Part shown: piece by piece, positions 1-64,000 of the stretch | Numbering within the stretch: the first letter of the stretch is position 1 | How the letters are laid out: every line of letters starts with the position of its first letter | Assembly (NCBI GenBank): GCA_963830105.1 | Contig: CAWHLH010000005.1 | Location: 154,226 to 218,225 of the forward strand | Source of the DNA: an uncultured Gammaproteobacteria bacterium | Lineage (GTDB): Bacteria; Pseudomonadota; Gammaproteobacteria; DATFLG01 | Length of the DNA stretch: 64,000 nt | Direction: 5' to 3' | The notes under the pieces: model-generated | What the model was told of the DNA's origin: nothing | Seen by the model: the letters and a program-made list of their open reading frames with translations, nothing else | Databases searched by the model: none | Translations under genes and position numbers: made by a program

Positions 1-350
1 CGGATGTAATAGGGTTGTCTGCCCCGCCCTGTACCTTTCCATTCGTAGAACCCGTCGGCCGGCACCAGACAGCGCCGCTGCCGGAACGCGGCCCGGTAGG
101 CCGGCCGCTCGGCCAGGCTTTCGGCGCGGGCGTTGATCATCCTGTAGCCGATCTTAGGGTCCTTGGCCCAGGCAGGCACGAGCCCCCAGCGCAGCCACGT
201 CAGTTCCCGTCCGTCCCCGGCGGCGCATACGGCCGCGACGGCCTGGCCGGGTGCAATGTTGTAGCGGGGCGGCAGCACGGGCACCGAAGCCAGCTGGAAG
301 TGCTCGGCGATGCGTTCGGCGGGAGTGGCGAGGGTGAAGCGGCCGCACAT
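1..350 (-). CDS. SOS response-associated peptidase (SRAP/YedK/HMCES family), 5' end complete and 3' end truncated by the window edge
   Basis: Translating the minus strand from the ATG at 350 gives MCGRFTLATPAERIAEHF...RYNIAPGQ...LRWGLVPAWAKDP...NARAESL...AFRQRRCLVPADGFYEW. The N-terminal Met-Cys nucleophile and the conserved SRAP blocks are present. It is absent from the ORF track because there is no in-window stop. Confidence 0.6.
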   Translation of the reverse strand, partial: MCGRFTLATPAERIAEHFQLASVPVLPPRYNIAPGQAVAAVCAAGDGRELTWLRWGLVPAWAKDPKIGYRMINARAESLAERPAYRAAFRQRRCLVPADGFYEWKGTGRGRQPYYI

Positions 351-814
351 GGGAAAGAAGCCTAAATGATGGGTGCAGAATTACAAGCGCCTAGACGCTG
401 CTGAGTTCCCTGTGTACTGACGCTCTTTCACTGTGAATTCTGCACTCTGTGCTCTGCACTGGTGGGACTACTAGAGGTAGGGTGCAATAACCGAAGGGCA
501 TCGCGCCGTATACACGTCTCATGCCCAGGCTGTACCACAGCCCGAAAGAAAAAATGCGCCACGGAATCCACGGAAAACACGGAAAGAAACATTCGTCTGC
601 AGGTGCGGCAGCACCGGCTGGTGCTGTTGTTGAACAGGGCCACGGTGCTGTGACGCCAGTTTTTCCGTCCGTGGGTTCCGAGGCTCTTCAGAATACAAGG
701 GCGCAATGCCCTTCGGTCAATGCGCCGCGCCGGTAAAAACTTCACCGAACACAAGAACGCACGGGAGACGGAAAATGGTGAACGGCGCTGTCTGTCGATA
801 CTATTCAATGTCCA

Positions 815-1444
815 TTATCGTTCGTTGTACGAGCGCATCAGGCCCACCAGAACGCCCTGGATGATGACCTGCTCGGGGCGGTAGCGTTGTGATTCCAGGG
901 CGGCGTTGGCCGGATGGAGGATCACTGCGCCGGGCCGTTGTTCGATGCGCTTGAGGGTGGCTTCCTCGCCGTCGATCAGGGCCACCACGATTTCGCCGTT
1001 GCGGGCGCTGTCCCGTTGCTCGATGATCACCCGGTCGCCGTCCAGGATGCCTTCCTCGATCATGGAATCGCCGCGTACTTCCAGCACATAGCAGGGGCGG
1101 GCGGTGCGCAGGGCCGGGGGGATTGGAACCGGTTCCGGGTTGGGGACGGCTTCAATGGGCCGGCCGGCGGCGATGTAGCCCAGCCAGGGCAGAGTGTCCT
1201 CGCTTTGCCCGCGGTCACGGGACAGCCGGATGCCGCGCTGCTTGCCGTCCATGGGCTCCACCAGGCCGGCGGCGACCAGGGCCCGGATCTGTTTATGCAG
1301 GGAGCCGCGCGAGCGCAGGCCCAGCTCCCGGCACAGCATATCCAGGGTGGGCGGTGAGGCGCCCGCGGCTGCCCGCTCCAGCAGGTGCTCATGGATTTCC
1401 CGCTGTCGGCGGGTCAGATCAGCAATGGCTTGTCTGTTCTCCAT
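815..1444 (-). CDS. lexA: LexA transcriptional repressor (S24 peptidase)
   Basis: 209 aa. It has an N-terminal winged HTH, a Pro-rich linker, and a C-terminal S24 autopeptidase with the ...VRGDSMIEEGILDGD... Ser-Lys dyad region. Confidence 0.9.
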   Translation of the reverse strand: MENRQAIADLTRRQREIHEHLLERAAAGASPPTLDMLCRELGLRSRGSLHKQIRALVAAGLVEPMDGKQRGIRLSRDRGQSEDTLPWLGYIAAGRPIEAVPNPEPVPIPPALRTARPCYVLEVRGDSMIEEGILDGDRVIIEQRDSARNGEIVVALIDGEEATLKRIEQRPGAVILHPANAALESQRYRPEQVIIQGVLVGLMRSYNER

Positions 1445-1490
1445 CGGTTCTATAGTATCACGATAGAGAACGAATGGAGAACAGACAAGC
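1431..1490. promoter_or_regulatory. Extended imperfect palindrome spanning the divergent start codons; it contains GTTC-N7-GTTC (1435-1449) and GAAC-N7-GAAC (1467-1481) motifs and is a putative LexA operator
   Basis: The sequence is gtctgttctccatcggttctatag tatcac gatagagaacgaatggagaacagac. The outer 13 nt are perfectly inverted, and both divergent proteins start MENRQA as a consequence. Confidence 0.45.
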
Positions 1491-3915
1491 CATGTCCCTG
1501 CCCGCCGCCCAAGTCCCGGATGAGGCCGCTGCCGCCCAGTCGGATCGCGTTGCTGCTCTGGTAGGGCGCCTGAAGCGCAAGTACCGGGGCCGAATCACCG
1601 GCGAACTGGTGGTCCCGGCAAAGCCGGGCCGCTATGACCCTTTCCCTCCAGACCTGGAGCCACGGCTTGCGCAGGCCTTGCGCACCCGCGGTGTGGAGCG
1701 CCTGTACAGTCATCAGCGGGCGGCGTGGGACGCGGTCCGCGCCGCCCGCCACACCGTGGTGGTCACGCCCACCGCCTCCGGCAAGACCCTGTGCTACAAC
1801 CTGCCCGTGCTGCAAGCCGCCTTGCAGGACAAGGCGAAGGCCCTGTACCTGTTTCCCACCAAGGCCCTGTCCCAGGATCAGGTGGCCGAGATCCTGGAAC
1901 TGAACCGCGGCGGGGAACTGGGGGTGCGTGCCTACACCTTCGACGGCGACACCCCGGGCGATGCGCGCAAGGCGGTGCGCACCCGCGGGGACATCGTGGT
2001 GTCCAACCCGGACATGCTGCACCAGGGCATCCTGCCGCATCACACCAAGTGGGCCCAGTTCTTCGAGAACCTGCGTTATGTGGTGATCGACGAAATGCAC
2101 ACCTACCGCGGCGTGTTCGGCTCCCATGTGGCCAATGTGCTGCGCCGTCTGCGGCGCATCTGCCGCTTCTACGGCAGCGAGCCGGTGTTCATCCTGTGCT
2201 CGGCCACCATCGCCAACCCCGGGGAACTGGCCGAGCAGCTGATCGAAGCGCCGGTGCGGACCATCGACGAGAGCGGCGCGCCCCAGGGGGCGAAACAACT
2301 GCTGCTGTGGAACCCGCCGGTGATCAACCCGGACCTGGGCATCCGAGCCTCGGCCCGTTCCCAGACCACCCGCATCGCGCGCTATGCGGTGAAAAGCGGG
2401 CTGAAGACCATTCTGTTCACCCAGACCCGTCTGATGGTGGAGGTGCTCACCAAGTACCTCAAGGACGTGTTCGACCGGGACCCGCGCCGTCCGCCGCGGG
2501 TGCGGGCCTACCGGGGCGGCTATCTGCCCACGGAACGCCGCGATACCGAGCGCAAGCTGCGGGCGGGCTCGGTGGACTGCGTGATCTCCACCTCGGCCCT
2601 GGAGCTGGGCGTGGACATCGGCGCTTTGGATGTGTGCGTGCTGAACGGCTATCCGGGCACCATTGCCGGGACCTGGCAGCGACTGGGCCGGGCAGGGCGC
2701 CGCAACCGGCCGGCCCTGGGGGTGCTGGTGGCTACCAGCGAGCCGCTGGATCAGTACATCGTGCGCAATCCGGATTTCTTCCTGGGAGCGTCGCCGGAGC
2801 ATGCGCGCATCGATCCCGACCAGTTGCTGATCCTCATGGACCATATCCGCTGTGCGGCCTTCGAGCTGGTCTTTCGTGAGGGCGAACGCTTCGGCAAGGA
2901 AGACCTTCCGGAATGTCTCGCCTACCTGGAGGAAGAGGGCGTGCTGCATCGCGAAGGCGAACGCTGGCACTGGATGGATGACAGCTATCCGGCCAACAGC
3001 GTGAGCCTGCGCTCGGTGGCCGAGGGCAATTTCGTGGTCATCGACATTACCGACGGCGGTAAGCAGGTGATCGCCGAAGTGGACTACACCAGCGCGCCGG
3101 TGACCCTTTACGAAGGAGCGATCTACATGGTGCAGGCCAGGCCCTGGCAGGTGGAGCGCCTGGACTGGGAAGGACGCAAGGCGTTCGTGCGCCAGACCGA
3201 GGCCGACTACTACACCGACGCCATCGACTACACGAGACTGAAGATTCTGGAGGACTTCGAGCGGGCCTCGGGCCGCGGCGCCCATTGCGCCCGGGGCGAG
3301 GTGCACGTGGTGCGGCGGGTGGCCGGCTACAAGAAGATCCGCTATTACACCCACGACAACGTGGGCTACGGCAACGTGGACCTGCCCGACCAGGAAATGC
3401 ACACCACGGCTGTGTGGTGGCAGGTGGACAGCAGCGCCCTGGAGGCCGCCTTCGAAAGCCGCTGGCAGGCCCTGGACGGCTTTCTCGGCGCCGCCTATGC
3501 CATGCATTCGGTGGCCGCCCTGCTCACCATGTCCGAGCTGCGCGACCTGGGCCGCGCGGTGGGCGACGGGCAGGGTACCTGGTTCGCCACTGTGGACACC
3601 GACGGACGCGGGCGCATGCGCGGCGCGGACGGCGAACCCGTGGAAGCCGACACGCATGGCTTCGTGCCCACCGTGTTCCTGTACGACAACTATCCCGGCG
3701 GCGTCGGGCTGTCGGCGCCGCTGTTCGATCTGCGCGGGAAGGTGCTCGCAGGCGCCCATGCCCTGGTCACGAGCTGCGGCTGCCGCAACGGGTGCCCGGC
3801 CTGCGTGGGCCCGATCCTGGCCAGTGAAGAAACGCGTGGCGGATCGCCCAAGGCCGCCGCTCTGCGGGTGATCGATCTGTTGGCCGCGGGGCGTTCCAGC
3901 CGTGAGCACGCTTAG
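1474..3915 (+). CDS. DEAD/DEAH-box helicase with a C-terminal DUF1998/MZB zinc-binding domain (MrfA/YprA-like)
   Basis: 813 aa. It has a Walker A motif (TPTASGKT), a DEMH box (VIDEMHTYRG), a helicase C-terminal domain, and a C-terminal 4-Cys cluster (SCGCRNGCPAC). It overlaps the downstream gene by 14 nt. Confidence 0.8.
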   Translation: MENRQAMSLPAAQVPDEAAAAQSDRVAALVGRLKRKYRGRITGELVVPAKPGRYDPFPPDLEPRLAQALRTRGVERLYSHQRAAWDAVRAARHTVVVTPTASGKTLCYNLPVLQAALQDKAKALYLFPTKALSQDQVAEILELNRGGELGVRAYTFDGDTPGDARKAVRTRGDIVVSNPDMLHQGILPHHTKWAQFFENLRYVVIDEMHTYRGVFGSHVANVLRRLRRICRFYGSEPVFILCSATIANPGELAEQLIEAPVRTIDESGAPQGAKQLLLWNPPVINPDLGIRASARSQTTRIARYAVKSGLKTILFTQTRLMVEVLTKYLKDVFDRDPRRPPRVRAYRGGYLPTERRDTERKLRAGSVDCVISTSALELGVDIGALDVCVLNGYPGTIAGTWQRLGRAGRRNRPALGVLVATSEPLDQYIVRNPDFFLGASPEHARIDPDQLLILMDHIRCAAFELVFREGERFGKEDLPECLAYLEEEGVLHREGERWHWMDDSYPANSVSLRSVAEGNFVVIDITDGGKQVIAEVDYTSAPVTLYEGAIYMVQARPWQVERLDWEGRKAFVRQTEADYYTDAIDYTRLKILEDFERASGRGAHCARGEVHVVRRVAGYKKIRYYTHDNVGYGNVDLPDQEMHTTAVWWQVDSSALEAAFESRWQALDGFLGAAYAMHSVAALLTMSELRDLGRAVGDGQGTWFATVDTDGRGRMRGADGEPVEADTHGFVPTVFLYDNYPGGVGLSAPLFDLRGKVLAGAHALVTSCGCRNGCPACVGPILASEETRGGSPKAAALRVIDLLAAGRSSREHA

Positions 3916-5125
3916 GGACAGACTGGGCAAGCTCCAGTCGACCGACCCGGCTCTCACCCAGGCGGCCCAGGTTCGCTCTGGCCTGGGCGAGCGCATGCAG
4001 CGCCTGCGTGGCGCCGATCCCGAGCGGAGCGAGAAGGACAACGCGGTGCTGGCCGAGCGGCTCGGCGGTGACTGCATCGCCGAAGGCGTCATTGCGGTAC
4101 GGGAGACGTTGGCCCTGGAGCATGGTCATGGGCGCGTGCGTCTGCGCGAGGCGTTCGCGACGTCGTTGGACGCGCTTGCTCCCGGTCGGTCCGTAGGCAT
4201 CGAGGACCTGGTATTCATGGATACCGAGACCACCGGCCTGGCCGGCGGAACCGGTACGGTCGTGTTTCTGCTGGGGTTGGCGCGACTGGGGCCTGCAGGT
4301 CTGGAACTCATGCAGTTGGTGCTGACCCGCTTCTCCGGGGAAGCCGCGCTGCTGGAGGCGGGCCGTGAGTGGATGGCCCGCGGGCAGGCCGTGGTCACTT
4401 TCAACGGCCGCAGCTTCGATGTACCCCTGCTGACCGCCCGGTATCGCCTCAAGGGTCGGACGGATCCGTTTTCAGCGTTGCCCCAAATCGATCTGCTGCA
4501 TCCCACCCGGCGTGCTTTTGCGCGGCACTGGCCGGATTGCCGCCTGCAGAGCGCCGAACAGCGGCTGCTGGATTTTCACCGTCGCGATGATCTGCCTGGT
4601 GCCATGGCGCCCCAGGCGTGGTTCGACTGGGTACGGCGCGGCTCCATGGCGCTGCTGCCCGCGGTGGCGAAACACAACCGCTGGGACTTGCTTTCCCTGG
4701 CGGCGCTGGTGCCGGTTCTGGAAGACGTGTACCGCGACCCGGGAGCCTGGGGCGGAGATCCGCTGGCGGTGGCCCGTTTTCAACGGGGGCGGGGGGACGG
4801 CGCCAGTGCCCTGGCCATGCTGGAGGCCTACGGGCATAACCTCTGTCCCGCCGGCTCCAACGAACTGGCGCGGCTGCATCGCGACCAGGGCGACTGGGCG
4901 GCAGCGGTCGCCATCTGGCGGCGGTTGGCCGCTGACGACAACGTCGAAGCCCTGGAACGCCTGAGCAAGTTCTACGAGCATGTGTGCGGGGATTTTGCAC
5001 AGGCCTTGCACTATGCTGAACGATTGGCGCTGGTGGAGCGCGCCAATCCGGCTCACGCGCACCGCTTGCAGCGTCTTCATTCCCGTCTTGGACGACGGGT
5101 TTCCTTGGCGGCGGGCGGTTCCTGA
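3902..5125 (+). CDS. RNase H-like DEDD 3'-5' exonuclease (YprB/MrfB-like, RNase_H_2 fold) with a C-terminal TPR-like region
   Basis: 407 aa. It carries LVFMDTETTGL (exonuclease motif I), VTFNGRSFDVPLL, a DLLHPTRR...CRLQSAEQRLL block, and an HNRWDLLSL block, all typical of the YprB family. The C-terminus has helical repeats. Confidence 0.7.
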   Translation: MSTLRDRLGKLQSTDPALTQAAQVRSGLGERMQRLRGADPERSEKDNAVLAERLGGDCIAEGVIAVRETLALEHGHGRVRLREAFATSLDALAPGRSVGIEDLVFMDTETTGLAGGTGTVVFLLGLARLGPAGLELMQLVLTRFSGEAALLEAGREWMARGQAVVTFNGRSFDVPLLTARYRLKGRTDPFSALPQIDLLHPTRRAFARHWPDCRLQSAEQRLLDFHRRDDLPGAMAPQAWFDWVRRGSMALLPAVAKHNRWDLLSLAALVPVLEDVYRDPGAWGGDPLAVARFQRGRGDGASALAMLEAYGHNLCPAGSNELARLHRDQGDWAAAVAIWRRLAADDNVEALERLSKFYEHVCGDFAQALHYAERLALVERANPAHAHRLQRLHSRLGRRVSLAAGGS

Positions 5126-5265
5126 TACCATCCCATCCGTTGCCTCGTTCCGGGCACTCCCCGGGCTGCAGTAAGACGCCGCCCGCGCCATTGGCCGGCA
5201 GTCCGACGGGGATTCCGGACACGGTGCGTCACCCCAGCGCCTTTCAACACAACAGAGGATGCCCT

Positions 5266-5550
5266 ATGCCCAATGACAACTCTGCCTACCCTCAGACCTG
5301 GAACGGATCAGTCCCCAGCCATCGGGAAAGACGACTGCACGAAACCTACGAGTGGATACACATCCTTAACGATTCACTCTCCAGTTTGTTCTTCGTGATC
5401 GGCAGTGTCTTCTTCTTCTATCCCAGCATGCAGGACTACGGCACCTGGCTTTTTCTGATCGGCAGTATCCAGATGCTGATCGGCCCCATGATCCGGATAG
5501 CCAACAAGCTGCACGTGCGCAACATCCGCAAGGAGCTCATTCACTGGTGA
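5266..5550 (+). CDS. Small two-helix membrane protein (YrhK-like)
   Basis: There is an RBS (agagga) before the ATG at 5266. The hydrophobic stretches are ILNDSLSSLFFVIGSVFFFY and WLFLIGSIQMLIGPMI. Confidence 0.45.
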   Translation: MPNDNSAYPQTWNGSVPSHRERRLHETYEWIHILNDSLSSLFFVIGSVFFFYPSMQDYGTWLFLIGSIQMLIGPMIRIANKLHVRNIRKELIHW

Positions 5551-5582
5551 GCGTTGTTTCGGTGCGTCGACAGGAGACCACC

Positions 5583-6086
5583 ATGGACCAGATTCGAATC
5601 GCACCGGCCGGCATAGAGGACGTGCCTGTCATTCACGAGATGATCGGCGCTTTGGCCGACCATCTGGGCTTCGCCCACGAGTTGGTGGCCACCGAAGGCG
5701 ATTTGCATGATGCGCTGTTCGGCGCACGCCCCAGGGCGGAAGTCGTACTTGCCTACGTGGGCGATGCACCGGCCGGCTTTGTGCTCTTTTACAACAACTA
5801 TTCCACGTTCCGCGGGCGCTGCGGCATTCATGTGGAGGACCTGTACGTGCTGCCGGCCTGGCGGGGCAAGCGGATCGGACGCCGGTTGTTGGCGCATATC
5901 GCCCGTTTGACTCTTGAGCGCGGGTGCAGTCGCCTGGAGTGGTGGGTGCTGGCCAGGGACGAACGCGCATCGCGTTTCTACGAGCAATTGGGCGCCACGG
6001 CGAAGGACGAATGGACGGTGTACCGGCTGAAGGGCGAGCCGCTGGTGCAGCTCGCCAGGGAAGTGCAGGGGCGGGAACCGGGGTGA
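5583..6086 (+). CDS. GNAT family N-acetyltransferase
   Basis: It has an acetyl-CoA binding block (LYVLPAWRGKRIGRRLLAHI) and a typical GNAT length of about 167 aa. Confidence 0.8.
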   Translation: MDQIRIAPAGIEDVPVIHEMIGALADHLGFAHELVATEGDLHDALFGARPRAEVVLAYVGDAPAGFVLFYNNYSTFRGRCGIHVEDLYVLPAWRGKRIGRRLLAHIARLTLERGCSRLEWWVLARDERASRFYEQLGATAKDEWTVYRLKGEPLVQLAREVQGREPG

Positions 6087-6566
6087 CGGCGGGTATCGTT
6101 CCTCGGACGGACCGCAAGGCCGTGAAACGGACATTGGCGGGACAGTCCCGCGGGTTTGGCCAGGCGGTGGAGCCGCCCCATGTGCCACTGTGGTCGTAGG
6201 TTGGGCTGAGGAGCGCGAAGCCCAACAGACTCCGTAGGAATGCGTCGTACCCGTCTGGTGTGAGAGGGTTCCGCCGTCCGACTGGAACATTTCCGCGGCT
6301 GGACAATAAGTAGTGATACCCACCGCTGTGCGGCGGCAGGTATTCACAGCGACGCGCACCCCGGCTGCGCAGAAGGACCAGGAGTGGCCCGGGGGCGTGC
6401 CATGCGTTCCCTTTTTCTTGCAGGGCTTATGTGCCTGCTGTTCACGGAGCCCGGGCTCGCCCTGGACATCACCATCGATTTTGCGCAGAAGGGTACGGGT
6501 GTCAATCTGCCCAGCGGCCCCAACTGTAACGGTGCGGGTGCCGCTCTGAAAATGAGGGAGACTCGA

Positions 6567-7181
6567 ATGGCGAGCTGGAACATCCAAGGGCAGTATATGG
6601 AGACCTGCAACTGCGATTTCATATGCCCCTGCATTGGATCGAACCTGACGGCACGTCCCACCGAAGGCGATTGCAAGGCGGCGATCGCCCTGCGTATCGA
6701 CGAGGGGCGGAAGGATGGTGTCGCGTTGGACGGTTTGGCCTTCATCGTTCTCGCACACTCGCCGGGGCCCAGGGCCGACGGGAACATCAAGGTCGGTCTC
6801 ATCGTCGACGAAAATGCGGATGACGCGCAGACCGAGGCCATCAGTCAGATTGCTACGGGCGCCGCTGGTGGGCCGATGACGATACTGGCCCCGCTGGTGA
6901 GCGAAATTGTCGGCGTGGAGAAGCGGCCGATCCGGTTTGAGGTGGATGGTCTGAACCGTGCGGTCATGGCCGGTGAGCTGATCGACCAGGCCCTGACGGG
7001 GGTACCGAGCCTTTCCAAGGAGGGCGAGCCGATCTGTCTGGACAACACGGCCCATCCGGTGTCCGACAGACTCGCCCTGGCCAAGGCGACCCACAGCCGG
7101 TTCCACGCCTTCGGCATCGATTGGGACGACGCAAGCGGTCTGCGCAACGGCCATTTCGCTCCGTTCTCCTGGGCCGCCTGA
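6567..7181 (+). CDS. DUF1326 family protein (the in-frame upstream ATG at 6384/6402 would add a signal-peptide-like extension)
   Basis: The N-terminal W-x-G-x-Y-x-E-x-C-N-C-D-x-x-C-P-C motif (MASWNIQGQYMETCNCDFICPC) is diagnostic of DUF1326. A gagggag RBS precedes the ATG at 6567. Confidence 0.6.
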   Translation: MASWNIQGQYMETCNCDFICPCIGSNLTARPTEGDCKAAIALRIDEGRKDGVALDGLAFIVLAHSPGPRADGNIKVGLIVDENADDAQTEAISQIATGAAGGPMTILAPLVSEIVGVEKRPIRFEVDGLNRAVMAGELIDQALTGVPSLSKEGEPICLDNTAHPVSDRLALAKATHSRFHAFGIDWDDASGLRNGHFAPFSWAA

Positions 7182-7404
7182 ACGCAGCGCCGTCCTTTCC
7201 TCGCACGGCGTTGGGCTGCAGCTCTTGCGTTCAGAGTTCCGGGGGCTCTGGGTCTGCACGTGAGTGCTGGCAGCATCGAAGGTCCGCGGGCTGTCAGCAG
7301 GTGCCCTGCACCCGGTGTCCGTTTCAAGGCGATGGGTAAGGCGTCTGCCAATCTGACCCCGGAGCTGCGGCTGCAGCCGCCTGACGTGGGGGTGTTGGCC
7401 ACCG

Positions 7405-7525
7405 GTGAGCACAAGGCGCGGTTCTACGAGCAATTGGGTGCGGCCGCCACGGACGAATGGACGCTCTATCGCGTGCGGGGTGAATCTCTGGCGCTGCTCG
7501 CTGGCGAGCCGCAGGTGGCGGGGCT
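7405..7525 (+). pseudogene. Diverged remnant of the 3' end of a GNAT gene (a paralogous fragment of 5975-6086)
   Basis: About 110 nt at roughly 80% identity to the 3' end of the GNAT CDS at 5583-6086. It is in frame as ...ARFYEQLGAAATDEWTLYRVRGESLALLAGEPQVA versus ...SRFYEQLGATAKDEWTVYRLKGEPLVQLAREVQG. There is no N-terminal part, no start and no RBS. Confidence 0.5.
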
Positions 7526-7635
7526 GGACGGACGGCGTGCGGGGCATAATCGATGCGGGCTGGCGCTGAAACCGACTGCCGGTAGGCGTTATAATCGGCT
7601 GCGATCTGGACAGGCAGCTGGGTGGCGGCTTAGGG

Positions 7636-8082
7636 GTGCGCAAGGAACTCTACACAGAAATCGAAATCGCTGCGGATGCCGGCCGGGTTTGGGATGTACT
7701 TACCGACTTTGCGCGGTTCCCGGAGTGGAACCCGTTTATCCGCAGCATCCAGGGCGAGCGGGAAATCGGCGCGCGGTTGTCCGTGCGGATCGAACCGCCC
7801 GGGGGACGCCCGATGGCGTTTCGGCCCATGGTGGTCACGGTGCGCCCACGGGGGGAACTGGGTTGGATCGGTCGCCTGGGCGTCCCGGGACTTTTCGATG
7901 GCGAGCACAGTTTTCGGATCGATCCGCTGACGGGCGGACGGGTCAACTTCATTCAGCGCGAAGTCTTTACCGGCGTGCTGGTGCCGCTCGTATGGCGTGC
8001 TCTCAATCGCCGGGTGCGGGCGGGCTTTGAAGCGATGAACGCGGCCTTGCGCGCGCGTGCGGAAGGCGCAGGCGAACAATAG
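7636..8082 (+). CDS. SRPBCC (Bet v1-like / polyketide cyclase-dehydrase) family protein
   Basis: 148 aa. The N-terminal E-I-x-I-x-A-x-x-x-x-V-W-x-x-L-T-D-F-x-x-x-P-x-W-N-P pattern is characteristic of this family. Confidence 0.65.
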   Translation: MRKELYTEIEIAADAGRVWDVLTDFARFPEWNPFIRSIQGEREIGARLSVRIEPPGGRPMAFRPMVVTVRPRGELGWIGRLGVPGLFDGEHSFRIDPLTGGRVNFIQREVFTGVLVPLVWRALNRRVRAGFEAMNAALRARAEGAGEQ

Positions 8083-8109
8083 ACGGGATGGCATTCACGG
8101 GAGGCGAAA

Positions 8110-8718
8110 TTGGCTGAAGCTGAGGAAATGACAGCGCGGGAGCGTTTGCGCCGCGCCCAGAAACTCTTGAGCGAGGGTAAATCGGAGTCGTTGGCGCTGG
8201 CCGCACGGGAGCTCATTCAGGGGTTTGACGAACGCCAGCGCGACTACGACGAGGCACGCAGGGAGTTGAAGCGAAAGAAGCGCCAGGGCTGGAGCGTGGC
8301 GCAGCTCGGCATCAAGGTGGAGAAGGCCTACAAGAGCGCCGACGCGATCATAGAGATTTCAGTATTCGATCGTGTGCCCGAGCGCACCGTGATCAGTCTC
8401 TATCACACGCCGGTCGGCAAGCAGATGAAGGCCAGAGCGAAGCGCCTTGCCGAGGGTCTGGCGAGTCTGGACCATGCCGTGCCCGCAGATCCGATGGCGG
8501 CCGAGTGGCGCGAACTGCTCCGTCAGAGCAGTGCGGACCTGGATGCTGCCACCCGAGGGACGTTGCTGGCGCCTCCGATGCTCAACAAGAAGGCGACCAA
8601 GATGCATTTCGCCGTGGAAGATGTGGAGGGGGATCGCGCTGACGCAATCCGTGAAGCGCTCGAGCTGATTGGTGTGCGCTACAAACTTCACGCGCGGTGC
8701 CTGGACCGCCTCCCCTGA
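8110..8718 (+). CDS. Hypothetical protein
   Basis: 202-aa ORF with coding-like codon usage; no family recognised. It is convergent with the PilZ gene. Confidence 0.35.
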   Translation: MAEAEEMTARERLRRAQKLLSEGKSESLALAARELIQGFDERQRDYDEARRELKRKKRQGWSVAQLGIKVEKAYKSADAIIEISVFDRVPERTVISLYHTPVGKQMKARAKRLAEGLASLDHAVPADPMAAEWRELLRQSSADLDAATRGTLLAPPMLNKKATKMHFAVEDVEGDRADAIREALELIGVRYKLHARCLDRLP

Positions 8719-8752
8719 CCGGGGGTCGGCAGGGAAGGAGGTTCAGCCCGAC

Positions 8753-9079
8753 CTAGGCGGCGGGTTTGTCCTCCGGATAGAGGACATGGTGCAGCTGACG
8801 GCACAGGTTCACGTCGATTTCACGGAACACGATGCCGGCGCCTTCGCGCGTGCGGTAGGCCACGCGCCCGTTGATGCTGTAGGTCTGTGTCCGGCCGTTG
8901 GCCTCCACCGTGAAGTGGGCGCGCACCGGAGCGTTGGTCTCAGGGGGCAGCTGTTCGCTTTCGATGAACATACCCTCCATGCTGATGTCATGGGCGCGGC
9001 AGGAGATGCTGCCGACACCCTCGCATTCTATAGATACCAGGCTGGGAAACTCTCTACGTGGGCTCCAGCGGCGTTCCAT
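8753..9079 (-). CDS. PilZ domain protein (c-di-GMP receptor)
   Basis: 108 aa with RRxxxR-like (SPRREFP) and D-x-S-x-x-G (DISMEGM) PilZ motifs. Confidence 0.6.
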   Translation of the reverse strand: MERRWSPRREFPSLVSIECEGVGSISCRAHDISMEGMFIESEQLPPETNAPVRAHFTVEANGRTQTYSINGRVAYRTREGAGIVFREIDVNLCRQLHHVLYPEDKPAA

Positions 9080-9377
9080 AGTGTCCTCCTTCTTGAGTCA
9101 ATCGCATCCGACGGATGACTAATTCTGGTCGATGCCCCCTGACCCCGGGACAGACGGTCGTCGCAAACGCACAAATACCCTTGTGCGTCGACCAGGGCCA
9201 CCAACGAGGGTCGTGCCGGATGTGCCCGGTCATGCCGATGGTAAGGCGCACTGGCGTCGCTGGTGCGGGGATCGGCCGAACTGGGTCACTTTGTCCGAAA
9301 GTATAGTGCACGGCGCAAGTGTCGCCAGTGTGACAAGGGCGTGATGCCGGGCCGAAGGGCGGCGCTGCTGCCGTGCG

Positions 9378-9842
9378 CTACCCGGGTTCAGGCGCATGAT
9401 CCGCGGCAAGTAGCCTATCGAAGGCGAGGGTGAGCTGATCGACAGCCGCCAGCACCGGCGGGGAAACCGGCTCCTCAGGTGCGCTTTGGCCAATCTCGAT
9501 GCCCCACAGCAGCGTCGGGCTCGGCAGCAGGCCCAACCGGTCGGCAAGGGCCAGCGCATCTCCCAGGCCCAGCCCGTGGCTGCTGAACGGCTGGCCCCAG
9601 CCCGGCGGGCAGGGGTCCATCGGCCAGCGCAGGTAGTGGAGGGTGCCCTCCGGGCGATCGGAGCGTACCCCGTCCACTACCAGCAGCGGTCCGTCCAGGG
9701 GCAGGTGGCCGAGCAATGCCATCGGCGAGTCGCATTGGATGCACGGGATATCCGGGTGCCGTTGCTGCAGGCGGCGGACCACCAGCCAGCCGATCTGGTC
9801 GTCGCCGGCGTGGGAGCCGATACCGATCACCTGCAGTGTCAT
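9378..9842 (-). CDS. [NiFe]-hydrogenase maturation endopeptidase (HybD/HoxW family) for the group 3b enzyme
   Basis: The N-terminus MTLQVIGIGSHAGDDQIGW is typical of HycI/HoxW-type proteases. Its ATG overlaps the large-subunit stop (ATGA). Confidence 0.75.
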   Translation of the reverse strand: MTLQVIGIGSHAGDDQIGWLVVRRLQQRHPDIPCIQCDSPMALLGHLPLDGPLLVVDGVRSDRPEGTLHYLRWPMDPCPPGWGQPFSSHGLGLGDALALADRLGLLPSPTLLWGIEIGQSAPEEPVSPPVLAAVDQLTLAFDRLLAADHAPEPG

Positions 9843-11137
9843 CCGCGGTGTACCCGCAGGTCCAGAAAATGGGTGGCGCAGGAGATGCACGGATCGTAGT
9901 TGCGGATGACCGTTTCGCACAGCAGGCGCAGCGCTTGGTCGTCGCGGTCCAGCTCGCCGGCTTCCAGGGCCCATTTGAGATCCTGTTCGATGCGGGCCTG
10001 GTTCTGGCTGGTAGGCGGCACGATGCGGCTGTCGGTCACTATGCCGCTGTCGTCGAGTTCGTAGCGGTGCCAGAGGAAGCCCCGCGGCGCTTCGGTGCAG
10101 CCGAAGCCGACGCCGGCGCGTGGCGTGGGTTCAAGGAGGGCCGCGGCCGGCGCCCGGTAGCGCTCCAGTATCCGGATCGCTTCCACGCAGCCGTAGTAGA
10201 TCTCCACCGCTCGCGCCACCACACTGTGGAACATGTTGCGGCTGGGCCAGGACAGGCCGGTGGCCTCCAGCAGGTCCTGCACCCGCGGCGGCAGCCGGTC
10301 CAGATTGAGATTCACACGCGCCAGCGGGCCCACCAGGTAGGGTTGGCCGTGCAGGTGGCTGTGCAGGGCGGTGGAATGGGGGACCTGGTGTTCCCGGAAA
10401 TGTTGGTCGAACTCGCGGATGTCGATATCCAGACCCGCGCTGGAAATCAGCCGCCCCTCGTTCATGGGGTACTCGTCCGGATGATGCAGGGCGACGCTGG
10501 TGAACTCCTGATCGCTGGCCGGCAGATCCAGCGAGGCGGTCCAGCGCACCAGTTCTTCGGCATCGGCCAATGCCTCGTGCAGCCGTTCCAGCAGGGCGCG
10601 GACTTCGGCGGGCGTGGGTGCACGGCTGAAGCCGCCCACCCGGGCGCCCACCGGGTGTACGGAGCGGGCGCCCAGGGCCGCGACGATGGCGTTGCCGAGC
10701 GCCTGCAGGCGCAGACCGCGGCGCACCTCGGCGGGATAGTCCTGCGCCAGGGCGGTAACGCTGGGGTAACCGAGAAAATCCGGCGCCGCCAGCATGTGGA
10801 TATGCAGGGCGTGGCTCTCCAGCCATTCGCCGCAGTAATACAGCCGCCGCATGTCCCGCACCCACGGGCCTGGCTCCATGCCGAAAGCCTGTTCGATGGC
10901 ATGGACGGCGCTCATCTGATAGGCCACCGGGCAGATGCCGCAGATGCGCGCCACCATGTCCGGCACCTCATGGTAGTCGCGACCCACCAGGAACTGTTCG
11001 AACAAACGCGGCGGCTCGTAGATGCGCAGCATGAGCTGCTCGATCCGCCCGTCCCGCACGACGAGCTCGAGGGCGCCTTCGCCCTCCACCCGGGCCAGAA
11101 CAGGAACATGGATGTCCACGCTGCGCCGCTCAGTCAT
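9839..11137 (-). CDS. hyhL: [NiFe]-hydrogenase group 3b large (alpha) subunit
   Basis: N-terminal RICGICPVAY and C-terminal DPCISCATH Ni-binding motifs are present. The real start is MTERRSVDIHVPV, which overlaps the small-subunit stop. Confidence 0.85.
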   Translation of the reverse strand: MTERRSVDIHVPVLARVEGEGALELVVRDGRIEQLMLRIYEPPRLFEQFLVGRDYHEVPDMVARICGICPVAYQMSAVHAIEQAFGMEPGPWVRDMRRLYYCGEWLESHALHIHMLAAPDFLGYPSVTALAQDYPAEVRRGLRLQALGNAIVAALGARSVHPVGARVGGFSRAPTPAEVRALLERLHEALADAEELVRWTASLDLPASDQEFTSVALHHPDEYPMNEGRLISSAGLDIDIREFDQHFREHQVPHSTALHSHLHGQPYLVGPLARVNLNLDRLPPRVQDLLEATGLSWPSRNMFHSVVARAVEIYYGCVEAIRILERYRAPAAALLEPTPRAGVGFGCTEAPRGFLWHRYELDDSGIVTDSRIVPPTSQNQARIEQDLKWALEAGELDRDDQALRLLCETVIRNYDPCISCATHFLDLRVHRG

Positions 11138-11915
11138 GGCTGTCTCCCAGGACCCGCTGGGAGGCCTCGGCAAACACCGTTTGGGCGCTGTGGATGAAGC
11201 GGTAACGACGGGCGATGGCCTCCGGCAGCAGGCCCAGGCCCTGGAAACAGCCTGCAAGGGCATCGGCGTTGGGGTTGTCGGACGGCCCGTAGCAGCCGTA
11301 GCAGTCCCTCCCGAAGCGCGGACACAGCGCACCGCAGCCGGTACGGGTCACCGGGCCCAGGCAGGGTTGTCCATGGGCCACCAGTACGCACACGTTCTGA
11401 TGGCGTTTGCAGTCCAGGCACACCTTGTCTGTTTCCGGGACCGGGGTGACGCCGAACAGCAAGGCCCGCACGGCGGCCAGCAGCTGGGCGCCGCTCACCG
11501 GGCAGCCCCACAGTTCGAAGTCTACCGGCACGTGGGCGGCGACAGGCGTCGCAGTGGCCAACGTCTCGATGTACTCCGGGCTGGCATAGACCCGCGCCAT
11601 CCATTCGCCGCTATCGGCGTTGTTGCGCAGGGCCTGCAGGCCTCCGGAAGTGGCGCAGGCACCGATGGTGATCAGCAGGCCACTGTTGGCGCGTACCTGC
11701 CGGATGCGGGCCTGTTCGTCCGGCGTGGAGATGCTCCCTTCCACGAAGGCAATGTCCACCGGCGCCTCGGGGTCCACCGCGCCGGCCTCGGCGAAGTGCA
11801 CGATCTCCACCCGCTCGGCCAGCTCCAGCAGATCCTCGCCCAGGTTGAGAAAGGCAAGCTGGCAGCCGTCGCAGGAACTGAACTTGTGGACCGCGATGCG
11901 GGGTTTGGTGCTCAC
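11130..11915 (-). CDS. hyhS: [NiFe]-hydrogenase group 3b small (delta) subunit
   Basis: It has the SCDGCQL and GACATSGG motifs of group 3 small subunits and no Tat signal. Confidence 0.85.
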   Translation of the reverse strand: MSTKPRIAVHKFSSCDGCQLAFLNLGEDLLELAERVEIVHFAEAGAVDPEAPVDIAFVEGSISTPDEQARIRQVRANSGLLITIGACATSGGLQALRNNADSGEWMARVYASPEYIETLATATPVAAHVPVDFELWGCPVSGAQLLAAVRALLFGVTPVPETDKVCLDCKRHQNVCVLVAHGQPCLGPVTRTGCGALCPRFGRDCYGCYGPSDNPNADALAGCFQGLGLLPEAIARRYRFIHSAQTVFAEASQRVLGDSHD

Positions 11916-12151
11916 TGTTCACCCCCGGGTGTGGGCGCGCCGGCTCCCGGTTCGATCAACGCCCCGCTATAGGCGCAGCTGCCCGCGGTTCGTGTCTTGC
12001 CTGCGTTGTTCGCGGTGGCGGTCCGCGGTTCGCACGCCAGCGCGGCTGTTGCCGCCGGGAAGCGTCGGTTGGCGTTCGGGAGCCCGGTCCGGTCCGTCAT
12101 TGGCGTTCTCAGCCTTGCGTGGCGCGTGGTTTGCCGGTCGTTGCGATTCAT

Positions 12152-12984
12152 TCAAAACCCCCGGCGGCCCATCAGCGCAGCCAACTCGCTGTAGGCGAAC
12201 ACGGGTCCGTTGCGGCACACGAAGCTGCCGCCGATCTGGCAGTGGCCGCAGTGGCCCACGGCGCACTGCATGTTGCGCTCCATGCTGACGTAGATGTCTG
12301 CGTCTGCGAGTCCCAGGGCGCGCAGCTCGCGCACCGCCGCGACCATCATGGGCTCGGGTCCGCACATCATGCACAGCGTGCGGGCGGGGTGAATGGCGAT
12401 CTTGTCGAACAGATCGGTGATCAGTCCGACATGCCAGGGCCAGGCGGGTCCGCCCTTGTCGGCAGCCAGCAGCACCTGCGTGTCCGGATGCCGGGCCCAG
12501 GCCTCGTACTGTTCGCGCCACAGCAGATCCTTGGAGTGCTTCACGCCTTGCAGGATGGTCAGCTTTCCATACCGGTCACGCCGGCGCAGGATGTAATGGA
12601 TCGCGGCCACCACGGGCGCGCAGCCCAGTCCCCCGGTGACCACCAGCACGTCCTTGCCTTCCGCGGCCTTCAGCGGCCAGCCACGCCCGTAGGGTCCCCG
12701 GATGCCGATAGAGTCCCCTGCCTGCAGGGCCGCGAGACCGCGGGTCACCCGGCCCAGGGCGCGCACGGTGTGATCCAGCAGGGAATCGTCCCGCGGGTCG
12801 GAGACGATGGATATGGGCACTTCCCCGACTCCGTAAAGGTAAAGCATGTTGAATTGGCCGGGTGCGAAACGGTAGCTTCGCCGTGCCTCGCTGTCGCTCA
12901 ACCCCAGGCGCAGGGTGAACACGTCCGACGCTTCCTCAATGCGCTCCACGATGCGGGCGGGGTGGGGCAGATAGGGGCTGGTCA

Positions 12985-12985
<1 letters not shown>
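12152..12985 (-). CDS. hyhG: Group 3b hydrogenase gamma subunit (FAD/NAD(P)-binding oxidoreductase with a [2Fe-2S] cluster, anaerobic sulfite reductase B-like)
   Basis: The real start is MTSPYLPHP (277 aa). It has an RxYS FAD motif, VLVVTGGLGCAP, and a C-terminal CAVGHCGHC cluster. Its ATGA overlaps the beta subunit. Confidence 0.8.
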
Positions 12986-14079
<1,094 letters not shown>

Positions 14080-14335
14080 GGGGTCATGCTACCGGGGAAG
14101 TGGAAGTGCCTGCTTTGAGCCCTATCAATAAACCGGCGGAATTCCCACCTGCGTATGACATGGTCCTTGTCCGGATGCGTGGGGGACAGTCAGCATGGCA
14201 GAGGCGGGCGGCGGGAACAACCCGCACCGCTGGGGTGGGCGGCCAGCGGGTCTTGGCGGGCATCGGCAGGCGTGTCCACCGAGCCCACAGTCGGCGTCTG
14301 GGCGGTTCCTGCAATGCCTGGTGGGCGATCCGCCA

Positions 14336-14677
14336 TCAATCCGTGCGCTCTATGTTCACCACATCCACCAGGGTGCCCCACATGTGGAAGCTCACCAGGC
14401 CGGGTTTGGTGCGCAGCGTAGCCCGTACTTTCAGGTCCTGATGCTGAAAATCCTTGGGCAGGTTCACCGGATCGTAGTGGGCGCCGTCGCTGGCGACGAT
14501 ACCCCAGAAGCCGCCTTCGATCTCCAGGTGTACGATTTTGCCGGTGATGGTCACGGTTCTGGCCTCCTGGCTGGTGGCGGGCGCGCTAGCGCCGGCCGTG
14601 TTCTCGGCGGCGCAGCCGGCGGCAGCGAGGCCCACGGTGAGGGCGGTAGCGAGCAGCAGATGACTGAGGCAGTTCAT
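14336..14677 (-). CDS. Small lipoprotein of unknown function
   Basis: There is a signal peptide with a lipobox (LAAAGC). At 113 aa, it lies between hypE and hyhB. Confidence 0.5.
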   Translation of the reverse strand: MNCLSHLLLATALTVGLAAAGCAAENTAGASAPATSQEARTVTITGKIVHLEIEGGFWGIVASDGAHYDPVNLPKDFQHQDLKVRATLRTKPGLVSFHMWGTLVDVVNIERTD

Positions 14678-14694
14678 GGCGGCATCCGGATGAT

Positions 14695-15705
14695 TCAGCA
14701 GATTCTCGGCAGCGGGTCGTCTTCCAGTTCTTCCAGGAAACGCTCGCCTCCCAGTTCGGTTTCCAGCACCACATGGCTGCGACCTTGCTCGATGCAGCCG
14801 ATGATGGCGGCTTGCGGGCACGGGCCGCGCAGGGCCTGCAGGGCGGCCTCGGCATGGTCGGTGTCGACCACCGCCACCACCCGGCCCTCGCAGGCCAGGT
14901 ACAGCGGGTCGTAGCCCAGTATGTCGCATACCGAGCGGACCGGATCGCGCACCGGGATGGCCGCCTCGCGCAGGCGCACGGCCAGTTTGGCGGTGCGGGC
15001 GATCTCGTTGGCGACCGTGGCAAGTCCTCCGCGGGTCGGGTCGCGCATGAAACGCAGGCCCGGAATCCGTAGCAGCGCCTGGCAGGCGGGCAGTACGCTG
15101 GCCGCATCGGACTGCAGATCGCCCCGCAGTCCGAACTGCTCCCGGGCAAGCATGACCGCGGTCCCATGATCGCCTACCGGCCCGCTGACCAGCACGGCGT
15201 CGCCCGCCCGCACCTGGCGCAGGCCCAGTTTTACGCCCGGCTCCCGCACGCCCAGGCCGGTGGTGGCGAAGTAGATGCCGCCGCCTTCGCCGCGGGGCAG
15301 CACCTTGGTATCGCCGGCCACGATCTGCACGCCGGCCTCGCGGGCGGCGCCGGCCATGCTGGCCAGGATCCGTTCCAGCACGCTCACCGGCAGACCTTCT
15401 TCGATGAACGCGTTCAACGTCAGGTAGCGGGGTGTGGCGCCGGACACGGCCAGGTCGTTGACGGTGCCGTGTACCGCCAGGCTGCCGATGGTGCCGCCGG
15501 GGAACTCCAGGGGTTGTACCGTGAACCCGTCGGTGGTGATCACAACCTCGCCGTTGTGCTCCAGGGGTACGGCGGCGGCGTCGGCGTCGGTGTCCAGCAG
15601 GGGGTTGGCCAGATGGCGGGCGAACAGTTCCTCGATGAGCTCGCGCATGAAGCGCCCGCCGTTGCCGTGGGCCAGAGCGATGTGGGTGTCGAGCTGTGCC
15701 GCCAT
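14695..15705 (-). CDS. hypE: Hydrogenase maturation protein HypE
   Basis: It has the AIR-synthase-like fold and the conserved C-terminal ...PRIC. Confidence 0.9.
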   Translation of the reverse strand: MAAQLDTHIALAHGNGGRFMRELIEELFARHLANPLLDTDADAAAVPLEHNGEVVITTDGFTVQPLEFPGGTIGSLAVHGTVNDLAVSGATPRYLTLNAFIEEGLPVSVLERILASMAGAAREAGVQIVAGDTKVLPRGEGGGIYFATTGLGVREPGVKLGLRQVRAGDAVLVSGPVGDHGTAVMLAREQFGLRGDLQSDAASVLPACQALLRIPGLRFMRDPTRGGLATVANEIARTAKLAVRLREAAIPVRDPVRSVCDILGYDPLYLACEGRVVAVVDTDHAEAALQALRGPCPQAAIIGCIEQGRSHVVLETELGGERFLEELEDDPLPRIC

Positions 15706-15737
15706 GGGCGAATCCTTTGTACGTGTCCCGGATTGGA

Positions 15738-18029
15738 TCAGATTACGGTGGGTCGTGCTGTGACGCCGGCCTCGATTGCCTGTCCGAAGCTGATGCCGCC
15801 GTCGTTGGCCGGCAGCCGCTCGGGCAACCACACCCGGAAGCGGTCGGCGGCCAGCAATGCCAGCGCCTGCTCGGTGAGCCGACGGTTCTGGAACACCCCG
15901 CCCGTGAGCCCGACCTGCGTCACGCCGGTGTCGGCCCGTATCTGCCGGGCCTGGGCCAGCAAGGCGTGGGCGAGGGAAGAGTGGAGGCATGCCGCCCGTT
16001 CCGCGACGGTCCGCCGGCCATCCTGCAGCATCGGCAGCAGCGCCGCCCAGTCGGTACGGTACAACCCGCTGCCGTCCGGCGCCAGCGGCAGGGTTACGGG
16101 CTGGGCGTCGCCGGTGCAGGCCGCCTCCAGCCACATGGGCCCCTGGCCCTCGAAGCTGGCCTCGCTGACCAGCCCGGTCAGGGCGGCGGCGGCGTCGAAC
16201 ACGCGCCCGGCTGCGCTGGACAATGGCGCGTTGAGGCCCCGCTCCCAAGCGCTGCGAAGCAGTCCGGTGTCGGGCGCCTGATGCCAGGCTATGCCCGCCT
16301 CCCAGCACAGGGCGGCCGCGCTGCGCCAGGGTTCGCGCCCCGCCTTTTCGCCGCCGGGCAGCCGGAAAGGACGCAAGGAGGCGACGCGTCTCCAGGCTCC
16401 GGGCCGCCCCAGCAGAGCCTCGCCCCCCCACAGGGTGCCGTCTTCCCCAAGGCCGGTGCCGTCCCAGGCGAACGCCAGCAGGTCGCCGGCGAGGGCATGC
16501 TCGGCGTACAGCGCACCGGCGTGTGCCCGATGGTGATAGACGCGGGTGACGGGAAGGGACTGCCGTGCCGCCCAGCGGCTGCTCTGGTAGCCGGGGTGGG
16601 CATCGCAGGCGATACGTTCGGCGCGCACGCCGTACAAGGTCTGCAGCTCGCCGATCAATTGCTCGAACACCGCCAGGCTGCGGGGCGTGCCCAGATCGCC
16701 GATATGGGGGGAGACCACCGCACGCCGTCCCCACGCGAGTGCTACGGTGCACTTCATGTGGCCGCCCACGGCAAGCAGGGGACGGTCCAGCGCGAAGGGC
16801 AGCTCCAGCTCCAGAGGCGCGCCGCCCCGACCCAGACGCAAGGGCCGGGGCATACCGGCGATGGGCCGGAACACGGAATCGTCGGCGGGACGCTGGATGG
16901 GCCGGTTGTGGTGCAGGAAGGCATCGGCCACCTGCGCCAGACGGCGTTCCACCCGGTCCTCATCGGTGAGCACCGGTTCGCCGCTGATATTGGCGGAGGT
17001 GGCCACCAGCGGGCCCCCGAGGCTGTCCAGCAGCAGGTGGTGCAAGGGACTGTAGGGGAGCATCAATCCCACTTCGCCCAGGCCCGGGGCGATGGACGGT
17101 GCCAGCGGCGCGTCCCCGCGCAGGGGCAGCAGTACGATGGGTCGCATCGGTGAGGCGAGCAGCCGCGCGGCTGCAGCGTCCGGTCTGGTCAGCGCCCGAA
17201 CGGCTGCCAGCCCATCTCGGCCCCGCGCGGCTACCATCACCGCCAGGGGCTTGTGAGGCCGGGGCTTGCGGCTGCGCAGCCGGGCCACCGCCGACTCGTT
17301 GGCGGCATCGCACAGCAGGTGGTAGCCGCCGATGCCCTTGACGGCGACCACTGCGCCGCTGCGCAGTGCGTGCGCGCAGGCGTCCAGGGCTTCAGAAGTG
17401 TCAGCGACGGGTTCGGTCCCGGGACGGACGAAGGTCAACTGCGGGCCGCAGCTCGGGCAGGCGATCGGCTGGGCGTGAAAGCGCCGGTCGAGGGGGTCGC
17501 GGTATTCGCGCGCGCAGTCCGGGCACAGATCGAACCCGGCCATGGTGGTGTTGGGCCGGTCGTAGGGCAGTGAGCGGATCAGGGTGTAGCGCGGTCCGCA
17601 CTGGGTGCAGTTGATGAACGGATACCGGTAGCGCCGGTCGGCGGGATTGTTCAATTCCTGCAGGCATTCAGGGCAGGTGAAGTAGTCCGGCGGCACGTGG
17701 ATGTCGGCATCGGGTCCCGTCGCGCTGGGCACGATGCGAAAGTCCGCCCGGGGGCCGCGCGGCGCCGCGTGGGCGGCCAGCAGCTGCGGCTGGGCGATGG
17801 CCGGTGCATCGCTCAGCAGGCCGGCTTCGAACGCCTCCACGGCCGTCGGCGGGCCCTGCACGTGAATGCGCACTCGACCGACTTCGTTGCGCACCCAGCC
17901 GCTGAGCCGCAGGCTGTGGGCGAGCCGGAAGATAAAGGGCCGGAAGCCCACTCCCTGCACCTGGCCGCCCACCAGCAGTTCACGGGCGATTTCATCGGCA
18001 GCGGGCGCAGACCGGCCATTCAGGGGCAT
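15738..18029 (-). CDS. hypF: Carbamoyltransferase HypF
   Basis: It has an acylphosphatase domain (VQGVGFRPF), two Zn fingers (CPECLQE...CTQCGPRYT and CPDCAREY...CPSCGPQ), a YrdC domain, and a Kae1-like domain. Confidence 0.9.
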   Translation of the reverse strand: MPLNGRSAPAADEIARELLVGGQVQGVGFRPFIFRLAHSLRLSGWVRNEVGRVRIHVQGPPTAVEAFEAGLLSDAPAIAQPQLLAAHAAPRGPRADFRIVPSATGPDADIHVPPDYFTCPECLQELNNPADRRYRYPFINCTQCGPRYTLIRSLPYDRPNTTMAGFDLCPDCAREYRDPLDRRFHAQPIACPSCGPQLTFVRPGTEPVADTSEALDACAHALRSGAVVAVKGIGGYHLLCDAANESAVARLRSRKPRPHKPLAVMVAARGRDGLAAVRALTRPDAAAARLLASPMRPIVLLPLRGDAPLAPSIAPGLGEVGLMLPYSPLHHLLLDSLGGPLVATSANISGEPVLTDEDRVERRLAQVADAFLHHNRPIQRPADDSVFRPIAGMPRPLRLGRGGAPLELELPFALDRPLLAVGGHMKCTVALAWGRRAVVSPHIGDLGTPRSLAVFEQLIGELQTLYGVRAERIACDAHPGYQSSRWAARQSLPVTRVYHHRAHAGALYAEHALAGDLLAFAWDGTGLGEDGTLWGGEALLGRPGAWRRVASLRPFRLPGGEKAGREPWRSAAALCWEAGIAWHQAPDTGLLRSAWERGLNAPLSSAAGRVFDAAAALTGLVSEASFEGQGPMWLEAACTGDAQPVTLPLAPDGSGLYRTDWAALLPMLQDGRRTVAERAACLHSSLAHALLAQARQIRADTGVTQVGLTGGVFQNRRLTEQALALLAADRFRVWLPERLPANDGGISFGQAIEAGVTARPTVI

Positions 18030-18037
18030 GGCGGTAT

Positions 18038-19156
18038 TCAGGCCGGGTCGGCCGTTGCGCTCGCGTCGGGTTCACGCACGCCGGAGGCCCACCAGATGCG
18101 GCAGGCGCCCTCGTCGGAGACCATGCACGGCCCGATGGGTTTGCGCGGCGTGCAGGCGCGCCCGTAGAGCTGGCACTGGTTGGGGTAGATCTTACCGAGC
18201 ACGACGCGCGCACAGTCGCAGCCGGGTGGCATCTGGCCGGCGCGTTTGCGGTCGGGAGTGGTGTGGGTGGGCAGCTGCAGGCGGGCGTTGTGGGCCGCCA
18301 GCCCGGGTTTGAGCTCAAAGCCGGAGCGGGCAATGGTGCCGACTCCGCGCCAGTTGGCATCCACCACGTCCATGACTTCATCGAGCATGCGCCGGGCACC
18401 GGGGTTGCCGTCGGGTCGGACCAGCTCGGGATAGCAGTTGTCCAGGAAGCGGCGCCCTTCCAGATGCTGGCGCAAGGTGGAATACATGGCCGCCAGCAGG
18501 GACTCCGGGCTGAACCCGGCCACCGCCGCGGGAATGCGGTGCTCGTCCACCACGAACTGCCATTCCTGCGGCCCCATGACCGTGGCCACATGGCCAGGGG
18601 CGATCAGGCAGTCGAAGCCCGGCGCTTCGGATTCCAGCAGCATGGCCACCGCCGGCCAGGTCAGGCGGCCCGAAAGCAGCAGTAGCAGGTTGGCGGGCAT
18701 GCCCTGGGCGGCCATGGCGGCCACCGGTGCCGTCGTGGTCTCGAAGCCGGCGGCAAAGAACACCACCGTGCGCTGGGGGTGGCTTTCTGCGATCCGCACC
18801 GCCTCCAGCGGCGAGGCGATGGGGTGCACATCGGCGCCCGCCGCCTTGGCCTGTTCCAGGGAACGTGCCTGGGCGCGGGGCACGTTCACCGGCACCCGCA
18901 GCATGTCGCCGAACGCCACCAGGAGCGCGTCCTCGTGAAGGGCCAGCTGGATGGCGGCGTAGACATCCTCTTCCGGGCACACGCAGACCGGACAGCCCGG
19001 GCCGGGGATGAGTTCGACGTTGGCGGGCAGCGCACCGCGCAGACCGGCCATGCTGATGGAACGCTCGTGACCGCCGCACACGTTCATGATGCGCACCCTG
19101 CCCTCCAGGGGAAGGGCGTGTATGCGGGCCAGCCACTCCTTCGCCGTCGCGGTCAT
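18038..19156 (-). CDS. hypD: Hydrogenase maturation protein HypD
   Basis: The CGGH, GPGCPVCV and FETT motifs are present. Confidence 0.9.
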   Translation of the reverse strand: MTATAKEWLARIHALPLEGRVRIMNVCGGHERSISMAGLRGALPANVELIPGPGCPVCVCPEEDVYAAIQLALHEDALLVAFGDMLRVPVNVPRAQARSLEQAKAAGADVHPIASPLEAVRIAESHPQRTVVFFAAGFETTTAPVAAMAAQGMPANLLLLLSGRLTWPAVAMLLESEAPGFDCLIAPGHVATVMGPQEWQFVVDEHRIPAAVAGFSPESLLAAMYSTLRQHLEGRRFLDNCYPELVRPDGNPGARRMLDEVMDVVDANWRGVGTIARSGFELKPGLAAHNARLQLPTHTTPDRKRAGQMPPGCDCARVVLGKIYPNQCQLYGRACTPRKPIGPCMVSDEGACRIWWASGVREPDASATADPA

Positions 19157-19213
19157 GGGCGCTTTCCCTGCAGGACATGGCTCGGGGGTGAGGGGCGGCG
19201 CCCGGGTCGGCGT

Positions 19214-20065
19214 TCAGCCATGGTCATGTCCGTGGTGGTGATCGGGGCCTTGATGGAGGTGGAAGCGGGCCCCATCGGTCTGTATCGCCGGACGCAGCGT
19301 CTCGCTGGCGGCGATTCGTTGGCGATGGAGGGACAGCTCATGGCGCAGCCATCCCATCCAGGCGTCCAGGCCGCGCCCCTTGCGGGCCGAGAGCTCCAGC
19401 ATGGGTGCGTTGCTGGCCAGCTGGCGCAGGAAATGTTCGGCGCGGCGGGGTTCGAAGTCGTCGAGCACCTCCAGCAGATCGATCTTGGTCAGCAGCATGA
19501 GATCGGCCGCCCGGAACATGACGGGATACTTCGCCGGCTTGTCGTCGCCTTCGGTCACCGACAGCAGGGTGACATTGCGATGGTGGCCCAGATCGAAGCT
19601 CGCCGGACAGACCAGGTTGCCCACGTTCTCGATGAACACCAGATCCAGCTCGTCCAGGTCCAGTTGATGCAGGGCGGTGTGCACCATATGGGCATCCAGG
19701 TGGCAGGCGCTGCCGGTGGCGATCTGGACCGCGGGCACGCCTTTGGCACGGATGCGTTCGGCGTCGTTTTCGGTTTCCAGATCGCCCTCGATGACCCCGA
19801 TCCGCAAACGTCCCGCCAGGGCATCCAGGGTGGCTTCCAGCAGGGCGGTCTTGCCGGAGCCGGGGGAGGACATCAGGTTGATGGCCAACACGCCATGACG
19901 GTCGAAGTGCGCACGGTTGTGGGTTGCCTGATGGTCGTTTTCCGACAGCAGTCCCTGCAATACCTCCACGGCCGCCCGGCCGTCGCCGGTGGTGGCAAGC
20001 TTGCCGTCCGCTCGTACCAGGTGTTCGTTGCCGGGCGTCACGTTGCAGCCGCAGGTGTCGCACAT
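19214..20065 (-). CDS. hypB: Hydrogenase nickel-incorporation GTPase HypB with a C-terminal His-rich tail
   Basis: The real start is MCDTCGCN (the CxxCGC motif). It has a GSGKT P-loop. There is an unusual C-terminal extension ...HLHQGPDHHHGHDHG. Confidence 0.85.
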   Translation of the reverse strand: MCDTCGCNVTPGNEHLVRADGKLATTGDGRAAVEVLQGLLSENDHQATHNRAHFDRHGVLAINLMSSPGSGKTALLEATLDALAGRLRIGVIEGDLETENDAERIRAKGVPAVQIATGSACHLDAHMVHTALHQLDLDELDLVFIENVGNLVCPASFDLGHHRNVTLLSVTEGDDKPAKYPVMFRAADLMLLTKIDLLEVLDDFEPRRAEHFLRQLASNAPMLELSARKGRGLDAWMGWLRHELSLHRQRIAASETLRPAIQTDGARFHLHQGPDHHHGHDHG

Positions 20066-20118
20066 GGTTGTTGTCCCCCGTGTCGGTCCGCCGGGCGGCA
20101 TGCGCCCGGCGGCAGTAG

Positions 20119-20481
20119 TCAGTTGATGGTCGGCTCGGACTGCAGCAGTTCGACGCTGGCGAGCACCAGTTCGTCTCCGCTGATCAGGCGGGTGTGAAAG
20201 TCGCCGCACGCGGCGCACACCAGCCGGTTGGGCGCGGCGTCGGTTTCAGCCGCACAGCTGTCGCAGCGTACCCGCACCGGCAGTTGCTCGATGACCAGTT
20301 CCGCGTCGTTGGCGACGGTGCCGGCGCACGCCAGCGGAAAAGCCTGTTGCAGCAGACGGGGTTCGATGCCGGAGAGCGGACCGACCCGCACGATGACCCG
20401 CTCGACCGACTGGGCCTGGTGCTCGGCGGCGATTGCCGTTACCTGTCGGAGCATGCTCTGACAGACCGACAGCTCATGCAT
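20119..20481 (-). CDS. hypA: Hydrogenase nickel insertion protein HypA
   Basis: It has an MHE start and a CxxC...CxxC zinc site. Confidence 0.85.
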   Translation of the reverse strand: MHELSVCQSMLRQVTAIAAEHQAQSVERVIVRVGPLSGIEPRLLQQAFPLACAGTVANDAELVIEQLPVRVRCDSCAAETDAAPNRLVCAACGDFHTRLISGDELVLASVELLQSEPTIN

Positions 20482-20716
20482 TGCCGGCTTCGCCTACGGT
20501 TGCCAGCATTTGGTCGTAGAGCTCCCAGGCCGAACGCGCTTCCTGAGCGGTGAGCTTCTGAATGGCGTAGCCCACGTGAACCATCACGAAATCGCCCTGC
20601 GCGACGGTCTGGTCCTGGAGCAGGAACAGACTGACGTCGCGTTGCACACCCTTGGCTTCGCAATGGGCTATGAATCCATCGACTGCGTTCACCTGCATGG
20701 GTATGGCGAGACACAT
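20474..20716 (-). CDS. hypC: Hydrogenase assembly chaperone HypC
   Basis: The real start is the MCLAIP motif. Confidence 0.8.
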   Translation of the reverse strand: MCLAIPMQVNAVDGFIAHCEAKGVQRDVSLFLLQDQTVAQGDFVMVHVGYAIQKLTAQEARSAWELYDQMLATVGEAGNA

Positions 20717-21234
20717 TCGCGGGGGATCTCCTGTCAATGGGTAGGCGCAATACGCCCAAGTTCAGTATAGGGCCATTTCAGCGCCTGACCACCGGTTTGT
20801 CCATACCGGGTCATCCAGAATCGGGGGGGAAATTGACATGGATCAGTGTCGGTGCGGGGTGAGCGTGTATGGTGATTTCACAAATGAACCACTATTGGCA
20901 TCGCCGTGAAGAGCAACAAAAAAGCACAACACGCGTGCGGCAGTTCCAGCCCCATCTTCTGCGTGCGTCGGTACTCCCCGCTGCCGCGCGCTTCAGCCGT
21001 TGTGTCCTGCACAGAGCGCCGCCCGACGGCGCCCCATGGGGTCGGGCGTGGGTCAGCACCCTTGCGCCAGCACCGTGGGGAACCAACGATCGTGCGGTGC
21101 GGTCGGGCGCGCGTGAGTACATCAGCAGATAAGCATGTATGGATGAACTCGCCGGGTTTGAGGTTCGGCCATTGAACGGTATCGATACAGTGACAGACGA
21201 GGCGACATCCCAAGAGCCCGCGACCAGCGATCGG

Positions 21235-21693
21235 ATGGTGGTGCTGGGTTTGGGCAATACCCTGCTGAGCGATGAAGGCGTCGGGGTGCATATCATCGAT
21301 TATCTTCGCCGTCAGGCGCCACTGCATGGCGTCGACTACATTGATGGCGGGACCCTGAGCTTTACGCTCGCCGGACCCATCGAGTCCACGGACACGCTGA
21401 TCGTCGTCGACGCCAGCGAGCTGCAGGCGGCGCCTGGCACGGTACGCTGCTTCCAAGGCGAGGAGATGGACGGATTTCTGGGCAGCAATCGCAAACGCAG
21501 TGTCCACGAGGTCAGTCTGCTCGACCTGCTGGCCATCGCGCACCTGGCGGGCCACCTGCCCGCGCGCCGGGCATTGGTTGGAATCCAGCCGGCCAGTACG
21601 GACTGGGGCGACGCGCCCACCGAGGCGGTCGCCGAGGCGATACCGCGTGCCGCGGAACTGGTGCGGGAGCTGATCGAGGAGTGGCGGCAATGA
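21235..21693 (+). CDS. [NiFe]-hydrogenase maturation endopeptidase (HyaD/HupD family) for the hyn enzyme
   Basis: It starts MVVLGLGNTLLSDEGVGVH, typical of HupD/HyaD. An alternative upstream ATG at 21139 is possible. Confidence 0.7.
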   Translation: MVVLGLGNTLLSDEGVGVHIIDYLRRQAPLHGVDYIDGGTLSFTLAGPIESTDTLIVVDASELQAAPGTVRCFQGEEMDGFLGSNRKRSVHEVSLLDLLAIAHLAGHLPARRALVGIQPASTDWGDAPTEAVAEAIPRAAELVRELIEEWRQ

Positions 21694-22115
21694 ACGGTTT
21701 GGACGGTATCGGTGTGCAGGTGGTAACCCGCGACGCGGATGACGCCAGTGAGGCCAACGCCTGGGCGCTGCTGCACGAGCTGGACGGCATGCTGGATGCA
21801 TTGCTGCAGGACGGCGAGGAGAGCAGCATCGACCTGCGCAGCATTCCCATGACGACGGCCGATCGGGAGGTACTGGCAAGAGTGCTGGGCGAAGGGGAGC
21901 TGAACGCCAGCATCGATGCCCTCGGTCCCAGTCGGGTGCGGGAGACCGGCATCCATGGCGTCTGGTGGGTGACGCACCACAACACCGATGACGCCGTCAT
22001 CGCTGAATTCCTGGAAGTCTCTTTCTGCCCCGACATTCTGCGCAGCCACATCGACGACGTGCGGGACACGCTCGAAAGTCTGCGCACGCAACTGGTACAA
22101 CACAGGGAATCCTGA
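21681..22115 (+). CDS. Putative hydrogenase expression/formation accessory protein (HupH/HyaF-like domain?)
   Basis: 144 aa, overlapping the protease stop. It carries a GVWWV block reminiscent of the HupH C-domain. The family call is tentative. Confidence 0.4.
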   Translation: MAAMNGLDGIGVQVVTRDADDASEANAWALLHELDGMLDALLQDGEESSIDLRSIPMTTADREVLARVLGEGELNASIDALGPSRVRETGIHGVWWVTHHNTDDAVIAEFLEVSFCPDILRSHIDDVRDTLESLRTQLVQHRES

Positions 22116-22140
22116 TAACGGCACTTTGGGAGGTGATCGC

Positions 22141-23205
22141 ATGGCAAAATCAGAAACGGTAGGCGAGCATCTGCGTCGCCATGGCGTCAGTCGACGGGCG
22201 TTCCTCAAGTTCTGTGCCGCGACGGCTTCCATGATGGCTCTGCCGCCCGGAGCGGCCACCGCCATTGCCGAGACCCTTGCCAAGCAGCGCCGGCCGAACG
22301 TCATATGGTTGTCGTTCCAGGAGTGCACCGGCTGCACCGAATCGCTGACCCGCTCCTATGCGCCCACCATCGAGAAGCTGATCTTCGACGTCATCTCGCT
22401 GGACTACCACGAGACCTTGATGGCGGCTTCCGGCGAGGCTGCGGAGGCTGCGCGGCAAGCCATCATCAAGGACAATCCCGGCAAGTACGTGGTCATGATC
22501 GACGGTTCAGTACCGGTGGAGGGAGGCTTTGGCACCATAGGCGGCAAGAGCATGCTCGATATCTGCAAGCATACGGTGGAGAACGCCGCGGCGGTCGTGT
22601 GTGTCGGGACCTGCTCGTCCTTCGGCGGCATCCCGTACGCCAACCCCAATCCCACCGGCGCCAAGAGCATTTCCATGCTGATGGACGAAGGTCTGGTCCC
22701 GCGCAAGCCGCTGATCAACGTCTCGGGCTGCCCACCCATTCCGGTGGTCATCACCGGCGTGGTGGTCCACTACCTGTCCTATGGCGTGCCGGAGTTGGAC
22801 CATGTGGGACGCCCCAAGGCGTTCTTCGGGCAGACCATCCACGACCGCTGCTACCGGCGCCCGTTCTACGACCAGGGCAAGTTCGCCAAGACTTTCGACG
22901 ACGAAGGGGCCCGCAACGGGTGGTGCCTGTTCGAACTGGGCTGCAAGGGGCCCACCACCTACAATTCGTGCGCCACCACCAAATGGAACGACGGTACCAG
23001 CTTCCCGATCGAGTCCGGGCACGGCTGCCTGGGCTGCTCGGAACCGAACTTCTGGGACAAGGGCAGCTTCTACGCGCCGCTGGCCAGCAGTGAGTCGGGG
23101 GGAGTGGTCGGGCTGGGCGCGGCTGCGGTCGCCGGGGTGGCGGTGGGCGTCGGCGCTGCCATCGTGTCCCGCAACCATCAGAAGAAGCTCACGGAGGGCA
23201 AATAA
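22141..23205 (+). CDS. hynS: [NiFe]-hydrogenase small subunit with a Tat signal (Isp-type, group 1e)
   Basis: It has the RRAFLKF twin-arginine motif and the IWLSFQECTGCTES and GTCSSFGG cluster motifs. Confidence 0.9.
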   Translation: MAKSETVGEHLRRHGVSRRAFLKFCAATASMMALPPGAATAIAETLAKQRRPNVIWLSFQECTGCTESLTRSYAPTIEKLIFDVISLDYHETLMAASGEAAEAARQAIIKDNPGKYVVMIDGSVPVEGGFGTIGGKSMLDICKHTVENAAAVVCVGTCSSFGGIPYANPNPTGAKSISMLMDEGLVPRKPLINVSGCPPIPVVITGVVVHYLSYGVPELDHVGRPKAFFGQTIHDRCYRRPFYDQGKFAKTFDDEGARNGWCLFELGCKGPTTYNSCATTKWNDGTSFPIESGHGCLGCSEPNFWDKGSFYAPLASSESGGVVGLGAAAVAGVAVGVGAAIVSRNHQKKLTEGK

Positions 23206-23207
23206 CC

Positions 23208-23867
23208 ATGACTGTGCTCGACTTCGCGCGTGGCCCGGGACTGCAGTGGTCCCTGGTGATCTTCGTCGTTGGGGTGCTGTGGCGCCTCACGGGAATCTTC
23301 TTTCTGAAGCACAAGCGCGACCTGAACGAACCGCGCCACGGCGGGCTGGCGCCCTGGCTGGGCGGTCTGAAGGTGGTGTTCACCCGGATGTGGCCGCGCA
23401 GGGAATTCCGCGCCCGCACGGCGTACAGCGAGACGCTGGGCTACGTGTTCCACTTCGGGTTGGCCATCGTGGTGTTCGGCGGGGCATTCCACATCACGTT
23501 CATCAAGAGCCTGTTCGGGGTGAGCTGGGGAAACCTGCCAAACTCCGTGATCTACTTCACCGCGGTGATCACGCTGGCCACCATGGTGGCGTTGCTGATA
23601 CGGCGCATGACCCATCCGGTGTTGAGGGTGCTGTCGAACTTCGATGACTATTTGAGCTGGGCCGTGGCGGCCGCGCCGCTGGTGACCGGGATGATGGCGA
23701 CCGCCCACCTGGGTGGGCCTTACGAGACCCTGCTTGGGGTGCATATTCTGAGCTTCGAGGTGCTGCTGGTCTGGTTCCCGTTCGGCAAGCTGATGCATGC
23801 GTTCCTGTTCGCGCCGTCGCGGGCGGCGACCGGTTATGTGTTCACGCGCAAGGGGGCTTCCACATGA
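23208..23867 (+). CDS. isp1: Isp1: membrane-bound b-type cytochrome (NarI/DsrM-like) of the Hyn hydrogenase
   Basis: 219 aa with about 5 TM helices and conserved His residues. It sits between hynS and isp2, as in Thiocapsa/Allochromatium hyn. Confidence 0.7.
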   Translation: MTVLDFARGPGLQWSLVIFVVGVLWRLTGIFFLKHKRDLNEPRHGGLAPWLGGLKVVFTRMWPRREFRARTAYSETLGYVFHFGLAIVVFGGAFHITFIKSLFGVSWGNLPNSVIYFTAVITLATMVALLIRRMTHPVLRVLSNFDDYLSWAVAAAPLVTGMMATAHLGGPYETLLGVHILSFEVLLVWFPFGKLMHAFLFAPSRAATGYVFTRKGAST

Positions 23868-25219
23868 GCGCCGACAATCAGTCCACCATCGATCTCAAAC
23901 TGCCGGGGTTCAGCGTCGACAAGCCCGAGGTGCGCTACGATCAGCAGGGCGACATGAGCGATGAGCAGCGTGTGTCCCAGGCGATGCGCAATTTCGCCAA
24001 GGACTTCGGTTACGTCGCCTCCGTTCACATGGATTCCTGCGTGCACTGCGGCATGTGTGCCGAGGCCTGTCATTTCTATGTGACGACCGGGGATCCCAAA
24101 TACACCCCGATCTGGAAGATCGAACCGTTCAAGCAGGTGTACAAACGCGAGGCCGGTCCGTTCGCCTTCTTCTACCGGTTGTTGAACCTCAAACCGGCGC
24201 TGACGGTGGATCGGCTGCGGCAGTGGCAGGAACTGATCTACGACTCCTGCACGGTGTGCGGTCGCTGCAGCATGATATGCCCCATGGGCATCGATATCGC
24301 GGGGCTGGTAAGTCAGGCTCGGCACGCGATGTTCAAGGCCGGTCTGGTTCCCCACGAACTGCACGCGGTGGCCGAGCGCGCCGAAACGGAAGGCAGCCCC
24401 CTGGGGGCGACGCCGAAGGTGTTCGCCGAGCGGGTCGAGTGGATGGGTGACGAGCACGATATCGAGATTCCCATGGACAAGGAGCAGGCCGACGTGCTGC
24501 TCACCATGTCGTCTATCGAAATCATGAAGTATCCGGAGGCGATTGCGGCCAGTGCCAAGGTGATGGCCCATCTGGGGATGTCGTACACGTTCAGCACCGA
24601 GGGCTACGAGGCGACCAACTTCGGGCTGCTGTCGGGGAATACGGACTGGCAGCGGGACATGAGCCTGAAACTGATCAATGCCGCCATTAAATGCAAGGCC
24701 AGGTATCTGATACTGCCCGAGTGCGGACATGCCTATACGGCTCTGCGCTGGGCGGGCGCCACCATGTACGGCAAGCCGCTGCCTTTCAAGGTCCGGCACA
24801 TCTCGGAGTTCCTCGCCGAGCAGGTCAGCAACGGCAAGCTCAAGCTCAGGGGCGACCTCAACAAATCGGTGACCTTTCACGACCCCTGCCAGGTGGTACG
24901 GCGCGGAGGGGCGATAGAAGGTCCGCGGACGGTGTTGAAGGCGCTTGGCGTCGATCTGCACGAGATGAAGGAAAACCGCGGCGCCAACTGGTGCTGCGGA
25001 GGCGGGGGCGGAGTGGTGACCATTCACCGCGCCGATGCAATCCGCTACAAGACATTCGAGATCAAGATGCGCCAAGTGGAGGATACCGGCGCGGAAATGC
25101 TGGTCACCAGTTGTTCGAACTGTCGCCAGACATTCGACGACGGACAAGCCCATTTCAACTGGGACAAGACCGCGCAGAGCATGCTCGAACTGGTCGCGGA
25201 AAACCTGGTGGAGGCATAG
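23864..25219 (+). CDS. isp2: Isp2: HdrD/DsrK-like Fe-S protein with CCG domains
   Basis: It has two 4Fe-4S motifs (CVHCGMCAEACHF and CTVCGRCSMICPMG) and the CCG signature NWCCGGGGG. Confidence 0.8.
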   Translation: MSADNQSTIDLKLPGFSVDKPEVRYDQQGDMSDEQRVSQAMRNFAKDFGYVASVHMDSCVHCGMCAEACHFYVTTGDPKYTPIWKIEPFKQVYKREAGPFAFFYRLLNLKPALTVDRLRQWQELIYDSCTVCGRCSMICPMGIDIAGLVSQARHAMFKAGLVPHELHAVAERAETEGSPLGATPKVFAERVEWMGDEHDIEIPMDKEQADVLLTMSSIEIMKYPEAIAASAKVMAHLGMSYTFSTEGYEATNFGLLSGNTDWQRDMSLKLINAAIKCKARYLILPECGHAYTALRWAGATMYGKPLPFKVRHISEFLAEQVSNGKLKLRGDLNKSVTFHDPCQVVRRGGAIEGPRTVLKALGVDLHEMKENRGANWCCGGGGGVVTIHRADAIRYKTFEIKMRQVEDTGAEMLVTSCSNCRQTFDDGQAHFNWDKTAQSMLELVAENLVEA

Positions 25220-25291
25220 CGATCCGATCGGCACGGTTCCCGCTGCCTGAATCGTCATCCGAAACACGTGAACAGCCTTAAGGAATAGCCG

Positions 25292-27049
25292 ATGAGCGCA
25301 AACAGAGTCGTGGTGGATCCCATTACCCGAATCGAGGGTCATCTTCGGATCGAAGCGGAGACCGACAGCTCGGGCAATATCACCCAGGCATCGAGTGCCG
25401 GGACCATGGTGCGGGGGATAGAAATCATCCTGCGCGGACGCGACCCCCGGGATGCATGGGCATTTGCCCAGCGCATCTGCGGCGTGTGCACCCTGGTCCA
25501 CGGCATGGCGTCGATACGCGCCGTGGAGAACGCTCTCGACTATCCCATCCCGCAGGATGCGCAGCTGATCCGCAATCTGATGATCGCCGCGCAATACGTA
25601 CACGACCACGTGATGCATTTCTATCACCTGCACGCCCTGGATTGGGTGAACGTACCCAATGCGCTGAAGGCGGATCCGAAGGCGACGTCCGAGCTGGCCC
25701 AGTCCATCAGCACCTACAGCCGCTCTTCGCCCGGCTATTTCTCCGACGTGAAGACCAAGCTGAAGACGTTCGTGGAGTCGGGGCAGCTGGGTATTTTCAC
25801 CAATGGGTATTGGGACAATCCGGCCTACAAGCTGCCCCCGGAGGCCAACCTGATGGCGGTTGCCCACTATCTTGACGCGCTCGAGTGGCAGCGCAGAGTG
25901 GTCAAGCTGCATACCATCTTTGGCGGCAAGAATCCCCATCCGAACTTCGTCGTCGGCGGGACCCCGGCAGCGATCAGCGTCCAGTCCCAGAGCGGCGGCG
26001 GGAGTTTCGGGGGCGGACGGGCGACCGCTATCGACACGGTGGGCCTGGAGGAGGTGAAGAATGTCATCGACGAGATGGTGAGCTTCGTCGATCAGGTCTA
26101 TGTGCCGGACACACTGGCGATCGCGAGCTTCTACAAGGATTGGTTCACCAAGGGCGAAGGAATCGGGAATTTCATGACCTACGGTGAGTTTCCGTCCAAG
26201 AGCATGGACGATCCGTCGAGCTTCCTGATACCCCCCGGGGTCATCCTGGACCGGGATCTGTCGAAGATCCACGAACTGGATCTCAATGCTCAGGACGAGA
26301 TCCAGGAATATGTGTCCCATTCCTGGTACGACTATTCGGTGGGCAAGGACAAGGGCCTGCATCCCTACGACGGCGAAACGAAGCTCGACTACACCGGCCC
26401 CAAACCACCCTACGATTATCTGGATGTGGAAAAGGACTATTCCTGGATGAAGTCGCCCCGCTGGAAGGGCAAGGTCGTGGAGGTCGGACCGCTCGCCCGG
26501 GTGCTGATGCTCTATGCGACCGGCCACAAGCAGACCCGCGAGTTGGCTCAGATGGCGCTCACCAAGCTCGACCTGCCGGTGCAGGCGCTGTATTCGACAC
26601 TGGGGCGCACGGCGGCGCGTACCCTCGAGACCAAGGTGATCGTCGATCAGATGAAAGGCTGGTACGATCAGCTGATGGCCAACATCAAGGCCGGCGACCT
26701 GCAGACGTTCAACGACAAGAAATGGGACCCCTCCACATGGCCCAAGACCGCAAAAGGGGTGGGTTTCATGGAAGCCCCGCGTGGCGCCCTGGCGCACTGG
26801 GTGGTCATCAAGGACGGCAAGATAGACAACTACCAGGCGGTGGTGCCCAGCACGTGGAATGCGGGGCCGCGCGATGCCCAGGGGCAGGATGGACCGTACG
26901 AGGCCAGCCTCAAGGGTACCAACCTGTACAATCCCAAGGAACCGGTGGAAATCCTGCGTACCATCCACAGTTTTGATCCGTGCATTGCCTGTGCCGTTCA
27001 CGTGACCGATCCGGACGGCGAGGAGTTGGTGCAGGTGAAGGTGCGGTGA
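25292..27049 (+). CDS. hynL: [NiFe]-hydrogenase large subunit (Isp-type, group 1e)
   Basis: It has the RICGVCTLVH and C-terminal DPCIACAVH Ni-Fe ligand motifs. Confidence 0.9.
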   Translation: MSANRVVVDPITRIEGHLRIEAETDSSGNITQASSAGTMVRGIEIILRGRDPRDAWAFAQRICGVCTLVHGMASIRAVENALDYPIPQDAQLIRNLMIAAQYVHDHVMHFYHLHALDWVNVPNALKADPKATSELAQSISTYSRSSPGYFSDVKTKLKTFVESGQLGIFTNGYWDNPAYKLPPEANLMAVAHYLDALEWQRRVVKLHTIFGGKNPHPNFVVGGTPAAISVQSQSGGGSFGGGRATAIDTVGLEEVKNVIDEMVSFVDQVYVPDTLAIASFYKDWFTKGEGIGNFMTYGEFPSKSMDDPSSFLIPPGVILDRDLSKIHELDLNAQDEIQEYVSHSWYDYSVGKDKGLHPYDGETKLDYTGPKPPYDYLDVEKDYSWMKSPRWKGKVVEVGPLARVLMLYATGHKQTRELAQMALTKLDLPVQALYSTLGRTAARTLETKVIVDQMKGWYDQLMANIKAGDLQTFNDKKWDPSTWPKTAKGVGFMEAPRGALAHWVVIKDGKIDNYQAVVPSTWNAGPRDAQGQDGPYEASLKGTNLYNPKEPVEILRTIHSFDPCIACAVHVTDPDGEELVQVKVR

Positions 27050-27145
27050 CCGGAACCGGGGGCCCCGTCGGGGGTGCCCGGGGCCTGCGGGGCCGGGCTG
27101 ACGGCGGTGGCCCCGGCTCCCTGACGGCTTTTGGTGGCTGTTTTC

Positions 27146-27169
27146 CACGCGCGCTCCGGCGCGCGTTTT
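27146..27169 (+). terminator. Putative rho-independent terminator downstream of hynL
   Basis: The stem cacgcgcgc / tccg loop / gcgcgcg is followed by TTTT. Confidence 0.45.
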
Positions 27170-27338
27170 CGTGCGCTGCCGCGCAATCGGCAGTGCACGC
27201 CCCGTGGTAGTGCAGTGGCTGACAATCTCCCACGCGTGCCTGCTATTCTACTGAAATCCCCGGCCGACCCTGGTCTGATTGCCGAGGCGATCCGGATCGC
27301 AAGTCGACGCGGGGACTGACAAAGAAGCGATGTAGCCA

Positions 27339-29783
27339 ATGACCCAGAAGTGCCGACTCAATATCGATCAACTGTTCCGGCCCTGTGATCCCCGGCAGTT
27401 CCACTTCGAGACCACCGCCGAGCTCGAGCCTTATGTCGGGATGATCGGCCAGGATCGCGCCCTGGAAGCCTTGCGCTTCGGCGTCGGCATCCGTCGGGAG
27501 GGCTACAATCTGTACGTCCTGGGTCCCCCGGGCGCCGGCAAACACACCGCGGTGCTGGATTTTCTCACCCCGCACGCGCATAGCGAACCGGTGGGCAGCG
27601 ACTGGTGCTATGTGAACAATTTCCAGGACGGGCAGCGTCCCAAGCTGCTGCGCCTGCCGGCCGGTCGCGGCGAGGCGCTGCGCCGAGGCCTCACGCAGTG
27701 GGCCGAGGACCTGGGAAGCGCTCTTCCTGCGGCCTTCGAGAGCGAGGAATACCAGACCCGTTTGCAGGAGTTGCAGGAGGACATGAAAGAGCGTCAGGCT
27801 CAGGCCCTGCAGGTAGTTCGGGAACGGGCCGAGCAGCTCAACGTCGTGCTCCTGCATACTCCCGGAGGGTTCGCGTTCGCACCCGCCCGCAAAGGCGAGG
27901 TGTTGGGTCCCGACGAGTTCGAAAAGCTGCCCGAGGAGGAACGCAAGGCCGTTGAGCGGGACGTGCAGGCGCTGCAGGAACAGCTCAAGAAAGTGCTGCA
28001 GCAGTTTCCCCAGTGGCAGCGCGAAACCCGACGCGGCATCAAAGCGCTGAATCGGGATGTGACGCTATTTGCAGTCGGACATCTGATCGATGAATTGCGC
28101 CATGAGTTCGACGATCTGCCCGCCGTGCGCGAGTACCTGGACGCCGTGCAGCAGGACATCGTGGACAATGCCGACAATCTGCGCCGGGCAGCCGACAGCC
28201 TGGCGGAAAACCCCAATATCGCCGAGTTCGACGGTCAGTTCGCGCGCCGTTATCAGGTCAACCTGCTGGTCGGGCAAGGCGATGTCGGGGGTGCGCCGGT
28301 GGTGTATCAGGACCATCCCACCTATGACAATCTGGTGGGGCGGGTGGAACACATGGCCCAGATGGGCACCCTGCTCACCGATTTTACGCTCATAAAGGCG
28401 GGTGCCCTGCACCGGGCGAACGGCGGATACCTGATTCTGGATGCTGACAAGGTACTCACGCAGCCCTACGCGTGGGAGGGCCTGAAGCGGGCGATAAAGT
28501 CCGGTGAAGTGTGCATAGAATCGCTCGGGCAGGCCCTCGGCCTGATCAGCACCATCTCGCTGGAACCGGAACCCGTGCCGCTGAACCTGAAGGTGGTTCT
28601 GATCGGCGATCGGATGCTCTATTACCTGCTCTCCGAACTCGATCCCGAGTTCAAGCAGCTGTTCAAGGTCGAGGCGGATTTCAACGACCACATGGTTCGC
28701 GACGAGCCCGGGCACGCACTGTACGCACAGCTCATCGCAACTGTCGCGCAACGGGAAGGTCTGGCCCCTCTGGGGCGTGGCGCCGTTGCGCGGGTGGTGG
28801 AGCACAGCGCCCGGCTGGCCGAGGATGCGCAGCACCTGTCCACGGATTTGCGCAGTATGGCCAATCTGCTGTGTGAGGCCGACTACTGGGCGCGGGAAAG
28901 GGGCGCCGAGGTGGTGGAGGGGCCCGACGTCGAGCAGGCGATAGAAGCCCAGATCCGACGTCGGGACCGCATCCGCGAGCACCTTCAGGACGAGGTCCTG
29001 CGCGGTACGGTGCTCATCGACAGCGAGGGCGAAGCGGTCGCCCAGGTCAATGCCCTGTCGGTCATCGAGCTGGGCGGGTTCATGTTCGGTGTCCCGAGCC
29101 GGGTAACCGCCACCGCGCGCCTGGGCGAAGGTGAAGTGGTGGACATCGAGCGGGAGGTGGAGCTGGGCGGCGCTTTGCATTCGAAGGGCGTGCTGATTCT
29201 GTCGCATTTCCTGGCCGCCCGCTATTCGGCGGACCGTCCCTTGTCGTTATCCGCCAGCGTGGTTTTCGAACAGAACTACGGTCAGATCGAGGGAGACAGC
29301 GCGTCGCTGGCCGAACTCTGCGCGTTGCTCTCGGCGTTGGCGCGACTGCCCATCCGCCAGTCTGTTGCGGTGACGGGGTCGGTGAACCAGCTCGGTCAGG
29401 TGCAGGCCATCGGCGGGGTTAACGCAAAGATCGAGGGTTTCTTCGATATCTGTCGGGCGCGTGGGCTGACGGGTGACCAGGGGGTGGTGATTCCCGCTTC
29501 GAACGTGATTCATCTGATGCTGCGCCAGGACGTCCTGGAGGCGGTTCAGGCGCGCCGGTTCCATGTCTATGGGGTGGACACTGTGGATCTGGCACTGGAG
29601 TTGCTTACCCGAGTGGAAGCCGGTGAGCGGCGCGAGGACGGGAGTTTTCCGGAGGGGACGGTGAATCGGCGCATCGAGGCGCGTCTCAATGAACTCGCCG
29701 GGCTGCGCCAGGTGCACAGCGACAGATCCCAGGAAAGTCATGACTGCGAAGGGGACGCCGAGGAAGGTGTGCATGGCGACTGA
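27339..29783 (+). CDS. Lon-like ATP-dependent protease with an N-terminal AAA+ domain (AsrA-like, S16 family)
   Basis: 814 aa. It has a Walker A motif (GPPGAGKHT) and a C-terminal Lon proteolytic domain (EGDSASLAELCALLSAL) with a catalytic Ser and a downstream Lys (GGVNAKIEGF). Confidence 0.75.
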   Translation: MTQKCRLNIDQLFRPCDPRQFHFETTAELEPYVGMIGQDRALEALRFGVGIRREGYNLYVLGPPGAGKHTAVLDFLTPHAHSEPVGSDWCYVNNFQDGQRPKLLRLPAGRGEALRRGLTQWAEDLGSALPAAFESEEYQTRLQELQEDMKERQAQALQVVRERAEQLNVVLLHTPGGFAFAPARKGEVLGPDEFEKLPEEERKAVERDVQALQEQLKKVLQQFPQWQRETRRGIKALNRDVTLFAVGHLIDELRHEFDDLPAVREYLDAVQQDIVDNADNLRRAADSLAENPNIAEFDGQFARRYQVNLLVGQGDVGGAPVVYQDHPTYDNLVGRVEHMAQMGTLLTDFTLIKAGALHRANGGYLILDADKVLTQPYAWEGLKRAIKSGEVCIESLGQALGLISTISLEPEPVPLNLKVVLIGDRMLYYLLSELDPEFKQLFKVEADFNDHMVRDEPGHALYAQLIATVAQREGLAPLGRGAVARVVEHSARLAEDAQHLSTDLRSMANLLCEADYWARERGAEVVEGPDVEQAIEAQIRRRDRIREHLQDEVLRGTVLIDSEGEAVAQVNALSVIELGGFMFGVPSRVTATARLGEGEVVDIEREVELGGALHSKGVLILSHFLAARYSADRPLSLSASVVFEQNYGQIEGDSASLAELCALLSALARLPIRQSVAVTGSVNQLGQVQAIGGVNAKIEGFFDICRARGLTGDQGVVIPASNVIHLMLRQDVLEAVQARRFHVYGVDTVDLALELLTRVEAGERREDGSFPEGTVNRRIEARLNELAGLRQVHSDRSQESHDCEGDAEEGVHGD

Positions 29784-30546
29784 GGCGACCGGCGGACGGC
29801 ATTTTGAACGGCTGGTGCTTGCCCTGGACAGCTCCGGCGAAGACGGGCAGCGGCTGCATGCGGCCGCCCGGCTTGCGGCGCGCCTCGACCTGGAACTGAG
29901 TGGCCTGTTCGTGGAGGACATCGCGCTGCATCGGCTTGCCGGCCTGCCGATTGCGAGCGAAGTGAGCCTGCTGGCGGCGCAGACTCGGGCGTTCGCGGCT
30001 GCGCAGCTGGAACGGGGGTTACGCCGTCAGGCCGCCCGGCTGGAGGCGGCTCTCAGGGCGGCAGCGCAGGCGGTCGGCGTTCCGTGCTCCTTCCAGGCGC
30101 TGTGTGGACAGCCCATACGCGGTGTGCTGACAGCGGCGACCGCAGGTGACCTGGTGTTGGTCGCTGCCAGTGCCCGGTACCGGTCAGGCGGTCCCCCACG
30201 GGTGCCCGGCCCGGTGATGGTGGTGTTCGATGGTGCGAGTGTCGGCACGCAGGTGCTGACGCTCGCCGGACGTCTGGCGCGGCTTGACGGTCGCCGCCTG
30301 CAGGTGCTGCTCGTCGGCACGGAGTCGCAGACGGTGCGGCTGCGCGAGCAGGCCCAGGGCGAGCTTGCGTCAACGATGGGGACGCAGGTCAACTATGCCG
30401 GCATTGGCAGCGGGGCGTGGCCGGACGTGCTGGACGCGGCGTCACGGCTGGGGGCGGAATTGCTGGTGACCGACTTGCAACGAATGGCGGCGGCCGACCC
30501 ACGAACGCTGCAGCACTCGGCCTGTACCATCGTTGTGGTGCGGTGA
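29773..30546 (+). CDS. Universal stress protein (UspA)-like tandem-domain protein, translationally coupled to the Lon-like protease
   Basis: The ATG overlaps the protease stop (ATGGCGACTGA). It shows an alpha/beta USP-like pattern (LVLALDSSGED..., VMVVFDGASVG..., ...CTIVVVR). The family call is tentative. Confidence 0.4.
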   Translation: MATEATGGRHFERLVLALDSSGEDGQRLHAAARLAARLDLELSGLFVEDIALHRLAGLPIASEVSLLAAQTRAFAAAQLERGLRRQAARLEAALRAAAQAVGVPCSFQALCGQPIRGVLTAATAGDLVLVAASARYRSGGPPRVPGPVMVVFDGASVGTQVLTLAGRLARLDGRRLQVLLVGTESQTVRLREQAQGELASTMGTQVNYAGIGSGAWPDVLDAASRLGAELLVTDLQRMAAADPRTLQHSACTIVVVR

Positions 30547-30934
30547 CGGACAGATCGCAGCATCGGCGCCGCTTGCGCCAGAACGACAGCCCCAGCAGGA
30601 GGGTGCCCAGCGCCAGCAGGGCGGCGATGCCCGGTCCGTGTACTTCGGTGGGGGCCTTGGGAACCCGCGTGCCGGCAACAGCCAGGGGCGGTTTCATGGC
30701 TGGCAGCGCTGCGGACACTCGGGGTTCGGGCGCGGTTGGCGCAGGCGGGCGCTCCACGGTCTGAGGGTCCTTTTCGCCGGGTTCGGCCGCCAACGGCATG
30801 CTGTACGCCGGGCCCCCGGCGGTGCCTGCCGGCGTGGCGGTGCCGGGGCCGCGGCTGCCAGCCAGCTGCGCGGTCGCAACCACCAGGAGGAGCGGGAGGA
30901 GCCACTCCCCACGGATATCCGGCATACGGTCCAT
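30389..30934 (-). CDS. Hypothetical secreted Pro/Ala-rich protein with a C-terminal TM segment and an Arg cluster (PEP-CTERM-like?)
   Basis: It has a Sec signal peptide (LLPLLLVVATAQLAGS), a Pro-rich region, and ...GIAALLALGTLLLGLSFWRKRRR. Its 3' 150 nt overlap the USP-like gene on the other strand, so the gene model is uncertain. Confidence 0.3.
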   Translation of the reverse strand: MDRMPDIRGEWLLPLLLVVATAQLAGSRGPGTATPAGTAGGPAYSMPLAAEPGEKDPQTVERPPAPTAPEPRVSAALPAMKPPLAVAGTRVPKAPTEVHGPGIAALLALGTLLLGLSFWRKRRRCCDLSVTAPQRWYRPSAAAFVGRPPPFVASRSPAIPPPAVTPRPARPATPRCQCRHS

Positions 30935-31061
30935 ACAGTCCCCCCGCCGCTCTCTACAGTCAGAGGATATGCCAGCTTTGGGTCACCGATGGGGGATGTT
31001 TCTTCCGTTGCGGTCGTTCCGATCCGTTTCTGTTCAAGGGTGGCGCCCGGCGTGCGTGGGT

Positions 31062-31778
31062 CTACTTGTGCTTGCTCTGACCGGCCGTAATCTCGCTCAT
31101 AAGCTCCAGCTGAACCTGCTGGATCTCAACCAGCCGCTGCCACTGGGTGGACAACATGTGGTCGATCTTCTCGTGGAGCTGCCGGATTTCCAGTTCCGCT
31201 TTCATGTTGACCTGGTAGTCGTGTTGTGCGCGCAGGCGATCGCGGTCTTCCTGGCGGTTCTGGCTCATCATGATGATGGGCGCCTGAATCGCCGCCAGGC
31301 AGGACAGAACCAGGTTGAGCAGGATGAAAGGGTAGGGATCGAACGGGTGGCGCATCAAGATCACGGTGTTGACCATGACCCACAGCCCCAGCACCGCGGC
31401 AAAGGAGATCAGAAATGTCCATGAGCCCCCGAACTCCGCCAGCCGATCGGACAGGCGTTCACCGAGCGTCAGCTGCTGCTCAAATTCTGCGTCCACATTC
31501 CGGGATAGAATCTCGTGCTGGCGCAGGCTTTCGAGCACCTCGTTCTCGAGCGAGCTCAACTCGCCTGTTTCGGCCGCCACCAGGGACTGGATGTAGCGAT
31601 CCCGAAAGTGGTTCAGGTCGTTGCGGCAGATGACGCCGTCCGGGGACCAGTCGGGATGTTGCTTGCGGATCTCTTCGACGACCGCGCTGCGCAGCAGTGA
31701 GCCGGGGATCAACTCGCTGCGTGGCAGGGTGCGCCCGCAGATCGGGCAGACGGCGCTGGCGGATTGATGCTTGTTCAT
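31062..31778 (-). CDS. DUF1003 family membrane protein
   Basis: It has an N-terminal CPICGR zinc-ribbon-like motif, the PFDPYPFILLNLVLSCLAAIQAPIIMMSQNRQ DUF1003 core, and a C-terminal coiled coil. Confidence 0.65.
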   Translation of the reverse strand: MNKHQSASAVCPICGRTLPRSELIPGSLLRSAVVEEIRKQHPDWSPDGVICRNDLNHFRDRYIQSLVAAETGELSSLENEVLESLRQHEILSRNVDAEFEQQLTLGERLSDRLAEFGGSWTFLISFAAVLGLWVMVNTVILMRHPFDPYPFILLNLVLSCLAAIQAPIIMMSQNRQEDRDRLRAQHDYQVNMKAELEIRQLHEKIDHMLSTQWQRLVEIQQVQLELMSEITAGQSKHK

Positions 31779-31999
31779 CGCACACCCCCGTGCGCATCGG
31801 GCATCCGTGACATCTCGGCACTTCCTTGCGATAGTAAATCCGTTTGGCCATCGATTCGCAAGCACGCGGGAGCATGGCGGCCTGTTTCGGCCGATGAATT
31901 TATGGCCGACCGTGCTGTCTCAAGCGAGGCGGTTGTGGGAGGGGAATACACGGCTTGCCTGTCCGAGCACATCCCGGAAACCAAACCAAGGAGAACATT

Positions 32000-32500
32000 G
32001 TGGTGACCAACAGATACCATTTCGTTTTGGCCCTGCTGTGTGTTGCCTGGCTATTGGGCGGGGTTGCCCATGCCGCGGACTTGAAGGACACCGATGCCCT
32101 GCGGGGGCTCACCAGCGCCAAAGGCGTCTTCATGATCGATATCAACGACCCGCGCCGGGTGGCCCATGTGCTGGATGTGGTGGAAAAGACCGACACCGGC
32201 ATGCGCAAGCAGGGCGTGACGCCCCATATCATTGTGGTGGTGATCGGGCCGGCAGTGGCGTTTCTGACCAAGGATCGGCGCGGCATACCGTACATGGATG
32301 AGCGGGCCGTATCCCAGGTGCAAGGGGAAATCCATAAGCTCAAGACCATGGGTGTGCGTACCGAAGCCTGCGGGGTTGCCCTCAAAGGCATGGACGTCGA
32401 TCCCAAGGACGTGATTGACGACGTGCATCCGGTGGGCAACGGATTCATCTCCGCCATCGGCTATCAGGCGCAGGGCTATGAGTTGGTGCCGGTCTATTAG
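32000..32500 (+). CDS. DsrE/DsrF-like family protein with an N-terminal signal peptide (periplasmic)
   Basis: A GTG start follows an aaggag RBS. It has a signal peptide (LALLCVAWLLGGVAHA) and a DsrE-like fold pattern (GVFMIDIND...HIIVVVIGPAV...CGVAL). Confidence 0.55.
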   Translation: MVTNRYHFVLALLCVAWLLGGVAHAADLKDTDALRGLTSAKGVFMIDINDPRRVAHVLDVVEKTDTGMRKQGVTPHIIVVVIGPAVAFLTKDRRGIPYMDERAVSQVQGEIHKLKTMGVRTEACGVALKGMDVDPKDVIDDVHPVGNGFISAIGYQAQGYELVPVY

Positions 32501-32816
32501 GCAATGCAGAGTGCACAACGATGAACGATGAACTGAAGAGGGTAGGCGGTTGATGCCGTGCCGCGCGTTCCGTGGTGCAGTGGGCGTGTTTTTTGGCAGA
32601 AATGATGAAGCCCAAAGTGTTGGCGGCTGCTTACGCTGCCAGGCAGCGAGGACGCCGCGGAATAATCGATGACAACGAAGGATCAGATTCGGCGGCGGGG
32701 AGGCCGCGTTTTTTCCTTGAGGTACGTGTCCGCTGCGCAACGCTTTGTCTCTTGAAGGACATTTTCCGTGTATTCCGTGGCGTAGTCGATCTTTTCCCGG
32801 TTTATCCGGAAACCTG

Positions 32817-33644
32817 TCAGGACGGGGGCGGTGCGTTGCAGGCGGGACGGCGGCCCTGTGCCCGGGCCTGATCGTAGAGCCGCAAAGCGGCGGGCATATG
32901 CTGTTCGAGCTGGCGGATGCGGTTTTGGTCAGAGGGGTGGGTGGAGAGGAACTCGGGCGGCTTTGTACCCCCGGCGCGGGCCATGTTTTGCCACAGGGCA
33001 ATGGCCTGGCGGGGGTCGAACCCGGCCCGGGCCATGTACTGCAGGCCCAGCAGATCCGCCTCGCTTTCCTGGCCGCGGGTGAACGGCAGGATGATCCCGA
33101 CCTGGGCGCCCAGACCCAGCAGTGACAGCATCTGCTGGCTGCCGGCGCTGCCGGAGGCACCGGCCAGGGAGCCCAGCAGCTGCAGGCCGGTCTGGGTGGC
33201 GTACTCGGCGGACATGCGTGCGTTGGGGTGGCGGGCTTCCACATGGCCGATCTCATGGCCGACGACCGCAGCGAGCTGGGCCGGCGTGCGCGTGACCTTC
33301 AGCAGGCCGGTGTAGACACCGATTTTCCCGCCCGGCAGTGCGAACGCGTTGATGGTCTTGTCCTCCTTGAACACCGTGACCTGCCATCGGCCACCGCCTG
33401 GGGGTGGCGGCACGACCGCGGTGATGGCGCGGACCACACAGTCAACGTCCCGGTTCATCGCCGGATCGTGAGATACCGGCGTCTGCTGGCGGACCTGCTG
33501 GTAGGCGCTGTCGCCCAGCCTGGTCATTTCCTGGGGCGAGAAGAATTCGAGCTGACGGCGCCCGGTGGGTGAGCTGGCGCAGCCGGTGAGTGCGCTCAGA
33601 ATGACGGCCGCCAGCAGCACGGTGTTCAGACCACGTGCGAACAT
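32817..33644 (-). CDS. M48 family zinc metallopeptidase lipoprotein
   Basis: It has a lipobox (LTGC), an HEIGH zinc motif and a downstream Glu (SEADLLG). Confidence 0.8.
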   Translation of the reverse strand: MFARGLNTVLLAAVILSALTGCASSPTGRRQLEFFSPQEMTRLGDSAYQQVRQQTPVSHDPAMNRDVDCVVRAITAVVPPPPGGGRWQVTVFKEDKTINAFALPGGKIGVYTGLLKVTRTPAQLAAVVGHEIGHVEARHPNARMSAEYATQTGLQLLGSLAGASGSAGSQQMLSLLGLGAQVGIILPFTRGQESEADLLGLQYMARAGFDPRQAIALWQNMARAGGTKPPEFLSTHPSDQNRIRQLEQHMPAALRLYDQARAQGRRPACNAPPPS

Positions 33645-33712
33645 GAATCCTCCAGGTCGCCGAGGCGTTCGCCTTGCAGACAATCGCCGGCCGTCCATGG
33701 CCGACGGTTGTT

Positions 33713-34399
33713 TCAGGGGCTTTCGCTCTGTCGCGGTCCGCCGGTCAGGGGCACGAATGCAACGGCCAGCAGTCGCGTCTGTTCGAACGAGCCGTCCGCC
33801 GTCTTCTCGATCAACACCAGATCTTCATTGTAGCCGTTGGCCCGCAGAGGCAGGACCAGACGCCCTCCGGGCTTGAGTTGCTCGAGCAGCGGTGGCGGCA
33901 CCACGCGGGCAGTGGCGGTAACGAGTATGCCGTCGTAGGGGGCGTGTTCGGGCCAACCGTAGTAGCCGTCGGCATTCCCGACGGTCACGTTGCCACAGCC
34001 CTCGGCGGCCAGGCGCCGGCGCGCCGCGTCGGCGAGTTCAGGGATGATCTCCACCGTATAGACCGTCTGCACCAGCCGCGAGAGTACCGTCGCCTGGTAG
34101 CCCGAACCGGTGCCGATCTCCAGTACCCGGTGCTGCGGCCGGGTATTGAGCAACTCGGTCATCAGCGCCACGATGTAGGGCTGGGAGATGGTCTGGCCGT
34201 GACCGATGGCCAGCGGCTGATTGTCGTAGGCGTAGGCATCCAGTCCGTCGCCCACGAAGCGTTCGCGGGCCACCTGGGCCAGTGCCTTGCGGACCTCAGA
34301 GGCCAGTGCGCGCCGTCCTGTATAGGCGGCGGTGGCCAGCATCTCCGCGTCTATTTCCTCGAGCAGACGCTCCCGGTCCTCAGTATGGTGCGTGCCCAT
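33713..34399 (-). CDS. pcm: Protein-L-isoaspartate O-methyltransferase
   Basis: The GQTISQPYIVALMTELL and VLEIGTGSGYQ SAM-binding motifs are present. Confidence 0.85.
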   Translation of the reverse strand: MGTHHTEDRERLLEEIDAEMLATAAYTGRRALASEVRKALAQVARERFVGDGLDAYAYDNQPLAIGHGQTISQPYIVALMTELLNTRPQHRVLEIGTGSGYQATVLSRLVQTVYTVEIIPELADAARRRLAAEGCGNVTVGNADGYYGWPEHAPYDGILVTATARVVPPPLLEQLKPGGRLVLPLRANGYNEDLVLIEKTADGSFEQTRLLAVAFVPLTGGPRQSESP

Positions 34400-34462
34400 T
34401 TCGCGTCTCGATCGGTATGTCGGAGTCGTGAGCCGCAAGGGCCTTTCGATCGATGCGGGTCA

Positions 34463-35080
34463 CTATTGACTGTAGTCCAGCCGTACACGCACCGCTTCTT
34501 CCTGCTCGATGTCCTCCAGGTGGGCCTCCAACTCGTGAAGCGCCTCCCTGATTTCGGGCAGCAGCACGTCCTCCAGGGCGCGTGCCCGGCGCTCAGTGCG
34601 CCGATATTCCTCCAGCAGCCGATGCAGGTTGCCGGTGATGGCGGCCAACGTGGCACTGTGTTCCAGCAGTACGAGGAACCGCGCCCCGCAGTGCCGGGCC
34701 TCGGGGGAGGGGTTCTCGGCTGGAGCCGCCGGGCGCTCGGCCTTGAGCGTCACCTCGGGGCGGACCAGCGCCACGCCCAGAAACGAGCGTCCCTGCAGCC
34801 GCATTTCGCTGTCGTCCAGCGGCGCGGCAGGGTACACGGTGGTGCCTTCCAGTCCGTGGCGGCGCACGGACTGGCGCAGGGCCGCACTGGCCTGCCTGTG
34901 CAGCTCGTTGAAGTGTTCGCGCTGGCGCTCGTAGTCCTGGATCTGGCGAATGATCTCTGCGGCCAGCAGCAGCCGCTTTTCGTCCAGGAAGCGATAGCCC
35001 TCCTGCATGACCTGCTGTTCTTCGCGCAGCTCCAGCAGAGCCGAGTGGGTCGGGGCGTAGCTCGCGCCGGTGTCAGGCAT
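34463..35080 (-). CDS. atpD: V/A-type ATPase subunit D
   Basis: 205-aa coiled-coil protein with the typical subunit D N-terminus (LLELREEQ...GYRFLDEKR); it is the last gene of the V-type operon. Confidence 0.75.
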   Translation of the reverse strand: MPDTGASYAPTHSALLELREEQQVMQEGYRFLDEKRLLLAAEIIRQIQDYERQREHFNELHRQASAALRQSVRRHGLEGTTVYPAAPLDDSEMRLQGRSFLGVALVRPEVTLKAERPAAPAENPSPEARHCGARFLVLLEHSATLAAITGNLHRLLEEYRRTERRARALEDVLLPEIREALHELEAHLEDIEQEEAVRVRLDYSQ

Positions 35081-36464
35081 CGTCCCCGACCTGCGTGATG
35101 TATCTCTGGATCTGCGCGTCGCTCAGCCGGCTCAGCTCGGCCGCCGGCAACAGGGACAGCAGTTTCCAGCCGATGGCCATGCTGTCTTCCAGCGTGCGGG
35201 CCTGTTCCTGGCGCACCAGGGTATCTTCGAAGCGCTCCCCGAATTCGAGGTATCGCCTGTCCACGTCCGTCAGACCCTCGGCCCCCACGACGCTGGCGAG
35301 AATGCGCATCTGCACGGCTCGTGCATAAGCGGCGTACAGTTGATTGGCCAGATCGGGGTGATCCGGATGGGTGTAGTCCTTGCCGGTGCCGTCCTTCATG
35401 AGCCGCGACAAGCTGGGCAGCACCTTGATGGGCGGATAGATGTCGCGCCGGGCAAGCTCGCGGTCCAGCACGATCTGGCCCTCGGTAATGTAGCCGCTCA
35501 GGTCGGGAATCGGATGGGTGATGTCATCGGCCGGCATGGTCAGAATGGGCATCTGGGTCAATGTGCCGGGATGACCTTTGATGCGCCCGGCCCGCTCGTA
35601 GATGCTGGCCAGATCGGAGTACATGTAGCCGGGATAGCCCTTGCGGCTCGGAATTTCGCCGTGGCTGGCGGACACTTCCCGCAGGGCTTCGCAGTAGTTG
35701 GTCAGATCCGTCATGATCAGCAGCACATGACGACCTTCCACAAAAGCCAGATATTCGGCCGCCGTCAGGGCGAAACGCGGTGTCAGCAGGCGCTGCACGC
35801 TGGAGTCGCTGGCCAGGTTCAGGAACAGGGCGGTGCGCGCCAGGGCACCGCTGGTTTCCATGGCGTGGCGGAAGGACTCGGCGGCGTCGTGGGGAATGCC
35901 GATGCCTACGAATACGATGGCGAACGAGTCGCCGTGTTCGCCGCGCAGCCGCGCCTGTTGAGCGATCTGAATGGCCAGGCGGTCGTGGGGCAGGCCGCCG
36001 CCGGAGAAGATGGGTAGTTTCTGGCCGCGCACCAGGCTGTTCATCAAGTCGATGGTGGAAATGCCGGTCTCGATGAAATCGGTGGGCATGGCCCGTTCGG
36101 CCGGATTGATGGCGAGCCCTTCGATGCGCAGACGCTGCTTGGCCGCGATCGGCGGTCCACCGTCGAGTACCCGGCCCACACCGTCGAAGGTGCGCCCCAG
36201 AATGTCCGGGCCCAGGCTGAAGTGGACCGGTTCGCCCTGGAAGCGCACGCGGGTGGAGGCCAGGGCCAAACCGGTGGTCGATTCCAGCACCTCCACGATC
36301 ATGAACTCCTCGTCCAGGGTCGAGATGCGTCCGAGCCGGACACGCCCGTCCGCACCGACCACTTCCACCGATTCGTTCAAGCCCACATCGATGGTGCGGT
36401 GCAGGAACAGCAGGGGCCCCTCGATGCGTGTGGCCGCGTCACTCAGGTACAGGTCAGCCTGCAT
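35073..36464 (-). CDS. atpB: V/A-type ATPase subunit B
   Basis: It is homologous to the A/B-subunit family but has a degenerate P-loop (SGGGLPHDRL), which is typical of the regulatory B subunit. Confidence 0.9.
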   Translation of the reverse strand: MQADLYLSDAATRIEGPLLFLHRTIDVGLNESVEVVGADGRVRLGRISTLDEEFMIVEVLESTTGLALASTRVRFQGEPVHFSLGPDILGRTFDGVGRVLDGGPPIAAKQRLRIEGLAINPAERAMPTDFIETGISTIDLMNSLVRGQKLPIFSGGGLPHDRLAIQIAQQARLRGEHGDSFAIVFVGIGIPHDAAESFRHAMETSGALARTALFLNLASDSSVQRLLTPRFALTAAEYLAFVEGRHVLLIMTDLTNYCEALREVSASHGEIPSRKGYPGYMYSDLASIYERAGRIKGHPGTLTQMPILTMPADDITHPIPDLSGYITEGQIVLDRELARRDIYPPIKVLPSLSRLMKDGTGKDYTHPDHPDLANQLYAAYARAVQMRILASVVGAEGLTDVDRRYLEFGERFEDTLVRQEQARTLEDSMAIGWKLLSLLPAAELSRLSDAQIQRYITQVGDDA

Positions 36465-38208
36465 GGGCGCTTTCTCCTTCCAGCGCTCCAAACGCGCTTT
36501 CCAATGTGGTGGACAGCTGATGGAACTCCTCCAGCTGATTTTCGCCGATCTCCTCGCCCATACGCTGCAGGCGGCGCAGGACGGGCAGATCGGTAATGCG
36601 ATCGAGCGGGACGTTGTTGTCGACAGCGTTCAGCGCCAGGTCGATGAAGCGGGTGATCAGATTCATCATGGCGGTCTGGCGGGCCGGGGAGGCGTAGCGA
36701 TCCAGCTCGGAGAACGAGGATTGGCGCAGAAAGCCGTGATTGATCAGATCGCCGCACAGCAGAATGCATTGCTGACGGGGCGGCAGGGCGTCCTTGCCGA
36801 CGATGCGCGCCATGCGTTCCAGGCGGGTCTGTTCTTCCAGCACCTGCAGCAGTTGGCGGCGCTGCGCCGCCCACTGGGGGTGCCCCTCGCCCTTCCACCA
36901 CCAGGCCAGAGACTCCACGTCCTCGGTGTACGACTGCAGCGGATGCACCGCGGGGTAGAAGCGGGCCTGGGCCCGACCCCTGTCCAGGGCCCAGAAGCTG
37001 CGCACGTAGCGTTTGGTGTGGGTGGTCACCGGCTCGGAAAAGTCGCCGGCCGGGGGGCTGACGGCGCCGATCAGGGTCAACGAACCCTCCTTGCCTCCGA
37101 GGGTGCGCACCCTGGCGGCGCGTTCGTAGAACTCGGCCAGTCGGCTTCCCAGATAAGCGGGATAACCCGCCTCGCCGGGCAGCTCGCCCAGGCGTCCGGA
37201 GACTTCCCGCAGCGCTTCGGCCCAGCGGCTGGTCGAATCGGCCATCAGCGCCACGTGCATGCCCTGATCGCGGAAGTACTCGCCCACCGTGACGCCGGTG
37301 TAGATGCTGGCTTCGCGCGCCGCCACCGGCATGTTGGAGGTGTTGGCGATGATGACCGTGCGCTCCATGAGTGCACGGCCGCTGCGCGGGTCCTGCAGCT
37401 TGGGAAACTCGTGCAGCACGCCGGCCATTTCGTTGCCCCGTTCGCCGCAGCCCACGTAGACGATGATATCGGCGTCGCACCACTTGGCGAGACTCTCCTG
37501 CAGCACGGTCTTGCCGGTGCCGAAACCGCCGGGCAGGGCGGCTTTGCCGCCGCGGGCCACCGGGAACAAGGCGTCCAGGATGCGCTGGCCGGTGAGCATG
37601 GGGCGGTCGGCCGGCAGCCGTTCGGCCACCGGGCGCGGGCTGCGCACGGGCCAGCGTTGGAGCATGGAAATGGGATGGCGGGTGCCGTCGTCGGTCTCCA
37701 GCACGGCGAGGGTCGCGTCTTCACGGTAGTTGCCGGCGTCCACGATCTCCACCACCTTGCCGCGCCGGTCGGGCGGCACCAGGCAGCGCTGTTGCAGACC
37801 CCCGGCAGGCAACAGGCGGCCCAGCACCTGCCCGGGTCCGAGTTTCTCGCCCACCTGCACCCCTGGCTCGAAAGGCAGTTCCACGGGCGCCCGGGCATAC
37901 ATGCCCGGGCGTACGTAGGTCATGCCCAAGCCCGATAGCGGGCGCAGCAGGCCGTCGAAGATGCTGCCGAGCAGCCCCGGCCCGAGCTCCACCGCCAGTG
38001 GGGTCCCGGTTCCCTGTACGGGCACGCCGGGCCGCAGGCCGGTGGTGTCTTCATAGACCTGCACTACGATCTCGTCCTCGCGCAGCCGGATCACTTCGCC
38101 GAGCAGCTGCTGATCGCCGATCAGCACCGCCTCGTTCATGCTGAACGGTCCGCTCGGCCGGGCTCTGAGCACGGGGCCGCTGATCCAGCGGATGACTGCC
38201 TCAGCCAT
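36454..38208 (-). CDS. atpA: V/A-type ATPase catalytic subunit A
   Basis: It has a Walker A motif (GGFGTGKTVLQ) and an N-terminal beta-barrel; 584 aa. Confidence 0.9.
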   Translation of the reverse strand: MAEAVIRWISGPVLRARPSGPFSMNEAVLIGDQQLLGEVIRLREDEIVVQVYEDTTGLRPGVPVQGTGTPLAVELGPGLLGSIFDGLLRPLSGLGMTYVRPGMYARAPVELPFEPGVQVGEKLGPGQVLGRLLPAGGLQQRCLVPPDRRGKVVEIVDAGNYREDATLAVLETDDGTRHPISMLQRWPVRSPRPVAERLPADRPMLTGQRILDALFPVARGGKAALPGGFGTGKTVLQESLAKWCDADIIVYVGCGERGNEMAGVLHEFPKLQDPRSGRALMERTVIIANTSNMPVAAREASIYTGVTVGEYFRDQGMHVALMADSTSRWAEALREVSGRLGELPGEAGYPAYLGSRLAEFYERAARVRTLGGKEGSLTLIGAVSPPAGDFSEPVTTHTKRYVRSFWALDRGRAQARFYPAVHPLQSYTEDVESLAWWWKGEGHPQWAAQRRQLLQVLEEQTRLERMARIVGKDALPPRQQCILLCGDLINHGFLRQSSFSELDRYASPARQTAMMNLITRFIDLALNAVDNNVPLDRITDLPVLRRLQRMGEEIGENQLEEFHQLSTTLESAFGALEGESAHAG

Positions 38209-38265
38209 GGGGGTGCCTTCGCTCGGTCAGCCTGGGTCGGGACAGGGCATTGGGGCGCTTCAGAA

Positions 38266-38892
38266 TCATTGTTGGGCCTCTTCCAGGTGGGCCAGCAGCT
38301 GGGATTCGATTTCCTGCCGGTTCCCGAGCATGCCGGCAATGGTGCCGTCAAGGCAGGCCCCGCCGGCGCAGATGCGCAGTCCGGCGGTTATCTTGTCATC
38401 GGCCTGGAATACGCAGCTCGCGCCGCTGCGGGCTTCGATGCGGGTGCGCCAGTCGTTCAGTTCATCCCAGGCCCAGCCCGGCGGATGGTCGATGCGCCAG
38501 GGTGCTTTCGGCAGGCTCTGCAGGCCGCGCTCGCTGAGGGCGGCCAGCCACTGGCGGCGGCTGTCCGGCGCCTCCCAACGCATCGCCAAGGCGCGCTCCA
38601 GGCGGCGCCACGCTCGGTGCAGGGTGTGGGACACCGCACCGTGGTAGTGCTGGCGGTTGCGGGTTTCCAACTGGGCCCGGGCCGCTTCGATGCGCAGCCG
38701 TGCGTGCAGGCGTTCTTCCTCGATAGCCTTGTGGACCTGCTGACGCGCTTCCCGGTGTGCACTCTTGACGGACTGCCGGGCCTGTTCCCTCGCCTCACGC
38801 CGGATCTGCTCGCAGCGCTGGGCTGCATGCTCCTGCAGCAGTTCCAGCAGCGCATCCAACGGTTCGCGGATATCGGCTTCGTGCCCGTTCAT
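38266..38892 (-). CDS. V/A-type ATPase subunit E
   Basis: 208 aa with a long N-terminal coiled coil and a C-terminal globular part, in the operon position expected for subunit E. Confidence 0.55.
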   Translation of the reverse strand: MNGHEADIREPLDALLELLQEHAAQRCEQIRREAREQARQSVKSAHREARQQVHKAIEEERLHARLRIEAARAQLETRNRQHYHGAVSHTLHRAWRRLERALAMRWEAPDSRRQWLAALSERGLQSLPKAPWRIDHPPGWAWDELNDWRTRIEARSGASCVFQADDKITAGLRICAGGACLDGTIAGMLGNRQEIESQLLAHLEEAQQ

Positions 38893-39188
38893 GCGCCGAC
38901 GCCCAGTTGCCCGCGCAGCCAGGCGGCAAGGTCGGGAGGAGTGGCATGGCCCCCCGCGTCCGGGACCACCACCACCAGCGTCTGGCGGTGGCGCAGTGCA
39001 GCGCGCAACTCCCGCTCGGGCAGGCGCTGGGCGAAATCGGCACTCAGCAGCAGCAGGCCGGTCTGTTCCAGCGCCCAGGCGAGCAGCGCTGCCGGGTCGT
39101 CGGCAGCATCGGCGAGCCGGGTGCGTGCCCCGGCCAGGCGATATCCGGCGGCAGTGAGGGGGTCGCCGATGAACAGTGGGGCCGTCAT
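38889..39188 (-). CDS. V/A-type ATPase subunit F
   Basis: 99 aa, starting MTAPLFIGDPLTAAGYRLAGA, typical of subunit F. Confidence 0.65.
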   Translation of the reverse strand: MTAPLFIGDPLTAAGYRLAGARTRLADAADDPAALLAWALEQTGLLLLSADFAQRLPERELRAALRHRQTLVVVVPDAGGHATPPDLAAWLRGQLGVGA

Positions 39189-39535
39189 CAGCCCAACCGA
39201 TTCAGGATCAGGATGGAGACGATCAACCCGTAGATGGCGATCCCCTCGGCGAGCCCGACCAGAACGATGGTGCGACCCAGCAGTTCGGGTTTCTCCGCCA
39301 GTGCGCCCACGGCGGCGCTACCCACCGCGGCGACGGCATAGCCGGCTCCCAGGGAAGACATGCCGGTGGCCAGAGCCGCAGCGAGATAGCCCCATTGCAG
39401 GACGCCGGGCGCAATGGCCGTGCGCATGGCCTCGTCGGCGCCGAAGGCAGGGGACACGAACAGCATGGCGGTACCGGCCAGGCAGAAGATGCCAGCCATC
39501 ACGGTGAGTGCCAGCGCGACGCGCGGTCTTTTCAT
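39188..39535 (-). CDS. V/A-type ATPase proteolipid subunit K (c)
   Basis: It is a single helical hairpin with a Gly/Ala-rich helix 1 and a conserved carboxylate in helix 2 (GLAEGIAIYGLI). Confidence 0.75.
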   Translation of the reverse strand: MKRPRVALALTVMAGIFCLAGTAMLFVSPAFGADEAMRTAIAPGVLQWGYLAAALATGMSSLGAGYAVAAVGSAAVGALAEKPELLGRTIVLVGLAEGIAIYGLIVSILILNRLG

Positions 39536-41379
39536 GTTGGGCTCCTTGGTTCGCGGTCAGTTTCGTAGCAGGGCGCCGGCAAGGGCTGGAAGGGACGGCC
39601 TTCGCCGTGCAGGAAGCGGATGAAGAATTCGAACAGAATGAGGCGGGTGGTCTGGATGGAGACCACCAGGCCCTCCAGGGCGATGATGGCGATGTTCCCC
39701 AGGATGTACACCAGCACGCCGCCCACCATGCCCCCGGCCACCTGGGCGAGGCCGCCGACGGCTTCGGAAAGACCGGCGTGGGCCAATGCGAACGCGCCCA
39801 CACGGGCGAATGAAAGCGTGTTCACGGCCAGTTGGAAAAGGTGTTCCACCAGTTCCCCCAGGGCGATGCCGATACGCGCGCCGGGGTTGCCGGTGTGCAG
39901 CCGATAGGCGCCGTACAGATACCAGAGCAGCGCGGCAGCGGCCACCAGGGCGGCATAGGCGGAGAACAGGCTGGCGAGCAGCCCCAGGTACAGCGGGATC
40001 TTGGGTGCTTCCAGATACCACCATTGGCGCGCGGTGCCCCGCCAATGGGCTTGCAGTCCATTGAGCAGCATACCCGCCACCAGCAGCACCACGCCGCCTG
40101 CCAGGGGGAATGCCAGTATGGGAATCGGATGAGCCAGAGGATGCAGCCAAAGAGCAGGGACGATGTCTTCGCGGGCGAACACGCTGCCATAAAGCACCCC
40201 GAATACCATTGCGCTGGCTCCAGCGACGACCAGCAGGCGCATGACCGCAAACCTGCGCTGAAGCATGAGTCCGGCTGCCACCAGGACCAGGCCCTGGCCC
40301 ACGTCGCCGAACATGTAGCCGAACAGCAGCGGCGCCACCAGTGCCAGCAACTGGCTGGGATCCGTTTCGTAGCCGGCGGGCACCCCCAGCAGGCGGGGAA
40401 ACAGCTCGAAGGCGCGTGCCCATGGGGGGTTGCGCAACACCATGGGCGGCATCGCATCGCCAGGCGTGTCCACCAGGTGCACGAGGGCGCGTGCCCCGCT
40501 GCTGTGGATGGCCTGCTGCAGCCCCTCCCCGTCAGGGTCGCTGGTCCAGCCTCGCACCCAGGCGAGGTTCTCGCTGGCAGGAAAGTAGCGTACCTGGGCC
40601 AGGAACCACTCCAGGCGCGCCACATCCCCCAGCACTTCGTGCAGATGGTAGTCGTCCTGGGAGCGCACGATCGCCGCGCGCAATTGGGTGAGCTCGGTGT
40701 CCAATGCCTGCAGCCGGCTTTCCAGGCTGCGCAGCGCCGCCGGCCTATGGCCCGTCAGCCAGGGCGGGACCGGCAGTTGGCGGCCCTGGACAGCGCTCAT
40801 TTCCTGCTCGATCTGGGGCAGCGCCGCCGTCAGTCCCACCGCCAGCAGGAAGAGGTGGTGCGGGCCCTCGATCCACCATGGAAGCACATAGGGCGGCATT
40901 GCCGGCGGCTTTGCGTTGGGGGGTAGAAGATAAGCGGCATAGCCAATGGTCGGGCCGGCCGCGTGCAACGCGCCGATGTCCAGCTGCTCGCCCGGCATGC
41001 TGGCAAACAGGTCGCGCAGGCGTTGAAGGTCGGTGTGCTCGGCCTGGGCCTGTTCGAGACGTTCGATGGTCGGGCCCATGGCCTGCTCCCAGGTGCCGAG
41101 CTGCTTGAGAGCCCGGTCGATCGTGCGGGCAGGACGTCCGGTGACCGCCGAGGGTCTGATGGGCTCCCGTGGCCAGTAGGGGTGATAGCGCCGTTCCAGC
41201 GCGTGGTAGTGACCCAGGCGCGCTTCCAGGTCGGGGCTGGTCTCACTGGTGCCGGTCAGCGCTACGGCGCTCTCCAGTTGTACGCTGCCGGTGCGGGCGA
41301 GGGCCTCGAGGGCAACGGTGAGATCATCCCGGGCCAGCAGGGCCTCGAACCAGCGTGCCGGAAACGGTCGCAGAGCCAT
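39532..41379 (-). CDS. V/A-type ATPase subunit I (a)
   Basis: The real start is MALRPFPARWFEALL (615 aa). It has an N-terminal soluble domain and a C-terminal multi-TM domain with a conserved Arg. Confidence 0.8.
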   Translation of the reverse strand: MALRPFPARWFEALLARDDLTVALEALARTGSVQLESAVALTGTSETSPDLEARLGHYHALERRYHPYWPREPIRPSAVTGRPARTIDRALKQLGTWEQAMGPTIERLEQAQAEHTDLQRLRDLFASMPGEQLDIGALHAAGPTIGYAAYLLPPNAKPPAMPPYVLPWWIEGPHHLFLLAVGLTAALPQIEQEMSAVQGRQLPVPPWLTGHRPAALRSLESRLQALDTELTQLRAAIVRSQDDYHLHEVLGDVARLEWFLAQVRYFPASENLAWVRGWTSDPDGEGLQQAIHSSGARALVHLVDTPGDAMPPMVLRNPPWARAFELFPRLLGVPAGYETDPSQLLALVAPLLFGYMFGDVGQGLVLVAAGLMLQRRFAVMRLLVVAGASAMVFGVLYGSVFAREDIVPALWLHPLAHPIPILAFPLAGGVVLLVAGMLLNGLQAHWRGTARQWWYLEAPKIPLYLGLLASLFSAYAALVAAAALLWYLYGAYRLHTGNPGARIGIALGELVEHLFQLAVNTLSFARVGAFALAHAGLSEAVGGLAQVAGGMVGGVLVYILGNIAIIALEGLVVSIQTTRLILFEFFIRFLHGEGRPFQPLPAPCYETDREPRSPT

Positions 41380-42146
41380 CAGGCGGCCTCCATGCCCTTG
41401 AACAGCACGCGCTCTGCAATCTCGCCCCGCAGGCGTTCCAGATCCAGCGCGACCAAGCCAAGATGGGCGAACGTCGCGGCCGGCTGTTGGCGATAGCGCC
41501 TGAAGAATCGCAACAGGACAGTGCCGAGGGACTCCCGCGCCGCCCGGCCGCTGTCGCCCGGGGCGACAGCCATCACATCGATATGGGTCTGGACGCGCTG
41601 CAACAGCAGGTTGAGCACATGCCCATGGGTTCCGGCGCCAGCCGGCCACAGCGTGCGCCAGTGTGTCACCCAGCCGGCGCGTAACGTCTGCCCGCGGCTC
41701 CAGGCGCCGATCATGGGAAACCAGCGTGACCGCGCAAGGGCCTCGCGGCGCGCCGTGCGGCTGTCGTGGACGATGTCCTGCAGGCGGGGGTCGGCGCGGA
41801 TCCATACCGGCAGTTGTTCGGCGGTCAGCAGTTCACGCAGCAGCGGAAGCATGGGCAGCTCCGCCGCCCATGCCACCGCAGGACGCCATGGGGCGGGTTG
41901 CCAACGGGCGGTCTGCAGAACGTAATCGTGAAAATGACGCCGCAGCTGGGCCGCCATTTCGTGGACGGGAACCTGGTGGCCCAGGCCCAGCACCCAGGGG
42001 CGCAGTTCGGTGGTGCGGGCGGTCTGCAGGTAGTGGGATGGGTCGCGGATGGTGGCCAGGCGCCGCCAGTCCGCTTCGCTGGGCCGGCGCCCATGGCGGG
42101 CCTGCAGGCGGGCCTGCGCATATGCGAAGCGGTCCGACGGAATCAT
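41379..42146 (-). CDS. V/A-type ATPase subunit C (d)-like
   Basis: 255 aa, starting MIPSDRFAYAQARLQARHG. Its stop and start overlap subunit I. It is shorter than canonical subunit d, so the assignment is by operon position. Confidence 0.5.
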   Translation of the reverse strand: MIPSDRFAYAQARLQARHGRRPSEADWRRLATIRDPSHYLQTARTTELRPWVLGLGHQVPVHEMAAQLRRHFHDYVLQTARWQPAPWRPAVAWAAELPMLPLLRELLTAEQLPVWIRADPRLQDIVHDSRTARREALARSRWFPMIGAWSRGQTLRAGWVTHWRTLWPAGAGTHGHVLNLLLQRVQTHIDVMAVAPGDSGRAARESLGTVLLRFFRRYRQQPAATFAHLGLVALDLERLRGEIAERVLFKGMEAA

Positions 42147-42505
42147 TTGGGTGGTTCCCGGTCGATTCTGGCGCCCCCGGTCAGTTCGGCCGCCAAGCGT
42201 TCTGCGACGGCGTCCAGTTCCTCGTCCGGCAGTGCAACCCGCCGGCTGTCGCTCGCCAGGATGCCGTGTTGCTCGACCACCAACTGATCGATGGCCTTGT
42301 GTACGGCGCGGGTGCAGCGCAGATGGGTGCGGGTCATGCGGGCGTCGGCGCGCGCGTGTATGTCGGCCGCCTTGACGCGTGCGGCATCCAGCAGGAACTC
42401 CGCCTCGTGCCGGCAGGCTTCGATCGCCTGCTGAACGTCCCGTTCGGCCAGCAGCACGGCCGTGATGGCGGCATCCGGACTGCGGCTGTCCACGGGGCGG
42501 CTCAT
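42143..42505 (-). CDS. Small V-ATPase-associated protein (G/H-like), first gene of the operon
   Basis: 120-aa helical protein that overlaps the next gene by 4 nt. The assignment is by position only. Confidence 0.4.
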   Translation of the reverse strand: MSRPVDSRSPDAAITAVLLAERDVQQAIEACRHEAEFLLDAARVKAADIHARADARMTRTHLRCTRAVHKAIDQLVVEQHGILASDSRRVALPDEELDAVAERLAAELTGGARIDREPPK

Positions 42506-42606
42506 TGATCTGATGTCCTGGGTTGCGGATTCCGTGAGCGCGGCACAAGCCGGGGCGCTATGGCTGCCACGGTTCAGTTGCCATCATAGTCAGGGTGCTT
42601 CCGGCC

Positions 42607-42643
42607 AAACATGACCTGAAGCAATATTTTGTCCTTGGGGACC
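42607..42643 (-). promoter_or_regulatory. Candidate sigma70 promoter for the V-type ATPase operon
   Basis: On the minus strand: TTGACAgggtccccaaggacaaaATATTG in an AT-richer patch upstream of the first operon gene. Confidence 0.25.
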
Positions 42644-42991
42644 CTGTCAACTTCAGGATAAAGGGTATGGCGCGCGAGGTCGAGATCGTCCAAAGGGAGG
42701 GGCCGGATGGCTATCTGCGCGCGTCTCCCGGGCCCCGGCAGCCGCCGCCGGCGCGTCCGGTTGTTCTGCGCGCGGGGCGATTCAGCGGGGACCGACGAGG
42801 TGCGCGGACTGGCCGGCGAGGGGAAGGACATCCGAGCCTATGGGCCGCGGTGTGTCGGGACCTGGGGGAGGGCCCGCGGCGGCGGCATGACGGCCAGAGC
42901 CCGGTCGCTGTCCTGCAGTGGCTGGCACCGCACCGGGACTGCGTGGGTGGTCGGGCGGGGTCGTTCCACGATTCGTGCCGCGGCAGCGCGA

Positions 42992-43861
42992 TCAGTGCAC
43001 GATATCCACTTTCAACCATACGCGGTCGCGGCTCTCGCCCCGCTGCTCTGTGCGGTAGACCGTACCCGCGTCCTGCTGGTCCGTGGCGCCGGCGGCCCCG
43101 CCCAGATCCAGCCAGTGCCCGACCTTGCCGGAGACGGTGGTGGTCAACTGCTGGCTGGTTATCATGCCGCCGCCCTCGGGTGCGAGAGCTTGCCGCTGGG
43201 GGCTGATGTCAACGGTTGCCGTGTCCCCCTTGATACGCGCCCGTACGTAGAAACCCGAACCGATGTCCTTGTAGGCCAGGGTGTCCTGAACCACCGGCTG
43301 GCCGTTCACCCAGGACACCGATTGCTGCGGTACGGGGAATGAAAGGCCGAAACGAATGAGGGCGTCGCGGCCTTCGACCACCTGCAGTTGCTGAACATCG
43401 TTGTGGGTGTCCCGGGATTCGGTGCTGAGCACGCGGCTATGGACTTCACCGTCGGCGCCCCGGTGGACGACGTTCAGGCCGGGCCCTACTCCCCGGTCGG
43501 TACTGTAGACGCGGGCGCGGCCGGTCCCTGCGCCACCGCCGGCATCGAGGCCCAACGCCTTCATTTGGGAACGGCTTGCCCGCCGTACGGTGATTCGCAA
43601 TCGCTGGGGGGCCTTGTCGAGCTGGTGAACCACCGCTTCCAGTTCCTGCATCCGCGCCGGGGCGGCGCGGACGATGAGCTGATAACCGGTGCCGGTCATG
43701 GCTTCGTCCTGGGCGAGCAGCGGTCGCAGGATGGGGATGATCTCGCTCGCGCTGCGATGGTGGAGCTCGATGACGTGCAGCGTCGTGTCCGCCCGGCCCG
43801 GCATTGCCAGCACGCATGACAGCAGCATCAGAGGCAGGATCAACAGGTGTCGCATCGTCAT
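42992..43861 (-). CDS. Mini secretin-like exported protein (secretin_N-like domain plus a short secretin-like C-terminus)
   Basis: It has a signal peptide (MTMRHLLILPLMLLSCVLAMPGRA), a secretin N-domain pattern (TLHVIELHHRSASEIIPILRPLL...YQLIVRAAPARMQELEAVVHQLD), and a C-terminus ...TVSGKVGHWLDLGG...RVWLKVDIVH that resembles the secretin core end. It is only about 290 aa. Confidence 0.4.
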   Translation of the reverse strand: MTMRHLLILPLMLLSCVLAMPGRADTTLHVIELHHRSASEIIPILRPLLAQDEAMTGTGYQLIVRAAPARMQELEAVVHQLDKAPQRLRITVRRASRSQMKALGLDAGGGAGTGRARVYSTDRGVGPGLNVVHRGADGEVHSRVLSTESRDTHNDVQQLQVVEGRDALIRFGLSFPVPQQSVSWVNGQPVVQDTLAYKDIGSGFYVRARIKGDTATVDISPQRQALAPEGGGMITSQQLTTTVSGKVGHWLDLGGAAGATDQQDAGTVYRTEQRGESRDRVWLKVDIVH

Positions 43862-43872
43862 GACCGGTCCAG

Positions 43873-44430
43873 TCACAGGTGCAGCCGCCGCAGTTCGGGA
43901 TCCGGAACGCTGCGCTCCCAGACCTCGTTGAACCATTGGGTCAGCTGCCTGGCGTGCAGCCCCGCCCGGAAGCGGGCGGAGCCCTCATAGCGCGTTGCCA
44001 GTGTGCGATGCAGCGTGCCCACTGCATCGGCAATGAGAAAGGCTTCGGCAAAGTCCCGTACATCATCGTGGGCCTTGCGAATCTGAATAAAGGTGCTCAG
44101 GTTGCGTGCCAAGTCCACCAGTCGGTGGCCGTCCTTCACCGCGCGTCGCGAGTCCTTCACCAGCACGCGCACGCGGCTGTGGCGGCTGCGCAGGGCCAGT
44201 GCCCGAATGGCGTCCAGCAAAGGCGGGTGGTCGTAGACCGAGGGTTCCAGGTCGAAGGTGAAGATATCCAGTGTCCGGCGGGCCTGACCGACGAGTGAGA
44301 GGGCGGCCGCCCGGTTGTCGGCCCAGCTTTCCAATGGCAGCGTCTGGCTGGATTCCCCCAGTACACAGTGGCTGAACCCGTTGCCGCTCACGGGGTCGTT
44401 CGCTTGTTGGCCGTCGTGGTCGACCATCAT
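43873..44430 (-). CDS. Hypothetical protein
   Basis: 185 aa, starting MMVDHDGQQ. It sits between the GNAT gene and the mini-secretin gene with 4-nt and 12-nt spacing. Confidence 0.4.
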   Translation of the reverse strand: MMVDHDGQQANDPVSGNGFSHCVLGESSQTLPLESWADNRAAALSLVGQARRTLDIFTFDLEPSVYDHPPLLDAIRALALRSRHSRVRVLVKDSRRAVKDGHRLVDLARNLSTFIQIRKAHDDVRDFAEAFLIADAVGTLHRTLATRYEGSARFRAGLHARQLTQWFNEVWERSVPDPELRRLHL

Positions 44431-44975
44431 GGACGTTGTCCGTTGGCACTCACTTTCGCCTCTGGTACCACGGTCGTCAGAACCATTCGGCGGTGTGGGA
44501 TGCCTGCCTCCCGGAACGGTTCCCCCTTCGCCTGGAACCCCCGGTGGGCGTAGAACTCGACGGTCTGCAACTGGGCATCGAGCCACACGGGCGCCAGCTG
44601 GTGTTGTCTGGCGAGTGCGGTCAAGGTGCGAAGCAGCAAACCGCCGACGCCTCGGCCCCTCCAGCCGGACAGCACCGCCAGCCGGCCGATCTGGCCGTCG
44701 GGTTTGAGTCGACCGGTGCCGATGGCTTGGCCGGTCCCGTCCTGTGCCAGCACGTGCAGGCACTGGCTGTCGACCGCCTCGTTCCATTCCAGCTCTGCGG
44801 GGATGTTCTGCTCGCGCACGAAAACGGCCTCGCGTACGGCTCGTAGCAGGCCGCGGTCCTGGGGCAGGCTCCAGTCCGCCAGTCGGGCATGGAAATGGCT
44901 CGTGGTGGTCACGGCGGATGTCTCGCACGCGGCGCAAGCCCCATCGTGGTCGGCTGCGCCTGACTTGCCTGCCAT
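44427..44975 (-). CDS. GNAT family N-acetyltransferase
   Basis: It has the acetyl-CoA binding block LAVLSGWRGRGVGGLLL. Confidence 0.7.
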   Translation of the reverse strand: MAGKSGAADHDGACAACETSAVTTTSHFHARLADWSLPQDRGLLRAVREAVFVREQNIPAELEWNEAVDSQCLHVLAQDGTGQAIGTGRLKPDGQIGRLAVLSGWRGRGVGGLLLRTLTALARQHQLAPVWLDAQLQTVEFYAHRGFQAKGEPFREAGIPHRRMVLTTVVPEAKVSANGQRP

Positions 44976-45139
44976 GGTGCCGTCAATACCCCGTCATGTC
45001 CAGGCTGCGACCAACGCCGGGTATGCTTGAACTGTGATGCCGGGCCTGACGGGACAAGAGCGGGGTATGGGTGCCTCCGCGGCGGCCGGGTGGGCACCGT
45101 GTCGCCCCTGTTGCCAGGGGGTGCGCACCAGGAACCGGT

Positions 45140-49301
<4,162 letters not shown>

Positions 49302-49411
49302 GCTGACTCCTGGAAATTGCACATCAGGCAAGCCCTTAATTATGGGCGATCTGGTCCGCGCTTGATAGACCTTCGCGAAACGGGGGCCGCTCGGCGGTGA
49401 TGGTCAGACGC

Positions 49412-50044
49412 TCAAGGGGGGGTGGCTTCGCTCAGCAACTGCTCCGCGGCTGTCAGCAGGGTCGAGCGGCCGAACAGCAGGTTCCAGCGACCGCCGCCGG
49501 ACTGGCGCCAGAGCACGGCGGAGCGGATGCCGGCGAGCAGCAACGCACGGATCAGCCGGGCCCGGTCCGGGTCTTCCAGGAAGGTCGGCTCGCCGTGCAC
49601 CACGATCCTCGGGGTGAGCGTGCTGATGGTACTGCGGTACAGGTCTGCCAGGGCAGCGACAACTGTTCCGTGGGTGCGGGAAAAATACCCGACCTGGACA
49701 CTGATCCGTTCGATGCCGGTGCGCAATGCCTCCAGCAGGTCTCGGCGCCTGCGCAAGCGTCGTTCCAGATGGAGCAGGGTGACAGCGTAGCGGGTGATTT
49801 CCAGTCCGGCCGGCGAGCGTGGATTGCCCAACTGGGTCCGCAGCGTTTCCAGGCCGGTGCGCACCCCGGCGATCCCGCCGTAGATTTCCGCCGTGTCGGC
49901 AGCATCGAGGTAGAACAGGGTGCCGATGGTGGTTTCCACGGCCTGTGGGTCGGCCTGTCCCTGGCGAGCCACCTGCTGTACCAGCGCAGTAGCCTGGAAG
50001 ACACCCGCGAGGGCCAGGCAGCGGTCGCTGAGCGAGCGGCTCAT
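49412..50044 (-). CDS. hflD: High frequency lysogenization protein HflD
   Basis: Its N-terminus LALAGVFQATALVQQVARQG matches the E. coli HflD pattern LALAGICQSARLVQQLAHQG. About 210 aa. Confidence 0.75.
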   Translation of the reverse strand: MSRSLSDRCLALAGVFQATALVQQVARQGQADPQAVETTIGTLFYLDAADTAEIYGGIAGVRTGLETLRTQLGNPRSPAGLEITRYAVTLLHLERRLRRRRDLLEALRTGIERISVQVGYFSRTHGTVVAALADLYRSTISTLTPRIVVHGEPTFLEDPDRARLIRALLLAGIRSAVLWRQSGGGRWNLLFGRSTLLTAAEQLLSEATPP

Positions 50045-50072
50045 GGCCGGGGATCCCGGCGCGAATCGCCGT

Positions 50073-51164
50073 TCATTGCGCCCATGGTTCACCTTCGGCT
50101 GCCTCTATGGTCGCTCCGCCCAGGCATTCGTCGCCGTCGTAGAACACCACGGCCTGACCGGGGGTCACCGCCCGTTGGGGCTGGTCGAATTCGACCCGGC
50201 AGCGCTCGCCGGGGAGCCCGGAGACGGTGCAGGGCTGCTCCGCCTGCCGGTAGCGCACCTTTGCGCCACAGCGCAGCGGCATGCGCGGAGGCCGGCCGGC
50301 AATCCAACTCGGAGCGGCGGCGAGCAGCGTACGCCGGTACAGCGCGGCATGGTCGTGACCCTGGGCGACAAGCAGCACATTGCGCTGCAGATCCTTGCCT
50401 GCCACATACCAGGGCTCGCCTGCGTGTTGCGCCTGTCCGCCGATACCGAGACCCTGGCGCTGGCCCTGTGTGTAGAAGATCAGGCCATGGTGGGTTCCCA
50501 ACGTCTCGCCTTCCACGCTCCTTATCTCTCCGGGCTGCGCCGGCAGGTAGCGACCCAGAAAGTCGCGAAACTTGCGTTCGCCGATGAAGCAGATGCCTGT
50601 GCTGTCCTTCTTGGCGTGGTTGGGAAATCCCGCATCCGCCGCGATGCGCCGCACCTCGGGCTTGTGCAGATGGCCGATGGGAAACAGGCTGCGGGACAAC
50701 TGGTCCTGGGCCAGGGAGTGAAGGAAATAGGTCTGATCCTTGTCGGGGTCGGTTCCCTTCAGCAACCGCACGACGCCGTTCGCGTGAAGGCGAGCGTAGT
50801 GGCCGGTGGCGATGCGGTCGGCGCCCAAGTCCAACGCGTGGTCGAGAAAGGCGCGGAACTTGATCTCCTTGTTGCACATGACGTCCGGGTTTGGCGTGCG
50901 CCCGGCCTGGTATTCGTCCAGGAAGTATCTGAATACGCGGTCCCAGTATTGGGCTGAGAAACTGACCTTGTGCAGTGCGATACCCAGGCATTCGCACACG
51001 GCGCGGGCGTCGGCCAGGTCCTGCTCGGCGGGACAGTGACCCTCTTCGTCGTCTTCATCCCAGTTCTTCATGAACAGGCCGGCGACATCATGGCCCTGCT
51101 CCAGCAGAAGGAGCGCGGCAACGGCCGAATCCACGCCGCCGGAAAGGCCTACCACCACGCGCAT
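50073..51164 (-). CDS. mnmA: tRNA-specific 2-thiouridylase MnmA
   Basis: It has the PP-loop [18 protein letters not shown] and the catalytic Cys region. 363 aa. Confidence 0.9.
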
Positions 51165-51344
51165 GATCTTCCTTTCCAGGCAGGGCGCAGCCCGGGACCA
51201 TGATCGGAAGGCATCCACAAAGGGGGAAGTCCGGTCATGGTTGTACAGGCACGTGCGCTGAGCGCGGCGGGCATTCGGCCGCGCGCGGACATGGAGGCCT
51301 CGCATGACCGGAGCGGGTCCGGGCGCTGCAGTCGGAATCGTAGG

Positions 51345-51800
51345 TCACTCACCTTGCTCCATATCCACAAGCATCGCCAACGGATAGCGGCGGCCGGCAA
51401 TGTAGTCGTCGATCGAGCGCAGCACCAGCGGGCTGCGCAGGTGCGCCGTGCGGGCCTCGATCTGATCGCGACTCAGCCAGACCGTACGTATGATTTCGGT
51501 ATCCAGCGGCTGGTCGGGCTGATGGTCTTCGCAGCGCCCGGAGAACGTGATGCGCAAATAGGTCCTGCCGTTTTCCGGTACCCGCCAGCGGTAGATGCCG
51601 ACAATCGCTTCCGGTACGAAGCCCCAGGCGGTCTCCTCGCGGGCCTCGCGAATGACCGCCGCTGTCAGGCCTTCCCCTTCATCGAGGTGGCCGGCCGGTT
51701 GGTTGAGAACCCGCTTGCCGTCGATGCGTTCCTCGACGAGCAGGAAACGACCGTCGCGCTGTACAACGGCGGCGACCGTGACGTGGGGCTTCCAGGTCAT
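51345..51800 (-). CDS. nudJ: NUDIX hydrolase NudJ-like
   Basis: MTWKPHVTVAAVV...NQPAGHLDEGEGLTAAVIREAREETAW (Nudix box) ...LRSPLV aligns with E. coli NudJ. The position after mnmA matches E. coli. Confidence 0.75.
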   Translation of the reverse strand: MTWKPHVTVAAVVQRDGRFLLVEERIDGKRVLNQPAGHLDEGEGLTAAVIREAREETAWGFVPEAIVGIYRWRVPENGRTYLRITFSGRCEDHQPDQPLDTEIIRTVWLSRDQIEARTAHLRSPLVLRSIDDYIAGRRYPLAMLVDMEQGE

Positions 51801-51953
51801 CGGGCCCACGGCGGACACCGGCGTGGCGCGCCACGAGGCAGTGCCCTGCGAATTGGGCGGTGCTCGCTCAAAAGCAGCCTATCCATTTGATATTAATGAC
51901 ATAGTATTCTGTCAATGAGTAACTTTACAGGAGCCGGGGCGGCCGGTCCACGC

Positions 51954-51982
51954 TTGACAAACGTGGACCAGCCAGTGATAAC
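51954..51982 (+). promoter_or_regulatory. Candidate sigma70 promoter (TTGACA-N17-GATAAC) for the exported-protein gene
   Basis: ttgaca (51954-51959), a 17-nt spacer, then gataac. A ggaggagg RBS lies before the ATG at 52143. Confidence 0.35.
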
Positions 51983-52142
51983 TAGCCCGTGGCCTAGCAT
52001 CGCCACCGGCGGTGTGCGTGGCGTTACGTTGCGCGCGGCCAGCCCATGCAGGGCACTATAACTAAAACTACCCGTCGGGCCGCTCGTGCTCGTGGGGCCA
52101 AGAACCAGAACTAGAAACGTCAATAATGGAGGAGGAGTTGAC

Positions 52143-53042
52143 ATGGTGAAATCCCTCATACGCGCCGCCGTTGTGTCCGGTCTGACGCTGGTGGCCGCTA
52201 ACGGCGCCCAGGCAGCGAATCAGGACCTCAAGCCGTTTATCCTCGGCTACGAGACCACCGGTAACATGACCAAGGTGGCCGATCAGGTCAAAGACAAGCT
52301 CAAGTCCGCCGGCTTCGACATCGCCGGTTCCTACACGCCGTACCAGGGCGCGATGGTTATTGCAGTCACCAACCAGCAGCTGAAGGAAGGCGCCGCCAAG
52401 TCGAAATTCGGCGGTTACGGGGCTGCCCAGCGCGTGTCCCTGACCGAGGTCAACGGCCAGATCCAGGTGTCGTATACCAATCCCGTGTACATGGAGGACG
52501 CCTACCGCATGGATGCCAACTATGCGCCCGTGCTCAAGGAACTCAAGACGGCATTGGGTGACAAGGAGGCCTACGGGCCGAAGGAAGGACTGACCGCAAG
52601 CAAGCTGCGCAAGTACCACTACATGTTCGGTATGGAGTACTTCACCGATCCCAGCCACCTGGCCGAGTACGACAACTACAAGGACGCGGTGGCGGCTGTG
52701 GAGAAGGGGCTGGCCGAGGGCAAGGGCGGCGCCCATAAGGTTTACCGCATCGACATCCCGGGCAAGGACCAGACCGTATTCGGTGTTGCCTTGACCAAGG
52801 GCTGCAGCGGTGACAAGTACATCATGAACAACATCGACTTCAAGCCCATTCGTTCCACACCCCATCTGCCCTACGAGGTGCTGGTGAACGGCAAGAATGT
52901 CTATGCCCTGTACGCGCGGTTCCGGATTGCGATCAACTTCCCTGACCTGGCCATGATGGGTCACCACAGCTTCGTCAACATCATGTGCGCTCCCGGCGCC
53001 ATTGAGAAGTCCCTGACCGAAGCGGCGGGAGGCAAGATCTGA
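52143..53042 (+). CDS. Exported protein of unknown function (possibly a tandem DUF302-like fold)
   Basis: It has a signal peptide ([25 protein letters not shown]), a strong RBS, and a rho-independent terminator immediately downstream. Confidence 0.55.
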
Positions 53043-53072
53043 TATCACACGGTTCGGCACCACGATCTTACA

Positions 53073-53100
53073 GCCCCCGCTCGAAGCGGGGGTTTTTTTT
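53073..53100 (+). terminator. Rho-independent terminator
   Basis: The stem cccccgc / tcgaa loop / gcggggg is followed by T8. Confidence 0.7.
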
Positions 53101-53181
53101 GGCTCGTTGACGTTAGCCGTGGCAGCTGCCGGATGGTACAATCCGGTCCCCGCTTTTGTGCATTGTCATGGGTACGCTTCA

Positions 53182-54438
53182 ATGGCCTATCAGCATATCG
53201 TCATTCCCGAACAGGGTGAGCGCATTATCGTGAATCCGGACCAGTCCCTTGCGGTTCCGGACCGGCCCATCATTCCCTGCATCGAGGGAGACGGCATCGG
53301 GGTGGATATCACACCGGTCATGCAGGCGGTGGTCGACGCGGCTGTCGAGAAGGCCTACACAGGCGCGCGGCGCATCGCCTGGATGGAAATCTACGCGGGC
53401 GAGAAAGCCAACCGCCTCTACGGTGAGAACGCCTGGCTGCCGGCCGAGACGCTGGAGGCCATCCGCGAGTACTCGGTCGCCATCAAGGGGCCGTTGACCA
53501 CGCCGGTGGGCGGTGGGATCCGTTCGCTGAACGTGGCCCTGCGGCAGGAACTGGACCTTTACGTCTGTCTGCGGCCGGTGCGCTACTACACAGGTACTCC
53601 CAGTCCGCTGAAGGAACCGGAGAAGACCGATATGGTGATCTTCCGGGAAAATTCCGAAGATATCTACGCCGGCATCGAATGGGAGGCCGGCACACCGGAA
53701 GCGCGTAAGGTCATCGACTTTCTGCAGACCGAGATGGGGGTCAGGAAAATCCGATTCCCGCAAAGCTCCGGCATCGGCATCAAACCCGTCTCGCGGGACG
53801 GAACCCGCCGCCTGGTGCGCAAGGCGATTCAGTACGCGATCGATCAGGATCGCGAGTCTGTAACGCTGGTGCACAAGGGCAACATCATGAAGTTCACTGA
53901 AGGGGCCTTCAAGAATTGGGGCTATGAGCTTGCCAAGGAGGAGTTCGGGGCGGTGGAACTCGATGGCGGGCCCTGGTGCACCTTCAAGAATCCCAACACG
54001 GGGCGCGACATCATTGTCAAGGACGTCATCGCCGACGCCTTTCTGCAGCAGATTCTGTTGCGTCCGGCCGAGTACAGCGTGATCGCAACGCTCAACCTGA
54101 ACGGCGATTACATTTCAGATGCACTTGCGGCTCAGGTGGGCGGTATCGGCATGGCGCCTGGTGCCAATCTATCGGACACCGTCGGTCTCTTCGAGGCGAC
54201 CCACGGAACCGCGCCCAAGTACGCCGGCAAGGATCAGGTGAACCCCAGTTCCCTGGTGCTGTCGGCGGAAATGATGCTCCGCCACCTGGGTTGGCAGGAA
54301 GCGGCCGACCTGATTGTGAAGGGCGTGAGCGGGGCGGTCGCAAGCAAAACCGTCACCTACGATCTTGCTCGTCTGATGGACGGTGCCACCAAAGTAAGCT
54401 GTTCCGGATTCGGTGAGGCGGTCGTAGCCCATATGTAG
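53182..54438 (+). CDS. icd: Isocitrate dehydrogenase (NADP)
   Basis: It is nearly colinear with E. coli Icd ([78 protein letters not shown]). Confidence 0.95.
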
Positions 54439-54489
54439 CCCGTGCGCCGAGCCTGAACGGGCGGGCGCCGCCGGCGACAGAACGGCGCG

Positions 54490-54527
54490 GAACCGGGCGG
54501 CGCGGCGGGCTGCGGCGCCGCCCGGTT
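54490..54527. terminator. Bidirectional GC-rich hairpin terminator between the convergent icd and cspD
   Basis: gaaccgggcggcgc ... gcgccgcccggttc is a perfect 13-bp stem. Confidence 0.55.
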
Positions 54528-54530
54528 CGC

Positions 54531-54740
54531 TCAAACGCCGTCGTTGCGGATCTTGGCAGCTTGCAGGCCTTTCGGGCCCTGCATGACATCGAAGGATACT
54601 TTCTGACCTTCCTTCAGAGTCTTGTATCCTTCCATCTCGATTGACGAGAAATGGGCAAACACATCTTCGCCCCCCTCGTCAGGCGCTATGAAGCCGTAGC
54701 CTTTCGCGTTGCTGAACCACTTAACGGTACCGGTTGCCAT
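54531..54740 (-). CDS. cspD: Cold-shock domain protein (CspD-like)
   Basis: It has the [15 protein letters not shown] and [11 protein letters not shown] motifs. Its position divergent from clpS-clpA matches E. coli. Confidence 0.85.
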
Positions 54741-55105
54741 CCTCACATCCCCTCGTATTACCGGCGGACGTTCGAGCGTCCGTCTTGTTTATGCTGGTCG
54801 TCGTGAAGCTTAGCTTACCGGGAGGATTGAACGAGCCGTTCCGCCCGTGGCCACGTGAGCCAATTGCAGACTCCACTTGCACACTCTATCTACAGTTGAG
54901 TAAAATAGTCAAGTATTACCCGGCTTTGGACCCGCTCCGGCAGGTGTCGACGCCGGCCTTTCCCGCCGATCCGCCCGCCCCGCTTTGTACTCGTTGCGCG
55001 CCTTGGTGTTCTATGGTACGAGTAATTCATGAGTGGCGCGATCATGCGGTCGGTAACATTCCGCACGGGTAGCGAGCCGGCGGACTTCGCGACAGACTAT
55101 TTGCT

Positions 55106-55426
55106 ATGGGCAGCGAGCGGAAGCTTGGCAATACAGACGATCTTGTGGTCGAGGAGGCGAGACCGAAGGTCAAACGCCCGCCTCTGTACAAAGTGATTCT
55201 ACTGAATGACGATTACACTCCGATGGAGTTCGTGGTTCAGGTTCTGGAGACGTTCTTCGGCATGGGACGCGAGAAGGCCACGCAGATCATGCTTCATGTG
55301 CACACGCGAGGAAAAGGCGTATGCGGGGTTTTCACCAGGGAAGTTGCCGAGACAAAAGTGGCACAGGTCAATGAATATTCGCGCCGGCATCAGCACCCGC
55401 TGTTATGCACCATGGAGGAGGCGTAG
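55106..55426 (+). CDS. clpS: ATP-dependent Clp protease adaptor ClpS
   Basis: [24 protein letters not shown] is the ClpS core. Confidence 0.9.
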
Positions 55427-55450
55427 GTCAGTTCATGAGGTAATGCAGGC

Positions 55451-57706
55451 ATGCTGAGCAAGGAACTTGAGTTCACTCTTAACCTCGCCTTCAAGGAAGC
55501 GCGGGACAAACGGCATGAGTTCATGACCGTGGAACATCTGTTGCTCGCGCTGCTCGACAATCCGACCGCGTCGGAGGTCCTGCGAGCCTGCGGCTCGGAT
55601 ATCGAGCAGTTGAAGGGCGAGTTGGCGAAGTTCCTTGACGAAACCACGCCCTTGCTGCCCCCAAATGACAACCGGGAAACCCAGCCGACCCTCGGATTCC
55701 AGAGAGTCCTGCAACGGGCGGTGTTCCACGTGCAGTCCTCCGGCAAGAAGGAGGTCACCGGCGCCAATGTTCTGGTCGCCATCTTCAGCGAGCAGGAATC
55801 CCAGGCCGTCTATTTCCTGAACAAGCAGAACATCACCCGGCTGGACATAGTCAACTACATGTCCCACGGCATCTCCAAGGTGGCCGGGGAGCCGAACGAG
55901 GGACTGTCACCGTCCGGCGAGGAGGAAACGACCCCGGACGTTTCGGCGAAAAAACCGTTGGACAGCTTCGCGACCAACCTCAACGAGATGGCGCGCCAGG
56001 GCAAGATCGATCCTCTGATCGGGCGCCGCCATGAGGTGGAACGCACCATCCAGATACTCTGTCGGCGGCGCAAGAACAACCCGTTGTTCGTGGGTGAGGC
56101 CGGTGTCGGCAAGACCGCCATCGCTGAGGGTCTCGCCAAGATGATTGTGGACGGCGAAGTGCCCGAGGTGCTGGAGGACAGCACCATCCACTCGCTGGAC
56201 CTGGGTGCACTGGTCGCGGGCACCAAATACCGGGGCGATTTCGAAAAGCGTCTGAAGTCCGTACTCGCCCAGCTGCGCAAGGAGAAGGGCGCGATCCTGT
56301 TCATTGACGAAATCCATACGATCATCGGCGCCGGTGCGGCCTCCGGCGGCGTCATGGACGCGTCCAATCTCATCAAACCCATGCTGGCGTCGGGCGAGCT
56401 GAAGTGCATCGGTTCCACGACCTACCAGGAGTACCGGGGCATCTTCGAGAAGGATCGCGCCCTGGCGAGGCGGTTCCAGAAGATCGATGTCACCGAGCCT
56501 TCCGTCGACGAGACGGTGAAGATTCTGCAGGGCCTGAAGTCGCGCTTCGAAGAGCACCACCATGTGAAATATTCCCCGCGGGCCCTGCGTACGGCGGCGG
56601 AGCTGGCAGATCGCTACATCAATGATCGCCATTTGCCCGACAAGGCGATTGATGTCATCGACGAAGCCGGCGCCAACCTGCGACTGCAACCGCCTTCCAA
56701 GCGCAAGAAGACCATCGGTGTGACGGATATCGAGAATGTGGTCGCCAAAATGGCCCGCATACCGCCCAAGAGTGTGTCGTCTTCGGACAAGGATCGGTTG
56801 CGTACTCTGGAGCGCGATCTGAAGATGACCGTGTTCGGCCAGGATCAGGCCATTGAGGCGCTGGCCTCCGCGATCAAGATGGCCCGTTCGGGTCTGGGCA
56901 ACGAGGACAAACCGATCGGCTCGTTCCTGTTCGCGGGGCCGACCGGCGTCGGCAAGACCGAGGTGACCCGTCAACTGTCAATGGTGCTGGGGATCGAACT
57001 GGTGCGGTTCGACATGTCCGAGTACATGGAACGCCACACCGTGTCGCGCCTCATCGGCGCGCCCCCGGGCTATGTGGGATTCGATCAGGGGGGGTTGCTG
57101 ACCGAAGCGATCACCAAGCATCCCCATGCCGTGCTGCTGCTCGACGAAATCGAAAAAGCGCACCCGGACGTGTTCAATCTGCTGCTGCAGGTCATGGACC
57201 ACGGCACGCTGACCGACAACAACGGGCGCAAGGCGGATTTTCGCAATGTGGTGATTGTCATGACCACCAACGCGGGGGCTCAGGAAATGAGCCGTCCGTC
57301 CATTGGCTTTGCCGTGCAGGATCATTCAACGGATGCCATGGAAGCCATTAAGCGACTGTTTACACCGGAATTCCGCAATCGGTTGGACGGTATCATCCAG
57401 TTCAAGGCTCTCGACGCCACGGTGATTGTCCAGGTCGTGGAAAAGTTCCTGTTCGAACTCGAGGCGCAGTTGCAGGAGAAGCACGTGACTCTGGATGTGG
57501 ACGATTCGGCCCGGCTATGGCTCGCTGAGCATGGCTACGACCCGAAGATGGGCGCCCGACCCATGGCGCGGGTCATTCAGGAGCACATCAAGCGGCCGTT
57601 GGCGGAGGATCTTCTGTTCGGTCGCCTGGTCGGCGGCGGACATGTGTTGATCCGCGCCGAGGACGGAGAACTCGTGCTGGAGGTCGAGGAAGTCGAGAAA
57701 GTGTAG
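55451..57706 (+). CDS. clpA: ATP-dependent Clp protease ATP-binding subunit ClpA
   Basis: It has two AAA+ modules (GEAGVGKT and GPTGVGKT) and a ClpA N-domain; 751 aa. Confidence 0.95.
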   Translation: MLSKELEFTLNLAFKEARDKRHEFMTVEHLLLALLDNPTASEVLRACGSDIEQLKGELAKFLDETTPLLPPNDNRETQPTLGFQRVLQRAVFHVQSSGKKEVTGANVLVAIFSEQESQAVYFLNKQNITRLDIVNYMSHGISKVAGEPNEGLSPSGEEETTPDVSAKKPLDSFATNLNEMARQGKIDPLIGRRHEVERTIQILCRRRKNNPLFVGEAGVGKTAIAEGLAKMIVDGEVPEVLEDSTIHSLDLGALVAGTKYRGDFEKRLKSVLAQLRKEKGAILFIDEIHTIIGAGAASGGVMDASNLIKPMLASGELKCIGSTTYQEYRGIFEKDRALARRFQKIDVTEPSVDETVKILQGLKSRFEEHHHVKYSPRALRTAAELADRYINDRHLPDKAIDVIDEAGANLRLQPPSKRKKTIGVTDIENVVAKMARIPPKSVSSSDKDRLRTLERDLKMTVFGQDQAIEALASAIKMARSGLGNEDKPIGSFLFAGPTGVGKTEVTRQLSMVLGIELVRFDMSEYMERHTVSRLIGAPPGYVGFDQGGLLTEAITKHPHAVLLLDEIEKAHPDVFNLLLQVMDHGTLTDNNGRKADFRNVVIVMTTNAGAQEMSRPSIGFAVQDHSTDAMEAIKRLFTPEFRNRLDGIIQFKALDATVIVQVVEKFLFELEAQLQEKHVTLDVDDSARLWLAEHGYDPKMGARPMARVIQEHIKRPLAEDLLFGRLVGGGHVLIRAEDGELVLEVEEVEKV

Positions 57707-57743
57707 GACGGAGTCCCTCCAGACAGGCTTTCCACCAATCGAG

Positions 57744-57774
57744 GGCGCCCGGCGGCAGTCGGGTGCCTTTTTTC
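57744..57774 (+). terminator. Rho-independent terminator after clpA
   Basis: The stem ggcgcccg / 8-nt loop / cgggtgcc is followed by T6. Confidence 0.55.
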
Positions 57775-58188
57775 TGCTCGCGGAAGAGAGTTGGCCGGCG
57801 CCGGTTGCAGTGGTAAGCGGGCGTCCAATGGGGAAAGCACGCCCCGTGGGTCGGTCGCATCGGTATGCCGGATGCTGGATGCCGGAGCAGGACAAGGGTG
57901 CACAGGGGCGGTGCGCGGAAACGCCGGTCACGGCCTTGGCCGTGACGTGGGTGACTACGCTGCGGGGAACAACTTCGGACGACGCGTGAAGCGCCCGTCG
58001 CGCAATGCTGGGGAGATCAGGGGTGCTGCAACCTGAAGCCGGTCCAGGCATACCTGGACAAGCCAGGGCCAGGATAGACCATGACCAGGTCCAATCGCGC
58101 CCTCGAGGTCTGCTGATTCATTGCCGCTGTCGCTTACGCTTCTTGGCTGCCGGGGGCAGGTCGATGGCCGTCCGGTGCCTCGGGCGGG

Positions 58189-58407
58189 TCAGCGTGCCCG
58201 GTAGGTGATCCGGCCTTTGGTCAAATCGTAAGGCGTGAGCTGCACGGTGACCTTGTCGCCGGTGAGAATACGGATGTAGTGCTTGCGCATTTTCCCCGAG
58301 ATATGGGCCGTCACAACGTGCCCGTTCTCGAGTTGCACCCGGAACATGGTGTTGGGCAGAGTCTCAATGACCGTACCCTCCATTTCGATGTGATCTTCTC
58401 GTGCCAT
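58189..58407 (-). CDS. infA: Translation initiation factor IF-1
   Basis: 72 aa that is near-identical in pattern to E. coli InfA (MAKEDNIEMQGTV...). Confidence 0.95.
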
Positions 58408-58717
58408 GGAGTCCCTGTATCGTCGATTGCTAGCGAATCACCGATTATACCCGAATTGACTATCCGGGTGCCTGTGAAAACGTCCTTGTGTGTTGCGGCG
58501 TCTTCCCGCGCGGTGGCCTGGAATCGGGGCCGGCTACTGGCCGCCCCCGGCGGCGTAAAGGATATGTACATATCAGGAGTTATTCAAATGGTGATGCGGA
58601 CCGCCGCTGACGGGACATCGGCAAGGTCCGCCCGCCGGGCCCTGCGCACTGTGAGGCAGGCGACGGACGCGCGCTCGGGGGCGCCTGGGAGCAATCGGTG
58701 GGCGGTGCCCCGGGCCG

Positions 58718-59434
58718 TCAGAGATCGATCCAGTGACCGTCGCGGAATATCTGCAAGGGCCGAATGTTGCCCTTGTAGCTCATTTTCCGGCACTCCTCGA
58801 TCCAGTATCCCAGATACACCCAGGACAAGCCCTGGCGCCTGGCCTCAGCGATCTGCCAGAGGATGGCGTAGCTTCCGAGGCCGCGCGCGGTTTCCCGGGG
58901 GTCGAAAAAGGTGTAGACAGCGGACAGTGCGCCGGGTAGCCGGTCGGTGACGGCGATTGCCAGCAAGCGTTGCTGGATGCGGAACTCGTAGAACACGGTG
59001 TCGGACCACGAGCAGGTCAAAAACTCCAGGTATTGACCCGGGTCGTCGGTGTCCATGGTGCCCCCGGGATGGCGGGTCTGCAGGTATTTGCGGTACAGCA
59101 GAAAATGCTCTTCCCGATAGATGGGCGCAGCGGCTGTGACGGTCAGATCCTCGTTGCGTCGCCAGGTGCGCCGGTCGATGCGCCGGCCGACGAAATCGCC
59201 CGCGGCTATGCGCACCGGAATGCAGGCGCTGCAGTCCGGGCACGCCGGTCGATACACCAGTTGCCCGCTGCGCCGGAAACCGAACTCGGAAAGCCGGCCG
59301 TAGATCCGATTGTCGAGCCGGGCGTCGGGGTCGGCGAACAGCGTGGTCGCTTCCCGTTCCGGGAGGTAGGGACAGGGATGGGGTCGGCTGGCGAAAAAGG
59401 CGAGCTGCTGCAGGTTGGTGTGTCGATGTCCCAT
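58718..59434 (-). CDS. bpt: Aspartate/glutamate leucyltransferase Bpt (Ate1-like arginyl-tRNA-protein transferase family)
   Basis: It starts MGHRHTNLQQLAFF...CPYLP, has an ATE_N/ATE_C pattern, and ends ...RPLQIFRDGHWIDL. Confidence 0.75.
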   Translation of the reverse strand: MGHRHTNLQQLAFFASRPHPCPYLPEREATTLFADPDARLDNRIYGRLSEFGFRRSGQLVYRPACPDCSACIPVRIAAGDFVGRRIDRRTWRRNEDLTVTAAAPIYREEHFLLYRKYLQTRHPGGTMDTDDPGQYLEFLTCSWSDTVFYEFRIQQRLLAIAVTDRLPGALSAVYTFFDPRETARGLGSYAILWQIAEARRQGLSWVYLGYWIEECRKMSYKGNIRPLQIFRDGHWIDL

Positions 59435-59436
59435 GC

Positions 59437-60201
59437 TCACTGACCCTCGCCCCTGCCGGGTCGTCCGCCGTCGCTCAGCAGTCGCGCCGGCAGCTCGGTG
59501 TCGAACCGCCATGGGCTGTCGGGCGTCGGTTGATCACAGTGTGTTCGCAGCATCTTCAGAAACTGCCGGCGCGGGATGTCCACGGCACCGAAACGGGCCA
59601 GATGGGGTGTATGCATCTGGCAGTCAATGACCCCGAAACCCCAGCACTGGAGCTGGCGCACCAGGTGCACGAAGGCAACCTTGGATGCGTCCGGTACGCG
59701 GCTGAACATCGACTCCCCGAAAAATACCCGCCCGAGAGCGACGCCGTACAGCCCCCCGACCAACTGATCGTCACGCCACGCTTCCACCGAATGGGCATGT
59801 CCCTGCTGATGCAGGAGACTGTAGGCGTATTGCATGTCGGTGGTGATCCACGTCCCGTCGGCATCCTGCCGCGGTCCGGCGCAGCCGTGAATGACGGCCT
59901 CGAAAGCGTGGTCCAGGGTTATCCGGAACAGGCCCTTGCGCACCGTCTTGCGCAGGCTGCGGGACACCTTCAGCTGTTCCGGGAACAACACGGCGCGCGG
60001 GTCGGGAGCCCACCAGAGAATGGGCTGGCCTTCGGTATACCAGGGGAAGATGGCATTGCGGTACGCTTCCAGCAATCGCTGCGGGGACAGATTGCCGCCG
60101 ACCGCCAGCAGACCGTCGGGGTCGCGCAGGGCGAGTTCTACGTCAGGAAACGGGCTTTCCGTGTCGAAGGGATCGATCCAGAACGGGCCGAGGGTGTTCA
60201 T
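59437..60201 (-). CDS. aat: Leucyl/phenylalanyl-tRNA--protein transferase
   Basis: It aligns with E. coli Aat (GLLAVGGNLSPQRLLEAYRNAIFPW, PILWWAPDPRAVL, GESMFS). Confidence 0.85.
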   Translation of the reverse strand: MNTLGPFWIDPFDTESPFPDVELALRDPDGLLAVGGNLSPQRLLEAYRNAIFPWYTEGQPILWWAPDPRAVLFPEQLKVSRSLRKTVRKGLFRITLDHAFEAVIHGCAGPRQDADGTWITTDMQYAYSLLHQQGHAHSVEAWRDDQLVGGLYGVALGRVFFGESMFSRVPDASKVAFVHLVRQLQCWGFGVIDCQMHTPHLARFGAVDIPRRQFLKMLRTHCDQPTPDSPWRFDTELPARLLSDGGRPGRGEGQ

Positions 60202-60212
60202 GCTCGCCTCCG

Positions 60213-61364
60213 TCAACCGCCGGCAGGTGCCGCCTTGTAAGGCGCATGCTCTGCCAGCTCCTCCATATACTGTTCCATGGCCACCGTTTCCCGCTGCAGA
60301 AAATCGCCGATGGCCTGCCGGAAGCGGCCATCGGCGATCCAGTGTGCCGACCACGTCGGGGTCGGCAGGAAGCCCCGGCTGATCTTGTGCTCGCCCTGGG
60401 CGCCGGGTTCAAAGCGCTTCAAGCCGTTGCGTATGCAGTAGTCGATTCCCTGATAGTAGCAGGCCTCGAAGTGCAGGCTGTGGAACTCGGCATCGCATCC
60501 CCAATGGCGACCGTACAAGGCGTCCCGGCCGCGCAGGTTGATCGCCCCGGCCACAGGCCGCCCGCCGTGGTAAGCGAAGACCAGCACCACCCGGTCTCCC
60601 ATGGTCAGCCCGATTTCGCGGAAGAAACCGAGATTCAAGGTGGGATAGCCCCATTTCTTCTCGAATGTGGAGTGATAGTAATGGTGGGCGGTGCGCCAGT
60701 GCTCGTCGCTGGCTTCGTGGCCGTGGACCACCTGCAGTTCGACCCCCGCTTCGCTGACCCGCTTGCGTTCGCGCCGTACTTTCTTGCGCTTCTGGGAACT
60801 GAAGCGGTCGAGAAAGTCTTCGAAGTCGCGGTAGCCGGCATTCTCCCACTGGAACTGACAACCCAGTCGAAGGAGCAGACCCTGGTCGGCCAGATCCCGG
60901 GTCTCGGCGGCGTTGGGAAACAGCCAGTGCAGGGAAGAGACTCCGCAGTCGCGGGCGTACTCCAGGGACTGCGAGCTCAAAAAGTGGCGTATCTCGGCGG
61001 CACGTGGGTTGTTTTCGGCCACCAGCAGACGAGAGCCGGTTGCGGGCGTGTACGGGACGGCGGATACCAGCTTCGGGTAGTAGGGCAGACCCGCGCGCTC
61101 GTAGGCGTCCGCCCAGGCCCAGTCGAAAACAAACTCGCCATAGGAGTTGTACTTCGCGTACATGGGTATCGCCCCCTGCAGACGGTTGTCGGCGTCCAGG
61201 GCGACCAGATGGCGGGGCAGCCAGCCGTAGTTCTCGCCCACGCAGGCGTTGTGTTCCAGGGCGGAAAGGAACTCATGACGAAGGAATGGGTTGGTATCGC
61301 CGACGAGCTGATTCCATTGCTCGGCAGGAATGTCGTCGATGCATTCCAACTGCTGGAGTTTCAT
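60213..61364 (-). CDS. FemAB-like / BioF2-like GNAT acetyltransferase family protein (PF04339-like)
   Basis: 383 aa. It has the N-terminal pattern LVALDADNRLQGAIPMYAKYNSYGEFVFDWAWA and the C-terminal HFEACYYQGIDYCIRNGLKRFEPGAQGEHKISRGF. Confidence 0.65.
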   Translation of the reverse strand: MKLQQLECIDDIPAEQWNQLVGDTNPFLRHEFLSALEHNACVGENYGWLPRHLVALDADNRLQGAIPMYAKYNSYGEFVFDWAWADAYERAGLPYYPKLVSAVPYTPATGSRLLVAENNPRAAEIRHFLSSQSLEYARDCGVSSLHWLFPNAAETRDLADQGLLLRLGCQFQWENAGYRDFEDFLDRFSSQKRKKVRRERKRVSEAGVELQVVHGHEASDEHWRTAHHYYHSTFEKKWGYPTLNLGFFREIGLTMGDRVVLVFAYHGGRPVAGAINLRGRDALYGRHWGCDAEFHSLHFEACYYQGIDYCIRNGLKRFEPGAQGEHKISRGFLPTPTWSAHWIADGRFRQAIGDFLQRETVAMEQYMEELAEHAPYKAAPAGG

Positions 61365-61472
61365 GGGGCCATTGTAAACGAACCTTCCGCCAACCGGCAT
61401 GGGAAGTGGTCAAAATCGCGACCGATTCCGGTATATTCCCAAGGTTGGCCGTCAAGGGGAGGTTGCAAACGC

Positions 61473-62141
61473 ATGAGCCAGTCGGAAATGAAACTCCATG
61501 TTGGAGATACGCTGCAACTGCAGTTCCCGGCCGACGACGCCCGCAGCCGCTACTACGTCAAGGTGATCGGCTACCTGCCCGGCCAGAGTCTGTTGGTGAC
61601 CACCCCGCGTTCGGAAGGGCGGGTGCTGCTGGTGCGTGAGGGCCAACCGTTCGTCGTGCGGCTGCTGGCCCGAAGCCGCGTGCTGGCTTTCTCCACCTCG
61701 GTGCTGCGGACCTGCGCACGCCCCTACCCGTACCTGCATCTGATTTATCCGGCCGAGGTGGAGCAGACCGTTGTACGCAAGGCCGAACGGGTGCCGGTCA
61801 AGCTGGTGACTTCGGTGGAGAACGACGACCCGGGCAGCGGTTTTGACACGCCCCGGGCCGCCGTGATCACGGATATCAGTACCGCCGGGGCGAAATTGCG
61901 GGCCTCACGGCCGCTGGGTGGGGCCGGCGACCTGCTGACCGTGAGTTTTCGAATCACGGTGGGCGAGGTCGCCCACGCCGTGAAGTTGCCGGCGGTGATT
62001 CGCACCATCCAGCACGAACAGGAGGATGACGAGGGTCAGGACAACTGTGAGTACGGGGTCGAGTTTCAGCTCGTGGATCCCACGGACACGCTGGCCCTGC
62101 ACGGCTTTGTATACGAGCAGATCATCAAAGGCACGAGCTGA
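61473..62141 (+). CDS. YcgR-like PilZ domain protein (PilZN plus PilZ)
   Basis: It has an N-terminal YcgR-N-like beta barrel (SRYYVKVIGYLPGQSLLVTTP) and PilZ motifs RKAER...DISTAGAKL. Only the 3' third of the track ORF 60246-62141 is real. Confidence 0.65.
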   Translation: MSQSEMKLHVGDTLQLQFPADDARSRYYVKVIGYLPGQSLLVTTPRSEGRVLLVREGQPFVVRLLARSRVLAFSTSVLRTCARPYPYLHLIYPAEVEQTVVRKAERVPVKLVTSVENDDPGSGFDTPRAAVITDISTAGAKLRASRPLGGAGDLLTVSFRITVGEVAHAVKLPAVIRTIQHEQEDDEGQDNCEYGVEFQLVDPTDTLALHGFVYEQIIKGTS

Positions 62142-62165
62142 GCGGGCAGGCGCGCTGCCCGCGGC

Positions 62166-64000
<1,835 letters not shown>

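Follow-up and report, generated by a model that had tools for sequence, protein, structure and literature searches.

LexA-binding motifs serve as markers for the evolution of whole regulatory networks, and the direct-repeat motif has, to our knowledge, been treated as an alphaproteobacterial trait with a single exception through lateral transfer. Acidobacterium capsulatum reportedly carries an alpha-type direct-repeat LexA box through lateral acquisition of an alphaproteobacterial lexA, in work ascribed to Mazon and colleagues in 2006 (cited in PMC4951493). In Sideroxydans, the LexA motif is GAACGaaCGTTC. In Alphaproteobacteria such as Rhodobacter, Sinorhizobium, and Caulobacter, the LexA box is GTTC-N7-GTTC, and tandem sites at lexA are known (PMC4951493, PMC9578287). 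Non-canonical motifs also occur in the gamma and beta classes, which normally use CTGT-N8-ACAG, including TTAG-N6-TACTA in Xanthomonadales and the motif of LexA2 in P. putida (PMC4951493). MrfAB (YprAB) of B. subtilis is a helicase and exonuclease pair for the repair of mitomycin C damage (PMC7797055, PMC11194089), and the B. subtilis mrfAB texts that were searched make no mention of LexA.

The locus described here, part of a 64-kb window (the whole stretch of DNA analyzed), shares with the alphaproteobacterial systems the tetranucleotide, its direct orientation, and the 7-nt spacer. In both cases the box lies at the lexA promoter, which implies autoregulation. It differs from them in that the hosts are Gammaproteobacteria and a few Burkholderiales MAGs, LexA is only about 41% identical to alphaproteobacterial LexAs, and two predicted boxes are mirrored around a shared -10 element. 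A. capsulatum offers a precedent for an alpha-type direct repeat outside the Alphaproteobacteria, but there the alphaproteobacterial lexA is said to have been acquired laterally, whereas the LexA considered here forms a large clade of its own. As in Xanthomonadales, P. putida LexA2, and Sideroxydans, a different LexA and a different motif are found inside classes that use CTGT-N8-ACAG; their motifs, however, are palindromic and of other sequence, and none of them occurs in 50 lexA upstream regions. A literature search, covering mostly papers outside subscription journals, found no report of a GTTC-N7-GTTC LexA box in Gammaproteobacteria.

The Divergent Genes

The lexA gene (815–1444, minus strand) encodes 209 aa. 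Its product scores 156.1 bits against TIGR00498 (cutoff 110.95) and contains the LexA domains PF01726 (7.8e-9) and PF00717 (1.6e-26). Residues A93-G94 (IAAGRP), S127 (GDSM), and K165 (TLKR) are invariant in 24 sequences of the clade. Judged by these features, the product is a bona fide LexA with an Ala-Gly cleavage site and a Ser/Lys dyad, predicted to cleave itself and bind DNA. Identity amounts to 32% with E. coli LexA and to 41% with two alphaproteobacterial LexAs, falling to 25–28% with the latter in the DNA-binding domain. In a neighbor-joining tree, which is crude, without bootstrap, and built from a biased sample, it falls into a separate clade with gammaproteobacterial LexAs of direct-repeat promoters, next to the alphaproteobacterial pair. 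By these comparisons it is not a canonical gammaproteobacterial LexA; with alphaproteobacterial identity at only 41% and so crude a tree, neither is the clade demonstrably of alphaproteobacterial origin.

Downstream of lexA, and cut by the window edge, lies a gene for an SOS response-associated peptidase (SRAP; 3–350, minus strand; PF02586 at 2.7e-44), and the lexA-SRAP adjacency is kept in L083, L085, and L089. On the opposite side, a helicase gene of the mrfA/yprA type with a C-terminal MZB zinc domain occupies 1492–3915 (plus strand), in an ORF open from 1474. Its DEAD-box protein matches DEAD (PF00270), Helicase_C (PF00271), WHD_HRQ1 (PF22982), and MZB (PF09369), and scores 635 with TIGR03817, below the cutoff of 874. 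The following gene (3902–5125, plus strand), overlapping the end of mrfA by 14 nt, encodes an mrfB/yprB-type exonuclease of RNase_H_2 fold (PF13482 at 2e-33), and the pair recurs in about 14 related loci. The divergent operon is, by homology, mrfA-mrfB, a helicase and exonuclease pair of predicted function. Its domain sets match those of B. subtilis MrfAB (DEAD, Helicase_C, WHD, and MZB, with an adjacent DnaQ/RNase H-fold exonuclease). In the present locus the operon would share its operator with lexA.

The larger ORFs of the window encode hydrogenase, HypF, a Lon-like protease, PurB, aconitase, MnmA, Icd, ClpA, and TrxB-like proteins. Its 64 kb contain no recA, uvrA, imuA, or imuAB-dnaE2.

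Two Direct-Repeat Boxes Between lexA and mrfA

Positions 1425–1493 probably form a shared control region for the divergent lexA(-SRAP) and mrfA-mrfB units, equipped with two direct-repeat LexA operators. Predicted box 1, GTTCTCCATCGGTTC (1436–1450, plus strand), is a GTTC-N7-GTTC repeat with a position weight matrix (PWM) score of 22.9 (training median 22.8). It is conserved in relatives, and its spacer holds the lexA start codon (CAT, 1442–1444), codons 1–3 of lexA (ATG GAG AAC) being the reverse complement of GTTCTCCAT in this box. Predicted box 2, GTTCTCCATTCGTTC (1468–1482, minus strand), reads GAAC-N7-GAAC on the plus strand, scores 25.6, and lies in the mrfA 5' leader over the proposed lexA -35. 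Measured from center to center, 32 bp separate the two boxes, roughly three turns of the helix. An earlier sequence-only reading had recognized the repeat on both arms, placing it one nucleotide too far left. It was right that the box is of the alphaproteobacterial direct-repeat type at both sites and not of the gamma type, CTGT-N8-ACAG having no match in the whole window, and that the boxes are placed where they could govern lexA as well as the divergent repair operon.

The bare motif occurs four times in the 64-kb window against 1.24 expected, a count that is weak evidence alone. The site at 55241 was rejected as an operator because it lies inside the clpS coding sequence, and that at 47847 on account of its low PWM score. 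A metagenome scan with the exact 16-mer GTTCTCCATTCGTTCT yielded 120 stretches, 110 of which were unrelated occurrences. The box 2 16-mer adjoins lexA or mrfA 5' ends in L015, L018, and L037, as well as in 10 metagenome contigs.

Comparison with relatives is more informative. Exact GTTC-N7-GTTC sites number 53 in lexA windows from -200 to +30 (11.5 kb), and 40 of 50 related loci are positive. Flanking DNA holds 20 sites in 364 kb, making the lexA windows 84-fold denser, and shuffles yield 0.26 sites. Other spacings are rare in the 50 lexA windows (one site for N6, three for N8), while CTGT-N8-ACAG, GAAC-N4-GTTC, and the Xanthomonad motif are absent from the 50 upstream regions. Among the ten loci without an exact site, six have boxes with one mismatch and two have boxes further upstream. 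The T that follows each GTTC is nearly invariant. This conservation at lexA promoters, together with the strict N7, provides strong indirect evidence for function, and the comparison favors LexA operators, with LexA itself as the presumptive binding protein.

Boxes also occur outside the lexA-mrfA arrangement. In two relatives without adjacent lexA, mrfA has its own box: L015, where the order is TTGCAC, box, TATAAT, and L096. In L004, L017, and L027, a small conserved ORF is preceded by boxes of its own. These relatives lend partial support to a use of the box at further SOS promoters. In the metagenome scan, a dnaE2-like gene has the box directly upstream (L150, L167); it was left out of the count.

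The spacing between boxes bears on how they are read. The inter-box gap ranges from 12 to 29 nt among relatives (17–19 nt in lexA-mrfA loci), so the boxes are best understood as two independent direct-repeat sites that flank overlapping -10 elements. The whole palindrome might instead be a single operator in which a dimeric regulator, LexA or another, reads the inverted GTTC...GAAC arms. The LexA sites known so far are mostly inverted repeats (PMC4951493), and arm symmetry is strong in this genome as well as in L013 (19 nt), L018 (18 nt), and L022 (17 nt). We nevertheless regard this as very improbable: the inner GTTC-GAAC distance varies over the same 12–29 nt while N7 inside the boxes is fixed, several promoters have just one box (L011, L014, L015, and L024; in L011, L014, and L024 directly 3' of TATAAT), and the outer symmetry is not kept in the closest relatives.

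Proposed Overlapping Promoters

Between the two separate boxes lie the putative -10 elements of both genes, which overlap at 1451–1458. For mrfA, the candidate is TATAGT (1451–1456) or TAGTAT (1453–1458) on the plus strand, and for lexA, TACTAT (1457–1452) on the minus strand. In alignment A2, the invariant footprint consists of TTG, both boxes, and TAnnnT, the last represented here by T1453, A1454, and T1458. The proposed mrfA -35, TTGTCT (1430–1435, plus strand), falls inside lexA codons 4–5 and contains the invariant TTG (1430–1432); the stand-alone mrfA promoter of L015 has a like layout, with TTGCAC, box, and TATAAT. The proposed lexA -35, TTCTCC (1476–1481, minus strand), stands 18 nt from TACTAT and was assigned with the lexA promoters of Sedimenticola (TTCCCT-N17-TATAAT) as a model. 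An alternative lexA promoter, present in this genome only, would consist of TTGTCT (1488–1483) and TATCGT (1465–1460) on the minus strand. A consensus scan of 1200–1700 found no strict sigma-70 promoter or terminator; the hexamers are thus weak matches assigned by comparison only, and the precise positions given here for -35, -10, and transcription start are predictions. In L087, the proposed lexA -10 is not recognizable at the equivalent place.

This arrangement resembles the bidirectional sigma-70 promoters with overlapping -10 elements, a class with divergent starts 7–25 bp apart, and specifically those whose starts are separated by 18 bp (Warman et al., bioRxiv 10.1101/2020.01.31.928960). 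As in those promoters, hexamer positions 2 and 6 are base-paired between TATAGT (1451–1456, plus strand) and TACTAT (1457–1452, minus strand). Here, in contrast, the -35 elements would lie inside neighboring coding sequences, a repressor box stands on each side, and the start sites are predicted.

Extent and Origin of the Palindrome

The entire control region is a quasi-palindrome of 69 nt (1425–1493, assigned to no strand), and the inverted repeat previously described as about 60 bp exists but is longer than thought. Its 30-nt arms (1425–1454 and 1464–1493) are 90% complementary around an imperfect center, and its outer arms (1425–1444 and 1474–1493) are perfect over 20 nt, not 13 nt as first counted. 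These outer arms are the sole perfect inverted repeat of at least 16 nt within 80 nt in the 64-kb window, against a chance expectation that we estimate at about 5e-6. The independent Logan assembly L002 contains an identical palindrome. As a single DNA strand, 1425–1493 folds at -27.5 kcal/mol (z = -9.7).

One alternative to a protein-binding site is a structural role, in which the palindrome would form a DNA cruciform, or an RNA hairpin serving as attenuator or terminator. The fold fits such a role. Rfam, applied to 300–1600, returned only generic hairpin (miRNA) matches below threshold that stem from the palindrome, and an RNA family there was rejected. Several observations make a structural role extremely improbable. 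The conserved parts are the tetranucleotides and TAnnnT, not the pairing, relatives lack the outer stem, and a T-run terminator is absent. Furthermore, transcription probably starts inside the palindrome in both directions, so neither mRNA would hold both arms.

The outer 11 nt of symmetry, which include 4 extra nt, occur in this genome only. A genome-specific stretch, AGACAAGCC (1483–1491, plus strand), stands where close relatives have 5 nt (GAGCC, GCCTC, or ATGTC). Through the 4 extra nt and accompanying substitutions, lexA codons 4–7 are mirrored perfectly in the right arm. Multi-base changes that perfect a quasi-palindrome are a known signature of template switching (PMC7202029, PMC3820800), and the outer 11 nt probably arose by such a mutation and not by selection. 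Selection for a new TTGTCT -35 for lexA, 17 nt from TATCGT and rendering both promoters fully symmetric, is possible but rather unlikely. In its favor, the minus-strand TTGTCT-N17-TATCGT exists in this genome only and mirrors the plus-strand TTGTCT-N17-TAGTAT; relatives do without these nucleotides, however, the distance from GGAG to the mrfA start has been shifted from 8 to 12 nt, and the change is of the very kind that template switching leaves.

Concerted evolution of the arms gave a weak signal, with spacer identities of 4.04/7 within loci and 3.56/7 between loci (p about 0.02). All relatives keep the locus in synteny, and an origin from a mobile element or terminal repeat was rejected on that ground.

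Start Codons

The lexA ATG (1442–1444, minus strand) and a plus-strand ATG at 1474 both lie in the palindrome arms, which is why both ORFs read MENRQA. From this the sequence-only reading had derived one extended palindrome as a functional unit fusing two start codons, with both proteins beginning with the same peptide. The lexA ATG (1444) falls within box 1, and its MEN start keeps the reading frame in L083, L085, L087, and L089. The helicase, however, most likely starts at 1492 (MSLPA). That both genes start within the palindrome and share a selected MENRQA N-terminus is consistent with ATG 1474, which in this genome shares the helicase reading frame and is the earliest start to follow a stop, and with an in-frame box ATG in L018 and L037. 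This is nonetheless quite improbable, since in L083, L085, and L089, the closest relatives, and also in L039, the mrfA frame does not include the box ATG; the conserved N-terminus of those closest relatives is MSLPA, equivalent to window position 1492; and homology to other MrfA proteins begins only at residues 23–36. The NCBI gene call of 807 aa likewise corresponds to the 1492 start. A likely mrfA Shine-Dalgarno sequence, GGAG (1476–1479, plus strand), lies inside box 2 at ribosome-binding distance from the downstream ATG, 12 nt before it here and 6–8 nt in relatives.

The original proposal had allowed that a helicase start at the downstream Met (1492) would make the mirrored codons coincidental, and since the helicase most likely starts there, the shared-peptide claim falls; the "shared first six amino acids" appear to be an accident of ORF calling. 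Neither is the palindrome supported as a functional unit, given the inter-box distance of 12–29 nt among relatives, the missing outer 11 nt in the nearest of them, and this helicase start.

Proposed Regulatory Model

A leftward unit, lexA(-SRAP), and a rightward unit, mrfA-mrfB, would be served by the common control region 1425–1493 through two direct-repeat LexA operators of family consensus tGTTCTCtaTTtGTTCT. Box 1 would occupy the mrfA promoter spacer between -35 and -10 and cover the lexA transcription and translation starts, while box 2 would lie over the -35 of lexA and the first part of the mrfA leader, with its ribosome-binding GGAG. Because each box overlaps parts of both promoters, LexA at either should block both. 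DNA damage would trigger RecA-stimulated LexA self-cleavage, releasing both promoters. A lexA start codon built into the operator implies a leaderless lexA mRNA, and the transcript is accordingly predicted to be leaderless or nearly so.

A Proposed LexA Lineage and Its Implications

The first description of this arrangement as unusual has to be qualified. Far from being confined to this genome, the arrangement is the rule in a large LexA clade that includes Sedimenticola, Methylococcales, Thiotrichales, Competibacterales, Thiohalomonadaceae, and some Burkholderiales MAGs. Taken together, the evidence moderately favors a large, apparently undescribed LexA lineage that uses GTTC-N7-GTTC instead of CTGT-N8-ACAG in some Burkholderiales and in basal gammaproteobacterial orders (Methylococcales, Sedimenticolaceae, Thiotrichales, Competibacterales, Thiohalomonadaceae, Ectothiorhodospiraceae). 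Besides mrfAB and SRAP, its regulon would contain a new small membrane protein, a candidate division inhibitor, and some of its members would have the lexA start codon within the operator.

The locus appears to be a compact natural case of one repressor acting over both arms of a bidirectional promoter. If the lineage is as proposed, the SOS regulons of methanotrophs, sulfur oxidizers, and related environmental bacteria would become predictable from sequence, and an SOS regulon would gain the MrfAB helicase/exonuclease and SRAP as members. There would also be a second, independent protein lineage in which to ask how a LexA dimer reads a direct repeat.

Genes and Inverted Repeat at the lexA–mrfA Locus

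The window comes from a gammaproteobacterial MAG (GCA_049581805.1). It encodes a full-length LexA on the minus strand (815-1444; TIGR00498, 156 bits with the cutoff at 111; PF01726 and PF00717), whose Ala-Gly cleavage site and Ser/Lys dyad are invariant throughout its clade. Divergent from it, on the plus strand, lie genes for an MrfA/YprA-type helicase (1474/1492-3915; DEAD, Helicase_C, WHD_HRQ1 and MZB domains) and an MrfB/YprB-type exonuclease with an RNase H-fold (3902-5125). On the lexA side, a gene for an SOS response-associated peptidase (SRAP; 3-350, minus strand) is truncated by the window edge, and no further SOS gene occurs within the 64 kb.

The non-coding gap between lexA and the SRAP gene (351-814) measures 464 nt, against 45 nt in the related locus L083. 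It contains a 246-nt element (481-726) that ends in 27-nt inverted repeats (481-507 and 700-726, 85% complementary), encloses a nested inverted repeat (558-574/668-684), has no match in Rfam and resembles either a MITE-like insertion or a structured RNA. Elsewhere, positions 9800-29800 hold a large NiFe hydrogenase cluster with small and large subunits, HypF, a second hydrogenase-like ORF, Fe-S/CCG proteins and a LonB/LonC-like protease, as would fit an organism that oxidises hydrogen or sulfur.

The palindrome described in the sequence-only reading is real. Within 1421-1500, two 30-nt arms (1425-1454 and 1464-1493) are 90% complementary, their outer 20 nt (1425-1444 and 1474-1493) match perfectly, and the sequence is unchanged in an independent Logan assembly (L002). 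No other short-spacer perfect inverted repeat in the 64 kb reaches 16 nt; the only further one of at least 12 nt, at 54490-54530 directly past an icd-like gene, is probably a terminator. Each arm carries a GTTC-N7-GTTC box as proposed, with both sites shifted rightward by 1 nt from the positions first assigned: box 1 at 1436-1450 (plus strand) and box 2 at 1468-1482 (minus strand). The gamma-type CTGT-N8-ACAG, already reported as missing, is absent from the entire window.

Conservation of the Boxes Upstream of lexA

Among 80 fetched loci encoding relatives of this LexA, about 50 belong to the same clade (52-68% identity), with hosts in Sedimenticola, Methylococcales, Thiotrichales, Competibacterales, Thiohalomonadaceae, Ectothiorhodospiraceae and two Burkholderiales-type MAGs. 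Upstream of lexA, nearly all of these loci show the order GTTC-N7-GTTC, -10-like element, GAAC-N7-GAAC. The exact motif occurs 53 times in 11.5 kb of lexA windows (-200 to +30), with 40 of 50 loci positive, and 20 times in 364 kb of flanking DNA, an 84-fold enrichment; shuffled upstream regions yield 0.26 sites. Spacing is specific, as N6 and N8 variants give 1 and 3 sites against 53 for N7, while CTGT-N8-ACAG, GAAC-N4-GTTC and the Xanthomonad motif are all absent from the 50 regions. The box family has the consensus tGTTCTCtaTTtGTTCT, in which the T following each GTTC is almost invariant.

Six of the ten loci without an exact site carry one-mismatch boxes, and in L013 and L027 the boxes sit farther upstream. 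In two clade members (L003 and L055), the 200 nt preceding lexA hold no recognisable box even with one mismatch allowed; either lexA forms part of a longer operon in these genomes or its regulation differs. Furthermore, the motif precedes remoter gammaproteobacterial LexAs (40-43% identity) in Thiothrix (L068), HTCC5015 (L071) and L067. The earlier proposal of alpha-type direct-repeat operators is well supported by comparison, and boxes 1 and 2 are putative LexA operators.

The boxes have the same form as the alphaproteobacterial LexA box (PMC4951493, PMC9578287, PMC8565304). A precedent outside that class, Acidobacterium, is cited in PMC4951493 as explained by lateral transfer, and the known exceptions among Gamma- and Betaproteobacteria have other, palindromic motifs, which are absent from the 50 clade regions. 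We found no report of GTTC-N7-GTTC in Gammaproteobacteria in the literature searched, whose coverage leaves out many subscription journals. The window LexA shares 32% identity with E. coli LexA and 41% with two alphaproteobacterial LexAs, and a crude NJ tree places it in its own clade with other gammaproteobacterial LexAs having direct-repeat promoters.

Direct repeats of other kinds, repeating every 11 bp, lie between TTGACA and the -10 upstream of more distant lexA genes of Acidobacteria (L061, L062, L066, L069, L074, L076, L079) and of Patescibacteria type (L060, L063, L065, L072, L073, L078), as in TTCGCCTTTTATTCGC and TTCGGTTATTTTTCGG. Several more phyla thus appear to have direct-repeat LexA sites.

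Two Probable Sites Rather than One Palindrome

The sequence-only reading treated the palindrome as a single unit, which the relatives do not support. Depending on the locus, 12 to 29 nt separate the boxes (17-19 nt in loci with mrfA as the divergent gene), and the promoters of L011, L014 and L024 have a single box immediately following TATAAT, which argues for two putative direct-repeat sites as the functional units. The palindrome arises because these two boxes are mirrored about a shared promoter core.

The interval between box 2 and the ATG at 1492 is AGACAAGCC in the window, against 5 nt in L083, L089 and L085, and the 4 extra nt together with substitutions make the right arm mirror lexA codons 4-7 exactly. 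A template-switch mutation is the inferred source; alternatively, the change may have been selected for giving lexA a TTGTCT-N17-TATCGT promoter. In L013, L018 and L022 there are likewise perfect arms, 17-19 nt long, and the signal for arm homogenisation across loci is weak (p ~0.02).

Start Codons of lexA and mrfA

ATG 1444, the sole candidate start of lexA, sits in the box 1 spacer, where GTTCTCCAT is the reverse complement of ATG GAG AAC. The box ATG is in frame in all four nearest relatives (L083, L085, L087, L089), and because the start codon is built into the box, MEN- recurs at the N-termini of LexAs that are only ~68% identical. No Shine-Dalgarno sequence precedes it.

The helicase had been read as sharing the N-terminus MENRQA with LexA, a claim that comparison does not support. 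In L083, L085, L089 and L039 the box ATG does not share the reading frame of mrfA; in the first three the helicase begins MSLPA..., corresponding to window position 1492. The NCBI call is 807 aa, homology among MrfA proteins starts only from residues 23-36, and the GGAG within box 2 lies 6-8 nt ahead of the mrfA start in relatives and 12 nt in the window. Because of the frame, the MSLPA start, the 807-aa call and the GGAG spacing, the shared MENRQA is, judged from sequence, an accident of this genome.

Gene Partners of the Boxes

The head-to-head arrangement of lexA and mrfA-mrfB is found in L008, L010, L013, L018, L020, L023, L026, L037 and L039, as well as in the four nearest relatives. In L015, mrfA lies 1.4 kb away from lexA with its own promoter (TTGCAC-GTTCTCCATTCGTTC-TATAAT), and the metagenome contig L096 has a double box at mrfAB without a neighbouring lexA. 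A metagenome scan with the exact box 2 16-mer returned 120 stretches, 10 of which lie directly at the 5' end of a homologue of lexA, mrfA or both.

Two other genes carry such boxes, one in relatives and one on metagenome stretches. A small conserved ORF (49-55 aa; N-terminal F/I-x-MRDQV-x-DR-V, hydrophobic C-terminal helix) adjoins lexA on the plus strand in L004 (1754-1912), L017 (4010-4159) and L027 (2344-2511), with weaker matches in L034 (4680-4793) and L029 (4657-4785); it was not found in the window. Its own GTTC-N7-GTTC precedes it in L004 (1618, 1649), L017 (3923) and L027 (2248), where it lies upstream of lexA within one operon. The product is a candidate for a small membrane protein under SOS induction that might inhibit division. 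Additionally, a dnaE2-like gene (MPVLPFAELSALSNFTFLKGAS...) has TAGAAT-GTTCTCCATTCGTTCT directly 5' of its start codon (L150 1846-1861, L167 7128-7143), with no imuA or imuB in front.

Proposed Promoter Model and Predicted Joint Repression

In the alignment of the control region with relatives, the invariant positions are TTG 1430-1432, GTTCTCCAT 1436-1444 in box 1, GTTCT 1447-1451, T1453, A1454, T1458 and GAGAAC 1466-1471. For mrfA, a provisional promoter is TTGnnn-N17-TAnnnT, that is, TTGTCT with TAGTAT, the alternative being TATAGT at 15 nt. For lexA, the proposed -10 is TACTAT (1457-1452, opposite strand) and the -35 TTCTCC, modelled on the TATAAT-AGAAC layout of Sedimenticola. These assignments are provisional because a strict consensus scan of the region found no promoter and L087 shows no obvious lexA -10. 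TATAGT and TACTAT overlap with positions 2 and 6 paired, an arrangement like that of bidirectional promoters with starts 18 bp apart (bioRxiv 10.1101/2020.01.31.928960). Transcription is predicted to start at ~1463-1465 (plus) and ~1444-1445 (minus), so the lexA mRNA would be leaderless.

Under this model, each box would overlap core elements belonging to both promoters, and with centres 32 bp apart both boxes lie on the same helix face. LexA dimers at one or both boxes would jointly repress lexA(-SRAP) and mrfAB, and upon DNA damage, LexA cleavage would induce lexA(-SRAP) together with the helicase–exonuclease pair.

What the first reader, a model, noticed from the sequence alone, without database searches (positions are those of the whole stretch)
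1474..5125. MrfA/MrfB-like helicase-exonuclease pair wired into the SOS locus
An 813-aa DEAD/DEAH helicase with a C-terminal DUF1998 zinc domain overlaps by 14 nt a DEDD RNase-H-fold exonuclease (FMDTETTGL ... HNRWDLLSL) that carries a TPR-like tail. This is the YprA/YprB (MrfAB) architecture implicated in NER-independent mitomycin-C adduct repair in Bacillus. Here the pair is divergent from lexA and shares the putative operator, and an SRAP (abasic-site crosslinking peptidase) lies just downstream of lexA. Direct LexA control of MrfAB and the clustering of SRAP-lexA-mrfAB are not established knowledge and would define a compact DNA-adduct repair island.
Basis: partly seen in the sequence, partly recalled or inferred. 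Interest (0 to 1): 0.65.

Follow-up and report, generated by a model that had tools for sequence, protein, structure and literature searches.

The report
LexA-controlled MrfAB DNA repair operon
A helicase–exonuclease pair that matches the Bacillus mitomycin-repair proteins MrfA and MrfB sits back-to-back with a LexA damage-sensing repressor gene and shares a conserved double operator with it, so it is very probably switched on by DNA damage; that wiring was not found in the papers searched, but it is a variation on a well-known theme.

Summary
The helicase has the DEAD, Helicase_C, WHD_HRQ1 and MZB (formerly DUF1998) domains. It matches B. subtilis MrfA/YprA at E=1e-221. Its true start is ATG 1492, giving 807 aa rather than 813. 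The gene that overlaps it by 14 nt is a DEDDh exonuclease. It matches the MrfB crystal core by sequence and by predicted fold, and it has a TPR tail.

The 47 bp between lexA and mrfA hold two copies of GTTCTC-N5-GTTCT in inverted orientation, flanking a -10-like box. There are 2 exact hits in 64 kb against 0.02 expected. The same module lies upstream of mrfA in 27 related Gamma/Betaproteobacterial loci. lexA is the divergent neighbour in 28 of 80 loci, and mrfB follows mrfA in 76 of 80. Control of mrfAB by LexA is therefore strongly supported by comparison, though not shown by experiment.

This LexA is not the canonical E. coli type (33% identity). Its operator is an alphaproteobacterial-style direct repeat. 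One related genome carries both kinds of LexA. The clade is not dedicated to mrfAB, because elsewhere it sits next to umuD.

The SRAP gene is real, but its linkage is weak. It is near lexA–mrfAB in 3 of about 31 loci, it has no operator of its own, and SRAP–LexA association in general was already published. Verdict: new variant of a known kind, of moderate interest.

The parts
1..350 (-). N-terminal 116 codons of an SRAP (YedK-like) gene, starting MCGRF; it runs off the window edge. It is a neighbour, not a demonstrated part of the regulated unit.
   Evidence: Translation. Pfam PF02586 SRAP E=2.7e-44, profile positions 1-121 of 214. No GTTC-N7-GTTC-type site in 341-830 apart from one 1-mismatch chance-like hit.
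815..1444 (-). lexA, 209 aa. It has a winged-helix LexA DNA-binding domain and an S24 autopeptidase domain, with the Ala93-Gly94 cleavage site, Ser127 and Lys165. It belongs to a non-canonical clade.
   Evidence: TIGR00498 lexA 156.1 bits (cut-off 110.95); Pfam LexA_DNA_bind and Peptidase_S24. The catalytic and cleavage residues are invariant in the 13-sequence clade alignment. Identity to E. coli LexA is 33%.
1430..1435 (+). Inferred -35 hexamer (TTGTCT) of the mrfAB promoter. It lies inside the first codons of lexA on the other strand.
   Evidence: TTG sits at this position, or shifted by 1 nt, in 22 of 27 homologous modules. It is below the threshold of the simple promoter scan. Inference.
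1436..1452 (+). Left operator OpL, GTTCTCCATCGGTTCTA: a direct repeat of GTTCT(C) with an 11-bp period. It fills the 17-bp spacer of the inferred mrfAB promoter and covers the lexA start codon (1442-1444).
   Evidence: Exact match to GTTCTC-N5-GTTCT; 2 hits in the window against 0.02 expected. The position is conserved in 27 modules upstream of mrfA.
1453..1458 (+). Inferred -10 element (TAGTAT; TATAGT at 1451-1456 is the alternative). The same AT-rich box read on the other strand (TGATACTAT) is an extended -10 candidate for lexA.
   Evidence: TAnnnT lies directly after OpL in 22 of 27 modules; a bottom-strand TAnnnT offset by 1 nt is present in 14 of 27. Inference.
1466..1482 (-). Right operator OpR, GTTCTCCATTCGTTCTC on the minus strand (GAGAACGAATGGAGAAC on the plus strand). 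It lies in the inferred 5' leader of mrfA and contains the GGAG (1476-1479) that is the only Shine-Dalgarno-like sequence before ATG 1492.
   Evidence: Exact match. The operator ends 0-12 nt (mostly 5-6) before the first ATG or GTG in 26 of 27 modules.
1492..3915 (+). mrfA (yprA) homologue, 807 aa. It is an SF2 DExH helicase (Walker A 94-99, DEMH 200-203, motif VI 396-403) with a winged-helix domain and a C-terminal MZB/DUF1998 domain with four cysteines (C762, C764, C768, C771).
   Evidence: Pfam. phmmer against B. subtilis YprA, PDB 6znp: E=1e-221, 741 bits. Motif positions. The start is supported by the homologue consensus MSxPAE and by the 807-aa gene call on the identical contig.
3902..5125 (+). 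mrfB (yprB) homologue, 407 aa. It has an N-terminal region of low model confidence, a DEDDh 3'-5' exonuclease core (D107, E109, D173, H258, D262) and a C-terminal TPR-like helical array (about residues 287-405). It overlaps mrfA by 14 nt.
   Evidence: PF13482 116.1 bits. phmmer against the MrfB core 8un9: E=4.8e-24. AF2 model pLDDT 87.4; Foldseek top hit 8un9 at E=2.9e-9; designed TPR proteins at TM 0.66-0.74. tblastn alignments in many loci begin at residues 1-4, which supports the GTG start.

Best explanation
The region is a DNA-damage-inducible repair operon under local LexA control.

Regulator. A LexA repressor of a non-canonical clade is encoded at 815-1444 on the minus strand. I infer that it binds two operators in the 47 bp between its own start and the mrfAB leader. 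Each operator is a direct repeat, GTTCTC-N5-GTTCT(C), and the two lie in inverted orientation on either side of a shared -10-like box.

Repression. OpL fills the -35/-10 spacer of the mrfAB promoter and covers the lexA start codon. OpR lies at the start of the mrfA leader and contains its Shine-Dalgarno-like GGAG. Read on the other strand, OpR occupies the equivalent position upstream of the lexA -10. Bound LexA would therefore block RNA polymerase in both directions. This would repress mrfAB and autoregulate lexA.

Induction. After DNA damage, RecA bound to single-stranded DNA should stimulate LexA self-cleavage at Ala93-Gly94 (catalytic Ser127 and Lys165), freeing both promoters.

Products. 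The mRNA encodes MrfA, an SF2 3'-to-5' helicase with a zinc-binding MZB domain. It also encodes MrfB, a DEDDh 3'-5' exonuclease with a TPR tail, translationally coupled through the 14-nt overlap. By analogy with B. subtilis, the two unwind and degrade the lesion-bearing strand, which gives bulky-adduct excision independent of UvrABC.

Shown here: the gene identities, the domain and catalytic residues, the operator architecture and its conservation, and the co-occurrence of the operator with this LexA clade.

Inferred: that this LexA binds the repeats, the promoter positions, induction by damage, and the repair substrate.
For: Identity of the pair.
- The helicase carries the DEAD, Helicase_C, WHD_HRQ1 and MZB domains.
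- It matches B. subtilis YprA/MrfA at E=1e-221.
- The exonuclease matches the MrfB crystal core by sequence (E=4.8e-24) and by predicted fold (Foldseek E=2.9e-9).
- The DEDDh residues and the four cysteines are present.
- mrfB follows mrfA in 76 of 80 related loci; the 4 without it are cut short or have too little sequence downstream.

LexA competence.
- TIGR00498 scores 156 bits, above its cut-off.
- The A-G cleavage site, the catalytic Ser and the catalytic Lys are invariant across the clade.

The operator.
- There are 2 exact GTTCTC-N5-GTTCT matches in 64 kb against 0.02 expected, both in the lexA/mrfA intergenic region.
- The third-best site (1 mismatch, 55241) lies inside a ClpS-like coding sequence.
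- Full double modules with the same layout lie upstream of mrfA in 27 cases, the window included.
- lexA is the divergent neighbour in 28 of 80 loci and lies within 1.6 kb in 2 more.
- Where other genes have been inserted between lexA and mrfA (L012, L053), each gene keeps its own operator or operators.

Link between the motif and this LexA clade, independent of mrfA.
- In a separate metagenome sample, clade members (54-68% identity) carry the motif just upstream of lexA even when mrfA is absent.

A protein site rather than a hairpin.
- The N5 spacers of the two arms agree in only 41-59% of modules, close to the 35-50% I estimate from the base composition of those columns in the same call.
- The distance between the operators varies from 9 to 18 nt, while the 11-bp period inside each operator never changes.

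Parallel with the alphaproteobacterial type.
- LexAs of about 235 aa in the same scan (helix ...[11 protein letters not shown]...) all have GAAC-N7-GAAC upstream.
- The clade here has ...L(R/S)SRGSLHK(H/Q)I... at the aligned position.
- GTTC-N7-GTTC is the published alphaproteobacterial LexA box (PMC4951493; PMC12700426).

Function of MrfAB in B. subtilis: bioRxiv 10.1101/426304.
Against: - There is no experimental evidence for binding, for induction or for repair activity in this organism.
- The simple sigma-70 consensus scan calls no promoter here, because the hexamers match only 8 of 12 positions.
- The conservation figures for the GTTCTC positions come from a pattern-based search, so they are partly circular. 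Only the spacer, flank and position statistics are independent.
- P. aeruginosa MrfAB homologues did not complement B. subtilis mutants, so the substrate in proteobacteria may differ.
- In 46 of 80 related loci, mrfAB has no such operator. The control is therefore lineage-specific.
Confidence: 0.8

Rival explanations
1. Status of the regulator, reading A. This lexA is a second, paralogous LexA ('LexA2') that runs a small separate regulon (its own gene, mrfAB, and in other genomes umuDC). A canonical CTGT-N8-ACAG LexA elsewhere in the genome runs the main SOS response.
For: - L053, whose MrfA is 76% identical to the window's, encodes both kinds of LexA within 4 kb. One is a canonical LexA (66% identical to E. 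coli LexA, TIGR00498 247.8 bits) with CTGT-type boxes upstream. The other is the mrfA-linked LexA (65% identical to the window's).
- Few extra operator sites are seen in about 1.2 Mb of flanking DNA, and none in the rest of the window.
- Published exceptions to the canonical Gamma/Beta motif are associated with lexA duplications (PMC4951493).
Against: - Only one genome shows both genes.
- The window contains no CTGT-N8-ACAG box at all, with 0.6 expected, which says nothing either way.
- The rest of the source genome could not be searched.
Confidence: 0.5
2. Status of the regulator, reading B. This is the organism's only LexA and the master SOS repressor. It is a clade that replaced the canonical one, and mrfAB is simply one regulon member that happens to lie next to lexA.
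For: - Clade members sit divergent to umuD, a classic SOS gene, in L093, L096 and L111 (NF007621, 164-167 bits against a cut-off of 110). L092 has a divergent S24-domain match, identified only by tblastn.
- mrfA is adjacent to lexA in only 2 of about 14 informative metagenome lexA loci.
- Extra double modules occur away from lexA and mrfA: L029 2322-2373 and L084 10421-10470.
Against: L053 has both LexA types. No SOS core gene such as recA or uvrA was seen with this box, though only short flanks were available.
Confidence: 0.42
3. The conserved repeats are bound by some regulator other than the adjacent LexA. Alternatively, the inverted repeat acts as an RNA or DNA hairpin, for example as an attenuator.
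For: - The 30-nt arms are 90% complementary in the window.
- Rfam's permissive scan gives weak miRNA-precursor-like hits on the hairpin, all far below the gathering scores.
Against: - Complementarity in the N5 spacers is near the level expected from base composition, and the distance between the arms varies.
- Single operators persist on their own when the genes are separated.
- The motif tracks the LexA clade in loci without mrfA.
- The operator architecture matches that of alphaproteobacterial LexA, whose recognition helix is similar.
Confidence: 0.05
4. The helicase-nuclease pair is an anti-phage defence module, since YprA-family helicases drive DISARM, Druantia and Dpd. On this reading it is kept silent by a LexA-like repressor and is not a repair system.
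For: - PADLOC models BrxHI, SngC, DruE, DpdJ and DrmA hit the helicase.
- The YprA family is central to several defence systems (PMC12458937).
Against: - The PADLOC hits cover only the generic helicase core (residues about 55-435) and only part of each profile (best 158 bits). The match to repair MrfA is full-length at 741 bits.
- MrfB and LexA have no PADLOC hit.
- The published YprA phylogeny places helicases linked to MrfB/YprB on the DNA-repair branch.
- The neighbouring genes are housekeeping genes, not a defence island.
Confidence: 0.03

Closest known systems
Bacillus subtilis MrfA/MrfB (YprA/YprB), the mitomycin repair factors
   Same: The two-gene operon has the same order and the same domain architecture. 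The helicase has a DExH core, a winged helix, and an MZB/DUF1998 domain with four cysteines. The exonuclease has DEDDh residues and a C-terminal TPR domain. The helicase matches along its full length at E=1e-221. The exonuclease core matches by sequence and by predicted fold.
   Different: In the B. subtilis work read here, mrfAB is not described as under LexA or SOS control (0 mentions of LexA). Here a lexA gene is divergent and shares a double operator. The substrate in proteobacteria is unknown; P. aeruginosa homologues did not complement B. subtilis mutants.
Alphaproteobacterial LexA and its GTTC-N7-GTTC direct-repeat SOS box
   Same: The operator has the same half-site (GTTC), the same direct-repeat geometry and the same 11-bp period. 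The recognition-helix region is similar: S-[KR]-x-x-[IL]-H-[RK]-x-I (motif from PMC4951493 and PMC12700426).
   Different: The protein is 209 aa against about 230-245 aa, and only 36-41% identical. That is no closer than its identity to Gram-positive-like LexAs. The half-site is extended to GTTCTC. The host is a gammaproteobacterial MAG.
Second-LexA regulons: P. putida lexA2-imuA-imuB-dnaE2, Xanthomonas LexA1/LexA2, and the non-canonical LexA of Gallionellales and Nitrosomonadales
   Same: A divergent LexA with its own binding motif sits physically next to a damage-tolerance or repair operon. In at least one genome it coexists with the canonical LexA (concept from PMC4951493 and PMC9578287).
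   Different: The cargo is mrfAB (or umuD in other genomes) rather than imuA-imuB-dnaE2. The arrangement is divergent, not co-directional. The motif is a direct repeat, not a palindrome.
SRAP / YedK (SOS response associated peptidase)
   Same: It starts with Met-Cys (MCGRF) and gives a strong PF02586 match. It lies near a lexA gene, as in the published neighbourhoods.
   Different: Published contexts are umuDC, imuAB-dnaE2, dinB, Ku/ligase and an SF1 RecD-like helicase; MrfAB is not among them. Here the linkage is loose and no operator is present.
Eukaryotic Hrq1 helicase, which works with the Pso2 nuclease
   Same: It belongs to the same helicase family; the WHD_HRQ1 domain hits at 37.5 bits. 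It also pairs with a nuclease in crosslink or adduct repair (title and abstract of bioRxiv 10.1101/773267).
   Different: The partner nuclease has a different fold (Pso2 is a metallo-beta-lactamase nuclease; from my own knowledge), and there is no LexA-type control.

Membership tests
MrfA / YprA helicase (criteria of Burby & Simmons, bioRxiv 10.1101/426304) | DExH-box SF2 helicase core | tested here: met
   Pfam DEAD 111.8 bits and Helicase_C 59.9 bits. Walker A TASGKT 94-99, DEMH 200-203, SAT 237-239, QRLGRAGR 396-403.
MrfA / YprA helicase | C-terminal MZB/DUF1998 domain with four conserved cysteines | tested here: met
   PF09369 MZB 49.9 bits against a cut-off of 24.2. C762, C764, C768 and C771 lie in ...SCGCRNGCPAC... 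and align with the CPCHDGCPSC stretch of B. subtilis.
MrfA / YprA helicase | Full-length similarity to the characterised B. subtilis protein | tested here: met
   phmmer against 6znp: E=1e-221, 741 bits, covering query residues 44-661 and 721-776.
MrfA / YprA helicase | 3'-to-5' DNA helicase activity and a role in mitomycin C adduct repair | not testable with these tools
   Requires biochemistry and genetics.
TIGR03817 DECH_helic (actinobacterial 'helicase/secretion neighbourhood' equivalog) | Score above the curated cut-off | tested here: not met
   634.6 bits against a cut-off of 874.1. It is a relative, not a member.
MrfB / YprB exonuclease | DEDDh catalytic residues of a DnaQ-like 3'-5' exonuclease | tested here: met
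   D107, E109, D173, H258 and D262 are present. Their motifs align with those of the MrfB core 8un9.
MrfB / YprB exonuclease | Fold of the MrfB catalytic core | tested here: met
   AF2 model pLDDT 87.4, pTM 0.80. Foldseek top PDB hit is 8un9_A at E=2.9e-9, with TM (target) 0.72.
MrfB / YprB exonuclease | C-terminal TPR domain | tested here: met
   Several Pfam TPR models hit below threshold (best E=2e-4). phmmer hits the designed CTPR protein 7obi at E=3e-8. Foldseek hits 1na0 and 7obi at TM 0.66-0.72, rmsd 2.8 A. JGI names homologues 'YprB with RNaseH-like and TPR domain'.
MrfB / YprB exonuclease | Encoded directly downstream of mrfA in one operon | tested here: met
   The genes overlap by 14 nt. 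mrfB follows mrfA in 76 of 80 related loci.
LexA repressor | LexA winged-helix DNA-binding domain plus S24 peptidase domain, scoring above the equivalog cut-off | tested here: met
   TIGR00498 156.1 bits against a cut-off of 110.95; PF01726 and PF00717.
LexA repressor | Ala-Gly cleavage site and a Ser/Lys catalytic dyad | tested here: met
   A93-G94, S127 and K165 are invariant in the clade alignment A2.
LexA repressor | Autoregulation: its own operator at its own promoter | tested here: met
   The motif lies directly upstream of lexA in the window, in the genome loci and in most clade members of the metagenome scan. This is comparative evidence only.
LexA repressor | RecA-stimulated self-cleavage and damage-induced derepression | not testable with these tools
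   Requires a cleavage assay or expression data.
Canonical Gamma/Betaproteobacterial LexA (CTGT-N8-ACAG) | High identity to E. coli-type LexA, with CTGT-N8-ACAG boxes at lexA | tested here: not met
   Identity to E. coli LexA is 33%, against 66% for the second LexA of L053. There is no CTGT-N8-ACAG box anywhere in the window.
Alphaproteobacterial LexA clade | GTTC-N7-GTTC direct-repeat operator | tested here: met
   GTTCTCCATCGGTTC and GTTCTCCATTCGTTC. The motif definition comes from PMC4951493.
Alphaproteobacterial LexA clade | Protein belongs to the clade (about 230-245 aa; ...[24 protein letters not shown]...) | tested here: not met
   It is 209 aa and only 36-41% identical. There is a clear identity gap between its own clade (54-68%) and all other LexAs (43% or less). 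It works like an alphaproteobacterial LexA but is not a member of that clade.
SRAP (PF02586) | N-terminal catalytic Cys2 and the SRAP domain | tested here: met
   MCGRF...; PF02586 E=2.7e-44. Only the first 116 residues are in the window.
Proposed 'SRAP-lexA-mrfAB repair island' | Conserved three-way linkage and common LexA control | tested here: not met
   SRAP lies next to a lexA-linked mrfAB only in L013, L017 and the window. It is separated from lexA by another gene in L013. No operator precedes SRAP. A terminator-like hairpin lies at 573-559 on the minus strand.

The most novel reading that the evidence does not exclude
A LexA lineage in Gamma- and Betaproteobacteria that I did not find described in the papers searched recognises alphaproteobacterial-style direct repeats (GTTCTC-N5-GTTCTC). 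It can coexist with the canonical LexA, and it forms a portable 'lexA + repair or tolerance operon' cassette whose cargo is mrfAB or umuDC. Its bidirectional control region would be unusually economical: two tandem-repeat operators flank a single shared -10 box. One of them fills the promoter spacer and covers the lexA start codon. The other doubles as the ribosome-binding site of mrfA. On this reading MrfAB would be a true SOS function in proteobacteria, and across lineages it has been placed under at least three different upstream control elements.
Probability: 0.35. Interest if true: 0.6.

Novelty: new variant of a known kind. Interest (0 to 1): 0.45.

Why it matters
MrfAB has been characterised only in B. 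subtilis, and the B. subtilis study read here never mentions LexA. Its role in proteobacteria is open, because P. aeruginosa homologues did not complement B. subtilis mutants.

A conserved operator shared with a cleavage-competent LexA gives the first regulatory evidence that the proteobacterial pair responds to DNA damage. It also offers a simple, testable handle: one 70-bp fragment and one repressor.

The finding adds a direct-repeat LexA motif outside the Alphaproteobacteria. It also gives another example of a lexA copy travelling with a repair operon, which bears on published models of how LexA motifs and regulons evolve.

It does not reveal a new kind of system.

Tried and rejected
1. RNA reading of the inverted repeat. 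The Rfam permissive scan gave only miRNA-precursor hits far below the gathering scores. The test of arm complementarity argues against a hairpin under selection.

2. Simple sigma-70 and terminator scan. It called no promoter at the module, because only 8 of 12 hexamer positions match. The promoter positions therefore rest on comparative alignment alone.

3. Canonical SOS boxes. There is no CTGT-N8-ACAG in the window, and the two GAAC-N4-GTTC hits are at chance level.

4. A LexA dedicated to mrfAB. I held this view after the genome-locus scan and then dropped it. A metagenome scan seeded with LexA showed clade members without mrfA and with umuD as the partner.

5. SRAP as part of the regulated unit. 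Rejected, because the linkage is rare, there is no operator, and a gene or a terminator-like hairpin intervenes.

6. Defence-system reading. PADLOC hits cover only the generic helicase core.

7. Sanchez-Alberola et al. 2015 (J Bacteriol, PMC4507345). I wanted to see whether a DUF1998 helicase is among the LexA targets in Sideroxydans, but the paper is not held.

8. Sequence beyond the window start.

9. The site at 55241 (1 mismatch). It lies inside a ClpS-like coding sequence, so I treat it as a chance match.

10. The gap 351-814. It has no repeats elsewhere, no credible ORF and no homologues.

Full report
**1. What is in the sequence**

- 1474-3915 (+, 813 aa)
- 3902-5125 (+, 407 aa, GTG start)
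- 815-1444 (-, 209 aa)

The two plus-strand ORFs overlap by 14 nt, GTGAGCACGCTTAG.

Pfam places DEAD (111.8 bits), Helicase_C (59.9), WHD_HRQ1 (37.5) and MZB, the 'MrfA Zn-binding domain' formerly called DUF1998 (49.9), on the first protein. It places RNase_H_2 (116.1 bits, residues 104-270) on the second, and LexA_DNA_bind plus Peptidase_S24 on the third. NCBIfam calls the third protein LexA: TIGR00498, 156.1 bits against a cut-off of 110.95.

On the minus strand, from 350 to the window edge, the sequence reads MCGRFTLATPAE.... This matches the SRAP family at E=2.7e-44.

**2. Identity of the pair**

Against all PDB sequences, the helicase hits B. subtilis YprA/MrfA (6znp) at E=1e-221 along nearly its whole length. 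The next hits are generic SF2 helicases at E of about 1e-19.

The second protein hits the crystal core of B. subtilis MrfB (8un9) at E=4.8e-24. Its residues 319-388 hit a designed consensus TPR protein at E=3e-8.

I built an alignment of 40 homologues and obtained an AlphaFold model with mean pLDDT 87.4. Its best Foldseek match in the PDB is again the MrfB core (E=2.9e-9, TM 0.72). Next come the exonuclease domains of family-B polymerases. The helical C-terminus superposes on designed TPR arrays (TM 0.66-0.74, rmsd about 2.8 A).

No single Pfam TPR model reaches its cut-off on the tail. 'TPR-like tail' is nevertheless correct on structural grounds.

The criteria that Burby and Simmons used for homologues are all met:
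- MrfA: a DExH core, the C-terminal domain, and four cysteines (DEMH 200-203; C762, C764, C768, C771).
- MrfB: the catalytic residues (D107, E109, D173, H258, D262).

Public pipelines already name close homologues 'YprB with RNaseH-like and TPR domain'. The identical protein is deposited from a Gammaproteobacteria MAG.

**3. Correction of the helicase start**

ATG 1474 lies inside the right-hand operator, in a conserved ...AATGGAGAAC. In L012, L014, L016 and L062 the equivalent ATG is out of frame with mrfA.

Homologues begin M-S-x-P-A-E. In the window this corresponds to ATG 1492 (MSLPAAQ). Gene calls on the identical public contig give 807 aa.

Both lexA and the long helicase ORF start 'MENRQA'. 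This is a by-product of the inverted repeat, which covers both starts.

**4. The control region**

The repeat finder reports a 30-nt inverted repeat, 1425-1454 / 1464-1493, 90% complementary. Each arm contains a direct repeat: GTTCTCCATCGGTTCT (1436-1451, + strand) and GTTCTCCATTCGTTCT (1467-1482, - strand).

Exact matches to GTTCTC-N5-GTTCT number 2 in the window, against 0.02 expected from shuffles. The only 1-mismatch site elsewhere lies inside a ClpS-like coding sequence.

**5. Comparative test: genome loci seeded with the helicase**

I fetched 80 loci encoding helicases 66-78% identical to the window's. They come from sulfur-oxidising and other Gammaproteobacteria, Xanthomonadales, Nitrosospira and Burkholderiales. 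tblastn with the window's proteins showed the following:
- mrfB lies directly downstream in 76 of 80 loci; the other 4 are cut short or have too little sequence downstream.
- A lexA 53-67% identical to the window's is the divergent neighbour in 28 loci, and lies within 1.6 kb in two more.

In the window plus these loci there are 29 complete double modules. Of these, 27 lie upstream of mrfA (the window's among them), one is at the lexA of L012 and one elsewhere in L029. All share one layout:
- TTGnnn
- GTTCTC-N5-GTTCTC (17 nt)
- TAnnnT
- about 7 nt
- GAGAAC-N5-GAGAAC
- mostly 5-6 nt
- the ATG of mrfA

TTG occupies the -35 position, or is shifted by 1 nt, in 22 of 27 modules. TAnnnT follows the left operator in 22 of 27.

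Where other genes were inserted between lexA and mrfA, each gene keeps an operator. This is the case in L012, and in L053, where the insert is an RpoS-like sigma factor gene.

L002, L007 and L022 have the module upstream of mrfA without an adjacent lexA. L023, whose upstream flank is too short to show a lexA, has one operator there.

**6. Operator or hairpin?**

The five spacer positions of the two arms agree in only 41-59% of modules. That is close to the 35-50% I estimate from the base composition of those columns in the same call.

The distance between the two operators ranges from 9 to 18 nt. The 11-bp period inside each operator never changes.

Single operators also occur alone. These results fit two independent protein-binding sites and do not fit a hairpin under selection.

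One caveat applies. The near-invariance of the GTTCTC positions is partly imposed by the search pattern.

**7. Which protein binds?**

A second, independent sample was seeded with an alignment of LexA proteins of this clade and scanned against metagenome contigs.

There is a clear identity gap. About 21 loci fall at 54-68% identity; all others are at 43% or less. Most clade members with enough upstream sequence carry the same motif just upstream of lexA, even though mrfA is adjacent in only two of them, L094 and L099.

In L093, L096 and L111 the divergent partner is umuD (NF007621, 164-167 bits against a cut-off of 110). L092 has a divergent S24-domain match.

The motif therefore tracks the LexA clade rather than mrfAB. 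This clade behaves as a genuine SOS-type repressor and is not dedicated to mrfAB. I had favoured a dedicated regulator until this scan.

In the same scan, every LexA of about 235 aa with the helix ...[19 protein letters not shown]... has GAAC-N7-GAAC upstream. That is the published alphaproteobacterial direct-repeat box (PMC4951493; PMC12700426). The window's clade has ...L(R/S)SRGSLHK(H/Q)IQAL... at the aligned position.

This LexA therefore works like an alphaproteobacterial LexA: same half-site, same geometry, similar recognition helix. It is not a member of that clade, being 36-41% identical and 209 aa long. It is only 33% identical to E. coli LexA.

Its Ala-Gly site, catalytic Ser and catalytic Lys are invariant across the clade. 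RecA-stimulated cleavage is therefore expected.

**8. Paralogue or sole LexA?**

L053 encodes both kinds of LexA within 4 kb:
- a canonical LexA, 66% identical to E. coli LexA (TIGR00498 247.8 bits), with CTGT-type boxes upstream;
- the mrfA-linked LexA.

At least there, the mrfA-linked gene is a second copy. This fits the published association between motif exceptions and lexA duplication.

For the window's own genome the question stays open. The window has no CTGT-N8-ACAG box, but only 0.6 is expected by chance. The rest of the genome could not be reached.

**9. SRAP and the 'island'**

SRAP is on the same strand as lexA and starts 464 nt downstream of the lexA stop. The gap contains no credible ORF and no operator-like site. 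It does contain a terminator-like hairpin with a T-run on the minus strand at 573-559.

Across the 80 loci, SRAP lies within 8 kb of mrfA in six. Only L013 and L017 also have the linked lexA. In L013 a 359-aa ORF lies between lexA and SRAP. In L017, SRAP follows mrfB.

This is more than chance for a single-copy gene. It is far from a conserved unit, and three of the six loci are Thiocapsa.

SRAP was named for its neighbourhood with LexA, UmuDC, ImuAB-DnaE2 and DinB. The helicase noted in that work is an SF1 RecD-like enzyme, not MrfA (PMC3765255).

**10. Other ways mrfAB is wired**

Loci without the LexA direct-repeat module are not bare.
- Four loci (three Nitrosospira and one Burkholderiales MAG) have a perfect GAAC-N4-GTTC palindrome upstream of mrfA. 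This is the motif type reported for the non-canonical LexA of Gallionellales. From my memory of a paper I could not read, it is also reported for Nitrosomonadales.
- Twenty-one loci (Stenotrophomonas, Dyella and various MAGs) have a [GT]CTCA-N5-TGAG[AC] palindrome 30-99 nt upstream. These are 21 of the 29 matches in 1.17 Mb.

The operon therefore seems to have been placed under different upstream control elements in different lineages.

**11. Prior knowledge**

Full-text searches for MrfA/MrfB with LexA, DUF1998 with LexA, and yprA with LexA returned nothing relevant. The 2025 survey of the YprA family never mentions LexA or SOS, and the B. subtilis paper never mentions LexA.

LexA control of other helicases (UvrD, PcrA, DinG) is classic. 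Second-LexA regulons are also known.

The library lacks many subscription papers. One key paper was unavailable.

**12. Verdict**

The pair is an ordinary member of the MrfAB family. What is new is its wiring. It has a divergent LexA of a non-canonical clade, with direct-repeat operators and a compact bidirectional control region. That arrangement is conserved across many Gamma- and Betaproteobacteria.

I rate this a new variant of a known kind, of moderate interest. The evidence is strong by comparison but entirely computational.

Noticed in passing
window 470-740 (between lexA stop 815 and SRAP start 350): A long imperfect hairpin of about 250 nt. The RNA MFE is -127.3 kcal/mol, z = -6.25 against 200 shuffles. 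The outer arms are 481-507 / 700-726. It has no Rfam match, no credible ORF and no copies elsewhere. Two of the public contigs carrying this locus end about 356 nt past lexA, inside this stretch. It could be an ncRNA, a structured 3' UTR or a palindromic element.
   Followed up: partly
window 1425-1493: lexA and the longest helicase ORF both begin with the peptide MENRQA. This is because the inverted repeat covers both start regions. For the helicase it is an ORF-calling artefact; the true start is 1492.
   Followed up: yes
L024, L034, L044, L048, L049, L052, L054, L055, L059-L061, L063, L065, L066, L068, L074, L076-L080: 30-99 nt upstream of mrfA: In lineages that lack the LexA direct-repeat module, a different conserved palindrome, [GT]CTCA-N5-TGAG[AC], precedes mrfA. 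These are 21 of the 29 matches in 1.17 Mb. The regulator is unknown, and no consistent regulator gene lies next to it.
   Followed up: partly
L008 (-26), L010 (-208), L015 (-95), L070 (-75) relative to the mrfA start: A perfect GAAC-N4-GTTC palindrome lies upstream of mrfA in all three Nitrosospira loci and in one Burkholderiales MAG. This is the motif type reported for the non-canonical betaproteobacterial LexA. It suggests that mrfAB is controlled by LexA there too, through a different LexA.
   Followed up: partly
L053 2613-3218 (-), 5993-6604 (-), 6878-7816 (+): One gammaproteobacterial MAG carries a canonical E. coli-type lexA (66% identity, with CTGT-type boxes upstream) and the mrfA-linked lexA within 4 kb. 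An RpoS-like sigma factor gene (331 bits, below the equivalog cut-off) is inserted between that lexA and mrfA.
   Followed up: yes
L093 2264-2779, L096 4576-5010, L111 5423-5902 (also L092 4122-4511): In metagenome contigs, LexA proteins of the same clade are divergently paired with umuD instead of mrfAB, and the same GTTCTC-N5-GTTCTC motif lies between them. In L092 the partner is identified only by a tblastn match to the S24 domain.
   Followed up: yes
L029 2322-2373; L084 10421-10470: Complete double-operator modules occur away from lexA and mrfA. They are followed only by small ORFs; in L084 this is a 56-aa ORF with a hydrophobic C-terminus. These could be small SOS-induced membrane peptides or sRNAs.
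   Followed up: no
window 55241-55256: The only other near-match to the operator in the window (1 mismatch) lies inside a ClpS-like coding sequence and is probably a chance match.
   Followed up: yes

Follow-up and report, generated by a model that had tools for sequence, protein, structure and literature searches.

An orphan DUF1326 gene between an intact and a truncated copy of a GNAT acetyltransferase gene: a locus consistent with a recombination scar in an uncultured gammaproteobacterium

Results

Organization of the locus

Within the 64-kb stretch of DNA analysed here (the window), the interval between the genes for a YrhK-like small membrane protein and for an SRPBCC protein holds an intact GNAT acetyltransferase gene, an orphan DUF1326 gene and a second, incomplete piece of the GNAT gene, separated by spacers for which we found no homologues (Table 1). 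The arrangement is genuine and not an assembly artefact, as two independent assemblies (ERR11523667 and SRR28003197) are 100% identical to the window across the junctions that they cover (6698 and 2449 nt, respectively). The intergenic region preceding the SRPBCC gene (IG3) carries a promoter-like site at 7566-7595 (CTGAAA-18 nt-TATAAT, 10/12 matches) and bears a weak similarity, TATAAT included, to the YrhK-SRPBCC spacer of a more distant relative, L055 (z 2.0, 14/300 shuffles). No transposase gene was found among the genes called across the locus, and a search of 5000-8200 for structured RNAs returned no Rfam match at E values up to 1.

Table 1. Features of the yrhK-SRPBCC region, in coordinates of the window
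Feature	Position	Strand	Remarks
Recombination patch, window unusually close to L001	4159..6037	.	
YrhK-like small membrane protein gene	5266..5550	+	left neighbour; PF14145, E 2.1e-22; in all relatives
GNAT acetyltransferase gene, intact, 167 aa	5583..6086	+	diamine/thialysine acetyltransferase (SSAT) type
Final 16 codons of the intact GNAT, divergent	6038..6086	+	holds the phylogenetic breakpoint
Spacer IG1, non-coding, without homologues	6087..6566	.	
Inverted repeat, left arm, 15 nt (GCCGTGAAACGGACA)	6119..6133	+	33 nt inside the left insert edge
DUF1326 gene, orphan, intact, 204 aa	6567..7181	+	PF07040; own ribosome-binding site
Spacer IG2, non-coding, without homologues	7182..7353	.	
Inverted repeat, right arm, 15 nt	7316..7330	-	24 nt inside the right insert edge
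GNAT pseudogene remnant, 3' third only	7354..7522	+	
IG3, native spacer 5' of SRPBCC	7523..7635	+	
SRPBCC (Polyketide_cyc2) gene	7636..8082	+	right neighbour; PF10604, E 2e-16

An insertion specific to this lineage

Three relatives (L001, L002 and L142) share the gene order YrhK-GNAT-SRPBCC, with about 260-285 nt between the last two genes, and lack both DUF1326 and any second piece of GNAT. The ~1.3 kb that sets the two GNAT copies apart (roughly 6038-7353) is therefore a lineage-specific insertion, which bears out the initial annotation in its reading of the locus as an insertion scar. In the more distant L055-L057 lineage, YrhK and SRPBCC are separated by 233 nt and there is no GNAT; tblastn found no GNAT relic in the L055 spacer (E >= 0.58). 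The yrhK-SRPBCC slot is thus variable in this uncultured, hydrogenase-bearing gammaproteobacterial lineage, being occupied by no GNAT, by GNAT alone or by GNAT together with DUF1326. No relatives were found between sequences identical to the window and those sharing 83% (DUF1326), 73% (SRPBCC) and 92% (GNAT) identity with it.

An intact GNAT and a decayed 3' remnant

The intact GNAT has the full domain, motif A included (PF00583, E 3.9e-17, residues 45-137), is 91% and 89% identical in amino acids to its orthologues in L001 and L002, and has its best solved relatives in 2fe7 (E 4.7e-29) and the thialysine acetyltransferase 12jc (E 1.1e-28). No second GNAT exists elsewhere in the window. The last third of the gene (5908-6075) recurs at 7354-7522 with 123 identities in 170 positions (72%) and three gaps (blastn, E 1e-20), and 26 of 41 amino acids are shared in a tblastn comparison (E 4e-14). 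The recurrence described in the initial annotation is thus genuine and longer than was noted there; the identity of about 80% given for it is reached only in the central ~58 nt (45/58, 78%), and the statement that it is in frame fails for the first ~40 nt, which are out of frame. The copy carries two frameshifts. That it has no 5' part stands: the preceding DNA (7182-7346) resembles the 5' two-thirds of the GNAT genes of four genomes only at the level of shuffled sequence (z 0.7).

The remnant is a pseudogene. It has no start codon, its stop codon is lost (TGA -> GGA), a Gly replaces an Asp that is invariant in 57/57 outgroup GNATs and in the three closest GNATs, and its 170 nt have accumulated three indels and ~16% unique changes (21 in 129 core sites). 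The translation of 7260-7640 yields no Pfam match, and the codon-position GC signature is still 75/50/80. As read from its sequence, the remnant cannot work as an enzyme, since it lacks the acetyl-CoA-binding motif A.

With regard to its ancestry, the remnant carries the motif RFYEQLGA, which is specific to the GNATs of the window, L001 and L002, and branches at the base of this trio, as does the block downstream of it. It has no special affinity to the intact copy of the window (two sites unite these two, versus four uniting the intact copy with L001); the amino acid states that it shares with the closest GNATs (four) and, reliably, with the outgroup (two) are too few to decide its placement. 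It lies next to SRPBCC, where the GNAT 3' end of the relatives sits, and this orthologous position makes a displaced original 3' end of the GNAT gene its most likely identity, rather than a decayed second gene.

A conserved DUF1326 gene parted from its usual partner

The identification of the gene between the two copies as DUF1326 is confirmed by a match to PF07040 that scores 172.1 bits (gathering threshold 25; E 1.6e-50) and spans profile positions 1-174 of 177. Its N-terminal Cys cluster (METCNCDFICPC) is intact, it deviates at one (Met69Arg) of the 87 columns conserved at 95% or more, where family members deviate at 0-3, and its four unique residues are within the family range. The best non-self homologues are 81-83% identical, and nucleotide homology to other DUF1326 loci is limited to 6557-7174, ending just before the stop codon. 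Of the inserted DNA, the DUF1326 reading frame alone found homologues elsewhere; in the searches of plasmids and phages, it matched a Polaromonas plasmid gene (68%).

The signal-peptide-like, in-frame extension previously reported upstream of this gene (6384-6566) is present and has a weak coding signature (GC1/2/3 of 64/52/69), but the starts of the homologues and a Shine-Dalgarno sequence (GAGGGAG, 6 nt 5' of the ATG) point to initiation at 6567. Among the matches listed, 109 of 119 other homologues are 203-205 amino acids long, those inspected begin at the methionine of MA(S/D/G)W, and none of the longer homologue calls that we inspected has a comparable leader. In the public annotation, the start of a 259-amino acid 'DUF1326 domain-containing protein' was probably placed too far upstream, and expression from the gene's own ribosome-binding site would yield the 204-amino acid form.

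At other loci, a PpoB2/DUF2182 gene usually lies directly downstream of DUF1326, typically after a gap of 15-160 nt, whereas here it is absent. Both parts of the earlier statement on this pairing hold: the two genes are adjacent in 58 of the 64-68 informative loci (58 of the 82 loci examined), and tblastn found no PpoB2/DUF2182 homologue in the 64-kb window (best E 4.2), nor was a PpoB2 relic found 3' of the DUF1326 stop codon. Of the informative loci, 6-10 lack the partner as well, among them L054, one of the closest homologues (83% amino acid identity). That DUF1326 looks fully conserved and the adjacent remnant decayed suggests that selection can retain DUF1326 without an adjacent PpoB2/DUF2182, a situation shared by roughly 10-15% of the informative loci.

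Spacers and inverted repeat

IG1 contains a hairpin (6200-6226), a terminator-like site (6391-6411) and the open reading frame extension discussed above; by codon position, neither 6087-6383 nor IG2 has a coding signature. Neither spacer is similar to the spacers of the relatives, to the 82 DUF1326 loci, to plasmids or to phages; tblastx comparisons of the spacers with DUF1326 loci gave scattered, weak and non-colinear high-GC noise, and IG2 had no colinear match in other DUF1326 loci, PpoB2 genes included. The hairpin at 6200-6226 was ruled out as a repeated REP-like element, being single-copy in the window. It is also the sole candidate attC hairpin, lying upstream of the open reading frame, measuring 27 nt and having its core motifs in reverse order. 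An integron gene cassette is not supported, as inspection by eye showed no attC (an imperfect palindrome RYYYAAC ... GTTRRRY, ~57 nt or longer, 3' of the open reading frame) and no integrase is among the genes called at the locus. Composition, which the initial annotation had proposed to compare with the flanks, gives no sign that the insert is foreign: GC3 is 79% in DUF1326 versus 72-78% in the neighbouring genes.

Near both edges of the insert lies one arm of an inverted repeat (motif GCCKTGAAACGGACA), the pair being ~1.2 kb apart and bounding 6119-7330. The arms are complementary at 14 of 15 positions, which was matched in 2/2000 shuffles and by 2/640 genomic control pairs in what was a post hoc test. 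Within the 64 kb the motif is confined to these two sites; among 140 fetched loci, it occurs only in the four copies of this window. Inspection by eye revealed no target-site duplication or direct repeat beside the arms.

A phylogenetic breakpoint inside the GNAT gene

The affinities of the window change along its length. Left of 4159, in a helicase gene, the window, L001 and L002 are equidistant from one another. Over 4159-6037, the window and L001 differ by only 4-11 positions per 100 nt, versus 11-25 for window-L002 and L001-L002, and third-codon-position identity to L001 is 94% in YrhK and 84% in GNAT, compared with 64-65% in the hydrogenase genes. From 7636 to about 13000, three-way distances make the window an outgroup to L001 and L002/L142, and 41 quartet sites in SRPBCC pair L001 with L002, versus 6 and 10 for the two other pairings. 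Quartet sites uniting window and L001, window and L002, and L001 and L002 number 46/29/16 upstream (RNaseH and YrhK) and 19/22/76 downstream (SRPBCC and p202; chi-square p 2.5e-11).

The tree switch appears to fall inside the intact GNAT, which on these alignments is chimeric from about 6038. Mismatches before and after this position are 32/455 and 21/49 for window-L001, and 64/455 and 15/49 for L001-L002 (Fisher p 0.016 for the change in mismatch ratio, the tail compared being just 49 nt long and naturally variable). Of the four tails, that of the intact copy has diverged furthest, at 45-48% from those of L001 and L002, versus 31% between L001 and L002. Over 42 tail sites, the remnant differs from the relatives at 13-16 and the intact copy at 19-20, which does not clearly set the remnant nearer to them; its tail is 59% identical to that of the intact copy, no better than to those of L001 or L002.

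Discussion

We propose, with a probability of about 0.55, that the locus is an ordinary recombination scar, in which DNA integrated with the help of homology and a pseudogene decayed afterwards. The ~1.3 kb insert would have integrated at the GNAT/SRPBCC boundary, displacing the old 3' end of a single-copy GNAT, and the incoming DNA would have supplied the GNAT tail at 6038-6086, the two homologue-less spacers and a DUF1326 gene parted from PpoB2/DUF2182. Integration most likely proceeded through GNAT homology on the incoming DNA, either by a single crossover of a circular intermediate or by homology-facilitated illegitimate recombination anchored in GNAT, with the illegitimate joint at 7353/7354. 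Both routes would preserve one GNAT reading frame and leave a truncated direct repeat; the orphaned remnant would then have decayed as a pseudogene and DUF1326 would have stayed intact under selection. Homologous DNA would also have been exchanged with an L001-like lineage over 4159-6037, up to the point at which homology ends, in the same event or in a separate one. Searches of 5.8 billion proteins and of contig collections brought up neither a donor nor an intermediate lineage, and the nearest DUF1326 and SRPBCC are only 83% and 73% identical; we thus infer the recombination mechanism, and the order and direction of events, from the scar alone.

A less likely explanation is a partial duplication in situ, whereby the non-homologous insertion of DUF1326, through staggered-break repair or a replication error, would have copied ~180 nt of the GNAT 3' end; the downstream copy would then have decayed neutrally and an L001-like homologous patch overwritten the upstream copy up to 6037. 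The direct-repeat geometry fits this course of events, as does the presence of RFYEQLGA in the remnant. The ~16% of unique changes is about what one lineage's neutral divergence would yield, given the third-position identity between the hydrogenase genes of the window and L001, and decay together with drift, in a tail under little constraint, could account for the two tails differing by 38%. The extent to which the remnant has decayed also fits an in-situ duplicate that has been neutral for about the age of the lineage, an observation that counts against integration. However, two separate events are needed, the remnant has no special affinity to the window's intact copy, and the top divergence of the intact tail is more easily explained by its arrival with the insert. 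The initial annotation's suggestion of a DUF1326 cassette inserted with partial duplication fits in outline; for the remnant, the original 3' end in a displaced position is the better reading.

The 15-nt inverted repeat near both insert edges hints at a transposition-type vehicle and, as such, also counts against homology-assisted integration. On this evidence the 1212-nt unit 6119-7330 might be a non-autonomous element of the mobile-insertion-cassette type, with DUF1326 as cargo, that transposed into the GNAT/SRPBCC spacer. We consider this improbable: the rarity of the repeat in shuffles and controls, its uniqueness in 64 kb and the position of its arms less than 35 nt from the insert edges have to be set against the post hoc nature of the test, the lack of a visible target-site duplication, the lack of a transposase gene among those called, and the finding of no second copy in the window or, apart from copies of the window, in 136 fetched loci. 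Transposition alone would moreover leave the 170-nt GNAT duplication unexplained. More doubtful still is the extended proposal that 6119-7330 is a new kind of non-autonomous cassette moving a stand-alone DUF1326 gene, a relative of the reported DmdF peroxidase, from genome to genome, in which an in-frame leader at 6402-6566 would make an exported, PpoB2-independent periplasmic form of the protein.

The ancestral tandem GNAT pair named first in the initial annotation, with DUF1326 replacing the 5' two-thirds of the second paralogue, is very unlikely. Geometry is all that speaks for it, a 3' fragment lying downstream of the intact gene and pointing the same way, but none of the relatives has two GNATs (three have one and the L055-L057 lineage has none), the remnant falls within the window/L001/L002 trio and not on a separate paralogue branch, and the window has no other GNAT. 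Chance similarity or a chimeric assembly, suggested only by the origin of the sequence in a metagenome-assembled genome, can be dismissed for practical purposes in view of the nucleotide and protein E values of the recurrence (1e-20 and 4e-14) and of the identical junctions in assemblies from two other sequencing runs.

The case is mainly cautionary and descriptive, in that it illustrates how an insertion can be dated and located from a short piece of a pseudogene. The apparent conservation of DUF1326 next to a decayed remnant is the one biologically useful point of the case.

Comparison with known systems

DmdF and DmdE of Ruegeria lacuscaerulensis are DUF1326 and DUF2182 proteins, respectively; purified DmdF consumed H2O2 in vitro, dmdE and dmdF were always adjacent in that study and lay beside DMSP/acrylate genes, and their gammaproteobacterial homologues were set by the authors in a phylogenetically distinct group (PMC12992908). 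The DUF1326 protein described here belongs to the same Pfam family, PF07040, and has the Cys cluster C-N-C-x3-C-P-C, but differs in having no DUF2182/PpoB2 within 64 kb and no DMSP genes among those called at the locus. The intact GNAT aligns over residues 5-158 with diamine/thialysine N-acetyltransferases of the SSAT family (PDB 2fe7, 12jc, 2bei and 2b4d; E 1e-28 to 5e-29), whereas the remnant corresponds to residues ~109-164 only, without the upstream motif A (WRGKRIGRRLL, residues ~93-103).

Homology-assisted integration, be it a Campbell-type single crossover or homology-facilitated illegitimate recombination in naturally transformable bacteria, leaves gene remnants. The present locus differs from such scars in that donor, intermediate and joint microhomology are unobserved here and that the two GNAT copies are 28% divergent, so that either the event is old or already-divergent alleles were joined. 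It resembles them in that an insert absent from sister genomes lies between a complete and a truncated copy, in direct repeat, of a resident gene, in the switch of phylogenetic affinity at the insert, and in having no transposase among the genes called.

The DUF1326 locus in related genomes

Compared with three related genomes (L001, L002 and L142), the window carries ~1.3 kb of extra DNA between an intact GNAT gene and a 5'-truncated GNAT remnant, which supports the insertion scar suspected in the initial annotation. Gene order in the three relatives is the same as in the window, YrhK being followed by GNAT, a spacer of ~260-285 nt and SRPBCC, and neither DUF1326 nor a second GNAT piece is found in any of them. 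In a more distant lineage (L055-L057), YrhK and SRPBCC are separated by 233 nt (2610-2842 in L055) and no GNAT or GNAT relic was detected in this slot. With one GNAT in the former group and zero in the latter, the ancestral tandem GNAT pair initially proposed finds no support. An assembly artefact is ruled out by contigs from two other sequencing runs, which are 100% identical to the window over the junctions that they cover (6698 and 2449 nt).

Genes and features of the region
Feature	Position	Strand	Remarks
RNase_H_2 family gene	3902-5125
YrhK	5266-5550
GNAT, intact	5583-6086
DUF1326	6567-7181
GNAT remnant	7354-7522
SRPBCC/Polyketide_cyc2 gene	7636-8082
202-aa protein (p202)	8110-8718		no Pfam family match above threshold
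PilZ		minus	right of the 202-aa protein gene
[NiFe] hydrogenase cluster	9378-13400	minus	rightmost in listed gene order

The gap between RNase_H_2 and YrhK is a second variable slot beside that between YrhK and SRPBCC. L002 (4126-5595) and L142 (1674-2888) carry an extra gene there (a 489-aa ORF and a 404-aa gene call, respectively, the latter without Pfam match) that is missing from the window and L001; about 150 extra nt occupy this position in L001. The gene content of the neighbourhood thus differs by lineage. The hydrogenase cluster, which encodes a HycI-like maturation protease, large and small subunits, an FAD/NAD-binding subunit and an Fe-S subunit, is also kept in L001 and L142, its protease gene (57% aa) having diverged much further than the structural genes have (83-90% aa).

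Nucleotide homology between the insert and other DUF1326 loci is restricted to 6557-7174; the spacers on either side (6087-6566 and 7182-7353) matched nothing in the relatives' spacers, 82 other DUF1326 loci, plasmids or phages, and in base composition the insert does not stand out from its surroundings. A hairpin with a perfect 7-bp stem (GTTGGGC-N13-GCCCAAC; 6200-6226), single-copy in the window, lies within CGTAGGTTGGGCTGAGGAGCGCGAAGCCCAACAG; its reverse strand reads LLGFALLSPTY, which we take to resemble palindromic repeat motifs of other environmental proteobacteria. A 700-aa antisense ORF without stops (minus strand, 5541-7643) crosses GNAT, insert and remnant, and a plus-strand ORF (7260-8030) continues through the remnant into SRPBCC in a different frame; neither seems to be a gene, and high GC would account for both as artefacts.

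State and origin of the GNAT remnant

The intact GNAT is of the diamine/thialysine acetyltransferase type (PDB 2fe7, E 4.7e-29; 12jc, E 1.1e-28). Its last third (5908-6075) aligns with the remnant at 123/170 nucleotide identities (72%; 3 gaps, E 1e-20) and 26/41 residues (E 4e-14). The in-frame repeat of ~110 nt and ~80% identity first described is real but longer and somewhat less similar, 78% being reached only in the central ~58 nt, and the first ~40 nt of the remnant do not share the reading frame of what follows. As was also noted then, it has no 5' part: 7182-7346 resembles the 5' two-thirds of GNAT at shuffle level (z 0.7). Together with the loss of frame, the stop codon replaced by GGA and a Gly in place of an Asp that the three closest GNATs share with 57/57 outgroup members, this identifies the remnant as a dead 3' GNAT piece, albeit a fairly well preserved one whose GC content by codon position (75/50/80) is still of the coding type. 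Three indels fall within its 170 nt; the acetyl-CoA-binding motif A is missing, and no enzyme can be made from it.

The RFYEQLGA motif, specific to the GNATs of the window, L001 and L002, is present in the remnant, and quartet sites do not tie the remnant to the intact GNAT of the window in particular (four sites unite the latter with L001, two with the remnant and one with L002). Both observations place the remnant at the base of this trio, like the downstream block; 21 of its 129 core sites carry unique changes. It adjoins SRPBCC, where the GNAT 3' end lies in the relatives, and the spacer that follows it contains a promoter-like CTGAAA-18 nt-TATAAT element weakly conserved with L055. We read the remnant as the putative original GNAT 3' end, displaced.

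A recombination breakpoint at the insert site

Informative sites, counted with L055/L057 as outgroup, differ sharply between the two sides of the insert (p 2.5e-11 for heterogeneity).

Informative sites shared by pairs among the window (W), L001 (L1) and L002 (L2)
Gene	(W,L1)	(W,L2)	(L1,L2)
RNaseH	38	27	14
YrhK	8	2	2
SRPBCC	6	10	41
p202	13	12	35

Three-way distances in 300-nt steps place the three genomes about equidistant in the helicase. Across 4159-6037, the window and L001 differ by 4-11%, as against 11-25% for either to L002, whereas between 7636 and about 13000 it consistently falls outside L001 and L142. At third codon positions, 94% of YrhK (97.5% over all nucleotides) and 84% of GNAT are identical to L001, compared with 49-65% in all seven downstream genes. 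The ~1.9-kb patch, comprising the C-terminal part of RNase_H_2, YrhK and most of GNAT, thus resembles L001 far more than the flanking DNA does, which indicates that the two lineages recently exchanged homologous DNA. Within the intact GNAT, mismatches between the window and L001 jump from 32/455 before ~6038 to 21/49 after it (L001-L002, 64/455 and 15/49; Fisher p 0.016). The gene is therefore a chimera whose last 16 codons belong with the insert and not with the L001-like patch, and the insert site is a recombination breakpoint too.

The DUF1326 gene and its missing partner

The DUF1326 assignment is secured by a PF07040 match at 172 bits; no related solved structure was found. The public annotation (P0001; NCBI MAG record JBAUSR010000030) has a 259-aa protein starting MRSLFLAG (6402-7181). 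Since a length of 203-205 aa is shared by 109 of the 119 other listed homologues, with a start that corresponds to Met 6567 in those inspected, and since GAGGGAG, a good ribosome-binding site, lies 6 nt 5' of this ATG, the product is probably the 204-aa form and the P0001 start too early. The in-frame upstream extension (6384-6566) reported initially exists but is unique, has only a weak coding signature and overlaps at its start with a terminator-like hairpin that has a T-run; the leaders of the few longer gene calls inspected are unrelated to it. Relative to the 119 closest homologues, the protein deviates at one of 87 conserved columns and has four unique residues, both within the family range. 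The deviation, at codon 69 (6771-6773), is Arg for a Met invariant in all 119 (SPGPRADGN vs SPG[AP]MADGN); Met69Arg is obtainable by a single-base change. If DUF1326 and the remnant arrived or were created together, selection has maintained DUF1326, which contrasts with the three indels of its neighbour.

PpoB2 (PF09948, formerly DUF2182) is adjacent in 58 of 82 loci that carry a close DUF1326 homologue, usually 15-160 nt downstream, as expected from the pairing that the initial annotation called usual. Six loci have no PpoB2 within 900 nt on either side, including that of one of the closest homologues (L054; 83% aa); four more have none downstream and upstream sequence too short to judge, and 14 were not assignable. 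PpoB2 is indeed absent from the entire 64-kb window, making its solo DUF1326 a minority arrangement with precedent. For DmdF, a DUF1326 family member, H2O2 consumption in vitro and action alongside the DUF2182 protein DmdE have been reported (PMC12992908). Our working assumption is that the DUF1326 product may be a cytoplasmic Cys-cluster protein of the DmdF kind acting without an adjacent partner.

Possible routes of insertion

In-situ duplication of GNAT followed by neutral decay of the copy is a serious rival to displacement of the original 3' end, the ~16% unique changes of the remnant being roughly what a single lineage would accumulate by neutral divergence. There are also hints of a cassette-type vehicle with inverted repeats: 33 and 24 nt in from the insert edges are the two arms (6119-6133 and 7316-7330) of a 15-nt inverted repeat (GCCKTGAAACGGACA; complementary at 14/15 positions), which is absent elsewhere in the 64 kb and, in a post hoc test, was equalled by 2/2000 shuffles and by 2/640 controls from the genome. 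However, no target duplication was seen by eye at the repeat arms, no transposase gene is among those called across the locus, and no second copy was found.

Displacement of the original GNAT 3' end, in turn, could have come about if a circular molecule with a 3' segment of GNAT integrated, a single crossover leaving intact and truncated copies around foreign DNA; the same outcome is expected of homology-facilitated illegitimate recombination with its anchor in GNAT. The L001-like patch may have been part of the same incoming molecule or, equally, a separate homologous exchange ending where homology ends. The geometry expected of either integration route is that seen here: foreign DNA between intact and 5'-truncated direct-repeat copies, with the upstream frame saved by a replacement tail. 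The event is an ordinary case of a known kind, joined to a well-documented phylogenetic breakpoint.

Follow-up and report, generated by a model that had tools for sequence, protein, structure and literature searches.

Within the window, the 64,000-nt stretch of DNA analyzed in this study, the region examined here comprises two overlapping plus-strand genes, encoding a LonC-subfamily Lon-like protease (27339..29783, 814 aa) and a LonC-associated partner protein of tandem-USP fold (29773..30546, 257 aa), as well as a convergent minus-strand ORF (30389..30934, 181 aa) that extends into the partner gene.

A LonC-type protease

As originally predicted, ORF 27339..29783 (+) encodes a Lon-family Ser-Lys protease of 814 aa, combining an S16 protease domain with an AAA-like domain that is degenerate and contains a helical insertion. 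Its Pfam matches were LonC_helical (50.3 bits), AAA_32 (192.7 bits), LonB_AAA-LID (83.7 bits) and Lon_C (31.4 bits). The top PDB match was MtaLonC (4fwd, E=4.8e-95, aa 28-794), 7990 homologues were found, and an identical protein is present in a Gammaproteobacteria MAG. The catalytic residues Ser654 (GDSAS, with GDSA at aa 652; 29298..29300, +) and Lys697 (NAKIEGFF at aa 695; 29427..29429, +) are invariant in the alignment and correspond to S582 and K625 of MtaLonC, respectively, while the LonC-specific insertion CRARGLTG (29451..29474, +) fits the consensus CX3GLX(G/E) (PMC3391209).

The N-terminal Walker A ATPase that had been proposed was recovered in part. A Walker A-like P-loop, GPPGAGKHT (aa 62-70; 27522..27548, +), is present with G62, G65, G67 and K68 invariant (alignment A2), but it is non-canonical in carrying a His after the Lys, and the Walker B-like GYLILDA (aa 363-369; 28425..28445, +), identical in MtaLonC, lacks the catalytic Glu. 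Motif scans of the protein detected neither the canonical Walker A G-x4-GK[ST] nor an hhhhDE Walker B. The N domain is absent as well, and a KD19 maximum of only 1.45 indicates that there is no TM segment. The NCBIfam model 'endopeptidase La' (cutoff 891) gave 23 bits, and LonA models matched over ~75-90 residues of the protease domain only. [quoted passage not shown] Because AsrA is of the LonA type, the earlier designation "AsrA-like AAA+" names the wrong subfamily for this protein, which aligns with the ATPase-dead MtaLonC.

A tandem-USP partner gene overlapping LonC

The coupling junction (29760..29783, +) contains an SD-like GAGGAAGG at 29760-29767 within the LonC 3' end, and its sequence ATGGCGACTGA was confirmed, with the partner ATG at 29773 and the LonC TGA at 29781-29783 overlapping by 11 nt. 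The predicted overlap of the protease stop with the ATG of a USP-like gene thus stands, while the predicted length of 258 aa has to be changed to 257 aa, on which gene calls in three independent assemblies agree. Among ~120 LonC-partner pairs, the distance between stop and start was -4 nt in 59, -8 in 13 and -11 in 9, an overlapping arrangement being the rule typical of these pairs. Since a terminator-like hairpin with T-run (27148..27173, +; one site found versus 0.3 expected in shuffles) separates the LonC start from the end of hynL at 27049, LonC and its partner are suggested to form their own transcription unit.

The match of the partner to Pfam Usp, anticipated like that of the protease to Lon_C, was borderline (24.3 bits, cutoff 24). 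The AF2 model (pLDDT 77.4) consists of two alpha/beta domains in a tandem fold, and its top Foldseek match was TTHA0350 (3ab8, E=7e-11), with Rv2623 and UspE also among the best matches. The partner-family profile likewise matched TTHA0350 (E=1.8e-11; 88.5 bits with a 123-sequence profile). The USP ATP motif G-x2-G-x9-G-[ST] is missing from the 257-aa protein, a short form from which the segment bearing the motif has been deleted. Near-invariant positions of the conserved beta3 motif are substituted (W105C, R108Q and R111C), codon bias is weak, and the partner sequence changes rapidly (61% identity, compared with 83% for LonC). With its near-invariant substitutions and weak codon bias, the copy in the window could be decaying. 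The most conserved stretch of the family is the signature motif FVEDIALHRLAGLPIASEV at aa 46-64 (29908..29964, +; consensus FVEDIxLLRLAxLPFAREV), and aa 50-72 of the model have a pLDDT below 50, which may merely reflect the shallow alignment of 17 sequences.

Pairing of LonC and partner across phyla

A LonC ORF was located directly upstream of the partner in 71/71 partner loci from metagenomes, and the partner directly downstream of LonC in 44 of 72 LonC loci, the latter distributed over the Chloroflexota, Acidobacteriota, Pseudomonadota, Chlorobiaceae, Deinococcota, Planctomycetota, Bacteroidota/Rhodothermota and Latescibacterota. The remaining 28 LonC loci are without a partner, and LonC can therefore function by itself, as seen in vitro. 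Genes flanking the pair vary from lineage to lineage, every one being different. Plasmids of cultured Leisingera strains bear the same pair, annotated as 'ATP-binding protein' and 'hypothetical protein'. No LonC-partner fusions were found among ~150 loci. LonC and the tandem-USP partner are thereby shown to constitute a conserved, widespread two-gene module, with near-obligate pairing. The module part of the protease/nucleotide-binding stress module envisaged in the original prediction is consequently conserved across phyla, while nucleotide binding does not fit this copy with its deleted motif segment. Our literature search found no paper describing a LonC-USP gene pair, and the LonC papers PMC3391209 and PMC13069640 do not mention an operon partner; the operon has apparently not been described so far.

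The convergent minus-strand ORF

The 181-aa orphan ORF (30389..30934, -) starts with a signal-peptide-like N-terminus MDRMPDIRGEWLLPLLLVVATAQL (30863..30934, -; A-T-A motif before QL, a heuristic call), followed by a Pro/Ala-rich middle, a TM helix with basic cluster (PGIAALLALGTLLLGLSFW-RKRRR, aa 101-124; 30563..30634, -) and a 57-aa tail; the peptide DPQTVERPPAPTAPEPR lies within its translation. The net charge of the n-region is -1 and the KD19 maximum is 1.82 at aa 100. The TM and RKRRR segment had been placed at the C-terminus, but 57 of the 181 residues follow it. It has a generic X-CTERM-like shape without P-E-P motif, and its scores were sub-threshold for Heimdall-CTERM (17.6, cutoff 24), MYXO-CTERM (15.9, cutoff 20) and LPXTG (14.8, cutoff 15.9). 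The full ORF did not match TIGR02595, and the excised fragment, at 15.4 bits, fell short of the cutoff (16), with the P-E-P positions unmatched. A PEP-CTERM protein was rejected, as every PEP-CTERM criterion tested failed.

The ORF and its convergent overlap of about 150 nt were both confirmed. The overlap measures 158 nt (30389..30546), in which the last 52 codons of the partner are antisense to the last 52 of the ORF, and codon statistics in this interval fit the plus-strand frame. Because no stop codon follows RKRRR in the minus frame, the ORF continues for 158 nt along the antisense strand of the partner gene, and the last 52 residues are plainly read-through antisense to the USP gene. Of the two gene models, one of which had been suspected to be wrong, the plus-strand model is correct, being conserved, called in all assemblies and the dominant frame in the overlap; the lack of homologues, which had been named as the mark of a GC artefact, was found for the minus-strand ORF.

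The 515-bp gap between the convergent partner and DUF1003 genes (30547..31061) holds a lineage-specific insertion of ~450 bp. In the relatives L001/L002, L003 and L094, which lack the insertion, this gap spans only 55-86 bp, while the gap of the independent assembly L007 is identical. The insertion-bearing gap has no second copy elsewhere in the window and no Rfam match.

We give slightly less than an even chance to the explanation that, instead of being a gene, the minus-strand ORF is an open frame in high-GC DNA, non-coding or formerly coding, that was gained by insertion, with 30547-31061 really being an untranslated spacer or 3' UTR. Consistent with this, no homologues were detected in 5.8 billion clusters or 1.84 billion representative proteins, the ORF is not called as a gene in any assembly, including L007, no promoter or terminator was found for it, its tail is antisense read-through, and its codon score of +5 is far below those of typical genes in the window (mean 37, minimum 21). 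The open frame itself is uninformative, because the same high-GC stretch is traversed by five further ORFs exceeding 100 aa and, by our estimate under an iid model, ~5-11% of equally long frames would be free of stops. On the other hand, the codon-phase score exceeded those of all 2000 dinucleotide shuffles and is specific to this frame and strand, which is the best of six with GC at codon positions 1/2/3 of.76/.62/.81. The coherent layout of signal peptide, TM helix and positive-inside cluster also argues for a gene, the combination of an N-terminal hydrophobic stretch with a TM/basic cluster being found in only this one of the 235 window ORFs of at least 100 aa, as does the SD-like GGGGGG run 5 nt upstream of the ATG. 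Moreover, a long antisense overlap incurs a penalty in Prodigal-type gene callers, a possible reason for the missing call. The ORF resembles a gene more than a plain GC artefact would and, on its sequence, most likely represents a young orphan gene or a fragment of one, encoding a putative small bitopic membrane protein; it is separate from the LonC-partner module.

Proposed role of the module

We consider it likely that the locus combines a self-contained operon of LonC and a dedicated, translationally coupled tandem-USP partner with a separate orphan minus-strand ORF that is not PEP-CTERM. LonC would be a ring-forming Ser-Lys peptidase whose AAA-like module has lost the ATPase residues, and the partner may serve as its stoichiometric regulatory or adaptor subunit. 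The family-specific FVEDI-x-LLRLA-x-LPF segment is a candidate element for docking on LonC, from where the partner could gate ring assembly or substrate access. Partners that retain the USP ATP site, as TTHA0350 does, could make an ATP-blind protease nucleotide-responsive, while the copy in the window, because its ATP site is lost, probably acts without nucleotide.

It is unlikely, though conceivable, that the partner is instead a dedicated LonC substrate or inhibitor (antitoxin-like or pro-protein-like), with the conserved flexible FVED...LPF segment as a degron or pseudosubstrate that fills the proteolytic groove until it is displaced by stress. The gene linkage would be equally expected in this case, the most conserved partner segment is modelled with low confidence and is perhaps flexible, as degrons and pseudosubstrates are, and the closed hexamer of MtaLonC is driven by unfolded polypeptides and inhibitors (PMC13069640). 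However, PADLOC found no toxin or defence-like signature, and the low pLDDT may come from nothing other than alignment depth. The assembly originally predicted, in which an AsrA-like AAA+ Lon that depends on ATP would work with a nucleotide-binding USP and a PEP-CTERM surface protein sorted by exosortase would be encoded convergently, is highly improbable, since the P-loop-like GPPGAGK, the Lon_C and Usp matches and the near-cutoff PEP_CTERM fragment are outweighed by the LonC-specific features, the 'endopeptidase La' score, the missing ATP motif of the partner and the absent P-E-P and non-terminal TM helix of the minus-strand ORF.

Comparison with known systems

PEP-CTERM, MYXO-CTERM, Heimdall-CTERM and LPXTG signals share a hydrophobic helix followed by an Arg/Lys cluster with aa 101-124 of the minus-strand ORF, which differs from PEP-CTERM (TIGR02595) in having HGPG where PEP is expected and a helix that is not at the protein end. 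AsrA (PA0779) of Pseudomonas aeruginosa likewise represents an additional Lon-family Ser-Lys protease with a link to stress in a gammaproteobacterial host. As a LonA-type enzyme, it shares ~40% identity with canonical Lon, its Walker A/B motifs are intact, and its N-terminal domain recognises substrates (bioRxiv 10.64898/2026.09.03.749167); none of these features is present in the window LonC.

The nearest known system of the protease is LonC, represented by MtaLonC of Meiothermus taiwanensis (PDB 4FWD/4FW9/8K8V) and TTC1975 of Thermus thermophilus HB27. Both of these break down unfolded polypeptides in an ATP-independent manner and, on heating, function as holdase chaperones. MtaLonC and the window LonC have the same order of P-loop-like N-terminus, helical-hairpin insertion, AAA_32 core, LID and S16 protease domain, and share GYLILDA, GPPxxGKH, the CX3GLX(G/E) insertion and the Ser-Lys dyad. 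In contrast, MtaLonC has GPPSLGKHE in place of GPPGAGKHT, and the window protein has ~80 additional aa, located mostly in the helical insertion and C-terminal tail. The known LonC comes from a thermophile, while the one in the window belongs to a mesophilic high-GC gammaproteobacterial MAG.

For the partner, the best match in both sequence and fold is TTHA0350, a tandem-type USP of Thermus thermophilus HB8 (PDB 3AB7/3AB8), with which it has in common an architecture of two USP domains, the beta1 'LDxS' D and FVxD at the beta2 end. In TTHA0350, which binds two ATPs, domain 1 still has the G-x2-G-x9-G-S-T ATP motif (PMC3673472). The window partner differs in the deletion of the ATP-motif segment and in the three beta3 substitutions listed above. 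The offset between HB27 and HB8 gene numbering suggests that TTHA0350 presumably adjoins the LonC gene of HB8.

Identification of a LonC-type protease

The 814-aa Lon-family ORF at 27339-29783 (+) is present as the original prediction described it, and on its motifs the encoded protease is assigned to the LonC subfamily (MEROPS S16, Lon-like). It matched the Pfam families LonC_helical (PF20437, 50.3 bits; cutoff 24 bits), AAA_32 (192.7 bits), LonB_AAA-LID (83.7 bits) and Lon_C (31.4 bits; cutoff 21.1 bits). The last of these bears out the anticipated S16 Ser-Lys domain, as does the dyad Ser654/Lys697, residues that align with S582 and K625 of the LonC of Meiothermus taiwanensis (MtaLonC) and are invariant in 12 homologues. 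MtaLonC was also the best solved relative (PDB 4FWD and others, E=4.8e-95 over aa 28-794) within a very large family (7990 scored homologues), and a protein identical to that of the window occurs in a Gammaproteobacteria MAG under the label 'ATP-binding protein'.

LonC proteases have been defined by the lack of an N-terminal domain and of membrane segments, a Walker A-like GPPSLGKHE, a Walker B-like GYLILDA without the catalytic Glu and a protease-domain insertion CX3GLX(G/E) (PMC3391209). In the window protein the LonC_helical match marks the helical insertion in the AAA-like domain that is specific to LonC, no LonA N-domain family was matched in Pfam, and the hydrophobicity maximum (KD19, 19-mer) of 1.45 indicates that there is no TM segment, in contrast to LonB. 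Its P-loop, GPPGAGKHT (aa 62-70), is of the GPPxxGKH type, its Walker B-like GYLILDA (aa 363-369) is the same as that of MtaLonC and lacks the catalytic Glu, and its insertion CRARGLTG (aa 705-712) fits the LonC-specific pattern, while neither canonical G-x4-GK[ST] nor hhhhDE was found. Both MtaLonC and TTC1975 are devoid of ATPase activity (PMC3391209), and cryo-EM found only phosphate in the P-loop of MtaLonC, a proteolytic hexamer that turns into a chaperone heptamer upon heating (PMC13069640). Going by motif loss and homology to these two proteins, the window LonC would have no ATPase activity and would degrade unfolded substrates independently of ATP.

The enzyme had been proposed to be an AsrA-like AAA+ ATPase. 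AsrA (PA0779) is described as a second protease of the LonA type, in which an N-terminal domain is present and the Walker A/B motifs are intact (bioRxiv 10.64898/2026.09.03.749167), whereas the window protein has neither and reached only 23.4 bits with the NCBIfam model for endopeptidase La (cutoff 891). An ATP-dependent Lon of the LonA or AsrA type was therefore rejected: together with the LonC motifs, these results mean that the family (Lon, Ser-Lys) had been recognized correctly, while subfamily and energetics had not.

Gene junction and neighborhood

The predicted overlap of the LonC stop with the downstream ATG was found in the sequence ATGGCGACTGA, where the ATG at 29773 precedes the TGA at 29781-29783 to give an 11-nt overlap. 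The gene starting here, referred to as the partner (29773-30546, +), encodes 257 aa rather than 258, with the start as called in three independent assemblies carrying an identical LonC, and a Shine-Dalgarno-like site (GAGGAAGG, 29760-29767) lies ahead of its ATG. A terminator-like hairpin (27148-27173) is located between hynL and the LonC-partner pair. No sigma-32 consensus was matched upstream of LonC, no sigma-70-type promoters were found close to either gene, and a search for RNA genes in 27000-32200 produced a single Rfam match, to an archaeal snoRNA and attributable to chance (19.5 bits vs a cutoff of 50).

Upstream of the pair, the window contains a complete Hyn/Isp-type [NiFe] hydrogenase cluster (18038-27049), with coordinates mapped from the gene calls of L005, an assembly of the same organism. 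It comprises, on the minus strand, hypD (18038-19156), a cobW/hypB-like gene (19214-20065), hypA (20119-20481) and hypC (20474-20716) and, on the plus strand, a hycI-like protease gene (21139-21693), hupH (21690-22115), the hydrogenase small subunit (22141-23205), a 219-aa protein (23208-23867) with a faint nitrate-reductase-gamma-like match in the relatives L001/L002, an HdrD-like Fe-S/CCG protein (23864-25219) and the hydrogenase large subunit (25292-27049). The placement of two electron-transfer genes between those for the two hydrogenase subunits resembles the hynS-isp1-isp2-hynL arrangement of purple sulfur bacteria. On the other side of the pair follow a DUF1003 membrane protein whose N-terminus holds a CxxC...zinc-ribbon-like segment (31062-31865, -) and a DsrE-family protein (31955-32500, +), in an order that is conserved after the LonC pair in the relatives L001, L003 and L094.

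The partner is a tandem USP-fold protein

The USP-like fold proposed for the partner was recovered, in the form of two tandem alpha/beta domains. Although the Pfam Usp match (PF00582) was borderline (24.3 bits; cutoff 24), the AF2 model (pLDDT 77.4, pTM 0.71) consists of two tandem beta-alpha-beta domains, and its top Foldseek matches were all tandem USPs at probability 1.0, namely TTHA0350 (3AB8, E=7e-11), Rv2623 and UspE. A profile of 17 partner sequences matched TTHA0350 with E=1.8e-11, the remaining USPs reaching at most 24 bits, and a profile built from the 123 partners found here gave 88.5 bits to the visible part of TTHA0350. We define the partners here as a family of LonC-associated tandem USPs that is TTHA0350-like.

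Conservation within the family is strongest in the motif FVEDIxLLRLAxLPFxxEV after beta2 and in WSFRxxRG in beta3. The former is present in the window partner (aa 46-64, with I60 replacing F) and falls mostly inside a segment of the AF2 model with pLDDT below 50 (aa 50-72); aa 46-64 may constitute a candidate docking or pseudosubstrate element. The latter is altered to CSFQALCG: W105C, R108Q and R111C replace residues whose conservation in the 123-sequence alignment is 71-94%, while the partners of the closest relatives retain its W and R. The suggestion that this protein binds nucleotides is not supported for the window copy, since the segment carrying the USP ATP-binding motif is deleted and the motif occurs in neither domain: in comparison with longer family members, the helix and loop that bear it (around aa 131-147) are missing from the window partner and from its close relatives. 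In its strict form (G-x2-G-x9-G-[ST], UspFG/MJ0577 class) the motif was detected in domain 1 of 42 of the 123 family members. The altered WSFRxxRG and the lost ATP-motif segment may reflect relaxed constraint or a changed function. Codon bias of the gene is weak, and the partner evolves faster than LonC: compared with the same relative it is 61% identical and LonC 83%. At about 60% amino-acid identity, synonymous sites of the partner gene are saturated. The window partner, while intact and positionally conserved, may be under relaxed constraint.

Association of LonC and its partner across bacteria

Among close relatives, whose LonC is 80-83% identical, the order hydrogenase, LonC, partner, DUF1003, DsrE is retained. 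Distant partners of about 30% identity also follow LonC, with 4-nt overlaps, in neighborhoods that are otherwise unrelated. When 80 metagenome loci were collected with the partner profile, a LonC ORF ended beside the partner start in every one of the 71 that had at least 400 nt upstream. Conversely, the partner lay immediately downstream of LonC in 44 (61%) of the 72 loci with at least 700 nt downstream, drawn from 80 genome loci found by the LonC profile; these 44 were distributed over Chloroflexota, Acidobacteriota, Alpha-, Beta- and Gammaproteobacteria, Chlorobiaceae, Trueperaceae, Rhodopirellula, Salinivenus, Latescibacterota and Bradymonadales. The offset between stop and start in about 120 pairs was most often -4 nt (59 pairs), followed by -8 (13) and -11 (9), counts that are biased toward overlap by taking the start nearest to the LonC stop; even so, half of the pairs have their in-frame start at exactly -4, far more than chance would give. 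No fusions of the two genes (Rosetta-stone evidence) were found.

The pair is also carried by cultured strains amenable to genetics, on Leisingera plasmids, where it is labelled 'ATP-binding protein' and 'hypothetical protein' in RefSeq and the latter reaches 61.9 bits to the partner profile. On the Leisingera caerulea plasmid NZ_CP081082.1 (L175, 1-6124) it is situated just downstream of genes for a DnaJ C-terminal-domain (CbpA-like) protein, the chaperone modulator CbpM, DUF5765 and alcohol dehydrogenase, which gives the pair a proteostasis-flavoured neighborhood on roseobacter plasmids. A Cupriavidus sp. USMAHM13 plasmid (L173, 5487-6953) has an IS30 transposase about 500 bp past LonC, at the place where the partner would be expected. 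Nicotinate phosphoribosyltransferase is a recurring neighbor, encoded after the pair in locus L010 and ahead of LonC in L173. A role in a defence system was dismissed, as PADLOC returned only noise (mad8 15.6 bits, BrxL 12.7 bits).

We found no published link between LonC and USPs in the searchable literature, papers that mention both terms being unrelated; the word 'operon' is not used in the LonC accounts PMC3391209 and PMC13069640, and a search via neighboring locus tags yielded no mention of TTHA0350 adjoining the Thermus LonC gene. A dedicated, translationally coupled tandem-USP partner family of LonC that includes the solved TTHA0350 thus does not appear to be described in the searchable literature. 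Both genes of the pair in the window are ordinary members of known families, and it is their pairing, which lay outside the interpretation offered by the original prediction, that is the point of wider interest.

The minus-strand ORF and its insertion

The convergent ORF at 30389-30934 (-), of 181 aa, covers the last 158 nt of the partner gene, in agreement with the overlap of about 150 nt noted before. The distance from the partner stop to the convergent DUF1003 stop is 515 bp in the window compared with 55-86 bp in L001/L002, L003 and L094, which points to a lineage-specific insertion of about 450 bp. Its presence in identical form in the independent assembly L007 shows that this insertion is real. 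Two further assemblies of the same organism, L005 (NCBI MAG JBAUSR010000327.1) and L006 (Logan SRR28003197), both end inside it at window position 30826; strain variation at this site was discarded in favor of an assembly artefact from adapter contamination, since L006 (7057-7079) runs on into the Nextera transposase adapter CTGTCTCTTATACACATCT / CTGTCTCTTATACACATCTGACG, which accounts for both contig ends. A repeat, MITE or duplicated segment as the source of the insertion was rejected, as blastn against the window and all loci returned only chance matches of up to 33 nt; the repeat scan gave only short chance pairs, and no Rfam family was matched.

The ORF had further been likened to PEP-CTERM proteins with a C-terminal TM plus RKRRR anchor. 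This segment is located at aa 101-124 of 181, with 57 residues after it, and the full-length product gave no match to TIGR02595 at E<=0.1. An artificially excised fragment scored 15.4 bits against PEP_CTERM (cutoff 16), aligned only to model positions 4-24 with the P-E-P positions unaligned, and reads HGPG in place of PEP; matches of the cut fragment to other curated C-terminal sorting domains were likewise sub-threshold and non-specific, to many models of the TM-plus-basic type. On these results the predicted product, whose RKRRR ends at aa 124, is not a PEP-CTERM protein.

Several observations speak against a real gene. Several further long ORFs cross the same GC-rich stretch, and a 1104-aa open frame (23834-27148, -) antisense over the HdrD-like and hydrogenase large-subunit genes is a clear case of the spurious long ORFs that arise in this region of 61-65% GC. 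There is no gene call at the minus-strand ORF, and no homologues were detected either at E<=10 in a word-indexed search of 5.8 billion clusters or, for aa 1-129, at E<=0.001 in an exhaustive phmmer search of 1.84 billion representatives. On its strand the scan detected neither promoter nor terminator patterns, and the one terminator-like site that it picked up is a weak hairpin with a T-run on the plus strand (31012-31034, about 470 nt past the partner stop); should this site function, the transcript of LonC and its partner would cross the entire ORF in antisense. On the other side, its frame within the insertion (GC1/2/3 =.76/.62/.81) is the sole one of six that fits the coding model. Its codon score of +5.0 was higher than in any of 2000 dinucleotide shuffles (composition-matched null; mean -31, sd 5). 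It falls in the span seen for the bona fide partner gene (-1.4 to 12.8), far under the scores of the other window genes (mean 37). It is the only one of 235 window ORFs of at least 100 aa with an N-terminal hydrophobic stretch and a TM followed by a basic cluster, and a GGGGGG run precedes its ATG by 5 nt.

Within the 158-nt overlap, codon statistics favor the partner's frame on the plus strand; the minus frame has the look of antisense. After RKRRR the ORF continues for six codons (CCDLSV) before it meets the complement of the partner stop codon, which spans the codons for Val130-Thr131, and no stop is nearby in any frame. In our reading the ORF would encode a small bitopic membrane protein, either as a young orphan gene or as the 5' fragment of one that was acquired, and its tail would stem from accidental read-through. 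We lean slightly towards its being expressed as a protein. Of the earlier alternatives of a wrong gene model or genuine antisense overlap, the overlap stands as a sequence feature, while the minus-strand ORF itself is an unverifiable orphan without homologues. It serves as a caution, being gene-like and homologue-free, with a C-terminus that arises where the frame reads on into sequence antisense to a conserved gene.

A possible two-component LonC-USP system

LonC is well characterized biochemically: it is a protease and holdase that works independently of ATP, and structures of it have been solved. USPs are abundant. A USP family encountered only with LonC (71 of 71 loci), usually translationally coupled to it and including a solved ATP-bound structure (TTHA0350), offers a concrete, testable hypothesis for the physiological role and regulation of LonC and for the molecular functions of USPs. 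We tentatively propose, as a possibility we rate below even, that LonC proteases, no longer equipped with an ATPase and nucleotide recognition of their own, may generally work in two-component machines whose other part is a dedicated tandem-USP subunit of the TTHA0350 family, the product of the translationally coupled gene just downstream. The partner would dock on LonC via the FVED...LPF segment, the docked partner would set the protease/chaperone (hexamer/heptamer) balance of LonC, and ATP-binding members of the family would restore energy-state sensing in trans. If true, this would assign a function to an 'orphan' USP known from structural genomics and would supply LonC with a physiological regulator; neither is described in the searchable literature. 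For annotation, 'LonC-type protease' and 'LonC-associated tandem USP' are more informative than the RefSeq labels. In TTHA0350, which binds two ATPs, domain 1 still carries the USP ATP motif (PMC3673472), whereas the window partner has lost the segment that bears this motif.
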